A stretch of 57,002 bases of DNA from IMG/VR virus record IMGVR_UViG_3300018080_000211, positions 1 to 57,002 of that record; one strand, 5' to 3'. The stretch comes from a virus (lineage: Duplodnaviria > Caudoviricetes). A program made the position numbers and the translations under genes. A model generated the notes under the pieces. The model searched no databases. It was not told where the DNA came from and saw only the letters and a program-made list of their open reading frames with translations. How positions within the stretch are numbered: position 1 is the stretch's first letter; every line of letters starts with the position of its first letter. Positions 1 to 57,002 of this stretch are shown here, in pieces.

Positions 1-123
1 AATCGGTTAATCTGGTAAAACTGAAAGTGCACTATATCGGAGATATAGGTTGTGGGAGCTGCCAACCGCTCCCAGCGACCTTCTGGAAGGTTAATCTGGA
101 AGTGCCGTGCTCGTGCTGTAGGA
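1..123. repeat. Terminal direct repeat, copy 1 (identical to 56880-57002); circular or complete genome
   Basis: AATCGGTTAATCTGG...GCTGTAGGA is identical at both ends; may be an assembly overlap. Confidence 0.95.
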
Positions 124-771
124 ATGAAATGGGGTGGGGTGCATCGTTGTCTGCAAATATCTCGGTGTGTCCATTCCATTCCGCTCGGGAAATCTATCAG
201 ACAAACATTGCTGTCAGGGTGGCGCTGTATCTGGCACAATCCTTCAATCCATAGACAAAGCTATCTGTGGTGTGGCGAGGTAATCATTGGTGTTGTAGTT
301 GAGGGAATGAATTGTTGAATGTTGGTGTGGTGTAGTCGTGAGAAGGAAGGGCACGCTTGGGATGATGACAGAGAGAGGAAGAGCGAGAGTGAGAGAGCGA
401 GAGCGAGAGGCAGCGCTTGATTTGTTGCTGCAAAGCTCGAAGGATTAATTGATTGCAGGCTTGGTGTGGGTTGTGGGTGTGTGATGTATCGAAGAGGAGA
501 GAAGCGAAGAGGAGAATGACAGCAGCAATGGACAAGTGAAAGACAACAACGACAGAGCAGCTTCGCACTCGAGCTTCGAGGAGCGATGAGATGATTGACT
601 CGAGGAGAATGACAGGTGGTGTGTGTGGGGTGGGGAGATGGGCGATTGCGCTGGACAAAAGGCAGCGGCAGTAGGGTGGCCAGTTCAATCGTATAGCATT
701 TTTTCACCCATGCATTCTTATCTGACACACCAACACCACACGGCAGCTCCTCTTATGGATAGACTTATTCA

Positions 772-808
772 AAAATAAAAAGATGGGGCAGCTCGGAAGC
801 CACCCCAA
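772..808 (-). terminator. Hairpin plus U-tract ending the minus-strand early operon
   Basis: Minus strand TGGGGTGGCTTCCGAGCTGCCCCA followed by TCTTTTTATTTTT. Confidence 0.6.
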
Positions 809-843
809 TGGTGTGAAACCATTTCATCGTGAGCGAGGTGTGT

Positions 844-978
844 TCATTCAACGATGATAGGGCACTTGTCCTTTCGGCACTCTCCACTCTCATTCATTTT
901 GTGGTAGCAAAGCTTGCCCTTCCTCGAGGGACAAACCCACCGTGAAACTTCGAGTCGCACATACCATAGCTTGCTCAT
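844..978 (-). CDS. Small Cys/His-rich protein (44 aa, not in ORF track)
   Basis: MSKLWYVRLEVSRWVCPSRKGKLCYHKMNESGECRKDKCPIIVE; ATGA overlap with the stop of the upstream gene. Confidence 0.55.
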   Translation of the reverse strand: MSKLWYVRLEVSRWVCPSRKGKLCYHKMNESGECRKDKCPIIVE

Positions 979-1283
979 CCAGCCACCGTCCAAGCAGGTC
1001 TTTGCCAGACACATACATGCAGGTCGGGCAGGTATTCATAGCCTTGCGACAACAGAAGCTCGAGCGAGGGAAGGCTTGGTGAAATTATTATGACAGCCTT
1101 GACACCTTCCTTCAGCTTCTCTCCCGAGAGCGCCTTAAAGTGTCCCTTCCCTCGATACTCTGGCTTAATTGTGGCAAAACCCACTGTCCTGACGCCATTA
1201 CGGTCAAAGTAATAGCCTTCATACATCTCTCCGAAGTCGGACATTGGGCGCTCCCTCTCGAAATCCCAAAAGTCATCGTTCAT
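975..1283 (-). CDS. Small GNAT-like protein
   Basis: IKPEYRGKGHF resembles GNAT acetyl-CoA-binding motif A. Confidence 0.45.
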   Translation of the reverse strand: MNDDFWDFERERPMSDFGEMYEGYYFDRNGVRTVGFATIKPEYRGKGHFKALSGEKLKEGVKAVIIISPSLPSLELLLSQGYEYLPDLHVCVWQRPAWTVAG

Positions 1284-1542
1284 GCTTCACCTTCCTCGCT
1301 TCATCTATCTCGCAACCGCAGTGTCCAGCAAACTTCATGCAGTGAAGACAAAGCAGCCTTCCGCAGATGCAATCTCTGTTTGTCCAATCACCGCAGCGAG
1401 AGCACCTGCCGACCTTCTCACCCTCTTGCTTCAGCCTGCGACCTGTTCCACCGCATGCCTGACACTGCGCATCGCCACTCACTCGAATGATAAAGCCCAT
1501 CCCCTCGCAGTCAGGACACCTTATCCAGACCTTCCTTGCCAT
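1273..1542 (-). CDS. DnaJ-type zinc-finger protein
   Basis: CPDCEGMG and CQACGGTG (CxxCxGxG) plus further Cys pairs. Confidence 0.65.
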   Translation of the reverse strand: MARKVWIRCPDCEGMGFIIRVSGDAQCQACGGTGRRLKQEGEKVGRCSRCGDWTNRDCICGRLLCLHCMKFAGHCGCEIDEARKVKHER

Positions 1543-2174
1543 CAGGCATCACCATCCTGCTTAATCCGAATGCCAATGCACTTCCTATCTTCCTTCAGGT
1601 CTTGATAGCGCTCATATCTCCCTTCCTTCAGGAGCTTCTTGACGGCATAGTGCACGACTCCACTGCTTGCCCTCGCTTCTGCCTGTATCCTGACCAGCAG
1701 GATGCCTTCAGGCTTCTCCTTGAGCGCTCGGTCAATGAATTTCATCACTCGCTCGGTCGCACCCTTGTCCCATTCGCTCGAGGGAGTCGGAGTTTTGTGA
1801 TGCGGTGCTTTCGGTCTGTAAGGTCGAGGAAGGTTGAGGATTTCAAGCTGGCTATCTGACACAAGGAATTCATTGCCGCACTCGGTGCACTTCATCACAT
1901 GTTTCCCTTCGTGCTCACCGCCATTCCTCGCTCCCTTGTTTCCACAGCTTGGGCACTCGAGTGGATAGATATACTGGTCAGGCCTGTCAGATGTGCCTTT
2001 CGTGGCCACTTCTGGTGGATTTCCTGCCAGTATCTTCGTCAGCGTGTCCCTCTCTGCCTTCAGCTTTGTATGTCTGTCAGCGAGGATGGATATTGCATTG
2101 GACAGGCCTGCCAGCTCTCCCTCGATTGCTTTCAATCTCTCCGCACAGAACACTCTCGCAAGCTCTTCACTCAT
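1542..2174 (-). CDS. Coiled-coil + Zn-ribbon + HTH-like protein, putative regulator (start likely MSEELARV)
   Basis: CPSCG...CTECG; C-terminal ASSGVVHYAVKKLLKEG is HTH-like. Confidence 0.55.
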   Translation of the reverse strand: MSEELARVFCAERLKAIEGELAGLSNAISILADRHTKLKAERDTLTKILAGNPPEVATKGTSDRPDQYIYPLECPSCGNKGARNGGEHEGKHVMKCTECGNEFLVSDSQLEILNLPRPYRPKAPHHKTPTPSSEWDKGATERVMKFIDRALKEKPEGILLVRIQAEARASSGVVHYAVKKLLKEGRYERYQDLKEDRKCIGIRIKQDGDA

Positions 2175-2436
2175 TTGAACCACCCATCCGCTCGACTCTC
2201 GCTGGTATGACCTTCGTGATGTTACAGTGGTCACAGCACTTGCCTTCCCTCGCCAGTGGGTCAGGATTATTGCCATGGCCATAGATGTATGCACCACAGA
2301 GCACGCAATACAATGCGTCATCTGCTCTTCGCTCTGCCGCAGCTTCGCAAGAAGCTCCACCCTCGCAGCCTATTCGACCGCAGGTGCGGCAACGCTCCTC
2401 GCTCACGTGGTAATATCCATCATTGTCATAGCTCAT
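2167..2436 (-). CDS. Cys-rich hypothetical protein
   Basis: CVLCG...GNNPDP...CCDHCN; overlaps neighbouring genes in operon style. Confidence 0.6.
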   Translation of the reverse strand: MSYDNDGYYHVSEERCRTCGRIGCEGGASCEAAAERRADDALYCVLCGAYIYGHGNNPDPLAREGKCCDHCNITKVIPARVERMGGSNE

Positions 2437-2633
2437 TCGACCACCACCACATCGGCCAGAATGCTCTCCAGCACTTCGTTTGGTTCACTGTCGGCAATGG
2501 GCATCTCCTCGACAACGATGCGCTCCAACTCCTTCTCCCAGCACCCTGTACAGTAGCCATCACCCTCGATGTAGAACACTTTGTTTGGATGAGGGCACTG
2601 TACAATCTCGGTGAAATAAGGGTTGTAGCTCAT
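2433..2633 (-). CDS. Small hypothetical protein (likely start MSYNPYF)
   Basis: ATGA overlaps at both ends; CPHP and CTGC motifs. Confidence 0.55.
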   Translation of the reverse strand: MSYNPYFTEIVQCPHPNKVFYIEGDGYCTGCWEKELERIVVEEMPIADSEPNEVLESILADVVVVE

Positions 2634-2959
2634 TCGACCACCTTGCCTTTGAGGTAATCCACTGGAGCAATCCATCCTTCAGGAGCTTGTTCAATCGACA
2701 CGAGTGTTTCGATGTTGACCACTTGACCAGTGCCCACTTGAGCAAGGAAGGTTATCATTTGCTCAAAGTAGGGATACCAATCTGGGCGCTTCTCGGTCAG
2801 CCATATGCCATAGGCAATCGCTCTGGCTCTCTCGGGATGGATGCCCCAACCCATCTGGCACTCGAGTGATGCCAGCTTCTCGAGAGCTTCCTTTGGGTCA
2901 TCGATTTCCTTGAGGGAGTCGAACATCAGTTGAGCTTCAATAACCAGTGTGTTGCTCAT
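2630..2959 (-). CDS. Hypothetical protein
   Basis: GAGGTGAG RBS and overlapping start/stop. Confidence 0.65.
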   Translation of the reverse strand: MSNTLVIEAQLMFDSLKEIDDPKEALEKLASLECQMGWGIHPERARAIAYGIWLTEKRPDWYPYFEQMITFLAQVGTGQVVNIETLVSIEQAPEGWIAPVDYLKGKVVE

Positions 2960-3504
2960 TCACTCACCTCACTGTCGATGGTTGCATAGACTTCAGCCAA
3001 CACATCGTATGGCATCAAGTCTTGAAGGCCAAACTTCTCGTGGCGCTCGGTCAGGAGCTTCGTGATGAGTGCTTTCAGGATTGGGCAATGCTCAAATCCC
3101 TTCTTGCGTGCCTTCCGCTCCTCGTTGAACAGTTGACTCCACATCGAGTGCTCAAAATCCTCGATGGCTTTGGTGGTGGCGTCATCCTCTTCCTTCTGAA
3201 GCTCCTCTTCCTCAACGATTTCCCACTTTCCACCCAGCTCCTCGACAAGCTCCTTGAGGTCATCGAAGAGTTGAGTGCGCTCTTTGGCGGTGATGACCAG
3301 CTCGGAGTGAACGGTGAGGCCATCGTCATCCTTTGTGAAGAAGCCTTGAACCATCGTGCCTTCGGTTTGCCAGAGGAAGAGCTGATTGGTATGGAGCGCT
3401 CCTTGATTGAACTTCAGACCGTATGCCTTGTACACCTTCTTGATTTTGTCTTTGTTGTTGCTGTACAGTTGGTCTGGCAAGATTGCCTTCTCACGCACCT
3501 TCAT
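2956..3504 (-). CDS. Hypothetical protein (likely start MKVREK)
   Basis: GAGGTG RBS; coding-like composition. Confidence 0.65.
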   Translation of the reverse strand: MKVREKAILPDQLYSNNKDKIKKVYKAYGLKFNQGALHTNQLFLWQTEGTMVQGFFTKDDDGLTVHSELVITAKERTQLFDDLKELVEELGGKWEIVEEEELQKEEDDATTKAIEDFEHSMWSQLFNEERKARKKGFEHCPILKALITKLLTERHEKFGLQDLMPYDVLAEVYATIDSEVSE

Positions 3505-4405
3505 TGTAGCACCTCTCTGCAAGCACCTCGAGTGCGGTGATGACATCATCGTATGCCATTGCTTCATTCTGTATCAGCTTCAGCGCTTTCGGTTTGAAGG
3601 CTTCCCAGCCAAATTGATGCCTTGTGGTCGCATAGCCACCATCTGGATAGGTATGCTTGGTCACACGGCAATACACGACCTCTGCATTGATTAGCCTTCC
3701 CCTGCCATAGCAATCAGGGCATGGCATCATTTCAGGCATCATTCCTGTTTCGTGGTAGAGTGGGTTGTCATCTCGCTCGATGACCTGCCCTGTCCCATTG
3801 CAAATCGGACAAGGGTGTTCAGGGACATCAGCGTGGCAGCTCGGGCAACCGAGCAATCCGTCAGCGACCTGCTCCAAGCTTGCCATAGCGCAGAATGGGC
3901 AGGCATCTCCGACCTTGTTCACTGCCTTGGCTTCTGGCTTTGGTTGGGATGGGTACACACACCCCAAATCAATGAGAAGCATGTGCAACATCTCTGGCTC
4001 GGGAGTGCCGATTGTCAAAATCAGCTGCTCACCGTCAAGCTCGTGGCTCACCTTCGTGTCCTTGTGGAGCATCCCAGCTTCCTTCCGAGCGAGGATTTCA
4101 AGGTGAAGGTCTTGACTTCTCTCTTCGGTCGGTCTGACCACGAACACATCACCCTCTCTCCTGACGAGAGCGGTGGGCACTCGCTTGCCTCTCATTCGGT
4201 CGATGGCGCTGTCCAGACCGCTCCAGATGTCCTTCCACGGTCGCATCAGTATTCCATCCTTTGTCCAAGCAACCAATCCTTCCTCGCTCGTGGTGAAGTA
4301 GATTTTGTCATCTCCATCACCTGTAGCTCCGATGGAGTTGAGGAAGGGCACTTTGAACTTCCCATCCTCATACTTCTCGACAACCTGCCAATTCATCTGT
4401 CCCAC
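3491..4405 (-). CDS. Protein with Zn ribbon and DnaJ-type zinc finger
   Basis: CPFC..CPSC, CPICNGTG, CPDCYGRG. Confidence 0.7.
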   Translation of the reverse strand: MGQMNWQVVEKYEDGKFKVPFLNSIGATGDGDDKIYFTTSEEGLVAWTKDGILMRPWKDIWSGLDSAIDRMRGKRVPTALVRREGDVFVVRPTEERSQDLHLEILARKEAGMLHKDTKVSHELDGEQLILTIGTPEPEMLHMLLIDLGCVYPSQPKPEAKAVNKVGDACPFCAMASLEQVADGLLGCPSCHADVPEHPCPICNGTGQVIERDDNPLYHETGMMPEMMPCPDCYGRGRLINAEVVYCRVTKHTYPDGGYATTRHQFGWEAFKPKALKLIQNEAMAYDDVITALEVLAERCYNEGA

Positions 4406-5307
4406 CCCTTTGGACTGTAGATGTCAAGCACTTTGTCCACATGCTCTGTCCTGATGCGCTTGACCTCGACAAACCAAGCCTGCTCATCGAGTTTGGCCTG
4501 CCAAATCCAATCTGCGACCTCGAGCGCCTTGCCCTTTTTGGTGTAGTCCACAATGGCGCAGCTCTCATCTCCCTTCAGGCGCACATGCCCTTTCGGGAAG
4601 TATGTGTTCATTAGCAGGACATCAGTCAGCTCTTCCTTCATTCCGAGCTTCTGAAGGCAGCGCTTGCAATTGACCTGCTCCTTGACATTGGTCTCATGGA
4701 TGTAGTTGCCTGTTGTGTAGGTCGTGCCGCACCACAGCTGGCCATAGCCATTGCCACCCTCTCCGCACCAGTGGAAGATTGGAATGTCAGCTTCATTCCT
4801 GTACTTGTTCGCATACTCGAGGAAGTCAGGCAGCTTGTCGTCAGCGTTGACGGGCAGCACCCAACCAACAACCACCGACTTCTCCCTGACCTCGAGCACC
4901 TGAAGGTTGTACTCGGAAATCCACTTGCGGTCATCCTTCCGCTCGAATGTGTCACCCCAAAACTCGAATGGCGCAGACTCGCTCACATTCGCCCACTCAT
5001 TGACTCGAGTGGTCTTGAAGTGCACCTTTGAGCCAACATCTGGGATGGCCTTCTGGCGCTCCTTGTCGCAGCAGTCCACCATCACCTTCAGCTCCTCTCG
5101 AGCTTCGCCATTGACCTCGACTTCCTCGAGCAGTAAGAAGTATTTCATGTGGCTCTCGGTCTGGTCATATCCGAAGCTCTGCGTGTAGGTCTTGATGCGA
5201 CCGATTTGCTTGGCTATTCCAACGACATCATTCTTGTAGCTGCCGTGGTTCCAATTCTTGTCGTTGTCGCTGTAGGTGGCATCCATGTCCTTCTTGTGCT
5301 TCCTCAC
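4393..5307 (-). CDS. Hypothetical early protein
   Basis: 304-aa ORF in a tightly packed operon; H-x-C...C...CKRC. Confidence 0.7.
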   Translation of the reverse strand: MRKHKKDMDATYSDNDKNWNHGSYKNDVVGIAKQIGRIKTYTQSFGYDQTESHMKYFLLLEEVEVNGEAREELKVMVDCCDKERQKAIPDVGSKVHFKTTRVNEWANVSESAPFEFWGDTFERKDDRKWISEYNLQVLEVREKSVVVGWVLPVNADDKLPDFLEYANKYRNEADIPIFHWCGEGGNGYGQLWCGTTYTTGNYIHETNVKEQVNCKRCLQKLGMKEELTDVLLMNTYFPKGHVRLKGDESCAIVDYTKKGKALEVADWIWQAKLDEQAWFVEVKRIRTEHVDKVLDIYSPKGWDR

Positions 5308-5441
5308 GCAACCACCTCATCTGCTGAATATCCGCAAGGGCATCGGACATGAACGATGTGTCCATCTTCCTCGAAGCTCTCGCTGACCTGTGCTGTGTCC
5401 TTCTTGCACTTGGGGCAAGTGATGTTCGATGCTCTGGGCAT

Positions 5442-5672
5442 TTACAACACCTCTCCCAAGCGCTCTTTTGACTGCTCGATTTCCTCGATGACCTCACGGA
5501 TAAGGTCAGCTTCCTCTTGCAGCTGCTCGCTCACCTGATTGCCACTCTCGAAGTAATCTTCAATGTTGGCAATCCTCTCTTCCAAGCTCTCGGCAAGCTC
5601 TTCAAGAGCCACCAAGTGCTTGGCTATTCCTTCATCGACTTGCGTCAATATTTTTCTATCTTCGTTGTTCAT
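5442..5672 (-). CDS. Small acidic coiled-coil protein
   Basis: GCGAGGTGTGAAAC RBS; heptad-like E/L pattern; first gene after an AT-rich promoter region. Confidence 0.7.
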   Translation of the reverse strand: MNNEDRKILTQVDEGIAKHLVALEELAESLEERIANIEDYFESGNQVSEQLQEEADLIREVIEEIEQSKERLGEVL

Positions 5673-5699
5673 GTTTCACACCTCGCAGGGAAATATCCC

Positions 5700-6040
5700 T
5701 GTCAACCATTAAGGTTGTTAGGGCATATAAATATTTCCTTGTACAATAATTCTCATCCTTCGATTTTATTATGTCCAACAAATAATTAACTCGAGCTGAT
5801 AGCCATGAAATTATATTTCTGTCAGGATAATATTTTTTCCGTGCCATTTTCCAGAATATGTGTGAATAAATATTTCTGTCAGAATAATAATTTTTTTTAG
5901 CCACAAAATTTGCCCTACTCAACGATTGGAGCCAACAGAGTATTAGCGTACAGCTGAACACAAAGCGTGGCAGAAAGTGGCTTTTTGGCCACTCTCCTGT
6001 TGGATGATTTTTATCTGTCAGGGAAAAAATAAAAGTGCCC
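5700..6040. promoter_or_regulatory. AT-rich intergenic region with repeated TCTGTCAG operator-like motifs
   Basis: ATATTTCTGTCAG(G/A)ATAATA at 5813 and 5870; TATCTGTCAGGGAAAAAAT at 6012. Confidence 0.6.
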
Positions 6041-6081
6041 TTCCTTGTGAAAGGGCAGTGGGAAGAGGTCATTTTCATCTG

Positions 6082-6369
6082 TCAATCCTCACCAAGCTCG
6101 ATGACTTCATCATCACTGGATTTGGGTGCAGATTTTGGAGTGGGCTTGGCCTTCGATTTTTTGGGCTTGTCATCCAGCATGTCGGAGCAACCGTCACAAA
6201 AGATTTCCCGACCTGAACCTTGCCATCCATGTCTTGTCTTTGCTTTCATCACCGCATCCTTCCTGTCAAGCTCGGCAGGGAAGATGAGTGTGCCTTTGCA
6301 TCTTGCGCAGCTGATGGAATAGACCAGCTGACCTTCCTTTATCGCAACTCCTGCTCTCATAGGGTTCAC
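6082..6369 (-). CDS. Zn-finger protein with IELGED tail
   Basis: CARC...CDGC; ends DDEVIELGED. Confidence 0.7.
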   Translation of the reverse strand: MNPMRAGVAIKEGQLVYSISCARCKGTLIFPAELDRKDAVMKAKTRHGWQGSGREIFCDGCSDMLDDKPKKSKAKPTPKSAPKSSDDEVIELGED

Positions 6370-6474
6370 ACCTCACTGAAGGGAGATTTCTTTAAAATCT
6401 TAAATACCTTTCTGGCTTCCGAACACGACCAAGTTGCATAACATTCATGTAGTTCACCGAGAATATCGGAAGCG

Positions 6475-6684
6475 ATGAGTTCAGATGCAGAAGTTCAGCC
6501 GAAGCCTGCAATCATAGTCAAGCCTGATGCGGAGAAGCAGCAGGTGAGTGTTTCTGTCGATACAGATGGCGATGGAAAGCCTGATTTTGAGAAGAGCTTC
6601 ACTGTGAAAGACCCAAGGGTTTGGGCAGCCATAGGCTGGATACTTGCTGGTATATCGATTGCCAAGAATTTGGGCATATGGTAA
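6475..6684 (+). CDS. Small membrane protein
   Basis: DTDGDG motif and C-terminal hydrophobic helix VWAAIGWILAGISIA. Confidence 0.6.
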   Translation: MSSDAEVQPKPAIIVKPDAEKQQVSVSVDTDGDGKPDFEKSFTVKDPRVWAAIGWILAGISIAKNLGIW

Positions 6685-6886
6685 TCAAATCATTTCACGA
6701 TTGCCTCCCCCCTTTTTTTTATTTTGACAGAGCGATAGATTTCATTTAAGATTTCGAGGATTTTAAACAAAAACTTGGGGAAGATTTTTATACAACGCTT
6801 ACGATTTTAAGGTTGTCGAGTTTTGCCGATGCGAACAAGACACTCCTGCTGGAGCGGTCTGACCAACCGCTCCGCTCATTTAATCG

Positions 6887-7399
6887 GTGAAGATGATGGA
6901 TGAACAAGAGAGGGCAGACAAATGCCCAATATGTGAAGAGCCACACGGAATAGGTCGAGCGGAAGATTGTCCAACTGACCTCTGTAATCAGTGCGCTCTC
7001 AATCGCTTTTATCTCGATGACGACAGGGAAGTGCGCTTCAGGAAGGAAGTGGAAGTGCGCATATCCAAGCTCAAAGAATTATTCAAGGATGACTATGACG
7101 ACACGCTCCATCGCAAGATGGTTGAGCAAATGGTGCGTTGCGAGATTGCGATTGACCGCTATGACCAACTGATACAGAATGACAACGAAGCTCCTCAAAC
7201 TGCCGAGCTTCTGAAGTCAGAAAGGCAACAGTGGAACAAGCTTGCAGACAAGCTGAACATGACCATCGCCAAGCTCCGTGGAGATACAAAGAAGGTGGAG
7301 CACGACTTCACTAATGACTTCAGGGAGTATCTCAAGAGGATTATGATTGATGGGGATGGCAATGGACAAGGACAAGAGCAAGAAGAGTCAGAAGAGTGA
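6887..7399 (+). CDS. Probable terminase small subunit
   Basis: Helical 170-aa protein directly upstream of TerL; N-terminal CxxC. Confidence 0.55.
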   Translation: MKMMDEQERADKCPICEEPHGIGRAEDCPTDLCNQCALNRFYLDDDREVRFRKEVEVRISKLKELFKDDYDDTLHRKMVEQMVRCEIAIDRYDQLIQNDNEAPQTAELLKSERQQWNKLADKLNMTIAKLRGDTKKVEHDFTNDFREYLKRIMIDGDGNGQGQEQEESEE

Positions 7400-7485
7400 T
7401 AAGCGCTCTGTACCACTGACCGAGTATCTTCAGCTGACCAAAGGGCAATCCATCTCTCGAGGAATGAAAGCGAGGAAGCAAAAGA

Positions 7486-8913
7486 ATGAAGATGACAACC
7501 GATGAATTTATTGAGCGCTGCGCTGACGATGTTCCCTTTTTTGCCCATCATATTCTGTACAATCAGAAGCGAGAGCTGACGCCAAAGCAGGTCGAATTGA
7601 TTGAAGCGCTTCGGAAGTATCCGCACGTGGCTGCGATATTCAACCGTCAGGGTGGCAAGACCGAAGCCTTGGCTGTGTATGACACTCATGAGCTTTGCTT
7701 TGGGAAGGCAAAGGATGGCGAGGCAGACCACACCATCATATATGCTCCAATCCTTGACCAGACACAAATTATCATGTCCCGCATCCATCAATTTCTGAAT
7801 ATCCCTATCCTGCGAGGATTTGTCAAGGATAAATTCAAGTTCACCATAGAGATGAACAATGGCAACACTATTACGGCAAAGTCTGCATCAGAGCAATCGC
7901 ATGTCAGAGGACATAGCCCAACGAAGATACAAATTGACGAAACACAAGACATCAGCGACCGAGTTTATTTTGATGACATTCTCCCGAGCGGAGCAGCGAC
8001 AGGTGCAAGAGTTCAGGAAACAGGAACACCAAAAGGTAGAAATCATTTTTACAACTTGTACAGAATGAAGGACAAGACCGTGAAGATTGTGACACAAACT
8101 TGGGAAGAGTGCCCTTTCATCGACAAAGAATTTGTGAAGCGAAGGAAGGCCAGAATGCCCAGAGATAAATTCAATGCTGAATTCATGTGTATCTTCCTCA
8201 CTGAAACCAGTGTAGCCTTCTCGACAAATATGCTTGAGAAGATAATCACACTTGACCCAGAGGGAGCAGGAGTGCCAGATATGAGCACATTCTATCTCGG
8301 TGGGGACATCGCCAAGCAGGATGAGTCGGTGTTTGTAATCCTTGGCCATAATCCTGCCGACAATAAGCTGTATCAGGTCGATATGAAGCGCATGTCTGCC
8401 TTCCGCTCTTACAAGCTCGTGTTCAACGAGATTATTGACCTTTGCGATGAATACAGGATTGCCTATGGCCTCATTGATATGACAGGAGTGGGTGAAGGCA
8501 TAGTCGATATGCTTCCACCAGACCTTCCACTTGATGGCGTGTTCCAATCCAACGAGGAGAAGGAAGCCATGGTTGAGGAATTTATCAAGCTCGGAGAGGG
8601 AGAAGCAGAAGAGGGATTTGACCCACAAATCCAACTATGGAAGGATTACGATTTGAAGCAGCAATTCTATGAGTGGGAAGCCAAGAAGCTCAAGAGCGGA
8701 AAAACACGATACCATCATCCAACTGGTGGCCACGATGACATTGTTATGGCAGTGCTTGCTGCATGTAAAGCTTTCAAGGATGACACAGATATAGTTGATT
8801 ATGGGGATGGCGTCAGTGCAAGAGCTGCGGATTACAGGAGAGCCAGTGATGTTCTTGCCAGCCGAAATCCCTTAAAAATCTTAAACACTGAAAATCCTCT
8901 CGACAGGTTGTAG
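7486..8913 (+). CDS. terL: Terminase large subunit
   Basis: Walker A NRQGGKT, Walker B IQIDE, coupling motif GTPKG, nuclease GGDIA and HDDIVMA. Confidence 0.95.
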   Translation: MKMTTDEFIERCADDVPFFAHHILYNQKRELTPKQVELIEALRKYPHVAAIFNRQGGKTEALAVYDTHELCFGKAKDGEADHTIIYAPILDQTQIIMSRIHQFLNIPILRGFVKDKFKFTIEMNNGNTITAKSASEQSHVRGHSPTKIQIDETQDISDRVYFDDILPSGAATGARVQETGTPKGRNHFYNLYRMKDKTVKIVTQTWEECPFIDKEFVKRRKARMPRDKFNAEFMCIFLTETSVAFSTNMLEKIITLDPEGAGVPDMSTFYLGGDIAKQDESVFVILGHNPADNKLYQVDMKRMSAFRSYKLVFNEIIDLCDEYRIAYGLIDMTGVGEGIVDMLPPDLPLDGVFQSNEEKEAMVEEFIKLGEGEAEEGFDPQIQLWKDYDLKQQFYEWEAKKLKSGKTRYHHPTGGHDDIVMAVLAACKAFKDDTDIVDYGDGVSARAADYRRASDVLASRNPLKILNTENPLDRL

Positions 8914-9005
8914 AATTATATATAATTCTATCGTGCGATAATCTTATATTTGAAGATGCATAACATTTATATATTTATGCCGATATTTAACCGATAGGAT
9001 TTGGG

Positions 9006-11225
9006 ATGCCTGAAGAAGCTGTTGAGAATTATGGTGCCAAAGAGCGTGGCTATGTTCAACCGTATGATGATTATTTAGACCAGATGATTACATACATTGA
9101 CCACTATGCTACAGATGAGCCAAGCATGGAAGCTCGAAGGAAGATGATGCGTGATGCTCAAGTCAAAGCGGTCGTGGGGATAATTGAAGAGGCAGTGCTT
9201 TCGACAGGCTGGGAAATCCATTATGATTGGGAAGTGGACAAGGAGCTTGGAACACAAATGGTCAACTTCCTCTATGAGACACTCAATCGTATCAATGAGA
9301 CACCCCAGAGCGCTGGTGGAGTCGAGGATTTGCTTGAGAAGATGATGGATGCGCTCTGGTTCAAAAAGAGCACGATTGAGCTTGTGTATGCTCACGATAA
9401 AATGAATGAGTACATCTTCGTAAAAAAGGCCAAGCTTCTCCCACCTGAATCCATCAGGCTGCCTATCGACCACCTTGGCAATCTTCTCGCTGTAGAGCAG
9501 TATCCATACAGCATTGAGCAGGAATATCTCGAGTCAGGAGATTATGTCAGGCAGGGTGTTGACCCAGTCGAGTTGGACATGGACAAAATCCTTCTCTGGA
9601 TAAATGGAGATGACTACAGCCAATATCACGGCAAGAGTGAATTGGATGCCATCTACAAGTATTGGTTCTTGAAGGATTTCATTCTCAAATTCTGGTCAAT
9701 GTTCATTGAGCGCTTCGGTGCTCCGCTCCTCGTGGCCTTTGTGAAGGCCAAAAATATGAAGGCAGCTCGGGATGGATTGAAGAACATCATCACACAAACT
9801 TCCTTCACGCTCGAGAAGGATGACAAGATGGAGATTGTCGAGCCAAAGAAGGAAGGTGAAGCCTTCAACAACATGATTAAGTATTGTGATGGTGAAATCA
9901 CAAAAGGCTTGCTGATGCCTACACTTATGATTGAGACAGGTGAAGGTGGCTCGAAAGCTCTTGGTGATATACAGTTCAAGCTCTTCGAGTATCGCATTAT
10001 GTTCATCCAGAGGAAGCTCCAAAACTTGATGAGAGCACTTATCAAAAAAGAAGTTGATTTGAACTTCCCGAATGTGAAGCATTATCCTGTCTTCACTTTC
10101 AAACCACTCACGATTACACAGCGCAGGATGATGGCGCAGACCTTCGACCTGCTTATCAAGAATGCACTCATCCATCCGCTCGAGCCATGGATAAGGAAGG
10201 AATTGCAGCTGCCAGAGATGGATGATGAATTCTGGGATGACCTCGACCAAGCTTGGCGTGCAAAGATGACCGCAGGGAGTCAGACAATTATCGACACGCC
10301 CACTCCTGTTGCCGACATAACAAGGACAGAAGCTCAAACACCACAGCGTGAAGCAGCTCCTGTAGGTGAGAGTCAGCGAGAGCTTTCACAAACGACTCGC
10401 ATCAAGAGGCAACTCGACAATGCTGACCAGAAGTTTGCCGACTTCTTGGTGCCACAGGTTTACAGCAACATCGAAGCTCTCGTCAAACATGTCGAAGAGG
10501 AGCTGAAGGCAGACAAGAATATTGAGTTTGCCAAGATGCCATCTTGGCTCAAGAATTTAAAATACAAGTTCACTGGACTCGAGGAAGGCTTCAGAGAGAT
10601 GATGGATGACATTCTTGTTGATGTCACACTTGAAGATAATTCGCACCTCACTCGTTATGGAATGAAGAGTGCGTTTGATGTACCAACGAGGACAGGAGCT
10701 TTCAGGTGGATTGACCAAAGGATGACTGACATCAGGTCTGGCCTTCTGGACTATGGGAGCGCCAATGCAAATGAGTTGGAGCTTCGCATCCTTGAGGACA
10801 CAAAGTTGATAGTCCAGAAAGGTCTTGACGAAGGCTTGCGAGGTCGAGATGTTGTGAACAATCTTCGTGAGACAATGTTGGGCAAGAGATACAACCCTGC
10901 TCAACTCCAAACTGTCGTCAGGACAAACACGACCGCTATTGTGAATCAGGGCAAGAAGGGATTTGCTCGAGCCAACAGCGATTTCGTGCGAGGAATGGAG
11001 TTTGTCGCTATCATTGACGATAGGACAACCACGATTTGCGAGGAGCTAAATGGCAAGCAATTCGCTATGGATGACCCAAACCTCGACAAATACACTCCAC
11101 CACTACACTTCAGCTGCCGAAGTGTGTTGGATTATATCACGGAAGGCAGCCCAAAATTCAGCCCGAAGGGTATAACACAAGATGTGCCTGAAGGCTTCGG
11201 AGATGGTATATATGCCTTGGGATAG
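9006..11225 (+). CDS. Portal protein (Mu gp29/DUF935-like) fused to a MuF (SPP1 gp7-like) domain
   Basis: FIERFGAP portal motif; C-terminal RTN...DDRTTTIC...PPLHFSCRS MuF motif; follows TerL. Confidence 0.88.
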   Translation: MPEEAVENYGAKERGYVQPYDDYLDQMITYIDHYATDEPSMEARRKMMRDAQVKAVVGIIEEAVLSTGWEIHYDWEVDKELGTQMVNFLYETLNRINETPQSAGGVEDLLEKMMDALWFKKSTIELVYAHDKMNEYIFVKKAKLLPPESIRLPIDHLGNLLAVEQYPYSIEQEYLESGDYVRQGVDPVELDMDKILLWINGDDYSQYHGKSELDAIYKYWFLKDFILKFWSMFIERFGAPLLVAFVKAKNMKAARDGLKNIITQTSFTLEKDDKMEIVEPKKEGEAFNNMIKYCDGEITKGLLMPTLMIETGEGGSKALGDIQFKLFEYRIMFIQRKLQNLMRALIKKEVDLNFPNVKHYPVFTFKPLTITQRRMMAQTFDLLIKNALIHPLEPWIRKELQLPEMDDEFWDDLDQAWRAKMTAGSQTIIDTPTPVADITRTEAQTPQREAAPVGESQRELSQTTRIKRQLDNADQKFADFLVPQVYSNIEALVKHVEEELKADKNIEFAKMPSWLKNLKYKFTGLEEGFREMMDDILVDVTLEDNSHLTRYGMKSAFDVPTRTGAFRWIDQRMTDIRSGLLDYGSANANELELRILEDTKLIVQKGLDEGLRGRDVVNNLRETMLGKRYNPAQLQTVVRTNTTAIVNQGKKGFARANSDFVRGMEFVAIIDDRTTTICEELNGKQFAMDDPNLDKYTPPLHFSCRSVLDYITEGSPKFSPKGITQDVPEGFGDGIYALG

Positions 11226-12852
11226 TATTGAAAATGTGCCAGCAAATGTTCGGACACATAAGGGTGTCAAGCTCACATTAGCACAAGCCAATCGCTGGGC
11301 GCAAATCTATGATGGCGTCAAAGCTGCTGGGGGTGCTGATAATCCTGCTGCGGTCGCATGGTCGCAGTGGGATAAGGAATACAGGATTTCAGACGATGGA
11401 ACAAGCTGGGTGGAGCGAGAGCGGAAGCTACAAGAATATGAGTGCGAGTGTTTGGATTGCGGTCATATCATGTCAAGTGAGCAGCACTGCCGAGAGCTGA
11501 CTTGTCCAAAGTGTGGCGGTCAGATGAGAAGGGTGGAGAGAGCTGGTGTTGGCTATCAAGACTTTGAACCGCCAGCAGCTGGAGAGGATGCACCGCAGGA
11601 AGTCAAGGACATTCTTGCGAAGGTCTATGAGAGCTGCCGATTGGATTGGGTAAAAGAGCGCCCATCTGACCGTGAAAATCCTGCCAACAAAGAGAGCTGT
11701 GCGAAGATTGCATGGTCAGCGGTCGAGAAGGCTGGTTGGCGCAAGAATGCGGAAGGCAAATGGGAGAAGCAGGAAGGCTTGAGTGAACAGCGATGTGACA
11801 CTTTTGACTCGATGCTTCCAAAGTTGGAGCAGCTTAACCTCGCAGACATGGAGCGCACTGGACAGACCGAGCTATTGATGGTTGATGGCCTGATGATAGC
11901 AGAGGGAGAGTGGAAAAACACTGTGTTTCCAGCTGATGTCCTGAAGGGAGCGCTCGACCGAGTTGGAAACAAGCGCATTGATGTCGAACACGAGGATGAA
12001 ACTTGGGAAGATGTGAAAGGTTTCAACTACAAACCGAGATGGAATGAGGACAAGAAGGGAATTGAAGTGTCAGGAGCTATCTTTGACGAGCGAGTCATTG
12101 ATTGGCACAAGGACAATCCCAACACGAAGATTGGCTTGAGTGTGAAGCTATCTCCTGAAGCCACCTTCGAGCAAATTGACGGTCGAAAAACATGCACATA
12201 CTTTGACATAAAGGGTATTGCACTCACCTTGAATCCAGCATGCAAAGTTTGCTGGCTGGATACATCAGAAGTGGTGCAGTTAAACTCATCCGATAGCACG
12301 CAATCGGATGGGGGTGAAAACATGGCGGATGAAAAACCGACAAAAGAGGAGAAGCCTGAAGAGGAACAGAAGCAGGAAGAGGAGAAGGTTGAGAAGCAGC
12401 CTGACCAGAAGCCAGCCGAAGCTCCCAAGCAGGAAGCTCCCAAGGGTAGTGAACCAAAGACACAGCCAGAGGATGCTGCACCTGCCCCGCCAGCAGCAGC
12501 GCCCTCTACTGACGCACCCTCGTTGACCGAGTTCAACGAGATGAAGTCAAGACTACAGGCACTGGAGCAGGCAAACAAAACTCTCCACACGGAGAGGAGC
12601 TTGAGTGAAACGAAAGCTATGGTGGATGGCCTGATTGAATCAGGTCAACTCTCTGAAGCCAACAGGGAGCAGGCAACCAAGGTGTTGCTGGAGCTATCCA
12701 GCGATGACGCCAAGGCTGCATTCCTGTCCACCATTGGAGGCAAGACATGGAAGGCCACTGAAAAAGGTCTTGTTCTGTCAGAGGAAGAGAAGGACAAGGA
12801 CAAGGACAAGGACAAGGAGTTCAGTGAGCCAGACAGGAGCTTCATCAGTTAA
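11212..12852 (+). CDS. Prohead protease/scaffold with N-terminal ChaB-like repeats and a Zn ribbon
   Basis: AAVAWSQW and AKIAWSAVEKAGW ChaB-like motifs; CLDC..CPKC; protease-like DVEH...GLSV...IALTLNPAC; acidic/coiled-coil scaffold tail. Confidence 0.75.
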   Translation: MPWDSIENVPANVRTHKGVKLTLAQANRWAQIYDGVKAAGGADNPAAVAWSQWDKEYRISDDGTSWVERERKLQEYECECLDCGHIMSSEQHCRELTCPKCGGQMRRVERAGVGYQDFEPPAAGEDAPQEVKDILAKVYESCRLDWVKERPSDRENPANKESCAKIAWSAVEKAGWRKNAEGKWEKQEGLSEQRCDTFDSMLPKLEQLNLADMERTGQTELLMVDGLMIAEGEWKNTVFPADVLKGALDRVGNKRIDVEHEDETWEDVKGFNYKPRWNEDKKGIEVSGAIFDERVIDWHKDNPNTKIGLSVKLSPEATFEQIDGRKTCTYFDIKGIALTLNPACKVCWLDTSEVVQLNSSDSTQSDGGENMADEKPTKEEKPEEEQKQEEEKVEKQPDQKPAEAPKQEAPKGSEPKTQPEDAAPAPPAAAPSTDAPSLTEFNEMKSRLQALEQANKTLHTERSLSETKAMVDGLIESGQLSEANREQATKVLLELSSDDAKAAFLSTIGGKTWKATEKGLVLSEEEKDKDKDKDKEFSEPDRSFIS

Positions 12853-12882
12853 GCTGGTGGCTCTCACACAAGGTGATGACAA

Positions 12883-13314
12883 ATGTCTGGAGAAGTTGAT
12901 ACAACCACGGGCATCCTCGAGGATGCCGAGAACACCAGCGCCATCATCGACAGCTCGGAAACGGGCACTGTGGTCGATGGTCTGGCGATGGAGCGGATGG
13001 ACAATGGCAATGTCAAAATCTGGGCTGGCGGTCGTTATGCTGGGCTTGCCCGCATAATCAAAGGCACAGATGCTGGCGTTGCCGAAGCTGTCGCAGGCGA
13101 TAGAGTTTGCCTTTTGCACAAAGGCACTCACGAAGGCTATGACAGTGAGGATGACACCCTGAAGCTCGACCAACCGCTGGCCGCAACTGGCACAGCTGGG
13201 AAGTTGAGGATATGGGACAGCACCACGCAGAAGGCACATGAAATCGTGGGCTACCTTGCGAGGACAAAGGATGCAAACAAAAAAATCCTCGTGAGGCTTG
13301 TGGCAGGCAGGTGA
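12883..13314 (+). CDS. Head decoration (cement) protein
   Basis: 143-aa beta-rich ORF between scaffold and capsid genes. Confidence 0.6.
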   Translation: MSGEVDTTTGILEDAENTSAIIDSSETGTVVDGLAMERMDNGNVKIWAGGRYAGLARIIKGTDAGVAEAVAGDRVCLLHKGTHEGYDSEDDTLKLDQPLAATGTAGKLRIWDSTTQKAHEIVGYLARTKDANKKILVRLVAGR

Positions 13315-13319
13315 GATAA

Positions 13320-14219
13320 ATGCCTTTGGAACCAAACAGATACTATGAAGGATTGTTCGTCAATCCTGATGCCATCGATGCTCGCCAGAAGGAATATCTG
13401 GCCAAGCTGACTCGCTCTGTCTTGAAAGAGGCAGGTGAGATGTCGATAGCGCCACAACTCTTCGTGCCAAACCCACTCGATGCAAAGATGGGGACAGAGG
13501 GCAAGTTTTACGACTGGGGACAGCTCGTTGCTCGCCTGAAGCCTGACGGCATTCCCACAGGTCTTGGCAAGGTCAAGCCTTCCGACCACTCATATTCACT
13601 CGATGAGTATGAGGTGAAAGTCGGAATAACCGACCGAGCCAAAATCAACAAGCAGATGCAGGCGCAAGACCTGCTCACCGCAGGCAATGCAGCTCGTGCA
13701 TTCTCTCGTGCGTTTGATGCGCAAGCATTCAACCACGTGGAAGCAGACTGCAACACCACATCTGGCACGAATTGGAGCACTGAAACTGATGCCAATATCC
13801 TCGACCAGCTCGATGGAATCATTGGCGAGGTGGATGACAAAGGCTTCGATGCCAATGCGATGATAATGACGAGGAAGCAGCGCAGCAGGTTGACAAGGAT
13901 AGGATTGACCTATGCCAACCCTCTCACAGCTGAAGAGCTGATAATGAAGGAATGGCCAATGGTCAAGAAAATCTTCATCTGGAAGAAAATCGAGATTGAG
14001 AAGCCAGATGGCAGCGGATATGAAACGCTGTTCGACCCAACAGGCTATCTCTTCGTTGTTGACACGAAGGCATGCGGTGTGTTCACACAGCGCCCCACAA
14101 CCATAGAGAAGGACAGAGATGTTGAAGCAGGCATCGATTTCGCATACATGAGGAAATACTTCAAAACCGACCTCGTGCAGCTCGATGCAGCTCATCAGCT
14201 CGACAGTCTGGTCATTTAG
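13320..14219 (+). CDS. Major capsid protein (HK97 fold)
   Basis: Gene position, 299-aa length, ARAFSRAFDAQAF spine-helix-like segment; followed by a terminator. Confidence 0.8.
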   Translation: MPLEPNRYYEGLFVNPDAIDARQKEYLAKLTRSVLKEAGEMSIAPQLFVPNPLDAKMGTEGKFYDWGQLVARLKPDGIPTGLGKVKPSDHSYSLDEYEVKVGITDRAKINKQMQAQDLLTAGNAARAFSRAFDAQAFNHVEADCNTTSGTNWSTETDANILDQLDGIIGEVDDKGFDANAMIMTRKQRSRLTRIGLTYANPLTAEELIMKEWPMVKKIFIWKKIEIEKPDGSGYETLFDPTGYLFVVDTKACGVFTQRPTTIEKDRDVEAGIDFAYMRKYFKTDLVQLDAAHQLDSLVI

Positions 14220-14241
14220 GCCAGACTTCTCTTTATTTATT
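14205..14241 (+). terminator. Hairpin plus T-rich tract after the capsid gene
   Basis: AGTCTGG-TCATTTAGG-CCAGACT then TCTCTTTATTTATT. Confidence 0.55.
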
Positions 14242-14258
14242 CCACGAGGTGAATAAAG

Positions 14259-14795
14259 ATGTCTAATATAACAAGGGACAAAATCGAGCAGGAAGAGGAT
14301 TACAAGAAGCTCCAAGCTATCGGCAAAGACTTCGAGGCAGATGGGCATGGCGTGAAGCTCAATGCATCGAAGGCTGACCTGAAAGCAGAGCTTCTCAAAA
14401 TCTTCGATGAACACTATGCCGAGCAAGGTGAGGATGAGGAAGCTGACGACATTGTCGATGAGGCAGTTGAGAAGGCTGACGCAGAAGCCACCGAGCTTGG
14501 CGAGGATGACGAGAGCCAAGAGGAAGCTGAAGAGGGAGTCGAGGAAGCTGCGGAAGAGCAGCCTGACCCAGCTCCCGAGCCAGAAGATGACGAGAGCGCT
14601 GACGAGGAAGAGCAGCCCAAGCAGGAGCTATGGGTTGCGAGGCAAGGCCGATACAAGCTTTGGACTGGTGAGGGTGAGTATGTGGAGTTTGACGCACGCT
14701 TCCCGAAGCCAATGCCGAAGGTCAAGAAGGATTTCAGACCACAACTTGAGCAGGCCATCAAGATGAAGCGCATCGTCAGATATGTCGAGGAGTGA
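14259..14795 (+). CDS. Acidic protein with an N-terminal helix-extension-helix-like motif
   Basis: YKKLQAIGK...ASKADLKAEL; D/E-rich linker; genes like this often follow capsid genes. Confidence 0.6.
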   Translation: MSNITRDKIEQEEDYKKLQAIGKDFEADGHGVKLNASKADLKAELLKIFDEHYAEQGEDEEADDIVDEAVEKADAEATELGEDDESQEEAEEGVEEAAEEQPDPAPEPEDDESADEEEQPKQELWVARQGRYKLWTGEGEYVEFDARFPKPMPKVKKDFRPQLEQAIKMKRIVRYVEE

Positions 14796-14805
14796 GGTGA
14801 TTCAG

Positions 14806-15540
14806 ATGGAAATTGACCCAAGTGAACCATGTGACAAGCACACTGGACAGTTTGTCATCCTTGCTGCCATCGATGAAACAGAGAAGCGCCCATATCCTCT
14901 GGTGATAGACAAGGACAGCGGTGAGCTTCGGGTCAATGCAGACTTCAGCGGTGATGTCAATGTGTCTGGCGAGATAGTCGATGGAGTGGATAACAACATC
15001 AAAGCAACCGTGTTCAACAAGGTTGTTCCTGCTAATGTGTTTCCACTCGCAACGGCCATCACGCTCCAAGATGTCATTGAGCACGGTGGAGAAGGGTTGA
15101 TTGCCCGACCTCTGAAATCACTGGATGAATACTTCGTTGCAGACCCATGGCTTGCAGGATTGCCTGACCGAGTGCTTCCTGTCGGGATATTGTCAAGCAT
15201 TCCCGAGCTTCTTGTGGCCATATCTGGCAACACCCAGCTTGACGATGGAAACAGCGCAGTGTTCGACAACTTGAAGACACAGCATGTCAAGAGAGTGATT
15301 GGCCACCTAATGCACTCATTCGAGGGTGAAGGTGCAACGCTGGAGATGAGAGCCAAAGATTATCTCTGCACCAATGGCACAGTTGTGTACACAAGGTGGT
15401 TTAGGGAAATCGAGCTTAATGAGACAAACGAATGTGTCGCAATCGACCTCGAGGAGCTGGCTTCATTCCTGACTGTGACAATCGTGAACGACACTGGGGC
15501 GATTGGCTCATATTACCTGTATTTGCAGGGGGTGAACTAA
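14806..15540 (+). CDS. Hypothetical virion protein
   Basis: GAGGTGA RBS; beta-rich C-terminus. Confidence 0.65.
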   Translation: MEIDPSEPCDKHTGQFVILAAIDETEKRPYPLVIDKDSGELRVNADFSGDVNVSGEIVDGVDNNIKATVFNKVVPANVFPLATAITLQDVIEHGGEGLIARPLKSLDEYFVADPWLAGLPDRVLPVGILSSIPELLVAISGNTQLDDGNSAVFDNLKTQHVKRVIGHLMHSFEGEGATLEMRAKDYLCTNGTVVYTRWFREIELNETNECVAIDLEELASFLTVTIVNDTGAIGSYYLYLQGVN

Positions 15541-15699
15541 ATGGCTGACGATGTACCAGAACAATGCTCAATATGCAACGAGGATTTCGAGTACAGAGAG
15601 GAAAAAAATCAGGCTGGAGAGCTTCGTTTGTTCATCACATCTCCATACCACACGGATGGCGTGAACAAATGGCATGTAGAATGCGGTGGGGGTGATTAA
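15541..15699 (+). CDS. Small protein (52 aa, not in ORF track)
   Basis: MADDVPEQCSICNEDF...WHVECGGGD; GGGGTGA RBS. Confidence 0.55.
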   Translation: MADDVPEQCSICNEDFEYREEKNQAGELRLFITSPYHTDGVNKWHVECGGGD

Positions 15700-15700
15700 G

Positions 15701-16057
15701 GTGGGTGAACAAGAATTTGCTCCCAAGAAGGCATTCGATGTCGTTTTGCGTCTGTTTGAACACGATATAGATGCAAGTGGCTCATATCAGAAGGAAAATA
15801 TCGATGTCTCAAAGTACAGAAAGCTCTATGGAAGGCTGACCCATGAGATTGATGATGGCTCACTTGAAATAACCTTCGCACAAGCTGATGGCACACCAAT
15901 GGAAGATGAGGTCATAATTTTTGAAGACCTTGAACAAGGCGTGACAACAGAAATCGACATATCGATACTTCCACCGCTTCCATATATGAAAGTGACAATC
16001 AACAACAATGATGGGAGCGCAAAAGAAGTGATGCTGGTAATCTCTGGCGAGAAGTGA
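15701..16057 (+). CDS. Hypothetical virion protein
   Basis: Beta-rich; C-terminus resembles that of the 14806 product (..MKVTINND..). Confidence 0.6.
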   Translation: MGEQEFAPKKAFDVVLRLFEHDIDASGSYQKENIDVSKYRKLYGRLTHEIDDGSLEITFAQADGTPMEDEVIIFEDLEQGVTTEIDISILPPLPYMKVTINNNDGSAKEVMLVISGEK

Positions 16058-16066
16058 GGTGGGAAG

Positions 16067-16663
16067 ATGACAGGTGAAGTTGAATTCCCACGACAACCAA
16101 AGAATGCAACCAAACTACAGGGTGTGCCGATAAGCTCGACTCCACCAACAGATGGCCAAGTGCTTGAATATCAATCCTCGAGCGGAGAATATGAGCCAAA
16201 GGATGCAGGTGGATACACGCTGCCTGACGACATTGAGGATGGCGGTTCAGCAGAGATGAATGTTGGAGGGCTGGACGGCGAACTGGCAGACCCTCAAAAG
16301 CAGAAGCTCCAGAACTTCGGTGGCGACCCTTTGGCTACACAACAGACATCCTACACCACGTTCTACCACTTTCTGTTCAGAGGCACGACAGAGATGGGGA
16401 CACCCACGAACATCAAAGTGCTTCTGGCAGAGCTTAACAGCCCAACTTCTGTAAGTGTCAGGATAAGGGATTTAACGAACGGGAATACCATAGCTGAACA
16501 GACAGGGCTCACGCCATCCACATATCCATCGATTGACATTCAGGATATGGGGGCACTTTCAAACCTTCCATCTGGTGAAGCAATATTCATAGTGGAGGCT
16601 TTGAGGACAGGTGGGACGTTTAGCCCTCAAGTCGTTCTATCAGGGGGTGAAGTACAATGGTAG
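16067..16663 (+). CDS. Fibre-like virion protein
   Basis: LQGVPISSTPPTDGQVLEY fibre-like motif. Confidence 0.6.
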   Translation: MTGEVEFPRQPKNATKLQGVPISSTPPTDGQVLEYQSSSGEYEPKDAGGYTLPDDIEDGGSAEMNVGGLDGELADPQKQKLQNFGGDPLATQQTSYTTFYHFLFRGTTEMGTPTNIKVLLAELNSPTSVSVRIRDLTNGNTIAEQTGLTPSTYPSIDIQDMGALSNLPSGEAIFIVEALRTGGTFSPQVVLSGGEVQW

Positions 16664-16959
16664 GGAAACTAATTGGTGCGACTTACACAGGCGAATACAC
16701 TGGCGATGGGCAGACAAGTCAAGACATCGATTGCGGTTTTAGTCCAGCGAGAGTGAAAATATACGATGAGGATGGGAACTATGCAGAGCTAATCGACAGC
16801 ACAACTTACGCCTATCGTGAGGTTCTGGTATCTGGTGAGTATGTCCTGAAAAGATACGAGCTTGTGGATGCAATCGTTGTAATCGACAACGGTTTCAGAG
16901 TGCAGAACACATACCTGAATACGAATGGAAAGGTGTTCTACTGGGAGGTGTGCGAATGA
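16657..16959 (+). CDS. Virion fibre-associated protein
   Basis: GEYTGDG...IDCGFSP...NGF...LNTNG..YW motif typical of tail-fibre domains. Confidence 0.6.
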   Translation: MVGKLIGATYTGEYTGDGQTSQDIDCGFSPARVKIYDEDGNYAELIDSTTYAYREVLVSGEYVLKRYELVDAIVVIDNGFRVQNTYLNTNGKVFYWEVCE

Positions 16960-17057
16960 AACTTCACTGCCTGAACTGTCAGGTCAGATACACGGCAACT
17001 GGCAACGAAACCGAATGTGACCAGTGTGGCTCGACCAACATAGAGTTCGAGGAATGA
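16956..17057 (+). CDS. Tiny Zn-ribbon protein (33 aa, not in ORF track)
   Basis: MKLHCLNCQVRYTATGNETECDQCGSTNIEFEE; ATGA overlap; GAGGTG RBS. Confidence 0.6.
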   Translation: MKLHCLNCQVRYTATGNETECDQCGSTNIEFEE

Positions 17058-17065
17058 GGTGAGAT

Positions 17066-17428
17066 ATGGGAGATGCGCTTGACACTGTGCTGACTGAAAT
17101 CCGTGGGCTGCGGTCTGATGTTCGTGAAGACCAGTCCAAAATCTGGGATGCCATAGAGCGAGAGCGCAAGTGCACCACCCAACTCAAAATCAATGATGCA
17201 AAGCTCGAGGGAGAGATTACCCAATTGAAGCTGAAGCAGAACATGACAGAGGAAGCTTTTGTCAGACATGTTCAGAACAAAGACAAGCACTTCAATCCCT
17301 ACTACAGTGAGACACTTCGGCAGAAGCTCTGGCGCAAAAAACCAGAGATTGCGGCAGGTGGCGGTGCTGGAGCGCTCATTGTAGCACTTGTCACGCTTCT
17401 GTTGAAGGCATCTGGAGTGATACCATGA
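17066..17428 (+). CDS. Coiled-coil protein with a C-terminal transmembrane helix
   Basis: AGGGAGALIVALVTLLL hydrophobic tail. Confidence 0.65.
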   Translation: MGDALDTVLTEIRGLRSDVREDQSKIWDAIERERKCTTQLKINDAKLEGEITQLKLKQNMTEEAFVRHVQNKDKHFNPYYSETLRQKLWRKKPEIAAGGGAGALIVALVTLLLKASGVIP

Positions 17429-18546
17429 CGGAATATCAGATTGACGATGTGTTCACGAGCAATCCTGCGAAGAGCGGATGGCAACAATTTCAAGGCACAA
17501 GTCTTGATTGGGATAGCTTGGAGAAGGTCGGTGGTGAGCTTGGACACGATGAGGATTGCAGATATATCAAATATCTCGGGAAGGCTTTGAACCAACAGGA
17601 CAACATCACAGCTCTATTCACCTTCATGGTGGACAATTGCCTTATCGGTTCAGCTGATGCAATCATTGGCTTCTTCAATGTTGACAGGGCAGCAGGGAAG
17701 GATGAGTGCTTTGGAATGAAGGTGATTTGCGCCACAGGTAATCCTCAACCGCAGCTCTACATTGCATATGACGACAGCACCAAACAGACAACGAGCGGAT
17801 TGTTCACCTTCACACAAGGCAGCAAATACCTGATAGCTGTCAGATTTGTCCCAGAGGATAACAAGGCATATCTTGAGGTGTATGATTTCCTGACTCAAAC
17901 TCTTCTCCACGAGCTGTACATTGTACTCGATGAAACAAAGAGCTTCACCCTGAATCAAGTTGGTATATCAGAAGTTGACACGGTTGGTTCACCAAAATCG
18001 GAAGCGTGGATATATGATTTCAAAGCTGTTGGCGACACCGAGCCAGTTGATTATAGCAACCTGTATGCCACACCTGACGAGGTCAGACAGCTCACGAATT
18101 TGGATGCAGTTCAGGATATGACCGACTCCCAAATTGCCAACATCATTCTGACCATGGCTATGCCCCAAGTTAATGCACGATTTCGTGCCGAAGCCTATGA
18201 TGCACCCTTTGATACAGGGGATAACACACCGCCAATGGTTCGCACCATTACTGCGCTCCTCTCGGCAGCATATGCTGCGAGGGTGTCGTATATCGGGCAC
18301 GCTCCCAGCGAGAGTCCAGCATACGCAGCCTATCTTGACGAGGTGAACACCCTGTGGAAATCCATCTTGAGCGGATATTATGAGCTGTTGGACATAAACG
18401 GTCAGTGGATTGAGCGCACTGAAGCAACTTCGACCGATATGTTGACAACCACGAGTGGACAGACCGTGCTGTTCACTTTGGATGACTTCCCAGACATCAC
18501 GGATATAATGACAGGTGGTTCATTTGGCGGGCAAGAAGGGTGTTAA
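17425..18546 (+). CDS. Head-tail adaptor (Mu gp36-like C-terminal part) with an N-terminal beta-sandwich domain
   Basis: Adaptor-like YATPDEVR...QVNARF...Y..PF...PPMVRTITALLSA begins only at about residue 213. Confidence 0.65.
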   Translation: MTEYQIDDVFTSNPAKSGWQQFQGTSLDWDSLEKVGGELGHDEDCRYIKYLGKALNQQDNITALFTFMVDNCLIGSADAIIGFFNVDRAAGKDECFGMKVICATGNPQPQLYIAYDDSTKQTTSGLFTFTQGSKYLIAVRFVPEDNKAYLEVYDFLTQTLLHELYIVLDETKSFTLNQVGISEVDTVGSPKSEAWIYDFKAVGDTEPVDYSNLYATPDEVRQLTNLDAVQDMTDSQIANIILTMAMPQVNARFRAEAYDAPFDTGDNTPPMVRTITALLSAAYAARVSYIGHAPSESPAYAAYLDEVNTLWKSILSGYYELLDINGQWIERTEATSTDMLTTTSGQTVLFTLDDFPDITDIMTGGSFGGQEGC

Positions 18547-18991
18547 TCTCGGTCTGCAAATAACTGGGTTGGACAAAGCTCAACGCCAGATGGGGAGAGC
18601 CAAGCAAGAAGCTCGGAATATGCGCCCATTGTTTGAGAAGGCAATAATCATCCTTGAACAATCGCATATGCAGACCTTCAGGCAAGGTGGAAGGCCAAAG
18701 TGGACTCCCTCGAAGAGAGCGCAAGCCCAAGGTGGCCAAACCCTTCAAGATACAGGTCGATTGCGGCAAACTGTCACAGGGAGAGCACCTGCTGCAATCA
18801 GACAGTACAACAATGAAGAGCTTCGTTTTGGTACAAAGCTCATCTATGCTCCCAGCCACCAGTATGGCTTCCCACCTCGAAACATTCCGCAGAGGCCATT
18901 CTTGGGAGTGTATTCAGAAGACATGAAGAAGATGGAGAAGGTATTTGAAGATGATTTATCTAATAGGTTGAGGGTGGTGACAAGTGGCTAA
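18515..18991 (+). CDS. Virion morphogenesis / tail completion protein (Mu gpG-like)
   Basis: W.P...TLQDTGRLR...GTKLIYAPSHQYG...IPQRPFLG. Confidence 0.85.
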   Translation: MVHLAGKKGVNLGLQITGLDKAQRQMGRAKQEARNMRPLFEKAIIILEQSHMQTFRQGGRPKWTPSKRAQAQGGQTLQDTGRLRQTVTGRAPAAIRQYNNEELRFGTKLIYAPSHQYGFPPRNIPQRPFLGVYSEDMKKMEKVFEDDLSNRLRVVTSG

Positions 18992-19496
18992 TCAGCGACC
19001 GACTCGGGAGTTGAAATATGACTCATATCAATCGAAGGTTGTCAAGCGATTAGTCGAGATGCTCATGGAATATGAGGATAACCACGGCAACAAGATATTC
19101 GAGCAGTTCAAGGGCAACATATTCTACAACGCCAAGAAGTCAATCCCTGACACGAGGTATCCTGCGTTGTTCATCTTTGTGGACAGTGGGAGTCGTGAGC
19201 CATTCGGGATAAAGAGGCAGGACATTTGGAATTTGCCAGTCAAGGTAATGTTGTACACCCTTGACCGCTCGGAGAATGACATGGATGACCACTACAAGTG
19301 GATTGAAGGCTTGGACAGAGTATGCCGAGTCAATCCACGATGGCATCTTGATGGCAAAGAGGATTTGTCCATACACAAGGGGGATTTGGATTCATGGGCA
19401 TACAACTTTGCCTTTGGCGACAACTTCGTCATATCTGAAACGGATGCGACCGTGAATGTCATGACGAAGATGTGCCTTGCAAATCAAATTAGTTGA
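18984..19496 (+). CDS. Probable tail terminator
   Basis: Gene position; YPALFI motif. Confidence 0.6.
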   Translation: MANQRPTRELKYDSYQSKVVKRLVEMLMEYEDNHGNKIFEQFKGNIFYNAKKSIPDTRYPALFIFVDSGSREPFGIKRQDIWNLPVKVMLYTLDRSENDMDDHYKWIEGLDRVCRVNPRWHLDGKEDLSIHKGDLDSWAYNFAFGDNFVISETDATVNVMTKMCLANQIS

Positions 19497-19507
19497 GGTG
19501 AAATACA

Positions 19508-19794
19508 TGAAAGATGTGACAACAGCTACACTGGAACAGGAATTGAAAAAGGCAGACAAACTCATCACTTCGGCTGAACAAGACTTGGACAGTGCTAAAC
19601 AGTCAAAAGCTCCTCGCAGCACTGTCAAACACTTGGAAGAGCGAGTCAAGGCGCTCGGGAGCAAAAGGAAGCGCATTGAGGCAGCTCTCTCCAAGCACAC
19701 GAAAGCAATCAACAGCGAGGAGCAGACACAGGACACAAAGAAGGCCGCAGCACCCAGCGGTAAAAAGGGTGCAAAGAAGGAAGGTGATGAATAA
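19508..19794 (+). CDS. Small basic coiled-coil protein
   Basis: GAGGTGA RBS before MKDVTT; start approximate. Confidence 0.55.
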
Positions 19795-20774
19795 TGGTGA
19801 AGTGCAACGAAACACTCGCAGGCTTCGAGGGAGTCGTTGGATGGGGAAATGAAGACCCATGTGGCACACCGCTCGACAGTGGCGCACTCTCTCCTCTTCT
19901 CAACTTCGGAGTTGTGACAGACTTCAGCCCTGATGGATGGTACAACTCGAGGACAAAGCGAAGAGGGATTGGCAACCAAGGGATAACCCAAAACCGTTTA
20001 ACCAGCATAGTGGGTGGTTTTGGTGTGGAATATGCGGCAGTCGATAGCTTACTACAGGCAAGACTTGAGAAGGCATTCGGTGGAACAGGTGTACTGGAAA
20101 ATCATCTGGACACATCCTTCGTGGAAGCAGCGCTCAATCGAGCGAGTGCGACCGTGCAGCAATTGCGCTATCTCTACAACATGTGCAAAATCGTGGACTT
20201 TGAGATTGCCATCTCTATCGATGAGCCAATCATGATAACCGAGAATGCGATTGCGCAGTATGTGAGGAAGGCTACAAGCAAGAGCTATCCTGCGGTTGTC
20301 GATGAGACAACCGACACAATCTTTGATGCCATAACCATAGGTGCTGACCCAGCAGACATTAGCGAGGATATGCTGATGTACTATGAGGGTGAGCCAATCC
20401 TCGTTGAAGACCCACTCGGAACGCCAACTGACCTCATCCTCGATGGCGTCAGCAACATGACTTTCGCTCTCGCTCGGAACACCGAGCAACGCAGAGGCAT
20501 CCGAAGAGGTCTGATTGGAAGGATGGCCTATGAGCAGGCAGAAGGTGTCAGGGATTTGACACTGACGATAACCAAGGATTTCCACGATGCTGAAGAGTAT
20601 GACCGCATGGTCGCCAACGAAGGCTTCGACTTCAAGTTTGATGTGGGAACAACTCGCATCACGCTTGTCGGTGGAAGGTGGGAAGGAACACCGCCAGCAA
20701 TTGCCGAAGAGGATTTGGTGGCTGAAGACCTGACTGCTTCCTTTGAGAGTGCGACATACGCAACAATCCCATAG
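19794..20774 (+). CDS. Major tail (tube) protein
   Basis: 326 aa, beta-rich, upstream of chaperone and tape measure genes; no sheath gene seen. Confidence 0.75.
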   Translation: MVKCNETLAGFEGVVGWGNEDPCGTPLDSGALSPLLNFGVVTDFSPDGWYNSRTKRRGIGNQGITQNRLTSIVGGFGVEYAAVDSLLQARLEKAFGGTGVLENHLDTSFVEAALNRASATVQQLRYLYNMCKIVDFEIAISIDEPIMITENAIAQYVRKATSKSYPAVVDETTDTIFDAITIGADPADISEDMLMYYEGEPILVEDPLGTPTDLILDGVSNMTFALARNTEQRRGIRRGLIGRMAYEQAEGVRDLTLTITKDFHDAEEYDRMVANEGFDFKFDVGTTRITLVGGRWEGTPPAIAEEDLVAEDLTASFESATYATIP

Positions 20775-20819
20775 GCGCAGGGATTAATGCGCCTGAAATA
20801 TATCCACGAGGTGAAATAA

Positions 20820-21323
20820 ATGACAGAAGATACCAAAGAACAGAGCATGGAGAAGCTGTTGAAGACTCCACCGCCATCGGAGTACAAAACAGGCAGAGGC
20901 AATGTATTCATGTTTGGCAAGCCTGCTTTGAGACACAGGAAGATAGTGATGAAGGTCTTGAAGATAATGCGTGAGCCAGCAGCGGATTACAACGCCATAG
21001 TTGAGTGCGCAGAAGCGAGAGGATTGACTGTTGAGCAGTTCATCGCACTGAAAGAGAATGAGCTGACAAAAGAGGAGCTTCAGAAGATAATGAAGCACTC
21101 AACCCTTGACAGCAACATATCCTTCGCTGAATCCATGAATGAAATCCTGACGGAAGTGCTATATGCGACTATCCGCAAAGCTCCCTTCCAGTTCAGCTCT
21201 CTCGAAGAGTTTGAAAATTTGATGGATGACTATGGTGAAGCGCTCGAGCTATTCCCGATTGCCATCAAATGGGTGGCACTCGCTTCCGCAGACATAGGAA
21301 GGATTGACCGAAAAAACTTATAA
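20820..21323 (+). CDS. Tail assembly chaperone (gpG-like)
   Basis: Between tail tube and tape measure genes; ends in slippery A AAA AAC. Confidence 0.75.
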   Translation: MTEDTKEQSMEKLLKTPPPSEYKTGRGNVFMFGKPALRHRKIVMKVLKIMREPAADYNAIVECAEARGLTVEQFIALKENELTKEELQKIMKHSTLDSNISFAESMNEILTEVLYATIRKAPFQFSSLEEFENLMDDYGEALELFPIAIKWVALASADIGRIDRKNL

Positions 21324-21565
21324 GAGCCATCAAGACAGGCAAGGGAGCGCACGAACACGATGCGCTCGTGCTGCACTTCTTGTTGGACAAATATGGCGGT
21401 TATCCTGACCGATGGCTCGAACAGGATTGGGCTGTATGCATGCAGCTTCTCGATGTAAATCATATAATCGCAAAAGTCCAAGAGAGAGAGCGCAAGAAGA
21501 GGGAGCGCAAGAACAAAAACAAGCCAAGGTCAAGGCGCTCCAGAAGGCCAAGACGCAGAAGATGA
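21311..21565 (+). CDS. -1 frameshift extension of the tail chaperone (gpGT-like)
   Basis: AAAAAAC at 21311-21317; the -1 frame is open (LIRAIKTGKG...) to 21565. Confidence 0.75.
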   Translation, partial: KKLIRAIKTGKGAHEHDALVLHFLLDKYGGYPDRWLEQDWAVCMQLLDVNHIIAKVQERERKKRERKNKNKPRSRRSRRPRRRR

Positions 21566-21573
21566 GGTGAAAA

Positions 21574-23856
21574 ATGGCTGGAGAAGTCAAACTGGCAATA
21601 ATCCTGACCGCAAGCATGCGAGGAGCGGATGCTTTCGACCGAGCAGGTGGTGGGATTAAAGGGATTGCGGCAGCTGCAAAGTCAGCTATTCCTATGTTGG
21701 CCATGTTTGCTGCTCACGCAACCTTCAACTTCCTGAAGGACAGCATAAAAATTGCCATGGAATTTGAGAAGATAATGGCAGAGGCAGGTTCAATCATTGG
21801 GAAGACAGCGGATGAGGTCAAAGGTCTTGGAGATGAAATCAGAGAGATGAGTCAGCGCATCCCAAAATCCCCGAGAGATTTGGGTACAGCGTTGTACGAC
21901 ATCTTTTCAGCTGGTGTCACAGACACCGCAGATGCAATGAATGCGCTCGAGCTATCCGCAAAGGCAGCATCGGCAGGCCTGACTGAAACTGCAACAGCAG
22001 CGAAAGCAGGCATTGCTACAATGAATGCCTTTGGCATGGAAGCTTCCGACCTTGAACACATATTTGACACACAGTTTTTGACTATCAAGTATGGTATCCT
22101 TCGATATGAGGAGCTTGCCGCAGTTGTCGGTCAGCTATCGCCAGCAGCAAAGGCAGCAGGGCAATCAATGGAAAGCATGTTTGCAGGTCTTGCCATGCTC
22201 ACGCAGAAAGGTCTGAATGCAGCTGAAGCATCAACTGCTCTCGCTCGAGCTATGGAAGGCATCACGAAGCCTGCCGCAATCCGAGCTGCTGCCGAGCTTG
22301 GCATCAGCTTCGTTGAGATGACAGCAGATAGCATCACCGCTCGTGATGAATTCCTTCGTCAATCTCAATCCTTGGATGAATTGACGCAGAGCTACAACGA
22401 CACAGAAGCTTCAGTGAAATCTCTCGGAGAAGAGATGGCCAAAGTGTCCCTCGAGGAAGCCAAGAACAGATTGGAAATCAACAAAATCAAGCGTGAAGCG
22501 GAGAAGCAAGACAGGGAGTTGACCAAAGCGGAAATCGACCAAATCGAAGCTCTGGAAGAGGCAAACAAAGATTTGTCCATTCAATACAGCGAGTTGTCCG
22601 TGTCGCAACAAGAAGCTCGGATACAATCAACCGAGCTGAACAATCAACTCGAGGAGCAGAAGCTTGCGACCGAAGAGGCAAAAGCTGCATTCGATGAACA
22701 GATAGCAGCCACAGGCAACTTCCGACCGCTCGTTGACATAGTCAAAGAAATCAACGACAAGTATGGCATGCTCGGTGAAGCAGCCCAAGCAGACATAATC
22801 GGCAAGATGTTCCCTGAAGTCAGGGCACGCAGGGCAATCCTCTCAATCTTGGGGAGCGAGGAAGAGATGATGGCCATGACCGATGAGATGATGAATCAGG
22901 CTGGAGCGATGGGTGAAGCCTATGCCATCAATACAGACACAGCCGCAGCAGGTCATCAACTCATGCAAAACTCGGTCGAGGATTTGCAAATTCAGATTGG
23001 CGAAGAGATGATGCCTGTCATGGAGTATTGGAATGAGATAATGCGTGATGCGATTATTCCACTAATCAAGAATGCCTTCATCCCAATCCTCGAAGCCATG
23101 ATGCCGATAATCAAAGTGATGGCAGAAGTGCTTGGATGGATTGCGGGAATATTTGCCGAGTATCCCGAGCTGCTTTGGGCAATCATTGGAGCAATCATTG
23201 CTTGGAAGGTCGCACAGATTGCACTGAACATAGCTATGACTGCAAATCCGATTGGCCTGATAATCACGGCAATCGCTCTGCTGGTCGCTGGCATACTTAT
23301 CCTTCTCGACAAGCTCGGATTACTCGAGCCAATATGGGAAGCTATCACTGGGACATTTCAGTGGTTGTACGACTCCATACTCAAGCCTGTGTTCGATGGC
23401 ATAATCACCTTTGTAGATTTAATCGTGGGAGCTATCGAATGGATGGCTGAACAAATCGACAAATACTTTGGTTGGATAATCGATGCTGTCAGTGGTGTGG
23501 CAGATGTGCTTGGTGGCATTGGCGATTTCTTTGGTGGGATTGGCGGTGCTATAGGTGGCTTCTTTGGATTTCAAGAGGGTGGCATCATCACACAACCAAC
23601 GCTTGGCCTTCTCGGTGAAGCAGGAGCTGAAGCGGTCATTCCCCTGAAGAATGGTGCAGTGCCCGTGGAAATCGTTGGCAGGGGTGGTGTTCCTGCTGGC
23701 GATAGTGGTGGAACGATACAAACCCATGATACCTATACCATAACGATACAAGCAGGTGCGCTTCCACAAACGGAAACACCAGAGAGCTTGAGCGAGAAGC
23801 TTGTGGATGCTATGGTTGAGGCAAAGAAGAGAGGTGCGACAGGACAAGTGATATAA
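21574..23856 (+). CDS. Tape measure protein (TP901-like)
   Basis: Ala/Gly-rich helical protein; ANPIGLII motif; FQEGGII...GEAGAEAVIPL. Confidence 0.92.
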   Translation: MAGEVKLAIILTASMRGADAFDRAGGGIKGIAAAAKSAIPMLAMFAAHATFNFLKDSIKIAMEFEKIMAEAGSIIGKTADEVKGLGDEIREMSQRIPKSPRDLGTALYDIFSAGVTDTADAMNALELSAKAASAGLTETATAAKAGIATMNAFGMEASDLEHIFDTQFLTIKYGILRYEELAAVVGQLSPAAKAAGQSMESMFAGLAMLTQKGLNAAEASTALARAMEGITKPAAIRAAAELGISFVEMTADSITARDEFLRQSQSLDELTQSYNDTEASVKSLGEEMAKVSLEEAKNRLEINKIKREAEKQDRELTKAEIDQIEALEEANKDLSIQYSELSVSQQEARIQSTELNNQLEEQKLATEEAKAAFDEQIAATGNFRPLVDIVKEINDKYGMLGEAAQADIIGKMFPEVRARRAILSILGSEEEMMAMTDEMMNQAGAMGEAYAINTDTAAAGHQLMQNSVEDLQIQIGEEMMPVMEYWNEIMRDAIIPLIKNAFIPILEAMMPIIKVMAEVLGWIAGIFAEYPELLWAIIGAIIAWKVAQIALNIAMTANPIGLIITAIALLVAGILILLDKLGLLEPIWEAITGTFQWLYDSILKPVFDGIITFVDLIVGAIEWMAEQIDKYFGWIIDAVSGVADVLGGIGDFFGGIGGAIGGFFGFQEGGIITQPTLGLLGEAGAEAVIPLKNGAVPVEIVGRGGVPAGDSGGTIQTHDTYTITIQAGALPQTETPESLSEKLVDAMVEAKKRGATGQVI

Positions 23857-24080
23857 TGACAGAAGAGAGCAAAGGAATATATTTGGATGCAACGGATGGG
23901 AAGCTGAAAGACATCAGCACTGATGAGGAGCTGCCTATGCACGAGCTTGAACACTCGGAATATGGCCTGATAAAATATGTCGAGTATCAAGGAGTGAATG
24001 TTGTGTATTGGACAGACTATCAGGAGAATGAATTGGTCATGCCACTTCCTTCCGATTGGGAAGATGAGATTGAGGAGTGA
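23856..24080 (+). CDS. Small acidic hypothetical protein
   Basis: Overlaps the tape measure stop codon. Confidence 0.55.
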   Translation: MTEESKGIYLDATDGKLKDISTDEELPMHELEHSEYGLIKYVEYQGVNVVYWTDYQENELVMPLPSDWEDEIEE

Positions 24081-24087
24081 GGTTTGA

Positions 24088-24693
24088 ATGGGCTTAATCT
24101 CGACTGTGGAAATATTGCCAGATGCTGACAACACCTTAATGCAGATATTTCCAACTTGGAATAATGGAGCATCTGTGTTCAATACGGTGGGTTCAGATAC
24201 TACAGGGTATGCAAGGCATGCATTGATGAGGTTCAAAATACCTCAATTCACAGGAAGGATTAAAGAAGCTCATTTGCGACTCTACATCCATCAATTCGCA
24301 GATAAAGAGATTGCTTTTATGATAGTTGACTCCCCACAGGATGACATTTGGATTGAGGGCAATTCATCTATGACTACTGACCCAGAAGGTAGCACATGGA
24401 ATGAATATGCAAAAGACTTCCCTTGGGCTGCCGCAGGTGGCGATTTCGGTGATATGCCTATCGCAATCAAGATATTCTCGGCATCAGACCCAACAGGTTG
24501 GTACAATATAGACTTGCCTCTGGACAACATAACCTTCAGCGCTGGGAAGACAATATCATTGATTGCAATTCCAGCAGAAACGCTTGCCGTGAGCAACGAG
24601 TTCATATCATGGGGTTCAAAAGAGCGAGTATCACCTGATTGGCGACCTCGACTTATACTTACATTGGATGAGGGGTTGGAAGAATATGACTGA
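24088..24693 (+). CDS. DNRLRE-domain protein
   Basis: DADN...RHALMRF...A.LRLY...WIEG...TWN...W...GGD...SKE...RPRL. Confidence 0.75.
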   Translation: MGLISTVEILPDADNTLMQIFPTWNNGASVFNTVGSDTTGYARHALMRFKIPQFTGRIKEAHLRLYIHQFADKEIAFMIVDSPQDDIWIEGNSSMTTDPEGSTWNEYAKDFPWAAAGGDFGDMPIAIKIFSASDPTGWYNIDLPLDNITFSAGKTISLIAIPAETLAVSNEFISWGSKERVSPDWRPRLILTLDEGLEEYD

Positions 24694-27600
24694 AGTAAAA
24701 ATGATAATACCTGTGGAGATTGATGCGTTCATAAAGAGCAGTGCACCAGACTACAATTATGGTGGGCACAGCAAGATTTATGTTGGCGATAAGATAACAG
24801 CTGTTGGCGTGCTGCATGAACTAAATCGAGGATTGTTGAGATTTCAAATGCCAGAGTTTGAAGGCACTGTAAAATCTCAACAGCTCAAGATTTATCAGAG
24901 CGGTTATGGTGGGTCAGCTCCCTTCCCTGTCGGAATTTACTTAATGAAAGAAGCTCATAGTGAGCTTTGGATTGAAGGCACTGATAACGGTGCTACATCT
25001 ACTGGTGGCTGTACATGGAAGGATATGGCACTTGGCTTCGATTGGGATAATGTCGGTGGAGATTTCGATGAGCAAGAGATTGCTTTGCTTGAGTTGGATA
25101 CTTCGAGCGGTTGGAAAATATTCATTATTCCGACCGAGAGCTTCACGGTTGAAAGTGGGAACAAGCATTCATTCTTCCTGAAGTTTGGGAATGAGGATGA
25201 CAGGATTGAGAAGTGGGTTGAATTCTCCTCAAGAGTTGGTGTGCTGGATGCATATCTTGAAATCACTGTCGATGTGGATGGATGGGATGCTCCGATAGTC
25301 AGCGCTCACGGTGTTACATCAGAGGAGATACTGGTGGAGTGGGAGAAGACAGAGCTTGAAGAGTTTATGTTTCAACATTATCTATTGGAGCAATCGGATA
25401 CAGGCACTGGCGGATGGACTACTCTGGCGACAATCACTGACATAAATCAAACCAGCTTCAATCACACAGGCCTTGTGACACAAGGTGATGTTGACGATTA
25501 CGATGAAGACAACGACACCTATCCAAACGGCAGGACAAAGTATTATCGAATATCTGTTGTATCAAATGTATTCTCCACTGCCACTGCTTATGGAGAAGCT
25601 AATGGAACAACCATTCCAGTCGTCAGACCGATGAAGATGGACTCATTGATACCAAAGTCAAAATTCTCTGGCGAGGATTTCATAAACGACAACAAAGCCT
25701 TCCCACCGTATGGTGTTCAAATAATACCTGCTTGGTATGATGACGAGGACACGACCGAGCTGGAGAACATCGCACAGATTAAGCTCAAATGGGATGTGCG
25801 AGTCAATGTATGGTCATCGAAGCCTGACGAGATATTCACTGAATGGGACTTCGAGAATGGCTTCATCCTAAAGGGAGCTGCTGGCTATGTGCTGTACAGA
25901 TTAAAGGCTGAAGCTCGGGACACTGGTGGCTTGATAAGGAAGTTCACAGACGACAAGACAACCGAGCAATCTGAAATCACATTCCCTGCACCATGTCCTG
26001 TGGTGCTTCCAAATGGTCTGCTTGCGAGCAATCCACCACGACTTTTTGGCCCATATGACAGTGGAAAAATAGCTGTGGATTTGAGCTTCGCAGGACAGCA
26101 AGCTGGAGATAGAATATTCACTGAAGACTTCCTTGAAGAAGTATCAGACAAATGGCTCTCTCATAAAACAGGTGGAGCAAAGACACCAATATATTCATTC
26201 CTTCCTTCAGGAGCGAATTGGTTCAGCGATGATTTCGAGAGCTATCCATTTGGAGCGCAAAATCCTACTCCACCATGGCGCATGATATATGGAGCGCAAA
26301 TATCAATCAACACAGCTGGCTCTTATCAAGGGACACAACACATGACAGACTCTGGTGGAGTGGCGCTTGATTTCCCGATACCAAAATCTTTTATTTTTGC
26401 GATGAGAAGTGATGCAAGCCTATCCAATAATTATGCCAGAATGATGTTCAAAAGCGGATTGCCATATCACCCTTCGCCAAACTTATTCTATGTACAAGTG
26501 CGTGGCCCAACTGGCATCATAGAATATGAGGGAGATAGTGGTGTACAGACTGGCCCAACGATTGGCAGCACCTCGTGGATGTTATTCAGAGTATCCTATG
26601 ACGCTATCGCACAAACTTTCGACCTGTATTATTATCCATCTGGCGTTGAAACTCTTATCGCTTCTGGAATTGGAGCGAATGGGACAATCAAATACAACGA
26701 TGTGTATGCTGCCATAATAAGCAATGTATCCTCTGCTTCATATTGGCACTTGGATGCCGTTCAAATACCAAAGAACGAAGTGATGATATTAGGACACAGT
26801 GGTGGCTCTGGCGCATCACTCATTGCCAAAAAATTCTGCCAAGACCTTCCGAACAAATACAACGCATATTTCGAGAAGTACACTGGTGGGTATCGCTCCA
26901 GAATAATCCTTCGATATGATGATGCTTGGAATTTTCCAAATGAACCAACGATGTCAAGAATAAATATGATTGTAACACAAGTTGCTTTTGATATAACTCC
27001 GACAAGCTGGTTGTATAGTGGATATTATATCAGATTTTTTGATGACCTCGCTCGTGTAGATACTATTAGATTGTATGCAGACAAAAATATTGGAAGCTCC
27101 ACGAGAGGATTTTTGGCTCAATTCAATTTAGGTGCAGGCGATGGAGCGCTCCGAAGTGCAAACAAAGAAAAATATATATTGATTGAAATAATTACATCAC
27201 CGCTGTGGGATGAAACTGGCGCACTTAAAGGCAGTGTAATTTATGTCATCTACAATATTGCTGATACACTTGATGATGTGAAAAATATCGATTACGATAC
27301 TCACCCATACATCTTTGAATATGAAGATACTGCCATACCATCGGATGAACAACAACACTACACTGGAAGATATGGACTTACAAATTCATCGAGTGTAAGC
27401 CAAACTGATGCAAAGCTATACATACACGAACAATGGCTTGAGGGAAGAGTTCAAGGAGAAGTATATGGAATCAAGGACATCAACAAAGGTGTGGTATTTC
27501 CAACGAGCACTTCAAAGAAGCCTATTGTACCTTTGGCCTGCGCTCCTGACCAATTGTTTGAAACAGTCTTGCTCGAGGGAAGAGCGAAGAATGAATATGG

Positions 27601-28318
27601 TGCTCAAAGTCAGACAAACGAAATCGACAACTATCAAGGTGATTTATTCTACAACACACCACCAATCGCATTCCTTGCAGCTCCAAAGATTGGATACACA
27701 AATCAGGGTGTTCTCCTCGATGGCTCTCAATCAGTTGATTTTGAAGGTGGAAGCCTTGTTTACATTTGGGACTTTGGTGACAGCAGCTCGATTGAAACGA
27801 CTGACTCTTCAATAAGCCATGTTTACACCACGGCAGGAGTTTACACCGTGAAACTCAAGGTCAGAGATGAAGCTGGACTCGAGAGTGCTGAAGTTGAAGC
27901 TCTCCTGACAATCATTGACGCCCTCGAGCAATTCCAATTAGTCGAGCTTATGAGCCCATGGATTTCAATCTCTCAATCCTCACCCACTGGGACAGGTGTG
28001 ACATCTCTTCCTGAAGTCGATTATGATGTTGTACAAACCATGGAAGGTGGAAACAGGATATTCAACCTGACTGGTGTACACAATGACCCAGATTGCAGTC
28101 ATGACGCTGCTACACAAATCGAGCTTGCGACTTCAGAGAAGGATTTCATACACTTCCTCAAGAACAACGGGCAACTCATAACACTCGACCTCGAGTTTTA
28201 TGGCAAGGTGAAGGGAGTAATCACTGACCACAAACCTTCAATGACAGTGGATGACCAAAATGCATATGCCTTCTCGATGACCTTCCAAGAGGTCGATGTC
28301 AGGCAGTTTGAGGAGTGA
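24686..28318 (+). CDS. Large tail adhesin: DNRLRE + FN3-like + lectin-like + PKD domains
   Basis: IDAFI...NYG...RGLLRF...SSR (DNRLRE); W...YYRISVV (FN3); LDGSQS.D...YIWDFGD...HVYTTAGVYTVKLKVRD (PKD). Confidence 0.8.
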   Translation: MTEVKMIIPVEIDAFIKSSAPDYNYGGHSKIYVGDKITAVGVLHELNRGLLRFQMPEFEGTVKSQQLKIYQSGYGGSAPFPVGIYLMKEAHSELWIEGTDNGATSTGGCTWKDMALGFDWDNVGGDFDEQEIALLELDTSSGWKIFIIPTESFTVESGNKHSFFLKFGNEDDRIEKWVEFSSRVGVLDAYLEITVDVDGWDAPIVSAHGVTSEEILVEWEKTELEEFMFQHYLLEQSDTGTGGWTTLATITDINQTSFNHTGLVTQGDVDDYDEDNDTYPNGRTKYYRISVVSNVFSTATAYGEANGTTIPVVRPMKMDSLIPKSKFSGEDFINDNKAFPPYGVQIIPAWYDDEDTTELENIAQIKLKWDVRVNVWSSKPDEIFTEWDFENGFILKGAAGYVLYRLKAEARDTGGLIRKFTDDKTTEQSEITFPAPCPVVLPNGLLASNPPRLFGPYDSGKIAVDLSFAGQQAGDRIFTEDFLEEVSDKWLSHKTGGAKTPIYSFLPSGANWFSDDFESYPFGAQNPTPPWRMIYGAQISINTAGSYQGTQHMTDSGGVALDFPIPKSFIFAMRSDASLSNNYARMMFKSGLPYHPSPNLFYVQVRGPTGIIEYEGDSGVQTGPTIGSTSWMLFRVSYDAIAQTFDLYYYPSGVETLIASGIGANGTIKYNDVYAAIISNVSSASYWHLDAVQIPKNEVMILGHSGGSGASLIAKKFCQDLPNKYNAYFEKYTGGYRSRIILRYDDAWNFPNEPTMSRINMIVTQVAFDITPTSWLYSGYYIRFFDDLARVDTIRLYADKNIGSSTRGFLAQFNLGAGDGALRSANKEKYILIEIITSPLWDETGALKGSVIYVIYNIADTLDDVKNIDYDTHPYIFEYEDTAIPSDEQQHYTGRYGLTNSSSVSQTDAKLYIHEQWLEGRVQGEVYGIKDINKGVVFPTSTSKKPIVPLACAPDQLFETVLLEGRAKNEYGAQSQTNEIDNYQGDLFYNTPPIAFLAAPKIGYTNQGVLLDGSQSVDFEGGSLVYIWDFGDSSSIETTDSSISHVYTTAGVYTVKLKVRDEAGLESAEVEALLTIIDALEQFQLVELMSPWISISQSSPTGTGVTSLPEVDYDVVQTMEGGNRIFNLTGVHNDPDCSHDAATQIELATSEKDFIHFLKNNGQLITLDLEFYGKVKGVITDHKPSMTVDDQNAYAFSMTFQEVDVRQFEE

Positions 28319-29418
28319 TAATGCCGTACAAACCAAGCGTGAAGTTGGAGCTGAACGATGCGAGGTTCAAGCAATGGAATAGCATCACGATAAAACAGAT
28401 GCTCAACGCTCTCTCTTCCATCAGTGTAAATCTTCCCAATCCTGCTGGTTTGCGCACCACTCTTGCGGTCGAGGATATGCCCATGAAGGTCTATCTCGGT
28501 TGGGATACTGATGACCCACCGCTCCGCTTCGATGGTTATCACGATGACCCAGCTTGGAGCGTGGCAACAGGCAACATGGCAGTCGGTCTGACAGGTCGTG
28601 ATTTCGGTCGGATACTATTTGACGAGATGACAGTGGATGATAACTTCTTGGCATATGGCAATCCTATCGGACAAGCTTACATTCTCACCTTCATATCCTA
28701 TCTCGCTGACAGCCTATCGACTCCATTGCCAAAGCTATTCAATCGAAACACAGATGTCGATGACGATGAAAATTTTCAGTACACATTCGGATATGAGAAG
28801 GTGATTGATGCCCTCAAGAAGCTGATTCAATATGGTGGATATGAATGGCTGATGACATATGACCAAGACAACAATCGTCAATTCATAGTGAGGCCACCGA
28901 AGGATTTGACGCCAGAGAATGTCACACATGCTTTCATAGTCGGTGAAAAAGGCAACTATCCAGACTTGCCATTGAATGCGAGTGTACATCATGTAGAGTC
29001 ATTGAGAGTCAAGAAGGAATTTGGCTTCAAGAAAAATTATGTCAGAGTTCAAGGAGAGGGAAGCGTGAATGCGGTGTATCCACTTGCTCCACCCTCGACT
29101 CCCAAACACCTGTACCACGAAGATGATGGCATCAGCAGCTCTGATGACGCTCTCATTGTGGCAAGGAGAATATACACAGAACGGTCTGCCCCAAAGATCC
29201 TCGTGGATTTCAGTGGGATAGGTGTGGAGCAATTGAGGGTGGGCGATGTAGTGTATGTCAACGACCATCGATATGGCGCATCACAGCTTCCCTCGAATAT
29301 CTTCAGACTCATCGAGATAAACGACACAATCACGATGTCGGGATGGAAGGCCACCTATAAAGTGGCAGATTTTGTCCCTACTCTGTTTCAGTTCATAGAT
29401 GGGACAATCGGCCTGTAA
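28315..29418 (+). CDS. Tail tip / baseplate hub-like protein
   Basis: GRDFG, NYVRVQG and LRVGDVVYV motifs; last gene of the tail module. Confidence 0.65.
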   Translation: MIMPYKPSVKLELNDARFKQWNSITIKQMLNALSSISVNLPNPAGLRTTLAVEDMPMKVYLGWDTDDPPLRFDGYHDDPAWSVATGNMAVGLTGRDFGRILFDEMTVDDNFLAYGNPIGQAYILTFISYLADSLSTPLPKLFNRNTDVDDDENFQYTFGYEKVIDALKKLIQYGGYEWLMTYDQDNNRQFIVRPPKDLTPENVTHAFIVGEKGNYPDLPLNASVHHVESLRVKKEFGFKKNYVRVQGEGSVNAVYPLAPPSTPKHLYHEDDGISSSDDALIVARRIYTERSAPKILVDFSGIGVEQLRVGDVVYVNDHRYGASQLPSNIFRLIEINDTITMSGWKATYKVADFVPTLFQFIDGTIGL

Positions 29419-29497
29419 GGATACAACCCCATCATAATCGCCACGAAATTGGCCAAATACGGCAAGAAAATGGAAAGGGTGGGGGAATAATCCCCCA

Positions 29498-29710
29498 TTA
29501 TGCGCTTCCACACCCATCGAAGAGCGTGCCGAGTCCAGCTGCGGCATTCTCCTCGCTGGTTGGTGCGCAATCCTCGACCGCTTCCCTGAAGAGCTTGCGG
29601 AGAGGTGGCTTGGCGTTCAGGATTGTCACAAGCTCCTTGACATCGAAATCCTTTGTCAACTCTTTGCCTGTTTCCCTCTTGAATGCTTCCAACAGAGTAT
29701 CTTTGACCAT
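29498..29710 (-). CDS. Small hypothetical protein
   Basis: GCAGGAGTG RBS; MVKDTLLEAFKRETG. Confidence 0.6.
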   Translation of the reverse strand: MVKDTLLEAFKRETGKELTKDFDVKELVTILNAKPPLRKLFREAVEDCAPTSEENAAAGLGTLFDGCGSA

Positions 29711-29723
29711 GTTCAAACACTCC

Positions 29724-29757
29724 TGCGCTCCCGATGGGATTTGAACCCAATGGGAAC
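29724..29757 (-). ncRNA. tRNA-like T-arm/acceptor hairpin (minihelix-like or tRNA 3' fragment)
   Basis: GTTCCCA-TTGGG-TTCAAAT-CCCAT-CGGGAGC-G-CA. Confidence 0.4.
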
Positions 29758-29792
29758 AAAAAGAAAAATGGAGTGAGGGACAGTGCCCTCAC
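29758..29792 (-). terminator. Hairpin plus U-tract
   Basis: GTGAGGG-CACTGT-CCCTCAC then TCCATTTTTCTTTTT. Confidence 0.6.
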
Positions 29793-31027
29793 TTTTTTGA
29801 TTTGCCTTTGCCCTTCTTGGCTTTGGCTTCCTTCTTGGCAGCCTTCTTGGTTGCCTTCTGCTCGACCTTCTCTTTGGTCTGCCTCTTGTCGTGGTGCGCC
29901 TTGATGTGCTTCCAGTAGCCTTTTGGGTCTTGGCTGACCACGAGGATTTCGCCTGCGAGAGTCTTGAGTGCTCCCCTGACTCCATCCTTGAGGTCTGTGT
30001 CGTGTGTCCCGACATATGACATGCCCATCGCAAGACCGAACATGGTGTCAGGCACTTGCTGTATCTCCTCGCTCTTCATCGCTTCGAGGAGCTTGGCTTG
30101 TGTCCGAGCGCTGATGACATTCTTGTCGGTGTAGTATTGGACAACCATCTCCATCTTGTCCTTCTTCAATCCGACCTTCTTGGCTGCGTCAACAATAGTG
30201 CCGTATGCACCGATTGCCTCTGCGACCTTTGTCACCAGTGTCTCAAACTTCATGTCCTCTCCCACGTGAAGCTCGGATAAGGCAGCAAACGCACCTATCT
30301 CGAGCTGTCCCATGGCGCCACGCACATCGATGGTCAGCTGGTTTGAGCAGGCCAAGACCTGCCCACCTGCGACTCCACGCACACGGTTGTAGCCATCCCA
30401 CCTGCCGAAGTCGAAGGTGGCGATTGGCTGGATGATGCCATCGTTGTCCTTTGGCTCAACGACTATCTGGCCACCGTGAAGGCCATCGCTCTCGGTGTGG
30501 GAGATGGAAGCTTTGACATCCAGCTCCTTGAGGACATTCTTGACCGTGTCAATGTAATCCTCTGCCGCAACTGGTCGCCACTTGTTGCTCATCACTCCGA
30601 ACAACACCTGCTCGCTTCCGACCTTCGTGTGCCTGAACAGAAGAGGGACACGAGGTTGGTATGTCAGCGCTCTCTTTATCATGTTTGTCCTGTAGGCTTT
30701 GTCACCCTGCCTGAACTTCGGCAGGTTGTTGTATTCACCCAAGAAAAACATGATGGTGTCGAACATCAGTGCTGTCCTTATCGCAATCTTGTGTACAGCT
30801 CCCTTGATGTCCTCAACCACAACGCTTCCTTCCTTCGCATCTGGGTCATAGGTCAGCTCAATCGGTCTGCCTCTGACCTCAATTGCCTTCTTGACCTTCT
30901 GAACAGCTTTGTAGTCATCTGGCACATTCTTGTAGAATGGTGTTGGGTCATACCCTGACCCAGCGGTCTTTGACTTCGCTCCCTTGCCACCCTTCTTGGT
31001 GGACTTTTGACCTTTGTTCTTTGCCAT
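29789..31027 (-). CDS. DUF932-like protein with Lys-rich termini
   Basis: GVMSNKWRPV...DG...QVLACSNQL...H motif order. Confidence 0.6.
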   Translation of the reverse strand: MAKNKGQKSTKKGGKGAKSKTAGSGYDPTPFYKNVPDDYKAVQKVKKAIEVRGRPIELTYDPDAKEGSVVVEDIKGAVHKIAIRTALMFDTIMFFLGEYNNLPKFRQGDKAYRTNMIKRALTYQPRVPLLFRHTKVGSEQVLFGVMSNKWRPVAAEDYIDTVKNVLKELDVKASISHTESDGLHGGQIVVEPKDNDGIIQPIATFDFGRWDGYNRVRGVAGGQVLACSNQLTIDVRGAMGQLEIGAFAALSELHVGEDMKFETLVTKVAEAIGAYGTIVDAAKKVGLKKDKMEMVVQYYTDKNVISARTQAKLLEAMKSEEIQQVPDTMFGLAMGMSYVGTHDTDLKDGVRGALKTLAGEILVVSQDPKGYWKHIKAHHDKRQTKEKVEQKATKKAAKKEAKAKKGKGKSKK

Positions 31028-31397
31028 AGCAATTCACTCCTGCGCAGTGTAATCCGTGTCACACCTCGCTAAACCATAATAGACCAGAGGATACATAAAG
31101 ATTTTGCTTCATATTTCGACCTATTTTTTGGGAGCAAATACTGGGTATGACAGTGGCACGAACATTGATTTAAAGCCAACAGAAAGCCACCATTCCGCCA
31201 ATATCTGTGTTCAGGTGATTAACTATATGTCAGTTGTTCCAATCGTTGACTCTCGGCAATTTTGTTCGGGAGATTTTTTATTATCTGACAGACCAAAATA
31301 TAAATGATGGAATTTTTATTATGACATGAAATGAAAAATATATATTTGTGTCAAGATAAAAGTTGGTATGACAAAAAAAAATGAGTGAGGTCAGGCC

Positions 31398-33566
31398 TCA
31401 CTCGTTGTCCTCTTCGTCAGTGTCGTCATCCCAGTCGGTGTCATTTGACTCGGTGTCATCCTCGTCATCCTCGACCTGCTGGTGCTTGCCCTCATCGATG
31501 TCTGACTCAACCTGCTCCTTCAAGCGCTCGAGGTCATCCATCAGGTCATCCATCTCTGGTGGGTCAGGATAATCAACCTCAACGCCATCTCCTGCCTCGT
31601 GGAGTATTGTCTTCATCGCTGAAAGGAAGTCAGGAGTGAAGCCACGCCTGTGGGGTTCAACCGTGTGGCTCTTCGCACCTGCTGCCTTGGCCAAGCAATC
31701 CTTCTCGGTGAACACTGGGAAGGTGTCCTGCTCCCACGCTGACTCGTCATCCTCGAGGAGTGCGCTTGGGTCGGTCATCAGCTTGGCGACATGTGGCTGT
31801 GTGCGTCCATCTGCCTCGATGTCCCTGTATCTGAAGTCAAGCTCTCCCTCGAGCGCATCATTGACCGCTTCCCGCAGCTCGATGTCCACTGGGTTGAAGT
31901 TGGCTTCCTGCCACCTCTTGAACTCATCGAGCTTCGACTGTCTGTATTCACCTCGTGCCCTGATTTCTGCCATGTTCTCGTTGTGCTCTGCGTTTGGCTC
32001 TTCCAACTCTTGGCGCTCCCTCTCGTTGATGTCGCTGACTCGCTCGTTGTGGCGCTCCCACGCTGCCTCGATTTCGCTGAACTGCTCCTCGCAAGCTGTG
32101 TGGATGTCATCATTGATGTCCGAGCGCTCCTGTTCCAGCGCTGCAATCTCTGCCTCAATCTCGGTCAGGCGCACATCGTGGCCTTGCTCCTCTTTGTAGG
32201 CATCGATAATCTCCTGCTGGTCATCCTCTTCATCCTGCGCTGTGTCGTTTGACTCATCACGCTCTTCCTCATAGCGCTCTTGGATTGGGTCAATGATTTC
32301 GTGCCACCTGCTCCTCTCTGCCTCTCGCTCCTCTTCGGTCTTGGTGTTGAACCAAGCTTCCAACTCGTCAGCCTGACTCAAGAAGGCTTCGATGATTGGC
32401 TTCAACCAGTCCTCTTTATGATGCTCGAAAATCTCCTCAACGACTTCCTTGCCGACCTTGGCGAAGATGCGCATGATTTCAGGTATCATAATCAAGCTCT
32501 CGTCAGAAGTGGCTCTGATGATTTTCAGAAGCTCCTCGAGTATGTTGCGCTCGATGACAGACATTGGGAAGGCATCCAACTCGACCTTTGCCCTGTAGCG
32601 CTGGCCACCCTCTGTCTTATACAAGCCACCGTTTGTCTGCTCGCAGAAGTATGCCCACTTGGTGTCCTCTGCCTTGCGTGCCCTCTCGTTGCTGGCTCCA
32701 ACATCTTCGCACTTCATCGCTTTGTGCCTCAAGATATTCTCGGTGATTTGCTCTGGCCTCACGAACAAGCGCCTTATCCTGACAGAAGCGCAGCTGCCGT
32801 AATACTCGAGTGCCTTCTCAATCTGGTTCTTGAAGCTCTCTTGGATGTAGTATCCAGCTGGGTCAAGGTCGCTGATTGTGCACATGTAGATGTCCTGATT
32901 GATGTCCACACCAGCTTCCTGAAGCTCCTCGACCAGCTGCTTGGCATAGCTCCTCGACACGCTCCTTGAAGGCTGGCCACCTGCGGTGATGAGAGTCGAG
33001 TTAAACAGTTCAGGTATCCACTCGAATGCCTCAAACAGATTTTCCTTCTCAACCGCTATCAGCAGGTTGGAAAATGGGCTGTCCCTGATGAAACTCCTGC
33101 GCACATTCTCTTTGGCGCTGACGATGTTCATACCTTCGTATGTCACAAGGCCAGAGTCCACGAGATTTGCCCAAGCAGTGTTTATCGCTCCTGCCACTGA
33201 ACTTGTCTCACCCATCCGCAGAACATCTTCCACAAGGAATTTTATGTGGGTGTACCAGAAGTGCCTCACATTGCCTTCCTCGAGAGTTGTGCCCTCATCC
33301 CTGTAGGCTTCCCATATGACCGCTCTCATAACATCGAGCAGACAGAAATCCAAGCCAGCTCTCCTGCCGTTTGCATCTGGGGGGAACACCTCACAGATTT
33401 CCTCATAAGTCATTCCTTCGCTGACAACCTCGATGTCGAGCTGCTGTCCATCCTCGCTCTCGATGACCTCGCATATCGTGGTTATCTGCTTGTCACATTC
33501 AATCAAGTTGAACCTCTTGATTGAGCCCTTGTATTCATATTCGATTTTCCGTGTTCTTATTTCCAT
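31398..33566 (-). CDS. Topo VI-A/Spo11-like TOPRIM protein with a long acidic coiled coil
   Basis: VRHFWY, IAVEK, GGQPS, ISDLDPAGYYI and VELDA motifs; E/R-rich heptads in the C-terminal half. Confidence 0.7.
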   Translation of the reverse strand: MEIRTRKIEYEYKGSIKRFNLIECDKQITTICEVIESEDGQQLDIEVVSEGMTYEEICEVFPPDANGRRAGLDFCLLDVMRAVIWEAYRDEGTTLEEGNVRHFWYTHIKFLVEDVLRMGETSSVAGAINTAWANLVDSGLVTYEGMNIVSAKENVRRSFIRDSPFSNLLIAVEKENLFEAFEWIPELFNSTLITAGGQPSRSVSRSYAKQLVEELQEAGVDINQDIYMCTISDLDPAGYYIQESFKNQIEKALEYYGSCASVRIRRLFVRPEQITENILRHKAMKCEDVGASNERARKAEDTKWAYFCEQTNGGLYKTEGGQRYRAKVELDAFPMSVIERNILEELLKIIRATSDESLIMIPEIMRIFAKVGKEVVEEIFEHHKEDWLKPIIEAFLSQADELEAWFNTKTEEEREAERSRWHEIIDPIQERYEEERDESNDTAQDEEDDQQEIIDAYKEEQGHDVRLTEIEAEIAALEQERSDINDDIHTACEEQFSEIEAAWERHNERVSDINERERQELEEPNAEHNENMAEIRARGEYRQSKLDEFKRWQEANFNPVDIELREAVNDALEGELDFRYRDIEADGRTQPHVAKLMTDPSALLEDDESAWEQDTFPVFTEKDCLAKAAGAKSHTVEPHRRGFTPDFLSAMKTILHEAGDGVEVDYPDPPEMDDLMDDLERLKEQVESDIDEGKHQQVEDDEDDTESNDTDWDDDTDEEDNE

Positions 33567-33654
33567 GTTTCACACCTCATTCTGCTACAACAGTAGCGAT
33601 ACCATAAAGGGTGTAGGGAGTATATAATGATATTGGTATCTCTCATTTATGTGT

Positions 33655-34647
33655 TCAACCCAAGTGTTTGAGCAGAGAATTTGACCGCTTCACGATGGCC
33701 TTTGTTGCCTTGATTTTCTTGCTTGTGCCCATAACCTTCCTTGGCTTCACTTCGACCTTCCGCTTTTGCGCTCTCGCTTTGAATTCTCCCTTTGGCCTTC
33801 TGACTTCACCTCTGTGTCGCTGAAGCTCCATAACGGCAAAGGCATGAGCCCACAATCGATAGTTGCCTGTCTGCTTTGCAACCGTGAGCCAAACATCGAC
33901 ATCACGCAATATATGATGAATTTTATTTTGATACACAAATCTTAAAAGCTCCTCTGGAGCTATCTTCAACCGCTCTGAACCAACCTCTCCTCGCAACATC
34001 GCTCCAATCAGCTCGAGCTTGTTGCCCTCTTTGTCATCTGCGAATGCTTCCCCATATGCGTCAAAGAAGAGATTGTTCAACAAATCTCGGAAGCTCTCGC
34101 TTGACTCCACAACCTTCTTTAAATCCCATGGCTCAATGCCTTCCTCTTCAATGATTTCCTTCGCCAATGAAAGCTTTTGCATGTCTGTCGGTTTTTTCAT
34201 CTCGAGCTTGAGCGAAATCTTCTGAAGGTCAAGGATGATTTTGTCCATGTCATTGACCAGCAATATCATTGGTTGTTTCAGGAGCTTTGCCTTGGACACG
34301 AGGAGCTGCTGGGCGCTCTTCGTGAGGTTGTCTGCTTCGTCAAGTATCGTGAGGCGCTTCTTTTTGTCGAGTCCAGCCACACCAGTGAACTGTATCGCTC
34401 TCTTGATTTGTCCCACATTCCGCTCATCGCTTGCGTTCAGCTCGGTGATGGCGCAATCGAAATCAGCAGCAAGACAATGGGAGAGTGTCGTTTTGCCAAT
34501 TCCAGACCTTCCATGGAGTATTAGGATGGGCAGCGGTGCTCGACCTTTCCAGTGCATTTCCATCCACCTCTTCGCAGCGCTCACGATGTTGCGATTGCCG
34601 ATGAAATCCTTCAGTGATTTCGGTCGATACATCTCTGTCCAAATCAT
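33655..34647 (-). CDS. rfcL: Replication factor C large subunit-like clamp loader
   Basis: WTEMYRP, GRSGIGKTT, ELNASDER, ILDEADNL; basic tail. Confidence 0.85.
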   Translation of the reverse strand: MIWTEMYRPKSLKDFIGNRNIVSAAKRWMEMHWKGRAPLPILILHGRSGIGKTTLSHCLAADFDCAITELNASDERNVGQIKRAIQFTGVAGLDKKKRLTILDEADNLTKSAQQLLVSKAKLLKQPMILLVNDMDKIILDLQKISLKLEMKKPTDMQKLSLAKEIIEEEGIEPWDLKKVVESSESFRDLLNNLFFDAYGEAFADDKEGNKLELIGAMLRGEVGSERLKIAPEELLRFVYQNKIHHILRDVDVWLTVAKQTGNYRLWAHAFAVMELQRHRGEVRRPKGEFKARAQKRKVEVKPRKVMGTSKKIKATKAIVKRSNSLLKHLG

Positions 34648-37052
34648 CCTCGCTTCACCCCTATCTTGCCTGTGTCGAGGTATGCTGTGAGATTGGATTG
34701 TTTCAGGCCTGTCATAATCTCCTCGATACTCATGCCGAGCGCTTCGAGGATTGGCTCACTTGGGAGCACAATATGCCTTCTGACATTGTTCGGAATATCG
34801 AAGATGACACCGAAGCCTATTGGGTCATCATCCCAATCAAGTGCAACAACATCGGTCTTGGGTTTGCCTTCCACTGTCCCGAGATACACCCAGAAGCTAT
34901 CCCCACGCTTGTAATTCTTGCCGAGATAGGTGTTGCTGTAATTGGGCGCTCTGACCTGTGGCACATCAGTCTTGTATTCCTTTCGCCACGACATCGGGAT
35001 TGCCAATTTTTGTGGGTTTATGGTGGCTTCCTCGATGGATTGGATGGCCTTCTTTATCAGAGGTCGCACCTTCTCGACCTTCCCTTCAACGATGAGTTGG
35101 AAGAGCTTCTTTTGAAGCGCCTTTGTAAGCCTGCTGCTGTCCCTTCGTTTTGAGTGCGCTCCCTTGATTATCATCCGCTTCTCGATTGGGACATCACGCA
35201 CATCTTGTCCATCCCAAATCGGCACTTGGATGTATCGCTTTTTTCTGCCCCATTGAAACACGACCTCATTGATTGTTTCGAGCTTGATTTCAAAGTGGTG
35301 GCTCTCCGCATTCAATCTGCCAGCAAGCTTCTGGAAGGATTTGTTGATGTGTTTGACGGTCTTGTCGCATGCTCTCTTCAACTTGTCAAGCTCCCAATCT
35401 TCAGAGTCTGGGAATGTGAACAGAATTCCATCGGTGTCGCCATACCAGACTTTGAAGCCAGAGCGCTCGAGGATACCAATCACCCAAGCAATCATCATCC
35501 TGACAGTGCCTGTAATATCACTGCCGACCTTCCCTGCGTTGAGTCGGAAGTAATCGCTGCCCATTACACCATAGAGAGAGTTGGTGAAGAATTTGAGCAC
35601 CTCTTGTTCATCCTTCAACTCTGTATATTCATCGCTGTTGTATTCACAAGCGTGCATCCGCTCCCTTAATTGATAGCGCTCGTCAACGAGCTGGTCATAA
35701 ATTATTGGCACCAATCCTCGTGGCTTTTTGGAATAGCAGCGCCCACTCGGTGCAACGAAGTAATCGCCATCAGGCTTCGGAGATTTGACATATGTTTCCT
35801 GCGAATAATTCCCTGTTCTGACAGCGTTTGGATATGCTGTCTTCAAGTCCAAATAAATAGCCTTCCGAATGAGTCCAGTGAAGGCTTCTCCAACCCACCC
35901 ACCTTTGTCAATGCCTTTGCCCTGCTCGAGTGAGGCAACTGTTGGCAGCACGAGATAGCTATGACATTTGTGAAGGAAGTATGCGTCAGCCAATTTGCTG
36001 TTCTGGGCAAACACCTCAATCGAGCTTCCACACTTCTGGCACAAACCGATGAAGAAGCCTGTCAGATTTTTCTTGTCTATGAGTCGGTCAACCAACTCCA
36101 AATCTTTGATGTTGTAAATGAGGAGCTTTGCCATGTCTGTCCTGTACAACTCACTGATTGTCGTGCGCTCGACCTTCCCCTCACCAAGCTCCTGTTGTGA
36201 CACATAATCGAGGTGAAGGTCATCTGGCGTGCCAACATATCGTTTGACATACATCGCAAGCGTGTCCATCCGTGCGAAGTCATCCCAATTTGGACAGGTG
36301 AACTTCCTGCTCGGAGTCTTGGCACGCTCTCGCAGATAGTCGAGGTCATAATTGATGTTCCAATTCGTGATAATGTCAGGTGGATTCAATTGGAAGTATT
36401 GAGTGATAGCCATGAACAACCGCTTCTCATCCTTGTAGCTCCTCAATTTGATTTTGGCATTCGGATATGCTGCCTTGATTTTGTCATAGTCCACCTTGCT
36501 TCCTTCGGTGAACAGAATGGTGTAGGTGTTGCTGGCTTTATCCCATATTCCGACCACCAGCACTTCAGCGGTCGGATACTTGGGCAGAGCGAGTCCAAGC
36601 TCATCCTCATTCTCGATGTCCACAATGGCGATGTTCGGTGGTATCGGTTTGCAGTCCAAAGGTTTAATGTCCTTCGGATAAATCACCTCACGGTCTGGCA
36701 CTTCGATTGTGTGCCAAATCCCATGGTCATATCTCACCCTATCCTCATACAAAATATCAGCCTCATAGGTGATGGGATACTTGTTGCGGATACTCGGCAC
36801 ATTGAATGGAAAATCGACATACACCTTCAACAGTGGATTGTTATCAATGTCCACTCCCTCTTCGACTATCTCGGTGATGCAATTATCGTTTGGAAGCTTC
36901 TTTGTCTTTGGAATGTACAAATATGGTCGAGTGCCCTTGAGCACCTTGTGTACACGCTTCCCATCCTCTCCTCGACCGAAGAGATGAACCAGAAGCTCTC
37001 CCTTGACTTCATAGCGGATTTTGTAGATGGTGCACTTCATGCTTGCACCCAC
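34644..37052 (-). CDS. polB: Family B DNA polymerase
   Basis: ExoI DIE, ExoII NWNINYD, ExoIII YNIKD; DLKTAYP, KFFTNSLYG, YGDTDG, KKRY; C-terminal QSNLTAYL. Confidence 0.96.
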   Translation of the reverse strand: MGASMKCTIYKIRYEVKGELLVHLFGRGEDGKRVHKVLKGTRPYLYIPKTKKLPNDNCITEIVEEGVDIDNNPLLKVYVDFPFNVPSIRNKYPITYEADILYEDRVRYDHGIWHTIEVPDREVIYPKDIKPLDCKPIPPNIAIVDIENEDELGLALPKYPTAEVLVVGIWDKASNTYTILFTEGSKVDYDKIKAAYPNAKIKLRSYKDEKRLFMAITQYFQLNPPDIITNWNINYDLDYLRERAKTPSRKFTCPNWDDFARMDTLAMYVKRYVGTPDDLHLDYVSQQELGEGKVERTTISELYRTDMAKLLIYNIKDLELVDRLIDKKNLTGFFIGLCQKCGSSIEVFAQNSKLADAYFLHKCHSYLVLPTVASLEQGKGIDKGGWVGEAFTGLIRKAIYLDLKTAYPNAVRTGNYSQETYVKSPKPDGDYFVAPSGRCYSKKPRGLVPIIYDQLVDERYQLRERMHACEYNSDEYTELKDEQEVLKFFTNSLYGVMGSDYFRLNAGKVGSDITGTVRMMIAWVIGILERSGFKVWYGDTDGILFTFPDSEDWELDKLKRACDKTVKHINKSFQKLAGRLNAESHHFEIKLETINEVVFQWGRKKRYIQVPIWDGQDVRDVPIEKRMIIKGAHSKRRDSSRLTKALQKKLFQLIVEGKVEKVRPLIKKAIQSIEEATINPQKLAIPMSWRKEYKTDVPQVRAPNYSNTYLGKNYKRGDSFWVYLGTVEGKPKTDVVALDWDDDPIGFGVIFDIPNNVRRHIVLPSEPILEALGMSIEEIMTGLKQSNLTAYLDTGKIGVKRG

Positions 37053-37116
37053 GAGGCAGAATGGAGCGAGGTGTGAACTTGGAAAAATTCACGGCCATTC
37101 CCCTCGAGGTTTGTGC

Positions 37117-38115
37117 TCATGATTTGCTCGACTTCTCTGCCAACCAAGCAAAGAAGCACTTGAGTTGGAAGAGTGGGTTGCTTCCAACTATGATATAGTG
37201 CTCGGTTTGAGCCATGCGAATGATGATTTTCACTTTGGAGCTTCGAGGGATTTTTTCAGAGCGCTTGACCACATCAAAGGTCTTGCTCAATATATCCTGT
37301 ACACTGAAGCCATTCCAGTACAAATCGTCAATGATTTTGAAAGCACGCTCGACCTCTCCCTTGCCACAAGCCTTTAACAGCTGCTCTATCTGGCCATAAT
37401 CCACGAAATCGACAAGGCTTTGTATATCGCTGACCTCTATTACATTTGGCTGAAGGGACATCGTATAAAGCAAATTAATGGCCTTCCGCAGTGAGCCTTC
37501 CGATACTGCGGCAAGATAGCTTCGTGCGTCAGGCTTCATCTCAATTCCTTCTCCCTTCTCGATGGTGGCGATTGCCGACCTTATGTCATTCAATTCGAGC
37601 TGGTGAAATCGAAACACCTGACATCTATTTTGGATGGGTGATATAATTTTATTTGAATTATTTACACTCAATATAAATCGGCAGGTCTTGGCATATTGTT
37701 CCATTGGCCTTCGGAGAGCAGCTTGTGCGTCAGGTGTCAGGTTGTCTGCTTCATCGAGGAAGATGAGGTTGAACACCTTCCCGAGCTTTGAGTGAGGCAA
37801 TCGGGCACTGGTCGCAAACTTCTTTATCTTTGTGCGCACGACATCGATGCCACGCTCATCCGATGCGTTCAGCTCAATCCAATTGTTTTTCCACTCGCTT
37901 CCGAAGGCATCCCTTGAGAATGCTTCTGCGCAAGTTGTCTTCCCTATTCCTGCATCACCGACAAAGATGAGGTGTGGCATATTCCTGTCGCCATCCTGTA
38001 TGGCCTTGACCATATGTTTCAGCCTGCTGACTATGTGGTCTTGTCCAATCACCTCATCCAAGCTTTTTGGCCTGTACTTTTCAATCCATGGTAGATTTTC
38101 ATCTCTCATTTTCAC
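37117..38115 (-). CDS. rfcS: Replication factor C small subunit
   Basis: PWIEKYRP, GDAGIGKTT, ELNASDERGIDVVR, DEAD, AQAALRR, QNRC. Confidence 0.95.
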   Translation of the reverse strand: MKMRDENLPWIEKYRPKSLDEVIGQDHIVSRLKHMVKAIQDGDRNMPHLIFVGDAGIGKTTCAEAFSRDAFGSEWKNNWIELNASDERGIDVVRTKIKKFATSARLPHSKLGKVFNLIFLDEADNLTPDAQAALRRPMEQYAKTCRFILSVNNSNKIISPIQNRCQVFRFHQLELNDIRSAIATIEKGEGIEMKPDARSYLAAVSEGSLRKAINLLYTMSLQPNVIEVSDIQSLVDFVDYGQIEQLLKACGKGEVERAFKIIDDLYWNGFSVQDILSKTFDVVKRSEKIPRSSKVKIIIRMAQTEHYIIVGSNPLFQLKCFFAWLAEKSSKS

Positions 38116-38154
38116 ACCTCGCCTGAATACATTATCGACTCCTCAATACTTAAA

Positions 38155-38418
38155 TCATTCTGATGTAGTGATTACAAGATACTCTGCCCTCAACATTGTG
38201 TTATTCCTGACTCGATAAAACACGCTCTCCTCAAGCTCAAGATATGTTCCAAGCTTCGATAAGCCTGTTGTCTTTGGTCGGCAGCTCCCGCAGGTCTGAT
38301 GTTCCACGAGGATTTCACCCTCAACGAGCACCAGCACTGACGGTGCTTTTGTCTTGTTCTTTGAACTCATCTGTTGCGCAAACAATCCGACCTTCTCAAC
38401 GCTTAATCCGAATGCCAT
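38155..38418 (-). CDS. Hypothetical protein (likely start MAFGLSV)
   Basis: TGATG overlap with the PLP-enzyme gene stop. Confidence 0.5.
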   Translation of the reverse strand: MAFGLSVEKVGLFAQQMSSKNKTKAPSVLVLVEGEILVEHQTCGSCRPKTTGLSKLGTYLELEESVFYRVRNNTMLRAEYLVITTSE

Positions 38419-39419
38419 CAAATCACTCCTCTGGATTTGAGATATTTCACCATCTCTTCCTCTGTTGTGTGTCCATCTCCCATCAGGCCATCTCCCATGC
38501 CAAGCTTTGGCGACCATTCGCCACCCACATTCCAGAAGTGAACAGGTGGCTCGAGGTCGTCAAGGTGGTCTATCATCCAACTGAAAGCCTTGGCATCAAT
38601 GAATTGGTCGCAAGGGAAGTTTGGCCTGTACAGAGCTTTGTCGTTGTAGCTGTATCCATCGTCAACAATTTCAAATGTCCACTTCCTATCCGAGCGCATC
38701 AATGGGCTGTTCCTGACATTAATCATCTTCCGAGCATCCGTGAGTATCTTGTCGTGGCGCTTCTTGAAATTGTGAATCAATACACCTTTGACATCGATTG
38801 ATATGTTGTTCTCCATTATACCTGCGAGCAATCCCGAGAGGATAGTGCCACTGGACACAACCATCACAAGAGTGCCATTGGTGTCGAGTTTATCCTTGAC
38901 CGCTTCGATGAGCTTCATATGTTCGGTCTTGCTTTCGTTGAGTCGAAGGCCAACAGGCAGATAGCGATAGTTGTCCACACCCTTCCTTCGCAGCCAATCC
39001 TTTGCCCAACCTTGAACAATCCTTTGGTGGTGTCCTCGAAGCTCCACCCCTGTGCTGCCGAATGACTTCATCATCTTCCTGTAAAAGTCATCGTGCCCTG
39101 TTGGATAAAATCCATAGTGCTTCATATCGAATTGCTCGGCAAAGTATCCGACTCCCCAACCAACACGAGCAATGATTGTGTCTTGGCTCACGACCGTTTT
39201 GACTCCCTCTTCCTGAAGCTTCTCGAAGTATGGCACGATGCCTCTGACCTTTGAGAAGTTGGGCATGGGGAATGGGAATGGCAAATCATCTCGGACAACA
39301 GTGAATTCCTTCCCTTCCTCTGTCCTGTAATCCTCGAGGGTGGGCATGTCCAATCCGTGTAGCTTGCCTTGGAGCTTCCTGCTGTCCCTCAATTCCAGCT
39401 CGATGTCCTGCCGTTTCAA
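38418..39419 (-). CDS. Fold-type II PLP-dependent enzyme
   Basis: VVRDDL...FSKVRG (candidate PLP Lys), VSSGTILSGL phosphate loop, DAKA, HFWNVG. Confidence 0.75.
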   Translation of the reverse strand: MKRQDIELELRDSRKLQGKLHGLDMPTLEDYRTEEGKEFTVVRDDLPFPFPMPNFSKVRGIVPYFEKLQEEGVKTVVSQDTIIARVGWGVGYFAEQFDMKHYGFYPTGHDDFYRKMMKSFGSTGVELRGHHQRIVQGWAKDWLRRKGVDNYRYLPVGLRLNESKTEHMKLIEAVKDKLDTNGTLVMVVSSGTILSGLLAGIMENNISIDVKGVLIHNFKKRHDKILTDARKMINVRNSPLMRSDRKWTFEIVDDGYSYNDKALYRPNFPCDQFIDAKAFSWMIDHLDDLEPPVHFWNVGGEWSPKLGMGDGLMGDGHTTEEEMVKYLKSRGVI

Positions 39420-40189
39420 TCCACATCACCTACCAAGATTGCGACCGCATTGTCCAATTGCTTTCTGTTCAGGCCAAGCTCTCGCATGAGCTTCTTGTTT
39501 GGCTTCTCAAAGAGGTTGAGGAGCGCCTGATTTACCTCACCGACACTGCCATATTTTTCCAGAAGCTTCTCTGCGGTCTTGTCGCCAATAAATGGATAGC
39601 TCAAGAGCACTCTCATTGCTCGGTCTTTGTGTGTTGCTGTCGGTCGAGTCGCAACAACCTCGCTCCTGTCTTTGCTATCCCTTGCCTTGTAGTACATTCT
39701 CACAATCAACTCGGCAGCTTCTCTCCTGTCTGAACAGAAGATTGGGGGAAATCCTCGAAGGCTACAACTGGCTATCGCTCCAAACAACCGCAGCTTCCTT
39801 CGGTTGTATTCCGCTATCTTTTGAGCGCTCGTCAATCGTGGCTTGTAAAACACCTTCTTTTTGATGTCCTTGAACACTTCGGTGATAGGCTTATCGACCA
39901 AGAAAAATGCGTGAGGATATTGGGACAATTCTTGGAGCTTCGCAAACAGGTTGCCATTCTCGATTTCATCCCACAAATCTTCGCTCTTCCGCTCGACCGC
40001 AAACCCAAACTTTGGGTCAGCATAATCTCCGACCTCGAGCTGAACCACTTTGGCCTTTGAGCCAATGTCAATACTCCCAGCCTTGTCCAGTGATATTTTT
40101 TCATTTGCGTCAGGTGCAAACTTCTGGAGCGCTCCCTTCACCAACCTCTTCATCATGTCGTGTTCTCTGTTGTCAATCAATAATGTCAT
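39416..40189 (-). CDS. ERCC4/XPF-family endonuclease with HhH
   Basis: IDNRE, LEVGDY, VERKS; HhH PFIGDKTAEKLLEKYGS. Confidence 0.88.
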   Translation of the reverse strand: MTLLIDNREHDMMKRLVKGALQKFAPDANEKISLDKAGSIDIGSKAKVVQLEVGDYADPKFGFAVERKSEDLWDEIENGNLFAKLQELSQYPHAFFLVDKPITEVFKDIKKKVFYKPRLTSAQKIAEYNRRKLRLFGAIASCSLRGFPPIFCSDRREAAELIVRMYYKARDSKDRSEVVATRPTATHKDRAMRVLLSYPFIGDKTAEKLLEKYGSVGEVNQALLNLFEKPNKKLMRELGLNRKQLDNAVAILVGDVD

Positions 40190-40190
40190 T

Positions 40191-41312
40191 TTACCATCCT
40201 CTGAATTTGGGGCAGGCTTCTCCAACGCACAGCCCATGTTCATTCTTAATCTTCCCACATGTGTCGTGTTTATATTCTGGCACATGGAAATAAATATGTT
40301 TGATTTGATAAATCCTTCTCGAGCGGAACATTCTGTCAACCCATCTAAATGTCTCACTCATCTTCTCGAATAGCTCGACCACTTGGCCAAAGCTGTATCC
40401 GATTTCCTTGAGCTGAATCACCGTCATTCTCCGAGTTGGATGAGTTGGATTGCGGCTGAACAGGTCGTTGTGTACACACATTCGAGGAATGAGCGCTTTG
40501 ATAAGCTCGTGGAAGTCATCGTCAGGCACGGATGAATATTCACGAGTGGACACAATCCGCTCTCCCTCGATAAGCTCTTTGTCTGCCGCATACTCGAGTA
40601 TGTCAATGCCAAACTTCTCGATGAGGTCATCCAAATCCAGCTTCGCTTCGGGCAAATTAGGGATAAAAAGTGTGGGGGCACGAGCATTTTCTATGATTTC
40701 GTAAATGGAGTTGTCCACGACCTCTTCAGCCTTGACAGGACAACAGAATGTATCCCCAATCAAATATTGCTTGTGCTTCTCCTCTCTCGCATATCTCGAC
40801 ATTGGGACACGGCACAATCTTCTTGGCTCTTTACACATGCCATCCATCGTGCGAAGCTCGAGCTTGTCCTTGAGCCAATTGTGAACCGCTCGAGTCTTTG
40901 CCTTCAGCTCTTCATCGTACAGGTGAACAGAAGGCTTCAATCGAATGAAATGGTGGAAGCCTTTTGAACCAGAGAATGAATTGATAAATGGCAAGCCTTC
41001 CTTCTGACAAAACTCGATAAGCTTGATGGTGTCGAGTTGCGCATTTTCAGGCTTCTCTTTGTCATCAAAATCGGTGAACAGATTTCCCACTCTCACGCTC
41101 TTGACAGATGGCGGATGAAATCTTTGGTCAAGCTCGGGATAGCTGTTGTGAGAAGTGAAGCAGATAGCTCGACCAGTGTTTGCTTTGAACCACCTCGCAA
41201 ACTCTTCCCGATTGTACACTGGGGTTTGAATTGGGTCGCCAACCATTCGAGGAAAATCCATGAAGCCATAGGCATCCCATAGCTTGTACAAATCTCCGAG
41301 CTTGGCTTTCAT
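40191..41312 (-). CDS. Archaeo-eukaryotic primase: PriS catalytic domain fused to a PriL-like Fe-S domain
   Basis: DFD, FSGSKGFH, D...RLCRVP; C-terminal C...H..R...YQIKHI...TCGKI...LC...C. Confidence 0.85.
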   Translation of the reverse strand: MKAKLGDLYKLWDAYGFMDFPRMVGDPIQTPVYNREEFARWFKANTGRAICFTSHNSYPELDQRFHPPSVKSVRVGNLFTDFDDKEKPENAQLDTIKLIEFCQKEGLPFINSFSGSKGFHHFIRLKPSVHLYDEELKAKTRAVHNWLKDKLELRTMDGMCKEPRRLCRVPMSRYAREEKHKQYLIGDTFCCPVKAEEVVDNSIYEIIENARAPTLFIPNLPEAKLDLDDLIEKFGIDILEYAADKELIEGERIVSTREYSSVPDDDFHELIKALIPRMCVHNDLFSRNPTHPTRRMTVIQLKEIGYSFGQVVELFEKMSETFRWVDRMFRSRRIYQIKHIYFHVPEYKHDTCGKIKNEHGLCVGEACPKFRGW

Positions 41313-42124
41313 CCTTCCCACTCCAATGAATAGACAGGCAGGATTGCCTCTGGTGCAAACTTCCTCTTGAGCTGCGCCAAGCCTTCACTGTCGAGGTCGC
41401 TGCCGTCATTAACGAAAGGGAAGCCTATGTCAAGCACTTGTCGGTGGAAATCCCATCTGACATAATCGACCAAATACTTGATGGTGTGAACCGATTTGGA
41501 GATGAGGAAGGACACGGTGGAATAGGACAGTGGAGCGCCCACATTAAAAGCCACCATTTCGCCATCCAGCCAGTATCCCCTATGGTATAGGTTGAATTGG
41601 GTCATATTCTTGAGGATTTTGGTGTTATATGCGATGTCGTCAAATTCATCGGATTGGCTGTGATACTTCTCGCAAAGCTCAATCGCTCTCGGAAGGTCGG
41701 ACAATGATAATGGTTTCACCTCAAGCTCCAGACCGAAGTTGCGCACATTGTTGCGAAGCTTCTTGAGTTTGCCACCATGCAATCCCACGACCTTCTCGGT
41801 GCTGTTGATGTAATTATTATCGATTTGTTCAATATTAAAACCTTGGAATACAAGTGGATGTATTTTTGTTGATATATTATGTGGAGCAAATAAAATCTCA
41901 AGCTCACCAAAGGTCTTGTAGTGGCGCTGAAGAGCTTCATCGATGCGACCTTTCAGGATTGGTGGGACAAGCAGCAAGCCTTCCTCGTTGGTCAAGCGCC
42001 ACCCATCGAAGTTGATGTCATAGTCTTGACAACACCAAAGCTCTGGTGAGCTGTACCAAAAGTCAAGCTCCGCTTCCTTGAGTGCAGCAGATAGCTGCTT
42101 GTAGATTTCCACCGTGAGTTTCAT
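41309..42124 (-). CDS. DUF2156 (LPG synthase C-terminal / Fem-like) aminoacyl-tRNA-dependent transferase-like protein
   Basis: LHGGKLKKLRNNVRNF; DGEMVAF; VNDGSDLDSEGLAQLKRKFAP. Confidence 0.7.
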   Translation of the reverse strand: MKLTVEIYKQLSAALKEAELDFWYSSPELWCCQDYDINFDGWRLTNEEGLLLVPPILKGRIDEALQRHYKTFGELEILFAPHNISTKIHPLVFQGFNIEQIDNNYINSTEKVVGLHGGKLKKLRNNVRNFGLELEVKPLSLSDLPRAIELCEKYHSQSDEFDDIAYNTKILKNMTQFNLYHRGYWLDGEMVAFNVGAPLSYSTVSFLISKSVHTIKYLVDYVRWDFHRQVLDIGFPFVNDGSDLDSEGLAQLKRKFAPEAILPVYSLEWEG

Positions 42125-42125
42125 C

Positions 42126-42218
42126 TCACTCTTCCTTTCTGCTCTTCTTGCCCGATAGGGTGAGTGGTCTGTGTGCTCGAGATTTCTTCAGACCACCCTT
42201 GCTCGATTTTCCACCCAT
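42126..42218 (-). CDS. 30-aa basic Gly/Ser/Lys-rich peptide (not in ORF track)
   Basis: MGGKSSKGGLKKSRAHRPLTLSGKKSRKEE; GAGGGAG upstream; fills the gap between genes. Confidence 0.45.
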   Translation of the reverse strand: MGGKSSKGGLKKSRAHRPLTLSGKKSRKEE

Positions 42219-42219
42219 G

Positions 42220-42360
42220 TTAATTCGCTCCCTCGATTTTGACGGTGATGTGCGCTCCGCATCGAGTGCAACCACCGCTCTTCTCTGTTGTTCCTTCGTG
42301 AAGCTCCTGTGACAATCTGTTCCAGAGCTTCCTTGCTGTCTTCATGCAACAGGTATTCAC
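42220..42360 (-). CDS. Small Cys-containing protein (not in ORF track)
   Basis: VNTCCMKTARKLW...GCTRCGAHI. Confidence 0.5.
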   Translation of the reverse strand: MNTCCMKTARKLWNRLSQELHEGTTEKSGGCTRCGAHITVKIEGAN

Positions 42361-42364
42361 TCGC

Positions 42365-43081
42365 TCACCGCTTGTACTTCATTGGGCTTATGATAACCTT
42401 TGCTGTCAGGCTTCCCATCAGGATTTGACCGAAGATTTTGCCACCATCTTCCTCGATGGATAGGTCAATCACCGACTCATCCGTCAGTATAGGCAAGCTC
42501 TTGAACTCGATGGTTGGCACGATTGTCTCAACCTCTTCGACCTCTTCTGATTGCGTGTGAGCAAGAAGGCCACCGCTCGATTTCAGTGGCACTTCGTTGG
42601 TGAAGATTTCATCCCCTGTCGTTGTCATCTGCTCAAACACAACTCTATCTTCGTTGCGCATGACCTTCAGGATATGGATGCCATCGTCAATCACCTCGAA
42701 GGCTTTGACAGGAAGCTTGAATGAATTATCCATCTTCCAGAATTTGTCGATTGCCTTCTTGCCCTTCTCGAACAGGTTGCCACACGATGGGACATTGACC
42801 TTTTTGTTGATGCCCTTCCGCTTCCACTTGAAGTCAATATCCTTCTCGTGTCCATCGATAGTGAGTGGAGAGTTTGCGTCAGGGAAGAGGTGGCTTTTGA
42901 ATGCCACTTCCTCGTCAAACTCCTTGTTCTCCAACAGCACTATAATCGAGTGCATGTCATTGGCGAGAAGCATACCACCCTCGCCAATTGATATGTTCGC
43001 TCCTGTCTTGCTGCCCTTGTTTATCTTGTCCCCAAAATCGCACATGCGAGTTAAGTGGGGAAATATCTTGTCTATTTTCAT
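42365..43081 (-). CDS. Divergent sliding-clamp (PCNA)-like protein
   Basis: 238 aa with clamp-like alpha/beta periodicity; ends AKVIISP; replisome context. Confidence 0.4.
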   Translation of the reverse strand: MKIDKIFPHLTRMCDFGDKINKGSKTGANISIGEGGMLLANDMHSIIVLLENKEFDEEVAFKSHLFPDANSPLTIDGHEKDIDFKWKRKGINKKVNVPSCGNLFEKGKKAIDKFWKMDNSFKLPVKAFEVIDDGIHILKVMRNEDRVVFEQMTTTGDEIFTNEVPLKSSGGLLAHTQSEEVEEVETIVPTIEFKSLPILTDESVIDLSIEEDGGKIFGQILMGSLTAKVIISPMKYKR

Positions 43082-44532
43082 TTGCTATACACCTCTGCAA
43101 GTCTTTCATAATCTCTTCTCAATCTCTCTTCTTTGTAGTCGTACACTATGCCCTTGTCATCATATCCGACCGCTCTCACTCCACCGCACCAATCCATCGC
43201 CCATGGGCTGTACTTCAGCTTGTTCCATATGACATAGCTGTTCATAAAGATTTCACGGTTGAGGCTTTCAGCCTTCCTCTCAAGAATGTCTGCCCAACCG
43301 ACTCTTCCACCGCTCTTGACTATTTCACGAGCGAGGGACAGAGTGTTGAAGGTATTAAATCCTGCATCCTTGAAGTAATCCCCTACACCGCAACAAATGT
43401 CATCGCTGTTGTATGGGATTGTGTGGAAGTTGAAAGTGCTATGACCTATGCCAGCATCCTGCAATTTGAACCCAAGCTTCTCGAGGAAGAGTGAGCCAAC
43501 CAATTGCCATTCTGAAGTAGCACGAAACATCTGGTCATAATCGAAGCCTTGAATGTAGAAATTTTCACGGATGCCCGCATTGTGAGCATAGTAGTGGTAT
43601 GTGTCTGATGTCACATGTGGCGCTCCTGCCTCGAGGCAGGCATCCACATACTGCGGCAAGTGCTCTTCAGTGATGTTGATATAGGCCATTGATGGTTCAA
43701 TTCTCGGGATAGCTCTGATGCCGACTTCGTTGAGCTGCTTCACTAATTTGAAGCGCTCGGTCGAGGATGGTGCAGCCATCTCAATCTTCCTCGCAATCTT
43801 ATCATCCACATGAGTTATCGTCACATGGACAGCGATGTTCTTGCCCATCTCGCAAATCTGCTTGAACCACTCTCCCTCTCCGAGCAAAACCGACTTGGTG
43901 TTTATCATCATCGGATAGTCGTGGTCATGGATTGTTTTGAGTGCTGTTAAAGCCACCTTCTTTTGCTTCTCGACTGGGATAAAATCTTCAGTCCTAATAC
44001 CCAGCCTGATTGGTATCCTTCGCTCTATGGCCTTCTTCAACTCACCCTTACAATTGCCTGCCAGTATCTTCTCCAGCTCGTTGGTCACATATTCCTTCGA
44101 GGAAGCTCTGACCTTGGCAAGCTCCCAGTTGTCATAGAATGCCGCATACAAGCTCTGTTCAAAGAGCTTTGCGAAGCAATAGATGCACTGGAAGCAAAGG
44201 CCACCACTGTACACATCCATGTTCAGTGGCATTGGGCACTCACTCGCTCGGCAGCTGACTTCAAGCATTGAACCGTAATCGCTTGGAAGCTCTCGCTTCT
44301 GTTCCTTCCATTCCTCTTCGAGAAGGTCGAAGGTTGCCTGAAGCTCTGCTCTCTTGTGTCGCTCGATTGACCTCAAGTCAGGCTTATCTTTGGCGTGCAT
44401 TGTCGGGAATAGTGGTTGTTTTGCTGGCATGATTTTGTTGATGTCGATTGACTCGATTTGTTCTTTGACTATGTCCCTTGTTTTGTCACCGACAAACCCT
44501 TTCACCCTGCTTTCAATTGTCATTTGTTTCAC
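43078..44532 (-). CDS. Radical SAM protein (SPL-like), B
   Basis: CPMPLNMDVYSGGLCFQCIYCF; INTKS; IE..APSSTERF; PRIEP; C-terminal CCG. Confidence 0.8.
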   Translation of the reverse strand: MKQMTIESRVKGFVGDKTRDIVKEQIESIDINKIMPAKQPLFPTMHAKDKPDLRSIERHKRAELQATFDLLEEEWKEQKRELPSDYGSMLEVSCRASECPMPLNMDVYSGGLCFQCIYCFAKLFEQSLYAAFYDNWELAKVRASSKEYVTNELEKILAGNCKGELKKAIERRIPIRLGIRTEDFIPVEKQKKVALTALKTIHDHDYPMMINTKSVLLGEGEWFKQICEMGKNIAVHVTITHVDDKIARKIEMAAPSSTERFKLVKQLNEVGIRAIPRIEPSMAYINITEEHLPQYVDACLEAGAPHVTSDTYHYYAHNAGIRENFYIQGFDYDQMFRATSEWQLVGSLFLEKLGFKLQDAGIGHSTFNFHTIPYNSDDICCGVGDYFKDAGFNTFNTLSLAREIVKSGGRVGWADILERKAESLNREIFMNSYVIWNKLKYSPWAMDWCGGVRAVGYDDKGIVYDYKEERLRRDYERLAEVYSK

Positions 44533-44533
44533 C

Positions 44534-45781
44534 TCATAGATGTGCCAACAAGTCTGGCTTCGACTTCCTGCGCTTCCAGATTACCATCCCATCGCTATCC
44601 TCACCAGCTGCGTCAATATAAAAGTTGTCATATAAATCTCGCATGCCGTACATTTTTTCATCCACCTCATTCCACAATCGCTTCATGAGTTGATAATCCT
44701 TTTTGTTGTACAGAACTGGCGAAGCTTCCACCATGTCCTTCCAGCGCACTTCACCCTTCTCTTTGAGAACAGCGCAAGCGTGTCGGAATGTGAACTTGTT
44801 GAAGCCATCTGGCCATATCAGGTCGATGCCGCAACAACTCTCACACGCACTGTCGTATGGCATATTGACCCAATCAGCGCTCGAGGTCGGAATGCCATAT
44901 GACTTGAACAACTTCATTATCCTTTGTGCGTTGGGCTTCCATGGTTCATCCGCATTGGCCTTCCACATTCGCTCGAAGTCAAACCCTGCCTTCTCGAATT
45001 TGACTTTGGCCATTGGCCTTCTGGAGCTGTGATAATTGTAGAATGTAATGTGTTGGCAACCGCTCTCAACCGCTTCCTCTGCATATGCCCGCAGCTCCTC
45101 TTCACTGTCATTGATTGTTGGCATTACTGGTTCATGTTTTACAGCAGCCCATATACCACTGTCATTCAAGGTCTTGATGGCCTTCCATCTGGCCTTCGGT
45201 GTAGGTGCTTTTGGCTCGAGCTTCCTGATTTTTTCAGGTGTCCCTGCTATGATGGATATGACTGGAGCTGCTTTCATCTCCGAGATTACATCAAAGTATG
45301 GCGATTTTGCTGGAAGGTCTGATTTGACGAGTAGTAGAACGGGGTGGTCATAATCCTTGAATAGATTAAGGATTTTCAGTGTTATCTCCTGCTCTCGCTC
45401 GATTGGTAGCATGAATGGTTCAGAGCGCACGCCAAGACCGAAGGCAATGCCCATCCGCAGACCGAGTGCTATTTTGTTCTTGGTCTGCTTCTCGGAATAG
45501 GCAAGTGCGAGCATCTTCTCATACTGCTTCAAATCAGCTGGGCGCACCGTGTTGGGAGTCCAGTTGTCATAGTAGGCAGGGAAGATAGTGCTTTCAAGCT
45601 CTCGACAGAAACAGAAGGTGCAGTGGATACTACACCCATGATAACTGTCGCCACCGAGCGCTTGGGGGCACACATGCTGGTCGCCACGAATGAACATGGG
45701 CTGCTTGAACTTCTCGGGAAGCTCTCGCTTGTTGCCATCGGTCTGGCGCTGGAAGTAAAAGTCAAACTCTTTGTCAGGCAT
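44534..45781 (-). CDS. Radical SAM protein (SPL-like), A
   Basis: DSYHGCSIHCTFCFC (CxxxCxxC); SEPF; LEPKAPTPKARW; SCCG. Confidence 0.85.
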   Translation of the reverse strand: MPDKEFDFYFQRQTDGNKRELPEKFKQPMFIRGDQHVCPQALGGDSYHGCSIHCTFCFCRELESTIFPAYYDNWTPNTVRPADLKQYEKMLALAYSEKQTKNKIALGLRMGIAFGLGVRSEPFMLPIEREQEITLKILNLFKDYDHPVLLLVKSDLPAKSPYFDVISEMKAAPVISIIAGTPEKIRKLEPKAPTPKARWKAIKTLNDSGIWAAVKHEPVMPTINDSEEELRAYAEEAVESGCQHITFYNYHSSRRPMAKVKFEKAGFDFERMWKANADEPWKPNAQRIMKLFKSYGIPTSSADWVNMPYDSACESCCGIDLIWPDGFNKFTFRHACAVLKEKGEVRWKDMVEASPVLYNKKDYQLMKRLWNEVDEKMYGMRDLYDNFYIDAAGEDSDGMVIWKRRKSKPDLLAHL

Positions 45782-46701
45782 TAGTCCTCACCAAGCTCAA
45801 GGTCATCGTCATCGTCATCCTCTTCGCTCTCTTCCTCGACCTCTTCAGCTTCCTCGCTTCCTTCCTCGCTTTCTGACTCGTCATCATCCTCTTCTTCAGC
45901 TTCCTCTTCTTCACGCTCACGCTCTGCTTGCACCTCATCGTATTGAGCAACGAGATAACCAACTGTCAGGTTGTCCCCTTCCTTCAGTATCCAGATGGGA
46001 TGCTCTATGTCTTGACCGTACAAGGATATGCTTCCAGAAAGCACCGACATCACTTCAGCGAAGTTGCTGCCAAGGATTATCTCAAATCCCTTCTTGACCT
46101 TTGCATCGAGCGGTCGAGCTATTCCTGTTGCATGCGCTTCCATCGAGCCAATCAGTGCAAGGCTTCCCTTTTTGTTGAAGGTCAACCTGACAACCTTGAT
46201 TTCCTTCTGGCCATACACAAGCGTTGTCGGTGATAGGATTGCGTTGATTTCACTGGCCTTGATTTTGACCTCGCTCCATTCCATCTCGCCAAGCACTGGC
46301 AGGTTGTCCTTGACCTTCAACTGTGAGGCATCTTCAATCCTCGCAGCGTCAGCATCGCTGGGGGTGAGTTGAGCTTCATACTTATCACCCTTCAAGTGCA
46401 CGGTCGTGCCTCTGTGTTGGATGGTAATCTCCTCATCATCACCAAAGAGCTTATTGACCCAATCGACAAGCTCTGCGTCAATGACATATTGACCGCTCTT
46501 GCCCGTGAGCTTCAGCTTCTCCGCTTTGCCCCAAGTGAATGCTGTATGGTCGCTGGTAATCCATGACCAAGCAATCGACTTCTTTTTTATGTTCACTTCA
46601 GCTATCAGCGGTGAGAACAGTGCTGAACCACCGCTCTCTCTGGCAGTCATCTTGCTGATAAGACCTGCCACCGCTCCTGCTTTGCCTTTCAATTCAAACA
46701 T
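45781..46701 (-). CDS. PCNA-like sliding clamp with an acidic tail
   Basis: About 250-aa clamp-like core ending PIWI...VGYLVA; RFC and PolB in the same operon. Confidence 0.7.
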   Translation of the reverse strand: MFELKGKAGAVAGLISKMTARESGGSALFSPLIAEVNIKKKSIAWSWITSDHTAFTWGKAEKLKLTGKSGQYVIDAELVDWVNKLFGDDEEITIQHRGTTVHLKGDKYEAQLTPSDADAARIEDASQLKVKDNLPVLGEMEWSEVKIKASEINAILSPTTLVYGQKEIKVVRLTFNKKGSLALIGSMEAHATGIARPLDAKVKKGFEIILGSNFAEVMSVLSGSISLYGQDIEHPIWILKEGDNLTVGYLVAQYDEVQAEREREEEEAEEEDDDESESEEGSEEAEEVEEESEEDDDDDDLELGED

Positions 46702-46713
46702 TTTTTCACCTCA

Positions 46714-47730
46714 TTACAAATCTCCAAGTTCAATCTCTTCTTCATCGTCATCGCTGTCTTGCTGCTTCTCTGGTGCTCCCTTTGGCTTCTCTGCGCTCTT
46801 CGACTTCTTGCCCTTGTACTTCTGCAACCAACTGAAGCTCGGCATCTTAACGCCACGCTTCTTGGTGTCCTTCTTGAGCATCTCACCATACTTCTCGAGG
46901 AAGGCTGTGAAGCTCTTCTCGGGAAGCACGAGCTTTGTGAAGTTGTGCGTCAAGCTCCGAAGCTTCCTGCTGTCTGCGAACCATTTGCCTTTGTCATAGT
47001 ACAGGCGCAGGATAAAGTCCACTCTCGCATCATTGCCCTTCTGACCAGCTGCCACGACCTTCTCGACTTCCATATCACCCTCTTGAAATTTGCGAGTCGT
47101 TGGGTGAGCTGTCCATAGTAGATTGTACTCACCTCGAGCTGCTTTGTTTGCAAGCTCATTGTGTAGTGGGTTGATGTTTCGATAGTCCAGCATTTGGTCG
47201 AGCGCTGGAAGAGTCTTTTTGCCTCGTGCATAAGCTTCCTCTTGGCGCTCCATCAGGAGCTGAACATATGGTATGCGATAGGTTGCTTCAACATAATCTC
47301 GCTGACAGAAATACCAGACACTGCCCATGTTCTCTATGACCAGCCAGCCATCCATTCCTGTTTCAGCTTTATGCTCAATCAGGCGCTGGTCAAAGATTTT
47401 GAAAGCATCATAGACCTGCCAGATGTCATCGCACTTCGCATACTGTATGCACTCCTGATACTCGAGAGGAATGATTTGAGAGAAGAGGAGAGGTGCAACA
47501 CCTTCCTTGTCGCAGTCAATGAAGCAGAGCAGGATTTTATCGAGAGGTATGCCCATCACCTCGTGCATGTGAGTGATTAGTTGTAGGATGAAGTTTGATT
47601 TGCCTGACCCAGCCATTCCTTCGAGCTGGATGCGAAGCACATTGAAATCCTTCCCTTTATCCGCTCCTGACACGATGTTCACGCATGACTTCCCTGCCAT
47701 GCTCTTCTTCAATGAATCAGCGATTGACAT
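46714..47730 (-). CDS. RecA-fold P-loop ATPase (AAA_24/Sak4-like)
   Basis: GMAGSGKS, FIDCD, LVIE, WTAH; next to an SSB-like gene. Confidence 0.7.
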   Translation of the reverse strand: MSIADSLKKSMAGKSCVNIVSGADKGKDFNVLRIQLEGMAGSGKSNFILQLITHMHEVMGIPLDKILLCFIDCDKEGVAPLLFSQIIPLEYQECIQYAKCDDIWQVYDAFKIFDQRLIEHKAETGMDGWLVIENMGSVWYFCQRDYVEATYRIPYVQLLMERQEEAYARGKKTLPALDQMLDYRNINPLHNELANKAARGEYNLLWTAHPTTRKFQEGDMEVEKVVAAGQKGNDARVDFILRLYYDKGKWFADSRKLRSLTHNFTKLVLPEKSFTAFLEKYGEMLKKDTKKRGVKMPSFSWLQKYKGKKSKSAEKPKGAPEKQQDSDDDEEEIELGDL

Positions 47731-47743
47731 TGTTCCTCACCTC

Positions 47744-48907
47744 TCAATCTTCTCCAAGGTCAATCATTCCACCGTCATCATCGTCATCGTCATCTTCCTT
47801 CTTGGGCTTCTTGGTGGGCTTCTTTTTGTCCTTCTTTTTGGGCTTGGGCTTCTCTTCCTCTTCCTCTTCCTCTGCCTCAAGCTCCTCATCATCGTCATCG
47901 ACCTCTTCGCTGTCCTGCTCTTCCTCTTCCTCATCTCCAGACAGGTCAACCTCGCTCTCATCGTCAAGTGGCTCATCTTCCTCTTCGTCATCCACCTCTT
48001 CGACCTGTTCCCTTGGGATTGGAATTATTGGAACAATGACATTCGCTGTCATCCCAACTCTGCCCTCATCATCCTTGTCTATCTGACCCAAGAAGAGCAG
48101 TGAGCTTCCTTCAGCATAGAGCACCTGCGATTTGTCCACCATGATGGACAGGCCACCGTGCTTCTTGATGTCCTCAATATCGAGGGAGTCGTCAATGCAG
48201 ACAAACCTGCCATATGTGTATCCGCTCTGGGATGTCATGACGGCAGCATATGTCACATCTCCTCGAATGAGTCGCATATCGCTCCTGACCTTCTTGTTGC
48301 ATACATTGAACTCTGCGTCAGCAATCGGCACGACCTTGAAAAGCTCCTGCAAGACCTCATCTGGATTTGCATCCATCTGCTCCTCGCTCTCCTTGAAGTG
48401 AGTCAGACCTTCGATTGCTCCAAGCTCAAAGATGCCTTTCACGAGGTCGAGAGTGCATTGCGCTTTGTAGGTCATTCCACGCTCGACTTCCTCGACAAGC
48501 TTGGTGTTGTCATCGAACATCACGAGTGAAAAATATTTCAGCTCTTGCTCGGAGTCGGTCGCATCCTCATCGATGCATACACCCAGCCCATAGATGTCAG
48601 CCCTGTCGTATGGCTCTTTGCTCTTGTCCTTCGGTGTTATCCTTCTCGGTTTGGTGAAGTCCAAAACCAATAGCTCCATCTCACGACCTCTCCTGACGAG
48701 TGGGGTGGTGTGTGTTGCTTTCAATATTCTCAAGGCATGCTCGACCTTCGCATCATCCTCGAAGGATTTCAATACAGGCTTTTTTATAATTGTCTTCAAT
48801 TCCTTCGTGAGTTCATCCATTACTTCTTTTGTCTTCCTGCCTGATGCTTCGGCAAGTGCCTTTGCCCAGTTTTTAAGCTCTGCGGCTTGCTTCTTTTTTA
48901 TTTTCAT
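47744..48907 (-). CDS. OB-fold ssDNA-binding (RPA-like) protein with an acidic tail
   Basis: Two beta-rich OB-like segments; long D/E tail ending IDLGED. Confidence 0.55.
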   Translation of the reverse strand: MKIKKKQAAELKNWAKALAEASGRKTKEVMDELTKELKTIIKKPVLKSFEDDAKVEHALRILKATHTTPLVRRGREMELLVLDFTKPRRITPKDKSKEPYDRADIYGLGVCIDEDATDSEQELKYFSLVMFDDNTKLVEEVERGMTYKAQCTLDLVKGIFELGAIEGLTHFKESEEQMDANPDEVLQELFKVVPIADAEFNVCNKKVRSDMRLIRGDVTYAAVMTSQSGYTYGRFVCIDDSLDIEDIKKHGGLSIMVDKSQVLYAEGSSLLFLGQIDKDDEGRVGMTANVIVPIIPIPREQVEEVDDEEEDEPLDDESEVDLSGDEEEEEQDSEEVDDDDEELEAEEEEEEEKPKPKKKDKKKPTKKPKKEDDDDDDDGGMIDLGED

Positions 48908-49152
48908 TCTTTCACATCTCCTGTCTTTTTGAGAGTGTCCATTTCAGCCTTGGGGAATTCAAATATCAAAAAGGTCGTGTCGTGTGTTTCAGCTTTTGAT
49001 ACTCGCTTTGGCTCGGGATAGTGCACTGGGCTTCCAAATATGTCCCTGAAAGCCTGTGGCACTTTCAAGTATCCGAGCTTGCGCTGAATGACATTCTCGA
49101 TGCTCAATTGTTCTCTATCAGTTATTGGTGTCATTAACATCTTCTCGAACAC
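48904..49152 (-). CDS. Hypothetical protein
   Basis: GCAGGAG RBS; first gene after the conserved promoter. Confidence 0.55.
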   Translation of the reverse strand: MFEKMLMTPITDREQLSIENVIQRKLGYLKVPQAFRDIFGSPVHYPEPKRVSKAETHDTTFLIFEFPKAEMDTLKKTGDVKE

Positions 49153-49183
49153 TCCTGCCTTGCGGCAATTCTCCGATAAGGTT

Positions 49184-49209
49184 GTTTAAGTTTTTAAAGC
49201 TTTCTGGGG
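49184..49209 (-). promoter_or_regulatory. BRE/TATA-like promoter, conserved copy A
   Basis: CCCCAGAAAGCTTTAAAAACTTAAAC; 25/26 identical to 53271-53296. Confidence 0.7.
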
Positions 49210-49210
49210 T

Positions 49211-50644
49211 TCAATCAGCCTTCTTCAACCACTTGGGAAGCTTCTTGAGTTTAATCATCGGTGCTGTGCCCTGATATGACCGCTCAAATAATCCTTCATC
49301 TTCCATCTTCCTGACTCGCTGGGATGCAGTTTTTTTGCTGACATTCCAATAATCTGAATGCGATAGCGTGCGGATGAAATCAGCTCTCTTAATTGTATCA
49401 CCATCCTTCCGCTTCAGCTTCTTGATAGTGCTCTTGTAGAGTCGCACTGCCTCGCTCACCTGCATCTTCCAAACTCGCTGGTGGTCTTTGGGTGGCGCAA
49501 TCCCTTCCTCGAGAAGTCCAATCAGCTGCTTCCAGACTGGCATCACATAATTCTTGGCATAGCCTACATCTTCAAGCTTGAGCGTGTCATCGAGTCGGAG
49601 AAGCATATGATGCCAAGCCAATCGCCATATGTGTTCAATCCATCGCTGGCTGAACTCTTCGAGCTTCCTGCGAGGATATTCAGCGATGCCCTCGAATTGT
49701 ACAAAGAATTCATCGACCAATCGAACAAGGATTTTGAGCGCTTCAGGTTGAACCTTGACCACGATTTTATCCTTGCCCATCCAATACTCGTTGACATACT
49801 TCAACCGCTTGGCGAGGTCTGACATGCCTTGCTTCTTGTCCACCTTGCTTTCCAGCAGGCCTGTAAGCTCCTTGGCCACCTCAATCCTATCTTCTGTTGT
49901 GAACTCGTTGTACAGGATTACCATGCGCTGAAGAAATCCTCGCTTGACGATGGTGTCATAAAAACTGTCAGGTGGATAGGACATCAGCATGAGTGAGCAA
50001 TCGGGATTAAATTCAATCCACTCTCCATGCGCAAGCTTCTTGGTGAGCTTGTTGTCCTCTGTGTCCATCGTATTGAGGGCAATCTGATAGTACAGCATAG
50101 CATTTTTCTTGTACTCATTCTGAATTCCACTGAACAGAATATCTGCCTCATTCATTGCGATGATGTTCGCAATCGGTCTGTCTGGGTCATCCTCGTCAAA
50201 GGTTGGGTCAAGTACACCTCTCTCAATCCTGCTCACGACCTCGATGCCCTTCTTTTCAGGATTGTATTCTTTGACCTCATCGCTTGTACCAATGAGAGCA
50301 GCGTCAGTTATCTCGGTGATGACACAATAGTTGAGCCCAAGCGCTCGAGCAACTTGTGCCATGAAATTGAATCCACGACCGCCACCGCTCCCTGATGGCT
50401 TGAAGAAGCAACCTGAAATCCGCAGGTCGAGGTCATTTGCTCCGACATGAATGCGAAGCTTCTTGACCGCAGGGAGCTGACCAATGATACAATGTAGCGT
50501 CAGCTCTGCGAAGTTGGGCTGTCGTTTGACTCGCTCCTCGAATAATGATACATACAATTTTATTAAATTCTGTCCAAAAAATTCCTTGCGTTGTTTCGGT
50601 GTAGGTGGATTGCTCCACTTGGGCATATGCTCTTGCCACTTCAA
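49211..50644 (-). CDS. MCM-like AAA+ protein with a C-terminal wHTH and a degenerate Walker A
   Basis: PSGSGGGRG, ITDAALIG, AMNEAD, GFLQRM; C-terminal VSKKTASQRVRKMEDEG. Confidence 0.6.
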   Translation of the reverse strand: MKWQEHMPKWSNPPTPKQRKEFFGQNLIKLYVSLFEERVKRQPNFAELTLHCIIGQLPAVKKLRIHVGANDLDLRISGCFFKPSGSGGGRGFNFMAQVARALGLNYCVITEITDAALIGTSDEVKEYNPEKKGIEVVSRIERGVLDPTFDEDDPDRPIANIIAMNEADILFSGIQNEYKKNAMLYYQIALNTMDTEDNKLTKKLAHGEWIEFNPDCSLMLMSYPPDSFYDTIVKRGFLQRMVILYNEFTTEDRIEVAKELTGLLESKVDKKQGMSDLAKRLKYVNEYWMGKDKIVVKVQPEALKILVRLVDEFFVQFEGIAEYPRRKLEEFSQRWIEHIWRLAWHHMLLRLDDTLKLEDVGYAKNYVMPVWKQLIGLLEEGIAPPKDHQRVWKMQVSEAVRLYKSTIKKLKRKDGDTIKRADFIRTLSHSDYWNVSKKTASQRVRKMEDEGLFERSYQGTAPMIKLKKLPKWLKKAD

Positions 50645-50659
50645 GCGCTCACGCTCCTC

Positions 50660-50908
50660 TCAAAAGAATGCCTCATCCACTTGTCTGGGCTTCCGCTTTG
50701 GCTTGTTATCTTCATCGTCATCTGCGACCACTCCTGCTTCCTCGAGCTTCTTTGCCTCGAAGTATTGCCACTTGGCAACCTTTGTCCTGAAAAAGCACGA
50801 CTCGACATCACCGCATCGCTTGGGCTTCCCTTCTTCATCCTTCCAATAATCGCACTCGGTCGAGGAGCTGACCTTGATGCCGTGCTTCCAGCACTCTATT
50901 ATCGCCAT
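50660..50908 (-). CDS. Small Cys-containing protein
   Basis: GCAGGA RBS; ends QVDEAFF. Confidence 0.6.
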   Translation of the reverse strand: MAIIECWKHGIKVSSSTECDYWKDEEGKPKRCGDVESCFFRTKVAKWQYFEAKKLEEAGVVADDDEDNKPKRKPRQVDEAFF

Positions 50909-50999
50909 GGCTATCCTGCGAGAGAGGGAGATACTTTCAAGGGTGTATATTCCTTTCTGGCGCTCCCAATCGTGCTAAATATGGCCAGTTTAACCACTT

Positions 51000-51371
51000 T
51001 TACGGTGGAGTCTTTGGCGCTGGAGCTTTCGGTTGTACAGGCTTCTGCTTCTTGGCAGCTGCCTCTTCCTGCTTCCTTATCTCCTCGACCTCTGCCAAAT
51101 CCTCTGGCGTGATGGCAAAGGTCTTGGAGATGAAGAAGCTCAACCTATCGATAAGGCTGCGCTGCTCTGCCATGATTTGTTTGTTCATCCTGTTCTGGCG
51201 CTCCAGCTCCATTATCCTCTTCCATGCACAAACCTCGCATCGACAAGTGTCTGGGTGCGGTGCTGTCGTGAATTGTTTGCAACCGCACTTCGTGCATCGA
51301 CCATTCCTGCGGTGCTTCTTGTTTGGATGCCCGCAAATGCATAGCTCCTCTTTTTTGTTGACTGTTTCCAT
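51000..51371 (-). CDS. Zn-binding coiled-coil protein
   Basis: CICGH...H...CTKCGC; H..TCRCEVC. Confidence 0.65.
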   Translation of the reverse strand: METVNKKEELCICGHPNKKHRRNGRCTKCGCKQFTTAPHPDTCRCEVCAWKRIMELERQNRMNKQIMAEQRSLIDRLSFFISKTFAITPEDLAEVEEIRKQEEAAAKKQKPVQPKAPAPKTPP

Positions 51372-51372
51372 A

Positions 51373-52317
51373 TCATTCCTCTCCTGCTATCAATCCCTGC
51401 TCAACCAGTAGGTCATACTGATTGCAAACGCTCCTGACATCGCAGTAGGGACAGCGTTTGACATATCCTTTGCGCTTCTCGATTGAGTGCTTCAACCTCT
51501 CGCTCTCTTTGTCGATGTTCTCAATATGCATCTTCGCTTCCTCGAGGGTGTCATACACTCGCACTGCGCTCTTCCTTCCTTCCTTCTTCACGGCAAAAGT
51601 GTCCTTGTCCTTCCAAAGCTCCTCATCTGTACAGAAGGGCAAGTCAGCATCAGGAAGCTCTTCAGCTTCCGCTATCGCTTCGAGCTTGGTGGCAATGAAA
51701 TCCCTTGTGAAGTCTGGGTGGTATAGGTCGATGTCCATATGAGCAACTCGAATGGGTGGATAATCCTTGTGCCTATTCATGTCAGCTTTTTTCCAATCGG
51801 TGAACACCAGACATATCTCTGCATGCTTGTCAACCGTGATGGCTTCTCGCTCGACCATCTCACCCTCATCCATTGCCCATCCATCTCGCTCGAGGAGATA
51901 GCGATAAATCGACAGCTGAAGCTTCCACTCCTCTGCGCTGCTTCCATAGATGGCATTCCAGACCGAAGTTGACTTGATATCAATGATGCGAAATCGACCA
52001 CCACCAATGTCTTTGAGCATATCGAATTTTCCTGACACCTTCCTCTTGTCAACAAGCGCAATCACTCGCTGCTCTTGGGTGATGCGTGGCATATCGACCT
52101 GCTCGAAGCTTGCGTGAAGTGCGCTCCCATACCTTCTGGCTATGAGGTCAGCCAAATCGACCTCGAGCGAGTCGAAGTGTCGTGCCTTCAAAACGATTTG
52201 GCGAGGTGGCGAGAGAAGGCCAGTTGCTGACACTATTCCCTCGAGATAATCATAGTCATCATACTCGAGCCACAGCCTCAAGTAGTCAGGAAGGTCGTGT
52301 TGGTTTGTGTATTTCAT
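51373..52317 (-). CDS. PD-(D/E)XK (Cas4/RecB-like) exonuclease
   Basis: SAT, GSALH, SGKFD, IDIKST, QLSIY; C-terminal C...RCPYC....C. Confidence 0.85.
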   Translation of the reverse strand: MKYTNQHDLPDYLRLWLEYDDYDYLEGIVSATGLLSPPRQIVLKARHFDSLEVDLADLIARRYGSALHASFEQVDMPRITQEQRVIALVDKRKVSGKFDMLKDIGGGRFRIIDIKSTSVWNAIYGSSAEEWKLQLSIYRYLLERDGWAMDEGEMVEREAITVDKHAEICLVFTDWKKADMNRHKDYPPIRVAHMDIDLYHPDFTRDFIATKLEAIAEAEELPDADLPFCTDEELWKDKDTFAVKKEGRKSAVRVYDTLEEAKMHIENIDKESERLKHSIEKRKGYVKRCPYCDVRSVCNQYDLLVEQGLIAGEE

Positions 52318-52394
52318 TCGGTCAGCTCCGTGCCACAAGCTGGGCATGGTATCCCACTGTCTGTGTAATCCTCTGTCAAGTCCATCTTCCCACC

Positions 52395-52919
52395 TCAATA
52401 GGTCGATTGGTCTTCACAACCGTCATATCCAGTGAACAGGTCGTGGTCTGGGTCATAGGTCTTGCGCCAGCTCCCGCACTGCGCTATTGTGCCGCTGGCA
52501 ATCTCTTCCTCGAAGGATTTGATATGCTCTTCATTAATTAGCTCGATTGAGCCACCGCAGACCGCACACACGATTTCCTCGCCAACAATTGGCTTGCGCA
52601 ATCGCTTCCATGCGTGCCGATAAACCTCTTTGTTGCCGAGATTGCATTCAAGCACTCGTTGGTAGCAAGTGCCGACAGGGAAGTTGTACAACCCTGTCTT
52701 GCCATCGGCCAAATTCTTGTAGCCAACTCTTGCCACATTGTATCCTTCGGTCATCCCCTGTACAAACTCGACTCCAATGATTTGTAGCAGCTCCAGACCG
52801 AGCAGGATGATTTCACCTGCCTGCATATCTCTGGCGGTGATGTTTTTCACTCTCGCTGTATCAACCTTGTGGTTGGGCACATCTGGTATCTCGACCAGCT
52901 CAATTTTCTTGATGTCCAT
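52395..52919 (-). CDS. Hypothetical protein (start MDIKKIEL)
   Basis: CAGGAGTG RBS immediately upstream of the ATG at 52919. Confidence 0.65.
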   Translation of the reverse strand: MDIKKIELVEIPDVPNHKVDTARVKNITARDMQAGEIILLGLELLQIIGVEFVQGMTEGYNVARVGYKNLADGKTGLYNFPVGTCYQRVLECNLGNKEVYRHAWKRLRKPIVGEEIVCAVCGGSIELINEEHIKSFEEEIASGTIAQCGSWRKTYDPDHDLFTGYDGCEDQSTY

Positions 52920-52940
52920 CTTCTCGACACTCCTGTTTTG

Positions 52941-53251
52941 GTTGTCGGCACGGTCAAGACATCCGTGCCAGAGGTTGGAGATTGGCAATGCCACCTTCCT
53001 GCATGGGCAGAAATCCTCTGGCAGATGATGTTCCCGCAATGCCCTGTTTGCATCCCAAAGACGCATCCCATCATTGCGGGCAGCTCAATACTCGAGTTTG
53101 GTCTGGTGAGTTTCACACAGGGCAAGTTTTTTCGACTCCATTATCCAATGAAGTCATTTGTATCCTGCGTCATTGCGCTATCTTCTCTTGCTGTCACCCT
53201 CGAGGAGCACGAGCGCTGCGCAGCTTTCGGATTTGTCCCCATGCCGACAAC
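52941..53251 (-). ncRNA. Structured RNA (~310 nt) closed by a long stem with a BHB-like motif
   Basis: 13-bp closing stem GTTGTCGGCATGG/CCGTGCCGACAAC; several internal 9-bp stems; promoter just upstream. Confidence 0.7.
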
Positions 53252-53270
53252 TCCAGCTGACCTTATCGAT

Positions 53271-53296
53271 GTTTAAGGTTTTAAAGCTTTCTGGGG
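53271..53296 (-). promoter_or_regulatory. BRE/TATA-like promoter, conserved copy B
   Basis: CCCCAGAAAGCTTTAAAACCTTAAAC. Confidence 0.7.
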
Positions 53297-53378
53297 GAAG
53301 GGAAGAGATAGAAAAATCAATAAAAAAAGGCAGCCAGACCAAAGCCTGACTGCCCGAAGTTGCCGTGAGTTTGGAAGC

Positions 53379-53600
53379 CTACAGCCACCCCTCATCGTGA
53401 CAGAAAGGGCACTGGTCATCCGTGATGTCTGGCTTGTGGTGGTCGTTGTGCGTGTTCTCCCACCCTGCTCGCTCGAAGCAAGCTGGGCAGAGCTTTGATT
53501 GGCTGTTTCCATCGCCATTCTCCCTCGTGAGCTTGCCGCACTCGGTGCAGTTGAAGCAACCGCTCCCTGTCTGAAATCTGCTGTTGCGCTCCCTGCTCAT
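53379..53600 (-). CDS. Small Cys-rich protein (start MSRERNSRF)
   Basis: CTECG, CPAC, CPFC; GAGGTGG RBS. Confidence 0.6.
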   Translation of the reverse strand: MSRERNSRFQTGSGCFNCTECGKLTRENGDGNSQSKLCPACFERAGWENTHNDHHKPDITDDQCPFCHDEGWL

Positions 53601-53977
53601 GCTCCCACCTCGCTCTCTGCCATCCTGTACCACTTGTTCGTGTCGTACAGATACTGGCCAAAGGCATGGTATATCCGTGCCTTGCTCGGTGGTGTAAGGT
53701 CTTTGTGCACGAAGTTTTGCCTGCCACCATTCAGCTCCTGCCAAGCCACTGCCTCACCGCTCTCGTCATTCAGGTAAACACGGTGGCTTCCGCTCCTGCC
53801 TGCCTTCCAAAAGTTGACCTTCCAGTTGTTGGCCTTGGCCAGCTCCTCGAGGGTGGAAAAAAAGCGCTGCTCGAATGCCCTGTGTGTTGTTGGTGTTGGG
53901 GAGTCGAACAGCGTGTCATCGAACAGGTCAGGGAATGCCCATGGCCTGTCCATCTGCTCATAGGTGGCCTTGTTCAC
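53597..53977 (-). CDS. Hypothetical protein
   Basis: GAGGTGA RBS. Confidence 0.65.
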   Translation of the reverse strand: MNKATYEQMDRPWAFPDLFDDTLFDSPTPTTHRAFEQRFFSTLEELAKANNWKVNFWKAGRSGSHRVYLNDESGEAVAWQELNGGRQNFVHKDLTPPSKARIYHAFGQYLYDTNKWYRMAESEVGA

Positions 53978-54116
53978 GCTATCACCTCAAAATGATTAGG
54001 CATGCTGGATTTGTAAACCTTCAGTCCAGCTGCCTCTGCATTTGCGATTATCTCTTGCGCTTCCTCTGTTGTGACGAGGGACATCATGACGCCATTCTTC
54101 CAGAACTGTGTCTTGT

Positions 54117-54590
54117 TCATTCTGGCCACCCCATTTCCTTCCATGCCTCTGCTTCGAGCTTCCTGCTGTAATCCTTGTCTGCCTGCGTGGGATAAGAGAG
54201 CAGGTGTTTCAACCTGCCCTCATAGTGTCCCTCTGGCTTGAGGTCATAGCACCTCACCCAGCGCTTGTGCCCGACTCTGTACATGTCAACCACGATGGTT
54301 GAGCTTCCCTTGTACTTCTGGATTGGTGGCTGGCCTGTCACAACCGACACCTTGACGATTTCCACATCCATCTTCCTGTCGCCATGCTCACTGGCATCGC
54401 TCTCTCCGAGCACCTTGACCGTGTAGATTACTCCACTGGTGAAGGATAGCTCGAAGTATCGCTGGCCAGAGATGTAGAGCTTCCAAAAGTCCTTCTCGCT
54501 CTGGGCTGCTGCCTCGAGGCAGGCTGCGGTCAAATCAACTATCTCACTTCCAAGCTCCTGTTGAGCTTCCATCTGTGTTTCCAAATCCAT
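54117..54590 (-). CDS. Hypothetical protein
   Basis: GAGGTGTGAAAT RBS; TATA-like TTTATGTA upstream. Confidence 0.7.
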   Translation of the reverse strand: MDLETQMEAQQELGSEIVDLTAACLEAAAQSEKDFWKLYISGQRYFELSFTSGVIYTVKVLGESDASEHGDRKMDVEIVKVSVVTGQPPIQKYKGSSTIVVDMYRVGHKRWVRCYDLKPEGHYEGRLKHLLSYPTQADKDYSRKLEAEAWKEMGWPE

Positions 54591-54738
54591 ATTTCACACC
54601 TCACTTGGCAACTTCGTTGCCATAGGTATATTATTTTGTCTGTACATAAAACCTTCGGCACAATTTAGCCACGAATGTCAGAATGAAAATATATCTGTCA
54701 GGAAAAATAAAAAATGGAAAGGGTGAGGTTTTTCAACC

Positions 54739-55041
54739 TCATTTTTTGGCATGTTGTTCATCGCTCTTCAACACTTCCTTGAGCGCCCAAGCCTTTGCCT
54801 TTTTGCGTGTGGCAAAGCAGAGTCTGCGCACGAGCTTGTACATGCGCTTCTCCTTGTAGTGCCGATAAATCCCACAGACATAGTGCTTGTCGTTGCCATG
54901 CCGACAGGTGCACTTCTCTGTTGTCCAGAAGTATCGGCTGCCACGCCAGTCAGTGTAGTATCGATAGTGTGGCTGTCTTGGTGCTGGAAAGTATCGAGCG
55001 AGCATGTTGTTTAACTCATTGAGTACTGGGTCATTGCCCAT
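54739..55041 (-). CDS. Basic hypothetical protein
   Basis: GCGAGGTGTGAA RBS; hairpin plus U-tract downstream. Confidence 0.65.
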   Translation of the reverse strand: MGNDPVLNELNNMLARYFPAPRQPHYRYYTDWRGSRYFWTTEKCTCRHGNDKHYVCGIYRHYKEKRMYKLVRRLCFATRKKAKAWALKEVLKSDEQHAKK

Positions 55042-55259
55042 GGCTTCACACCTCGCTTGACGCTTTGGCTCTCGCCATACCTATATAGCGTTATAAGACA
55101 AAATGATTTTCGCACTTTTTTTGACGAAATTGGCCAATTTTGAGCACAAAACCCATAGTGACAAATAAATATTATTGATGGGATATAATGGGATTTCCAG
55201 CGCCAGAAATATTGATAAGGTCGGTCAACGATATATTCTTTTGCTCTGGAGCGCTCGGC

Positions 55260-55769
55260 ATGGCTAAAAATTATTGTTCTACATTAGAGCAAGGCACTGC
55301 ATTCGAGTATTGGGTGTTTGATGTCTTGCGACCTTACACAACGAGGTTGGATGCTACCAAGCATAATGGTAATCCCGACCTCTATTTCAAGCTTAACAAC
55401 CACGTGGTGCTACTCGAGTGCAAGTGTTTCCAATTCCGTGAAAAAACTGGCAAGCGCCCACGCTATATCGTGCTGCGACCGAGTCAAATCAAAGCACTGC
55501 GGTCAATGAAGCAAGGTCTGGGTGGGGAGAATGAAATATATATTATTTGTGGGATTTTATTCAGTGGGTATGATGTGATGCCATTCACCTTCGAGCTTGA
55601 GGAAGGATTGAGGCATGCGAAGAGGTGGAAGGATGCACAGAAGCGCAAGTTTATCCCAATGGATTGGATTATCAAACAACTGACTCTCCGAGATTGGATG
55701 ACCGAGAAGTTTGGAGTTGACGGTGCGAATATTCAGATGCCCGAGTTCAGAGCATACTTGAGGAGATGA
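55260..55769 (+). CDS. PD-(D/E)XK nuclease (Holliday-junction resolvase-like)
   Basis: GTAFE...PD...LECK...LRPSQ. Confidence 0.7.
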   Translation: MAKNYCSTLEQGTAFEYWVFDVLRPYTTRLDATKHNGNPDLYFKLNNHVVLLECKCFQFREKTGKRPRYIVLRPSQIKALRSMKQGLGGENEIYIICGILFSGYDVMPFTFELEEGLRHAKRWKDAQKRKFIPMDWIIKQLTLRDWMTEKFGVDGANIQMPEFRAYLRR

Positions 55770-56140
55770 CGATGAAGCGAGTTTATGTTGCAGGAGCTTT
55801 CAGCCCTGCGCCAGAGCTGACGAGGAGCGATGCGTGTATGGATGTGTTCAACAATATGCGCAAGGGAATTGATGCTTGTATCGACCTATTGATTGAAGGC
55901 TTCCATCCTTTCTGTCCATGGCTTGACTATCACTATGTGCTTGGATTTCGAGGAGCTGCTATCACTGACGAGATGCTGTATGCCATGAGCTTGGAATGGC
56001 TCGATGTGAGTGATGCGGTGTATGTCCTCGAGGGAAGCGAGCAATCATTGGGTACAAAGCGAGAGATTGAGAGAGCGCACGAGCTTGGCATACCTGTCTA
56101 TTACAACCGCAATGACCTAATGGCTCTGACAGATAAATAA
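55766..56140 (+). CDS. DUF4406 / nucleoside 2-deoxyribosyltransferase-like protein
   Basis: VYVAG, PFCP, L..SDAVY, SLGTKREIERAHELGIPV. Confidence 0.8.
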   Translation: MTMKRVYVAGAFSPAPELTRSDACMDVFNNMRKGIDACIDLLIEGFHPFCPWLDYHYVLGFRGAAITDEMLYAMSLEWLDVSDAVYVLEGSEQSLGTKREIERAHELGIPVYYNRNDLMALTDK

Positions 56141-56167
56141 ATAATGGGGTTGGGATATTAACCTGCT

Positions 56168-56443
56168 ATGAGCGAGAGTGTGATGAATGGCAATTGGCTG
56201 CTGGAGAAGGCTATGAGCGAGATGTTTGACGAGGGAGAGCTTGAGTGCCCACGATGTCATCAGCACGAGGTCGAGGTGGATGACCTTGGCGACCTGTTGG
56301 TGTGTATCTGTCAGGTGTGCGGATGGATGTGGGTTGAGGATGAGGAAGAGGTTGAGCAATCACTGGCTCCAGTGTTCAGACAAAAAGACCTGATGGGTTG
56401 GAAGCCTGTGGGTGAGTTGTATGGCATGCTGTCCCACTTGTAA
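56168..56443 (+). CDS. Zn-ribbon protein
   Basis: CPRC...CQVCG. Confidence 0.55.
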   Translation: MSESVMNGNWLLEKAMSEMFDEGELECPRCHQHEVEVDDLGDLLVCICQVCGWMWVEDEEEVEQSLAPVFRQKDLMGWKPVGELYGMLSHL

Positions 56444-56535
56444 GACCAAGAGAGGAATGCCTGTGAGGTTGGTCGCAACGCTCGAGGATGGCGTGGAACA
56501 TTGTATGGCTTGCGGGAAGGATTACAGAGTGAAGG

Positions 56536-56745
56536 ATGATGTGGTGGTGTTGCCGTGAGTCGCACCTATCGAGAGAACAAACATGGGAAGCATATCAAGA
56601 AGCGTGCGAGGAAGCTTGGAAGGAAGGGAAGGCAACAGGAGAAGGATTGGAGCAGGTATTGATGTGTCGCAGAGGTAATGTGACAGAAGTATCGATTGAT
56701 GGCGTGGTTGTCGAGGTGGAGCTGACAGAGAAGCCTGCCCAATGA
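56536..56745 (+). CDS. Hypothetical protein
   Basis: 69-aa ORF with a purine-rich upstream sequence. Confidence 0.4.
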   Translation: MMWWCCRESHLSREQTWEAYQEACEEAWKEGKATGEGLEQVLMCRRGNVTEVSIDGVVVEVELTEKPAQ

Positions 56746-56879
56746 TTTCCCTCGTTTAAAGCTCTGTTCAAGGCACTGTAATTAAAAACTCTATTGATTG
56801 AATGTTTCACGCAAATCACACTTTTCACAATGAACAACAACCACCACACACCCACCATTGCGGCAGCGTTAATCTGCGA

Positions 56880-57002
56880 AATCGGTTAATCTGGTAAAAC
56901 TGAAAGTGCACTATATCGGAGATATAGGTTGTGGGAGCTGCCAACCGCTCCCAGCGACCTTCTGGAAGGTTAATCTGGAAGTGCCGTGCTCGTGCTGTAG
57001 GA
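56880..57002. repeat. Terminal direct repeat, copy 2
   Basis: Exact match to 1-123. Confidence 0.95.

Follow-up and report, generated by a model that had tools for sequence, protein, structure and literature searches.

The family B DNA polymerase (PolB), the large-subunit-like protein of the clamp loader (RFC-L) and a radical SAM enzyme (rSAM A) of an archaeal tailed virus each carry a conserved C-terminal peptide of the PIP type, which is under constraint and is predicted to bind a sliding clamp. We consider it probable that rSAM A acts on DNA while being tethered to a clamp by this tail, with the repair or processing of lesions as its likeliest task. The window analysed, a stretch of 57,002 nucleotides, is the whole 57-kb virus record with its terminal repeats. 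Features given with coordinates lie on the minus strand unless indicated otherwise.

Organization of the replication module

PolB (34644..37052; 802 aa; Pfam) has its nearest isolates among haloarchaeal tailed viruses, with ~27% identity. RFC-L (33655..34647; 330 aa) is an AAA+ protein according to Pfam (AAA, RuvB_N, Rad17), and the RFC small subunit (37117..38115; Rep_fac_C, 2.7e-17) is encoded two genes away, with PolB between the two. RFC-L thus combines an AAA+ ATPase with a C-terminal PIP-type tail and has a small subunit encoded beside it, as expected for a large subunit. One of its orthologues is named 'replication factor C large subunit' by one source.

The radical SAM genes are part of a cassette in the order clamp306, rSAM A, rSAM B and clamp238, in which neighbouring stops and starts abut or overlap, with the clamp306 gene running into the start of rSAM A. 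This order is kept in four related contigs (L001-L004), as far as those contigs extend. Neighbours of the radical SAM genes are a PALP-like gene (phrog_7093, 4e-30) and, according to Pfam, an LPG_synthase_C-like gene. The PALP-like enzyme ends with MVKYL, a further PIP candidate; its gene is missing in L001.

PIP-type peptides of PolB, RFC-L and rSAM A

Archaeal PIP peptides are described as very C-terminal; position 4 is hydrophobic in them, and positions 7-8 are aromatic or hydrophobic (PMC4929162, PMC6881253). A sequence-only reading of the window had pointed to five strings in PolB, RFC-L, the two radical SAM enzymes and the product of 42365..43081 as variants of a clamp-binding motif. All five strings are present, and the three motifs at the C-termini are real, while the end position given for PolB and the N-terminus of rSAM B did not withstand closer inspection.

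In PolB, QSNLTAYL (residues 785-792 of 802; 34677..34700) had been taken for the end of the protein, but ten further residues (DTGKIGVKRG) come after it, so the motif is not terminal. The box [QKR]xx[LM]xxY[LMF] is kept in five of five orthologues, position 1 being Q, K or R, and the distant polymerases in L008 and L009 (only 24% identical) end with the canonical Q-x-x-L-x-x-W-F. The PolB box can be classed by sequence as the canonical Qxx-L-xx-Y-L type, conforming to the archaeal consensus QxxhxxAA save for Leu at position 8.

The C-termini previously read for RFC-L (...KRSNSLLKHLG) and rSAM A (...KSKPDLLAHL) were confirmed. Their PIP-like peptides are SNSLLKHL (residues 322-329 of 330; 33661..33684) and KPDLLAHL (residues 408-415 of 415; 44537..44560). 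Among 13 RFC-L orthologues, positions 4, 5 and 8 are hydrophobic throughout (13/13 each) and position 7 is F, Y, W or H in 12. In the set of 12 rSAM A orthologues, which are 53-78% identical to the rSAM A of the window, position 4 is hydrophobic in all sequences, and 11 of 12 have hydrophobic residues at position 5, F/Y/W/H at position 7 and hydrophobic residues at position 8, respectively. Leu occupies position 4 in all three proteins of this virus, in 11 of the 12 rSAM A orthologues and in 12 of the 13 RFC-L orthologues.

The linkers leading to the motifs are variable in sequence alignments and are basic or rich in Gly, Ser or Pro. Between an internal K-A-T-K (in the reference) and the motif of RFC-L, the commonest residue accounts for at most 5 of 13 sequences in 12 linker columns, a count that leaves out one Ser-rich column (7/13). 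For rSAM A, the commonest residue is found in only 3-6 of 12 sequences in five of the seven columns preceding the motif. The motif follows W402 and K403, the last invariant residues of the core, at a distance of only about 7 residues, and Pro or Gly stands just ahead of it in 8 of 12 orthologues (counted by eye). The close orthologues (42-78% identity) all originate from one metagenomic viral lineage, and the sequences are therefore not independent.

Conservation in homologues had been proposed as one check on the motif, and it was borne out for the tails of PolB, RFC-L and rSAM A but not for the N-terminus of rSAM B. The proposal that L-[LT]-x-[HY]-L is the single PIP variant of this virus was too simple: PIP-type peptides are conserved in the three proteins, but the PolB box is canonical and the expression is too narrow for the orthologues. 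Position 1 is Gln in PolB (Q785), Ser in RFC-L and Lys in rSAM A. At positions 7-8 the virus has Y-L (PolB), H-L (RFC-L) and H-L (rSAM A) instead of two aromatic residues, so that the motifs of RFC-L and rSAM A deviate from strict QxxhxxAA both by the missing Gln and by a His where position 7 should be Phe or Tyr. The classical pairs of aromatic residues (FF, WF), as well as FL, appear in more distant orthologues of rSAM A and RFC-L; FF and WF are confined to the most distant ones, and distant rSAM A orthologues terminate with LLSFL, LGDWF or VLSFF. The tails of RFC-L and rSAM A are best described, on their aligned residues, as one Q-less form, L-L-x-[H/Y/F/W]-hydrophobic.

Motifs were counted over 69 ORFs of the window (68 non-overlapping ORFs of at least 60 aa and the ERCC4 ORF; 17,936 aa). 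L[LT].[HY]L occurred five times, in four cases not more than 12 residues from a C-terminus; one of these four is ORF 2947-3540(+). In shuffled sequences the mean number of C-terminal matches was 0.07 and none of 2000 shuffles reached four, a test that is biased, since the pattern was defined after viewing the sequences and derived from the same proteins. The generic core [LMI]..[HYWF]L gave 8 C-terminal matches against 1.75 expected (P about 0.001), and across whole proteins it was not enriched (39 versus 32.4 expected, P 0.14).

The PIP box of DNMT1 has His at its first aromatic position. DNMT1 with PCNA exemplifies the concept of a PIP box that holds a DNA-modifying enzyme at the fork; DNMT1 is a methyltransferase without homology to the viral protein, and its motif is internal, within a long disordered region (PMC6881253), whereas the viral enzyme is a radical SAM protein with a C-terminal motif. 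Archaeal PCNA clients (PolB, the RFC large subunit, Fen1, NucS, NreA) resemble the viral proteins in having short C-terminal peptides. Viral RFC-L and rSAM A differ from them in lacking Gln and in having His as residue 7 of the motif; in addition, one client is a radical SAM enzyme, and the clamp, being viral, is strongly divergent.

Two clamp-like proteins

The gene adjoining rSAM A (45781..46701) had been taken, along with 42365..43081, as a candidate for the viral clamp, and structure prediction agrees with this. Its 306-aa product (clamp306), which has an acidic C-terminal tail, is modelled as a PCNA fold: an AF2 model built with 19 sequences (pLDDT 84.6, pTM 0.79) showed two topologically repeated clamp-fold domains. 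In a Foldseek search of the PDB with this model, ranks 1-46 were all PCNA (E 8e-14, target-normalised TM 0.67-0.75), and the first bacterial beta clamp was found at rank 47; the fold matches include 1rxm and 3a2f, solved complexes with archaeal PCNA. At the sequence level, clamp306 had no Pfam match and thus neither PCNA_N nor PCNA_C, and none of the 19 aligned relatives matched a PCNA family. The viral clamps are very divergent, with 10-14% identity to solved PCNAs, and a PDB sequence search with clamp306 and clamp238 returned nothing below E 0.1.

The 238-aa product of 42365..43081 (clamp238) looks clamp-like on the basis of its ESM Atlas model (pTM 0.81), which resembles clusters of Rad9, beta clamp and PCNA (TM 0.69-0.75); an AF2 model built from 3 sequences (pLDDT 31.4) was unusable. 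Searches with clamp238 gave no Pfam or PHROG match, and an hhalign comparison of the clamp238 and clamp306 families (probability 0.13) showed no relation at the sequence level. The string KSSGGLLAHT was found inside clamp238 as reported (residues 167-176; 42554..42583); GGLL[AS]H is kept in three of three orthologues, and the residues beyond it differ. A complex prediction without controls, in which clamp306 (residues 1-256) was paired with the C-terminal 40 residues of rSAM A, yielded scores of 0.17 and 0.09 versus a mark of 0.32 and thus speaks neither for nor against binding.

The radical SAM pair and its relatives

rSAM A (44534..45781; phrog_13321) is a SplB/PA0069-like radical SAM enzyme with a CxxxCxxC cluster motif (C-S-I-H-C-T-F-C), matching PF04055 with 31 bits at a cut-off of 29.5. 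rSAM B (43078..44532) is its paralogue (31% identity, E 4e-51) with CxxCxxC; it gave no match to PF04055 and lacks the C-terminal tail motif. NF033668 (PA0069-family) was the best family match of the pair, with 64 bits for rSAM A and 53 bits for rSAM B. As both scores are far below the cut-off of 360, the viral proteins were not assigned to the PA0069 family but are related to it at the superfamily level only, and functions can be carried over from the bacterial proteins only loosely.

Both radical SAM enzymes had been credited with a clamp motif, which holds for the tail of rSAM A but not for rSAM B. The N-terminal MKQMTIESRV (44503..44532) is present in rSAM B if a GTG start is used, but it is neither PIP-like nor conserved: position 7 is Arg, and the orthologues in L001-L004 start with MENIKGFVG, MENNLKGFVG or MKSKLKGFVG.

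Bacterial relatives share 25-32% identity with rSAM A over 44-61% of its length, and compared to them the viral proteins are extended by a Cys-rich C-terminal half of ~170 residues. A set of 49 more distant homologues, which where named are annotated as 'DNA repair photolyase' or PA0069-family, was inspected for C-terminal motifs. Within the last 12 residues, Q[LM].L[FL] was present in 39 of them and the relaxed form Q..L[FLH] in 45, while the strict form was absent from the remaining 17,682 residues of these proteins. At 80 bacterial genome loci, 39 tails had the strict form and one a hexameric form; a further 32 showed Q-x-x-L-F by eye, which adds up to about 72 of 80. The relatives with such tails are encoded by chromosomal genes of ordinary bacteria. 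The canonical beta-clamp-binding motif is Q-phi-x-[L/M]-[F/L], as given in a beta-clamp review (PMC11139829). The bacterial tails fit this type, and beta-clamp binding can be predicted for them. The viral and bacterial proteins have the core of the superfamily in common and end with a motif of clamp type, and they differ in that the bacterial tail is of the beta-clamp type Q-phi-x-L-F and the viral one of the PIP type, and in that the viral enzymes are paired as A and B.

Searches of viral contigs with the rSAM A sequence or with its 12-sequence profile returned no related loci, nor did a profile search of genome contigs. An RFC-L profile detected 35 loci with distant RFC-like genes in viral contigs, in none of which a homologue of rSAM A, rSAM B or a clamp was found by tblastn. 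Against isolated phages, tblastn with rSAM A gave three weak matches in unannotated records.

Relation to known SplB-like systems

Spore photoproduct lyase also belongs to the radical SAM enzymes and has DNA as its direct substrate (PMC4929162, PMC3765255); the viral enzymes resemble it at the superfamily level only, and repair of spore photoproduct is not implied. SplB (COG1533) is reported to be SOS-regulated in several bacterial groups, and the SplB/PA0069-like family is described as an SOS-regulated DNA-repair family (PMC8565304, PMC3765255). In archaea, SplB-like genes adjoin nreB, and the substrate of their products is called unknown in a review (PMC4929162). According to the same review, NreA has a C-terminal PIP by which it binds PCNA, and a PIP in NreB is referred to as 'possible' only. 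In these pairs, too, PCNA binding and a SplB-like enzyme go together; the cellular PIP resides on the neighbouring Nre protein, whereas in the virus the radical SAM enzyme has the PIP-like tail. The Pfam scan of viral ORFs detected no Nre-like domain. Among openly accessible papers, none was retrieved in which radical SAM enzymes are connected with a motif for clamp binding or occur together with PIP box and PCNA, and in the beta-clamp review (PMC11139829) neither 'photolyase' nor 'radical' occurs.

Discussion

The hydrophobic pocket of a PCNA-fold clamp would be the most probable docking site for the peptides of PolB, RFC-L and rSAM A. Among the clamps, the virus's own 306-aa protein comes first; the 238-aa clamp-like product of the gene that follows rSAM B and the PCNA of the host would be alternatives. 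On the clamp, rSAM A probably works together with its tail-less paralogue rSAM B, most likely repairing or processing a DNA lesion by radical chemistry and not writing a modification. The superfamily placement, the motifs with their conservation against variable linkers, the gene order, the bacterial tails and the modelled fold of clamp306 are observed here; the binding of the tail, the choice of clamp, the partnership of A and B and the chemistry are our inference. The tails of beta-clamp type in bacterial relatives make the clamp tether look like a trait of the family, which supports DNA as the substrate of rSAM A and renders this assignment plausible. Counted against the tether are the absence of a tail in rSAM B and the possibility that the tail, given its short linker, packs on the enzyme itself or on rSAM B.

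It had been argued that a clamp tether points to nascent DNA as the substrate of modification enzymes. Phage thymidine hypermodification is a precedent in which radical SAM and PLP enzymes act on DNA post-replication. By analogy, the radical SAM pair could modify new viral DNA on the viral clamp, for example as a protection against host nucleases and perhaps together with the neighbouring PLP-type and LPG_synthase_C-type proteins; the location of both genes within the replication module, between two clamp genes, would suit such a role. This conclusion does not follow from the tether, and we regard it as unlikely. The nearest families are SplB-, PA0069- and Rv2578c-like and are treated as repair proteins in the papers that mention them, and the description of the SplB/PA0069-like family as SOS-regulated repair proteins makes repair better supported than modification of nascent DNA. 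Moreover, no hydroxymethylase- or thymidylate-synthase-like gene was present in the 34 Pfam-scanned ORFs of the 69 in the window, the radical SAM pair is kept in the syntenic L001 although the PALP gene is missing there, and the bacterial relatives with clamp-type tails are ordinary chromosomal genes.

Two further explanations concern the partner of the tail. The motifs of PolB and RFC-L could be true PIPs while the tail of rSAM A is conserved for a contact with rSAM B, for closure of the active site or for another partner, its likeness to RFC-L being a coincidence. The short linker to the folded core, the lack of Gln together with His at position 7, and a short motif that was defined after looking would all be compatible with this, but the pattern of residue classes equals that of the RFC-L orthologues, including the shifts to F, W and Y in distant ones, the bacterial relatives have a clamp-type motif at the same terminus, and Pro or Gly ahead of the motif in most orthologues fits a flexible tail. 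We therefore consider a different role of the tail improbable. Equally improbable is the idea that the tails target host PCNA and that the viral clamp-fold proteins have other roles, which is not exclusive of a clamp-tethered repair enzyme. It would explain why the PIP pattern of distant orthologues drifts toward the general archaeal consensus, and the strong divergence of the viral clamps also speaks for it. Against it, the virus encodes its own RFC-L and small subunit beside the clamps, and the tail of RFC-L should match whichever clamp is loaded by RFC; furthermore, the overlap of the clamp306 gene with rSAM A belongs to a conserved arrangement.

In a wider form of the tether hypothesis, which is put forward tentatively and is rather doubtful as a whole, SplB/PA0069-like radical SAM enzymes would ride on clamps in all settings, each lineage having a tail fitted to its own clamp: a beta-clamp motif in bacteria, a neighbouring PIP-bearing Nre protein in archaeal cells and, in this virus, a fused PIP-like tail within a clamp-rSAM-rSAM-clamp cassette. 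A heteromeric A/B enzyme would then survey viral DNA on a viral clamp reserved for it, and clamp238 might dock via the GGLL[AS]H loop in its interior.

For SplB-like (COG1533) radical SAM proteins other than spore photoproduct lyase, functions have still to be assigned. The presence of the same kind of tail on a polymerase, a clamp loader and rSAM A suggests DNA as the place of work of this poorly understood family, with a clamp as its carrier. If this is true, a tail type that tracks the clamp of each lineage would place SplB-like enzymes on clamp-loaded DNA, and the replisome repertoire of archaeal tailed viruses would be extended by a two-clamp cassette and by an enzyme of the radical SAM class.

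Organization of the replication module

The virus record is complete at 57,002 bp and carries direct terminal repeats. A tailed-virus morphogenesis module including a terminase and a Mu-type portal lies on the plus strand (~7.5-29.4 kb), and an archaeal-type replication module occupies the minus strand (31.4-53 kb). By PolB, the closest isolated viruses are haloarchaeal tailed viruses with ~27% identity. In transcription order, the module encodes on the minus strand a 477-aa protein (49211-50644), an SSB-like acidic protein, an AAA_24-like protein, a 306-aa protein (45781-46701), the radical SAM enzymes rSAM A (44534-45781) and rSAM B (43078-44532), a 238-aa protein (42365-43081), an LPG_synthase_C-like protein (41309-42124; PF09924, 2e-10), a primase-S-like protein, an ERCC4 nuclease, a PALP/threonine-dehydratase-like enzyme (38418-39419; phrog_7093, 4e-30), RFC-S, PolB (34644-37052), an RFC-L-like AAA+ protein (33655-34647) and a 722-aa topoisomerase-like protein (31398-33566; phrog_6247, 5e-9). 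The four genes from the 306-aa to the 238-aa protein overlap or abut, and their order is retained in four metagenome contigs (L001-L004) as far as these extend.

The LPG_synthase_C-like gene, whose family is unexpected in a replication module, lies between the 238-aa protein and primase genes and is conserved in L001 and L004. The syntenic contig L001 lacks the PALP-like gene, RFC-S directly following ERCC4. In the topoisomerase-like protein, a long coiled region is rich in Glu and Asp, and the end is acidic.

The radical SAM pair and its clamp-like neighbors

rSAM A and rSAM B are paralogues (31% identity over ~400 residues, E 4e-51). rSAM A passes the PF04055 cut-off and has, like the bacterial family, a CxxxCxxC motif, while that of rSAM B is CxxCxxC (L-C-F-Q-C-I-Y-C), kept in the L001 orthologue. 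rSAM B also has an N-terminal extension of ~70 residues. For both enzymes the best curated matches, far under the family cut-offs, were the PA0069 and Rv2578c families and 'radical SAM mobile pair protein B', and several homologues carry the JGI label 'DNA repair photolyase'.

Sequence searches with the 306-aa protein gave no match in Pfam, PHROG or PDB, and 19 relatives were found among 1.8 billion representatives. An alignment of 19 rows was built from the 306-aa protein, its L001 orthologue and 17 of these relatives; P0192 and P0204 were left out because they match mainly the C-terminal part with its acidic tail. The AF2 model obtained from it has a PCNA fold (pLDDT 84.6, pTM 0.79), followed from residue ~255 to 306 by a helix and a disordered acidic tail. 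In Foldseek, ranks 1-46 were all PCNA (E 8e-14, target-normalised TM 0.67-0.75, 10-14% identity), including archaeal PCNA-peptide and PolB-PCNA complexes, and the first bacterial beta clamp appeared at rank 47.

The 238-aa protein also looks clamp-like, on thinner evidence than the 306-aa protein: its ESM Atlas model (pTM 0.81) matches Rad9, beta-clamp and PCNA clusters at TM 0.69-0.75. AF2 gave an unusable model from three sequences, and hhalign detected no relation to the 306-aa family. Within the 238-aa protein, GGLL[AS]H closely resembles the tails of RFC-L orthologues; this internal motif is kept in 3/3 orthologues, and the residues downstream vary.

Terminal motifs in the window

PCNA-binding (PIP) peptides are defined as QXXhXXaa (MacNeill review, PMC4929162); archaeal ones lie at the extreme C-terminal end, and the strict definition is violated by many genuine PCNA binders (PMC6881253). 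The sequence-only reading had proposed L-[LT]-x-[HY]-L as the PIP variant of this virus, quoting strings from PolB, RFC-L, rSAM A, the 238-aa protein and rSAM B. All five strings it quoted are present in the window. QSNLTAYL, taken as the end of PolB, occupies residues 785-792 of 802 and is followed by ten more residues. The N-terminal string of rSAM B needs a GTG start and is unconserved, since the orthologues in the four metagenome contigs begin otherwise and share their N-terminus only from KGFVG.KTRD onward.

The pattern L[LT].[HY]L has five matches in 69 ORFs, four of them within 12 residues of the C-terminus; shuffles gave a C-terminal mean of 0.07 and 0/2000 reached four, for a pattern derived from the same proteins. 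Because of this derivation, the generic core [LMI]..[HYWF]L was added, which has eight C-terminal matches against 1.75 expected (P ~0.001) and shows no enrichment over entire proteins (39 vs 32.4). Its extra C-terminal matches lie in the PALP-like enzyme, the 477-aa protein, a 91-aa ORF and two doubtful ORFs.

In the PALP-like enzyme, MVKYL stands six residues from the end. The 477-aa protein ends in KLKKLPKWLKKAD (49226-49240, minus strand), with KKLPKWLKK kept in the L001 orthologue. It has no match in Pfam, NCBIfam or PHROG; Atlas features place it close to clusters in which 10-11% of members carry DUF3987, a lead only. It may be a helicase-like protein with one more clamp-binding tail. The 91-aa ORF (56168-56443, plus strand), with only weak PHROG matches, ends in GMLSHL (tail 56426-56440), the L-x-H-L end of RFC-L and rSAM A, and could be a small clamp binder. 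On an unrelated IMG/VR contig with an RFC-like gene, a 104-aa ORF (L006:3753-4067, plus strand) ends in GRGNLLSHLIGIEP, sharing the core of the tails described here.

A second, acidic terminal motif recurs on the minus strand, reminiscent of the hubs that acidic SSB tails form in bacteria and phages. Long acidic tails end in LELGED on the PCNA-fold clamp (45784-45801), IELGDL on the AAA_24-like protein (46717-46734) and IDLGED on the SSB-like protein (47747-47764), and the ERCC4 nuclease ends in ILVGDVD (39419-39439). The motif is kept in the L001 orthologues, as IDLGDDDG (clamp), IDLGDDDD (SSB-like) and ILVGDTDA (ERCC4), with the AAA_24-like one stopping at ETIEL. The motif is also found in the distant clamp relatives P0187, P0189 and P0194.

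Conservation of the tails in viral homologues

Among 61 rSAM A homologues, 12 close ones (53-78% identical to the window's protein) were aligned. After the invariant W402-K403, the commonest residue reaches only 3-6/12 in five of seven linker columns. In the tail, box position 4 is hydrophobic in 12/12 and positions 5 and 8 in 11/12, and position 7 is F/Y/W/H in 11/12; the most distant of these orthologues end in LLSFL, LGDWF and VLSFF, classical aromatic PIP ends. Of the two enzymes, only rSAM A has the tail; all four rSAM B orthologues have a conserved EVY[SG]K-type end and no tail motif.

For RFC-L, the top 13 among 120 listed of 4510 matches were aligned, leaving out a 238-aa fragment and distant cellular RFC/AAA+ proteins (≤37% identity). 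Positions 4, 5 and 8 are hydrophobic in 13/13 and position 7 is F/Y/W/H in 12/13. No residue exceeds 5/13 in the 12-column linker, except in one Ser-rich column (7/13), and distant members end in DLMRFV and NVMDFF. [QKR]xx[LM]xxY[LMF] is present in all five PolB proteins found that include the C-terminal region, and a textbook Q-x-x-L-x-x-W-F closes two IMG/VR PolBs of only 24% identity, from loci L008 and L009.

The C-terminal motifs of rSAM A, RFC-L and PolB are thus conserved in homologues, the check by which the sequence-only reading had proposed to be judged, with the close orthologues all belonging to one metagenomic viral lineage. A single variant does not describe them: the PolB box is canonical, and the form common to RFC-L and rSAM A is Q-less, L-L-x-aromatic/His-hydrophobic.

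Clamp-type tails in bacterial relatives

As a check on whether the tail is specific to the virus, the C-termini of 49 more distant rSAM A homologues (P0013-P0061) were inspected. Within the last 12 residues, strict Q-[LM]-x-L-[FL] occurs in 39/49 and the looser Q..L[FLH] in 45/49; the strict motif is found nowhere else in their 17,682 residues. A second, independent sample comprised the best 80 of 577 confirmed relatives, from bacterial genome loci (L043-L122), all with bacterial record titles. Here 39 tails have the strict motif and one a hexameric form. By eye, 32 of the other 40 carry Q-x-x-L-F, mostly QG.LF, and eight carry none, three of which look like frame errors of extraction. Thus about 72/80 have a clamp-type tail, part of them counted by eye.

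The bacterial beta-clamp-binding motif has the consensus QL(S/D)LF and the canonical form Q-phi-x-[L/M][F/L], with a tolerant position 2 (PMC11139829). The PA0069/SplB-like tails have this form, and beta-clamp binding is predicted from the motif. The words 'photolyase' and 'radical' are absent from PMC11139829, so the family is not among the partners listed there, and the literature searched yielded no beta-clamp-type motif tied to it. A clamp-type tail, placed at the terminus that bears it in rSAM A, thus appears to be shared by the wider family.

Proposed clamp recruitment of a SplB-like enzyme

Recruitment through a PIP is well established, with PolB and RFC-L as textbook examples of clients. 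In this virus, the reading with the best support makes PolB, RFC-L and rSAM A clients of a PCNA-type clamp, with binding predicted through C-terminal PIP-type peptides. New elements would be a radical SAM enzyme as putative clamp client, the His-containing Q-less form common to RFC-L and rSAM A, the clamp-rSAM-rSAM-clamp cassette and, from sequence, clamp-type tails across domains in the SplB-like family; no prior publication on them was found in literature outside subscription journals and supplements.

Archaeal SplB-like genes adjoin and sometimes overlap nreB, and their enzymes' substrate is described as unknown; the C-terminal PIP of NreA binds PCNA and is required for its repair function (PMC4929162). 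In bacteria, SplB (COG1533) is SOS-regulated in several groups (PMC8565304) and linked to ImuB-C and further repair genes (PMC3765255, from which the word 'clamp' is absent). The proposal that the enzymes modify nascent DNA is strengthened as to DNA as substrate; 'nascent' and 'modification' gain no strength. Lesion repair or processing is favoured over modification of newly made DNA, because the family context (SOS, Nre, spore photoproduct lyase) is one of repair. rSAM A, probably with rSAM B, would be a SplB/PA0069-type enzyme acting on DNA and recruited to clamp-loaded DNA, with the 306-aa protein, the 238-aa protein or the host's clamp as candidates. The tail type appears to fit the clamp of each lineage, being of beta-clamp type in bacteria and of PIP type in a virus predicted to encode PCNA-fold clamps and RFC.
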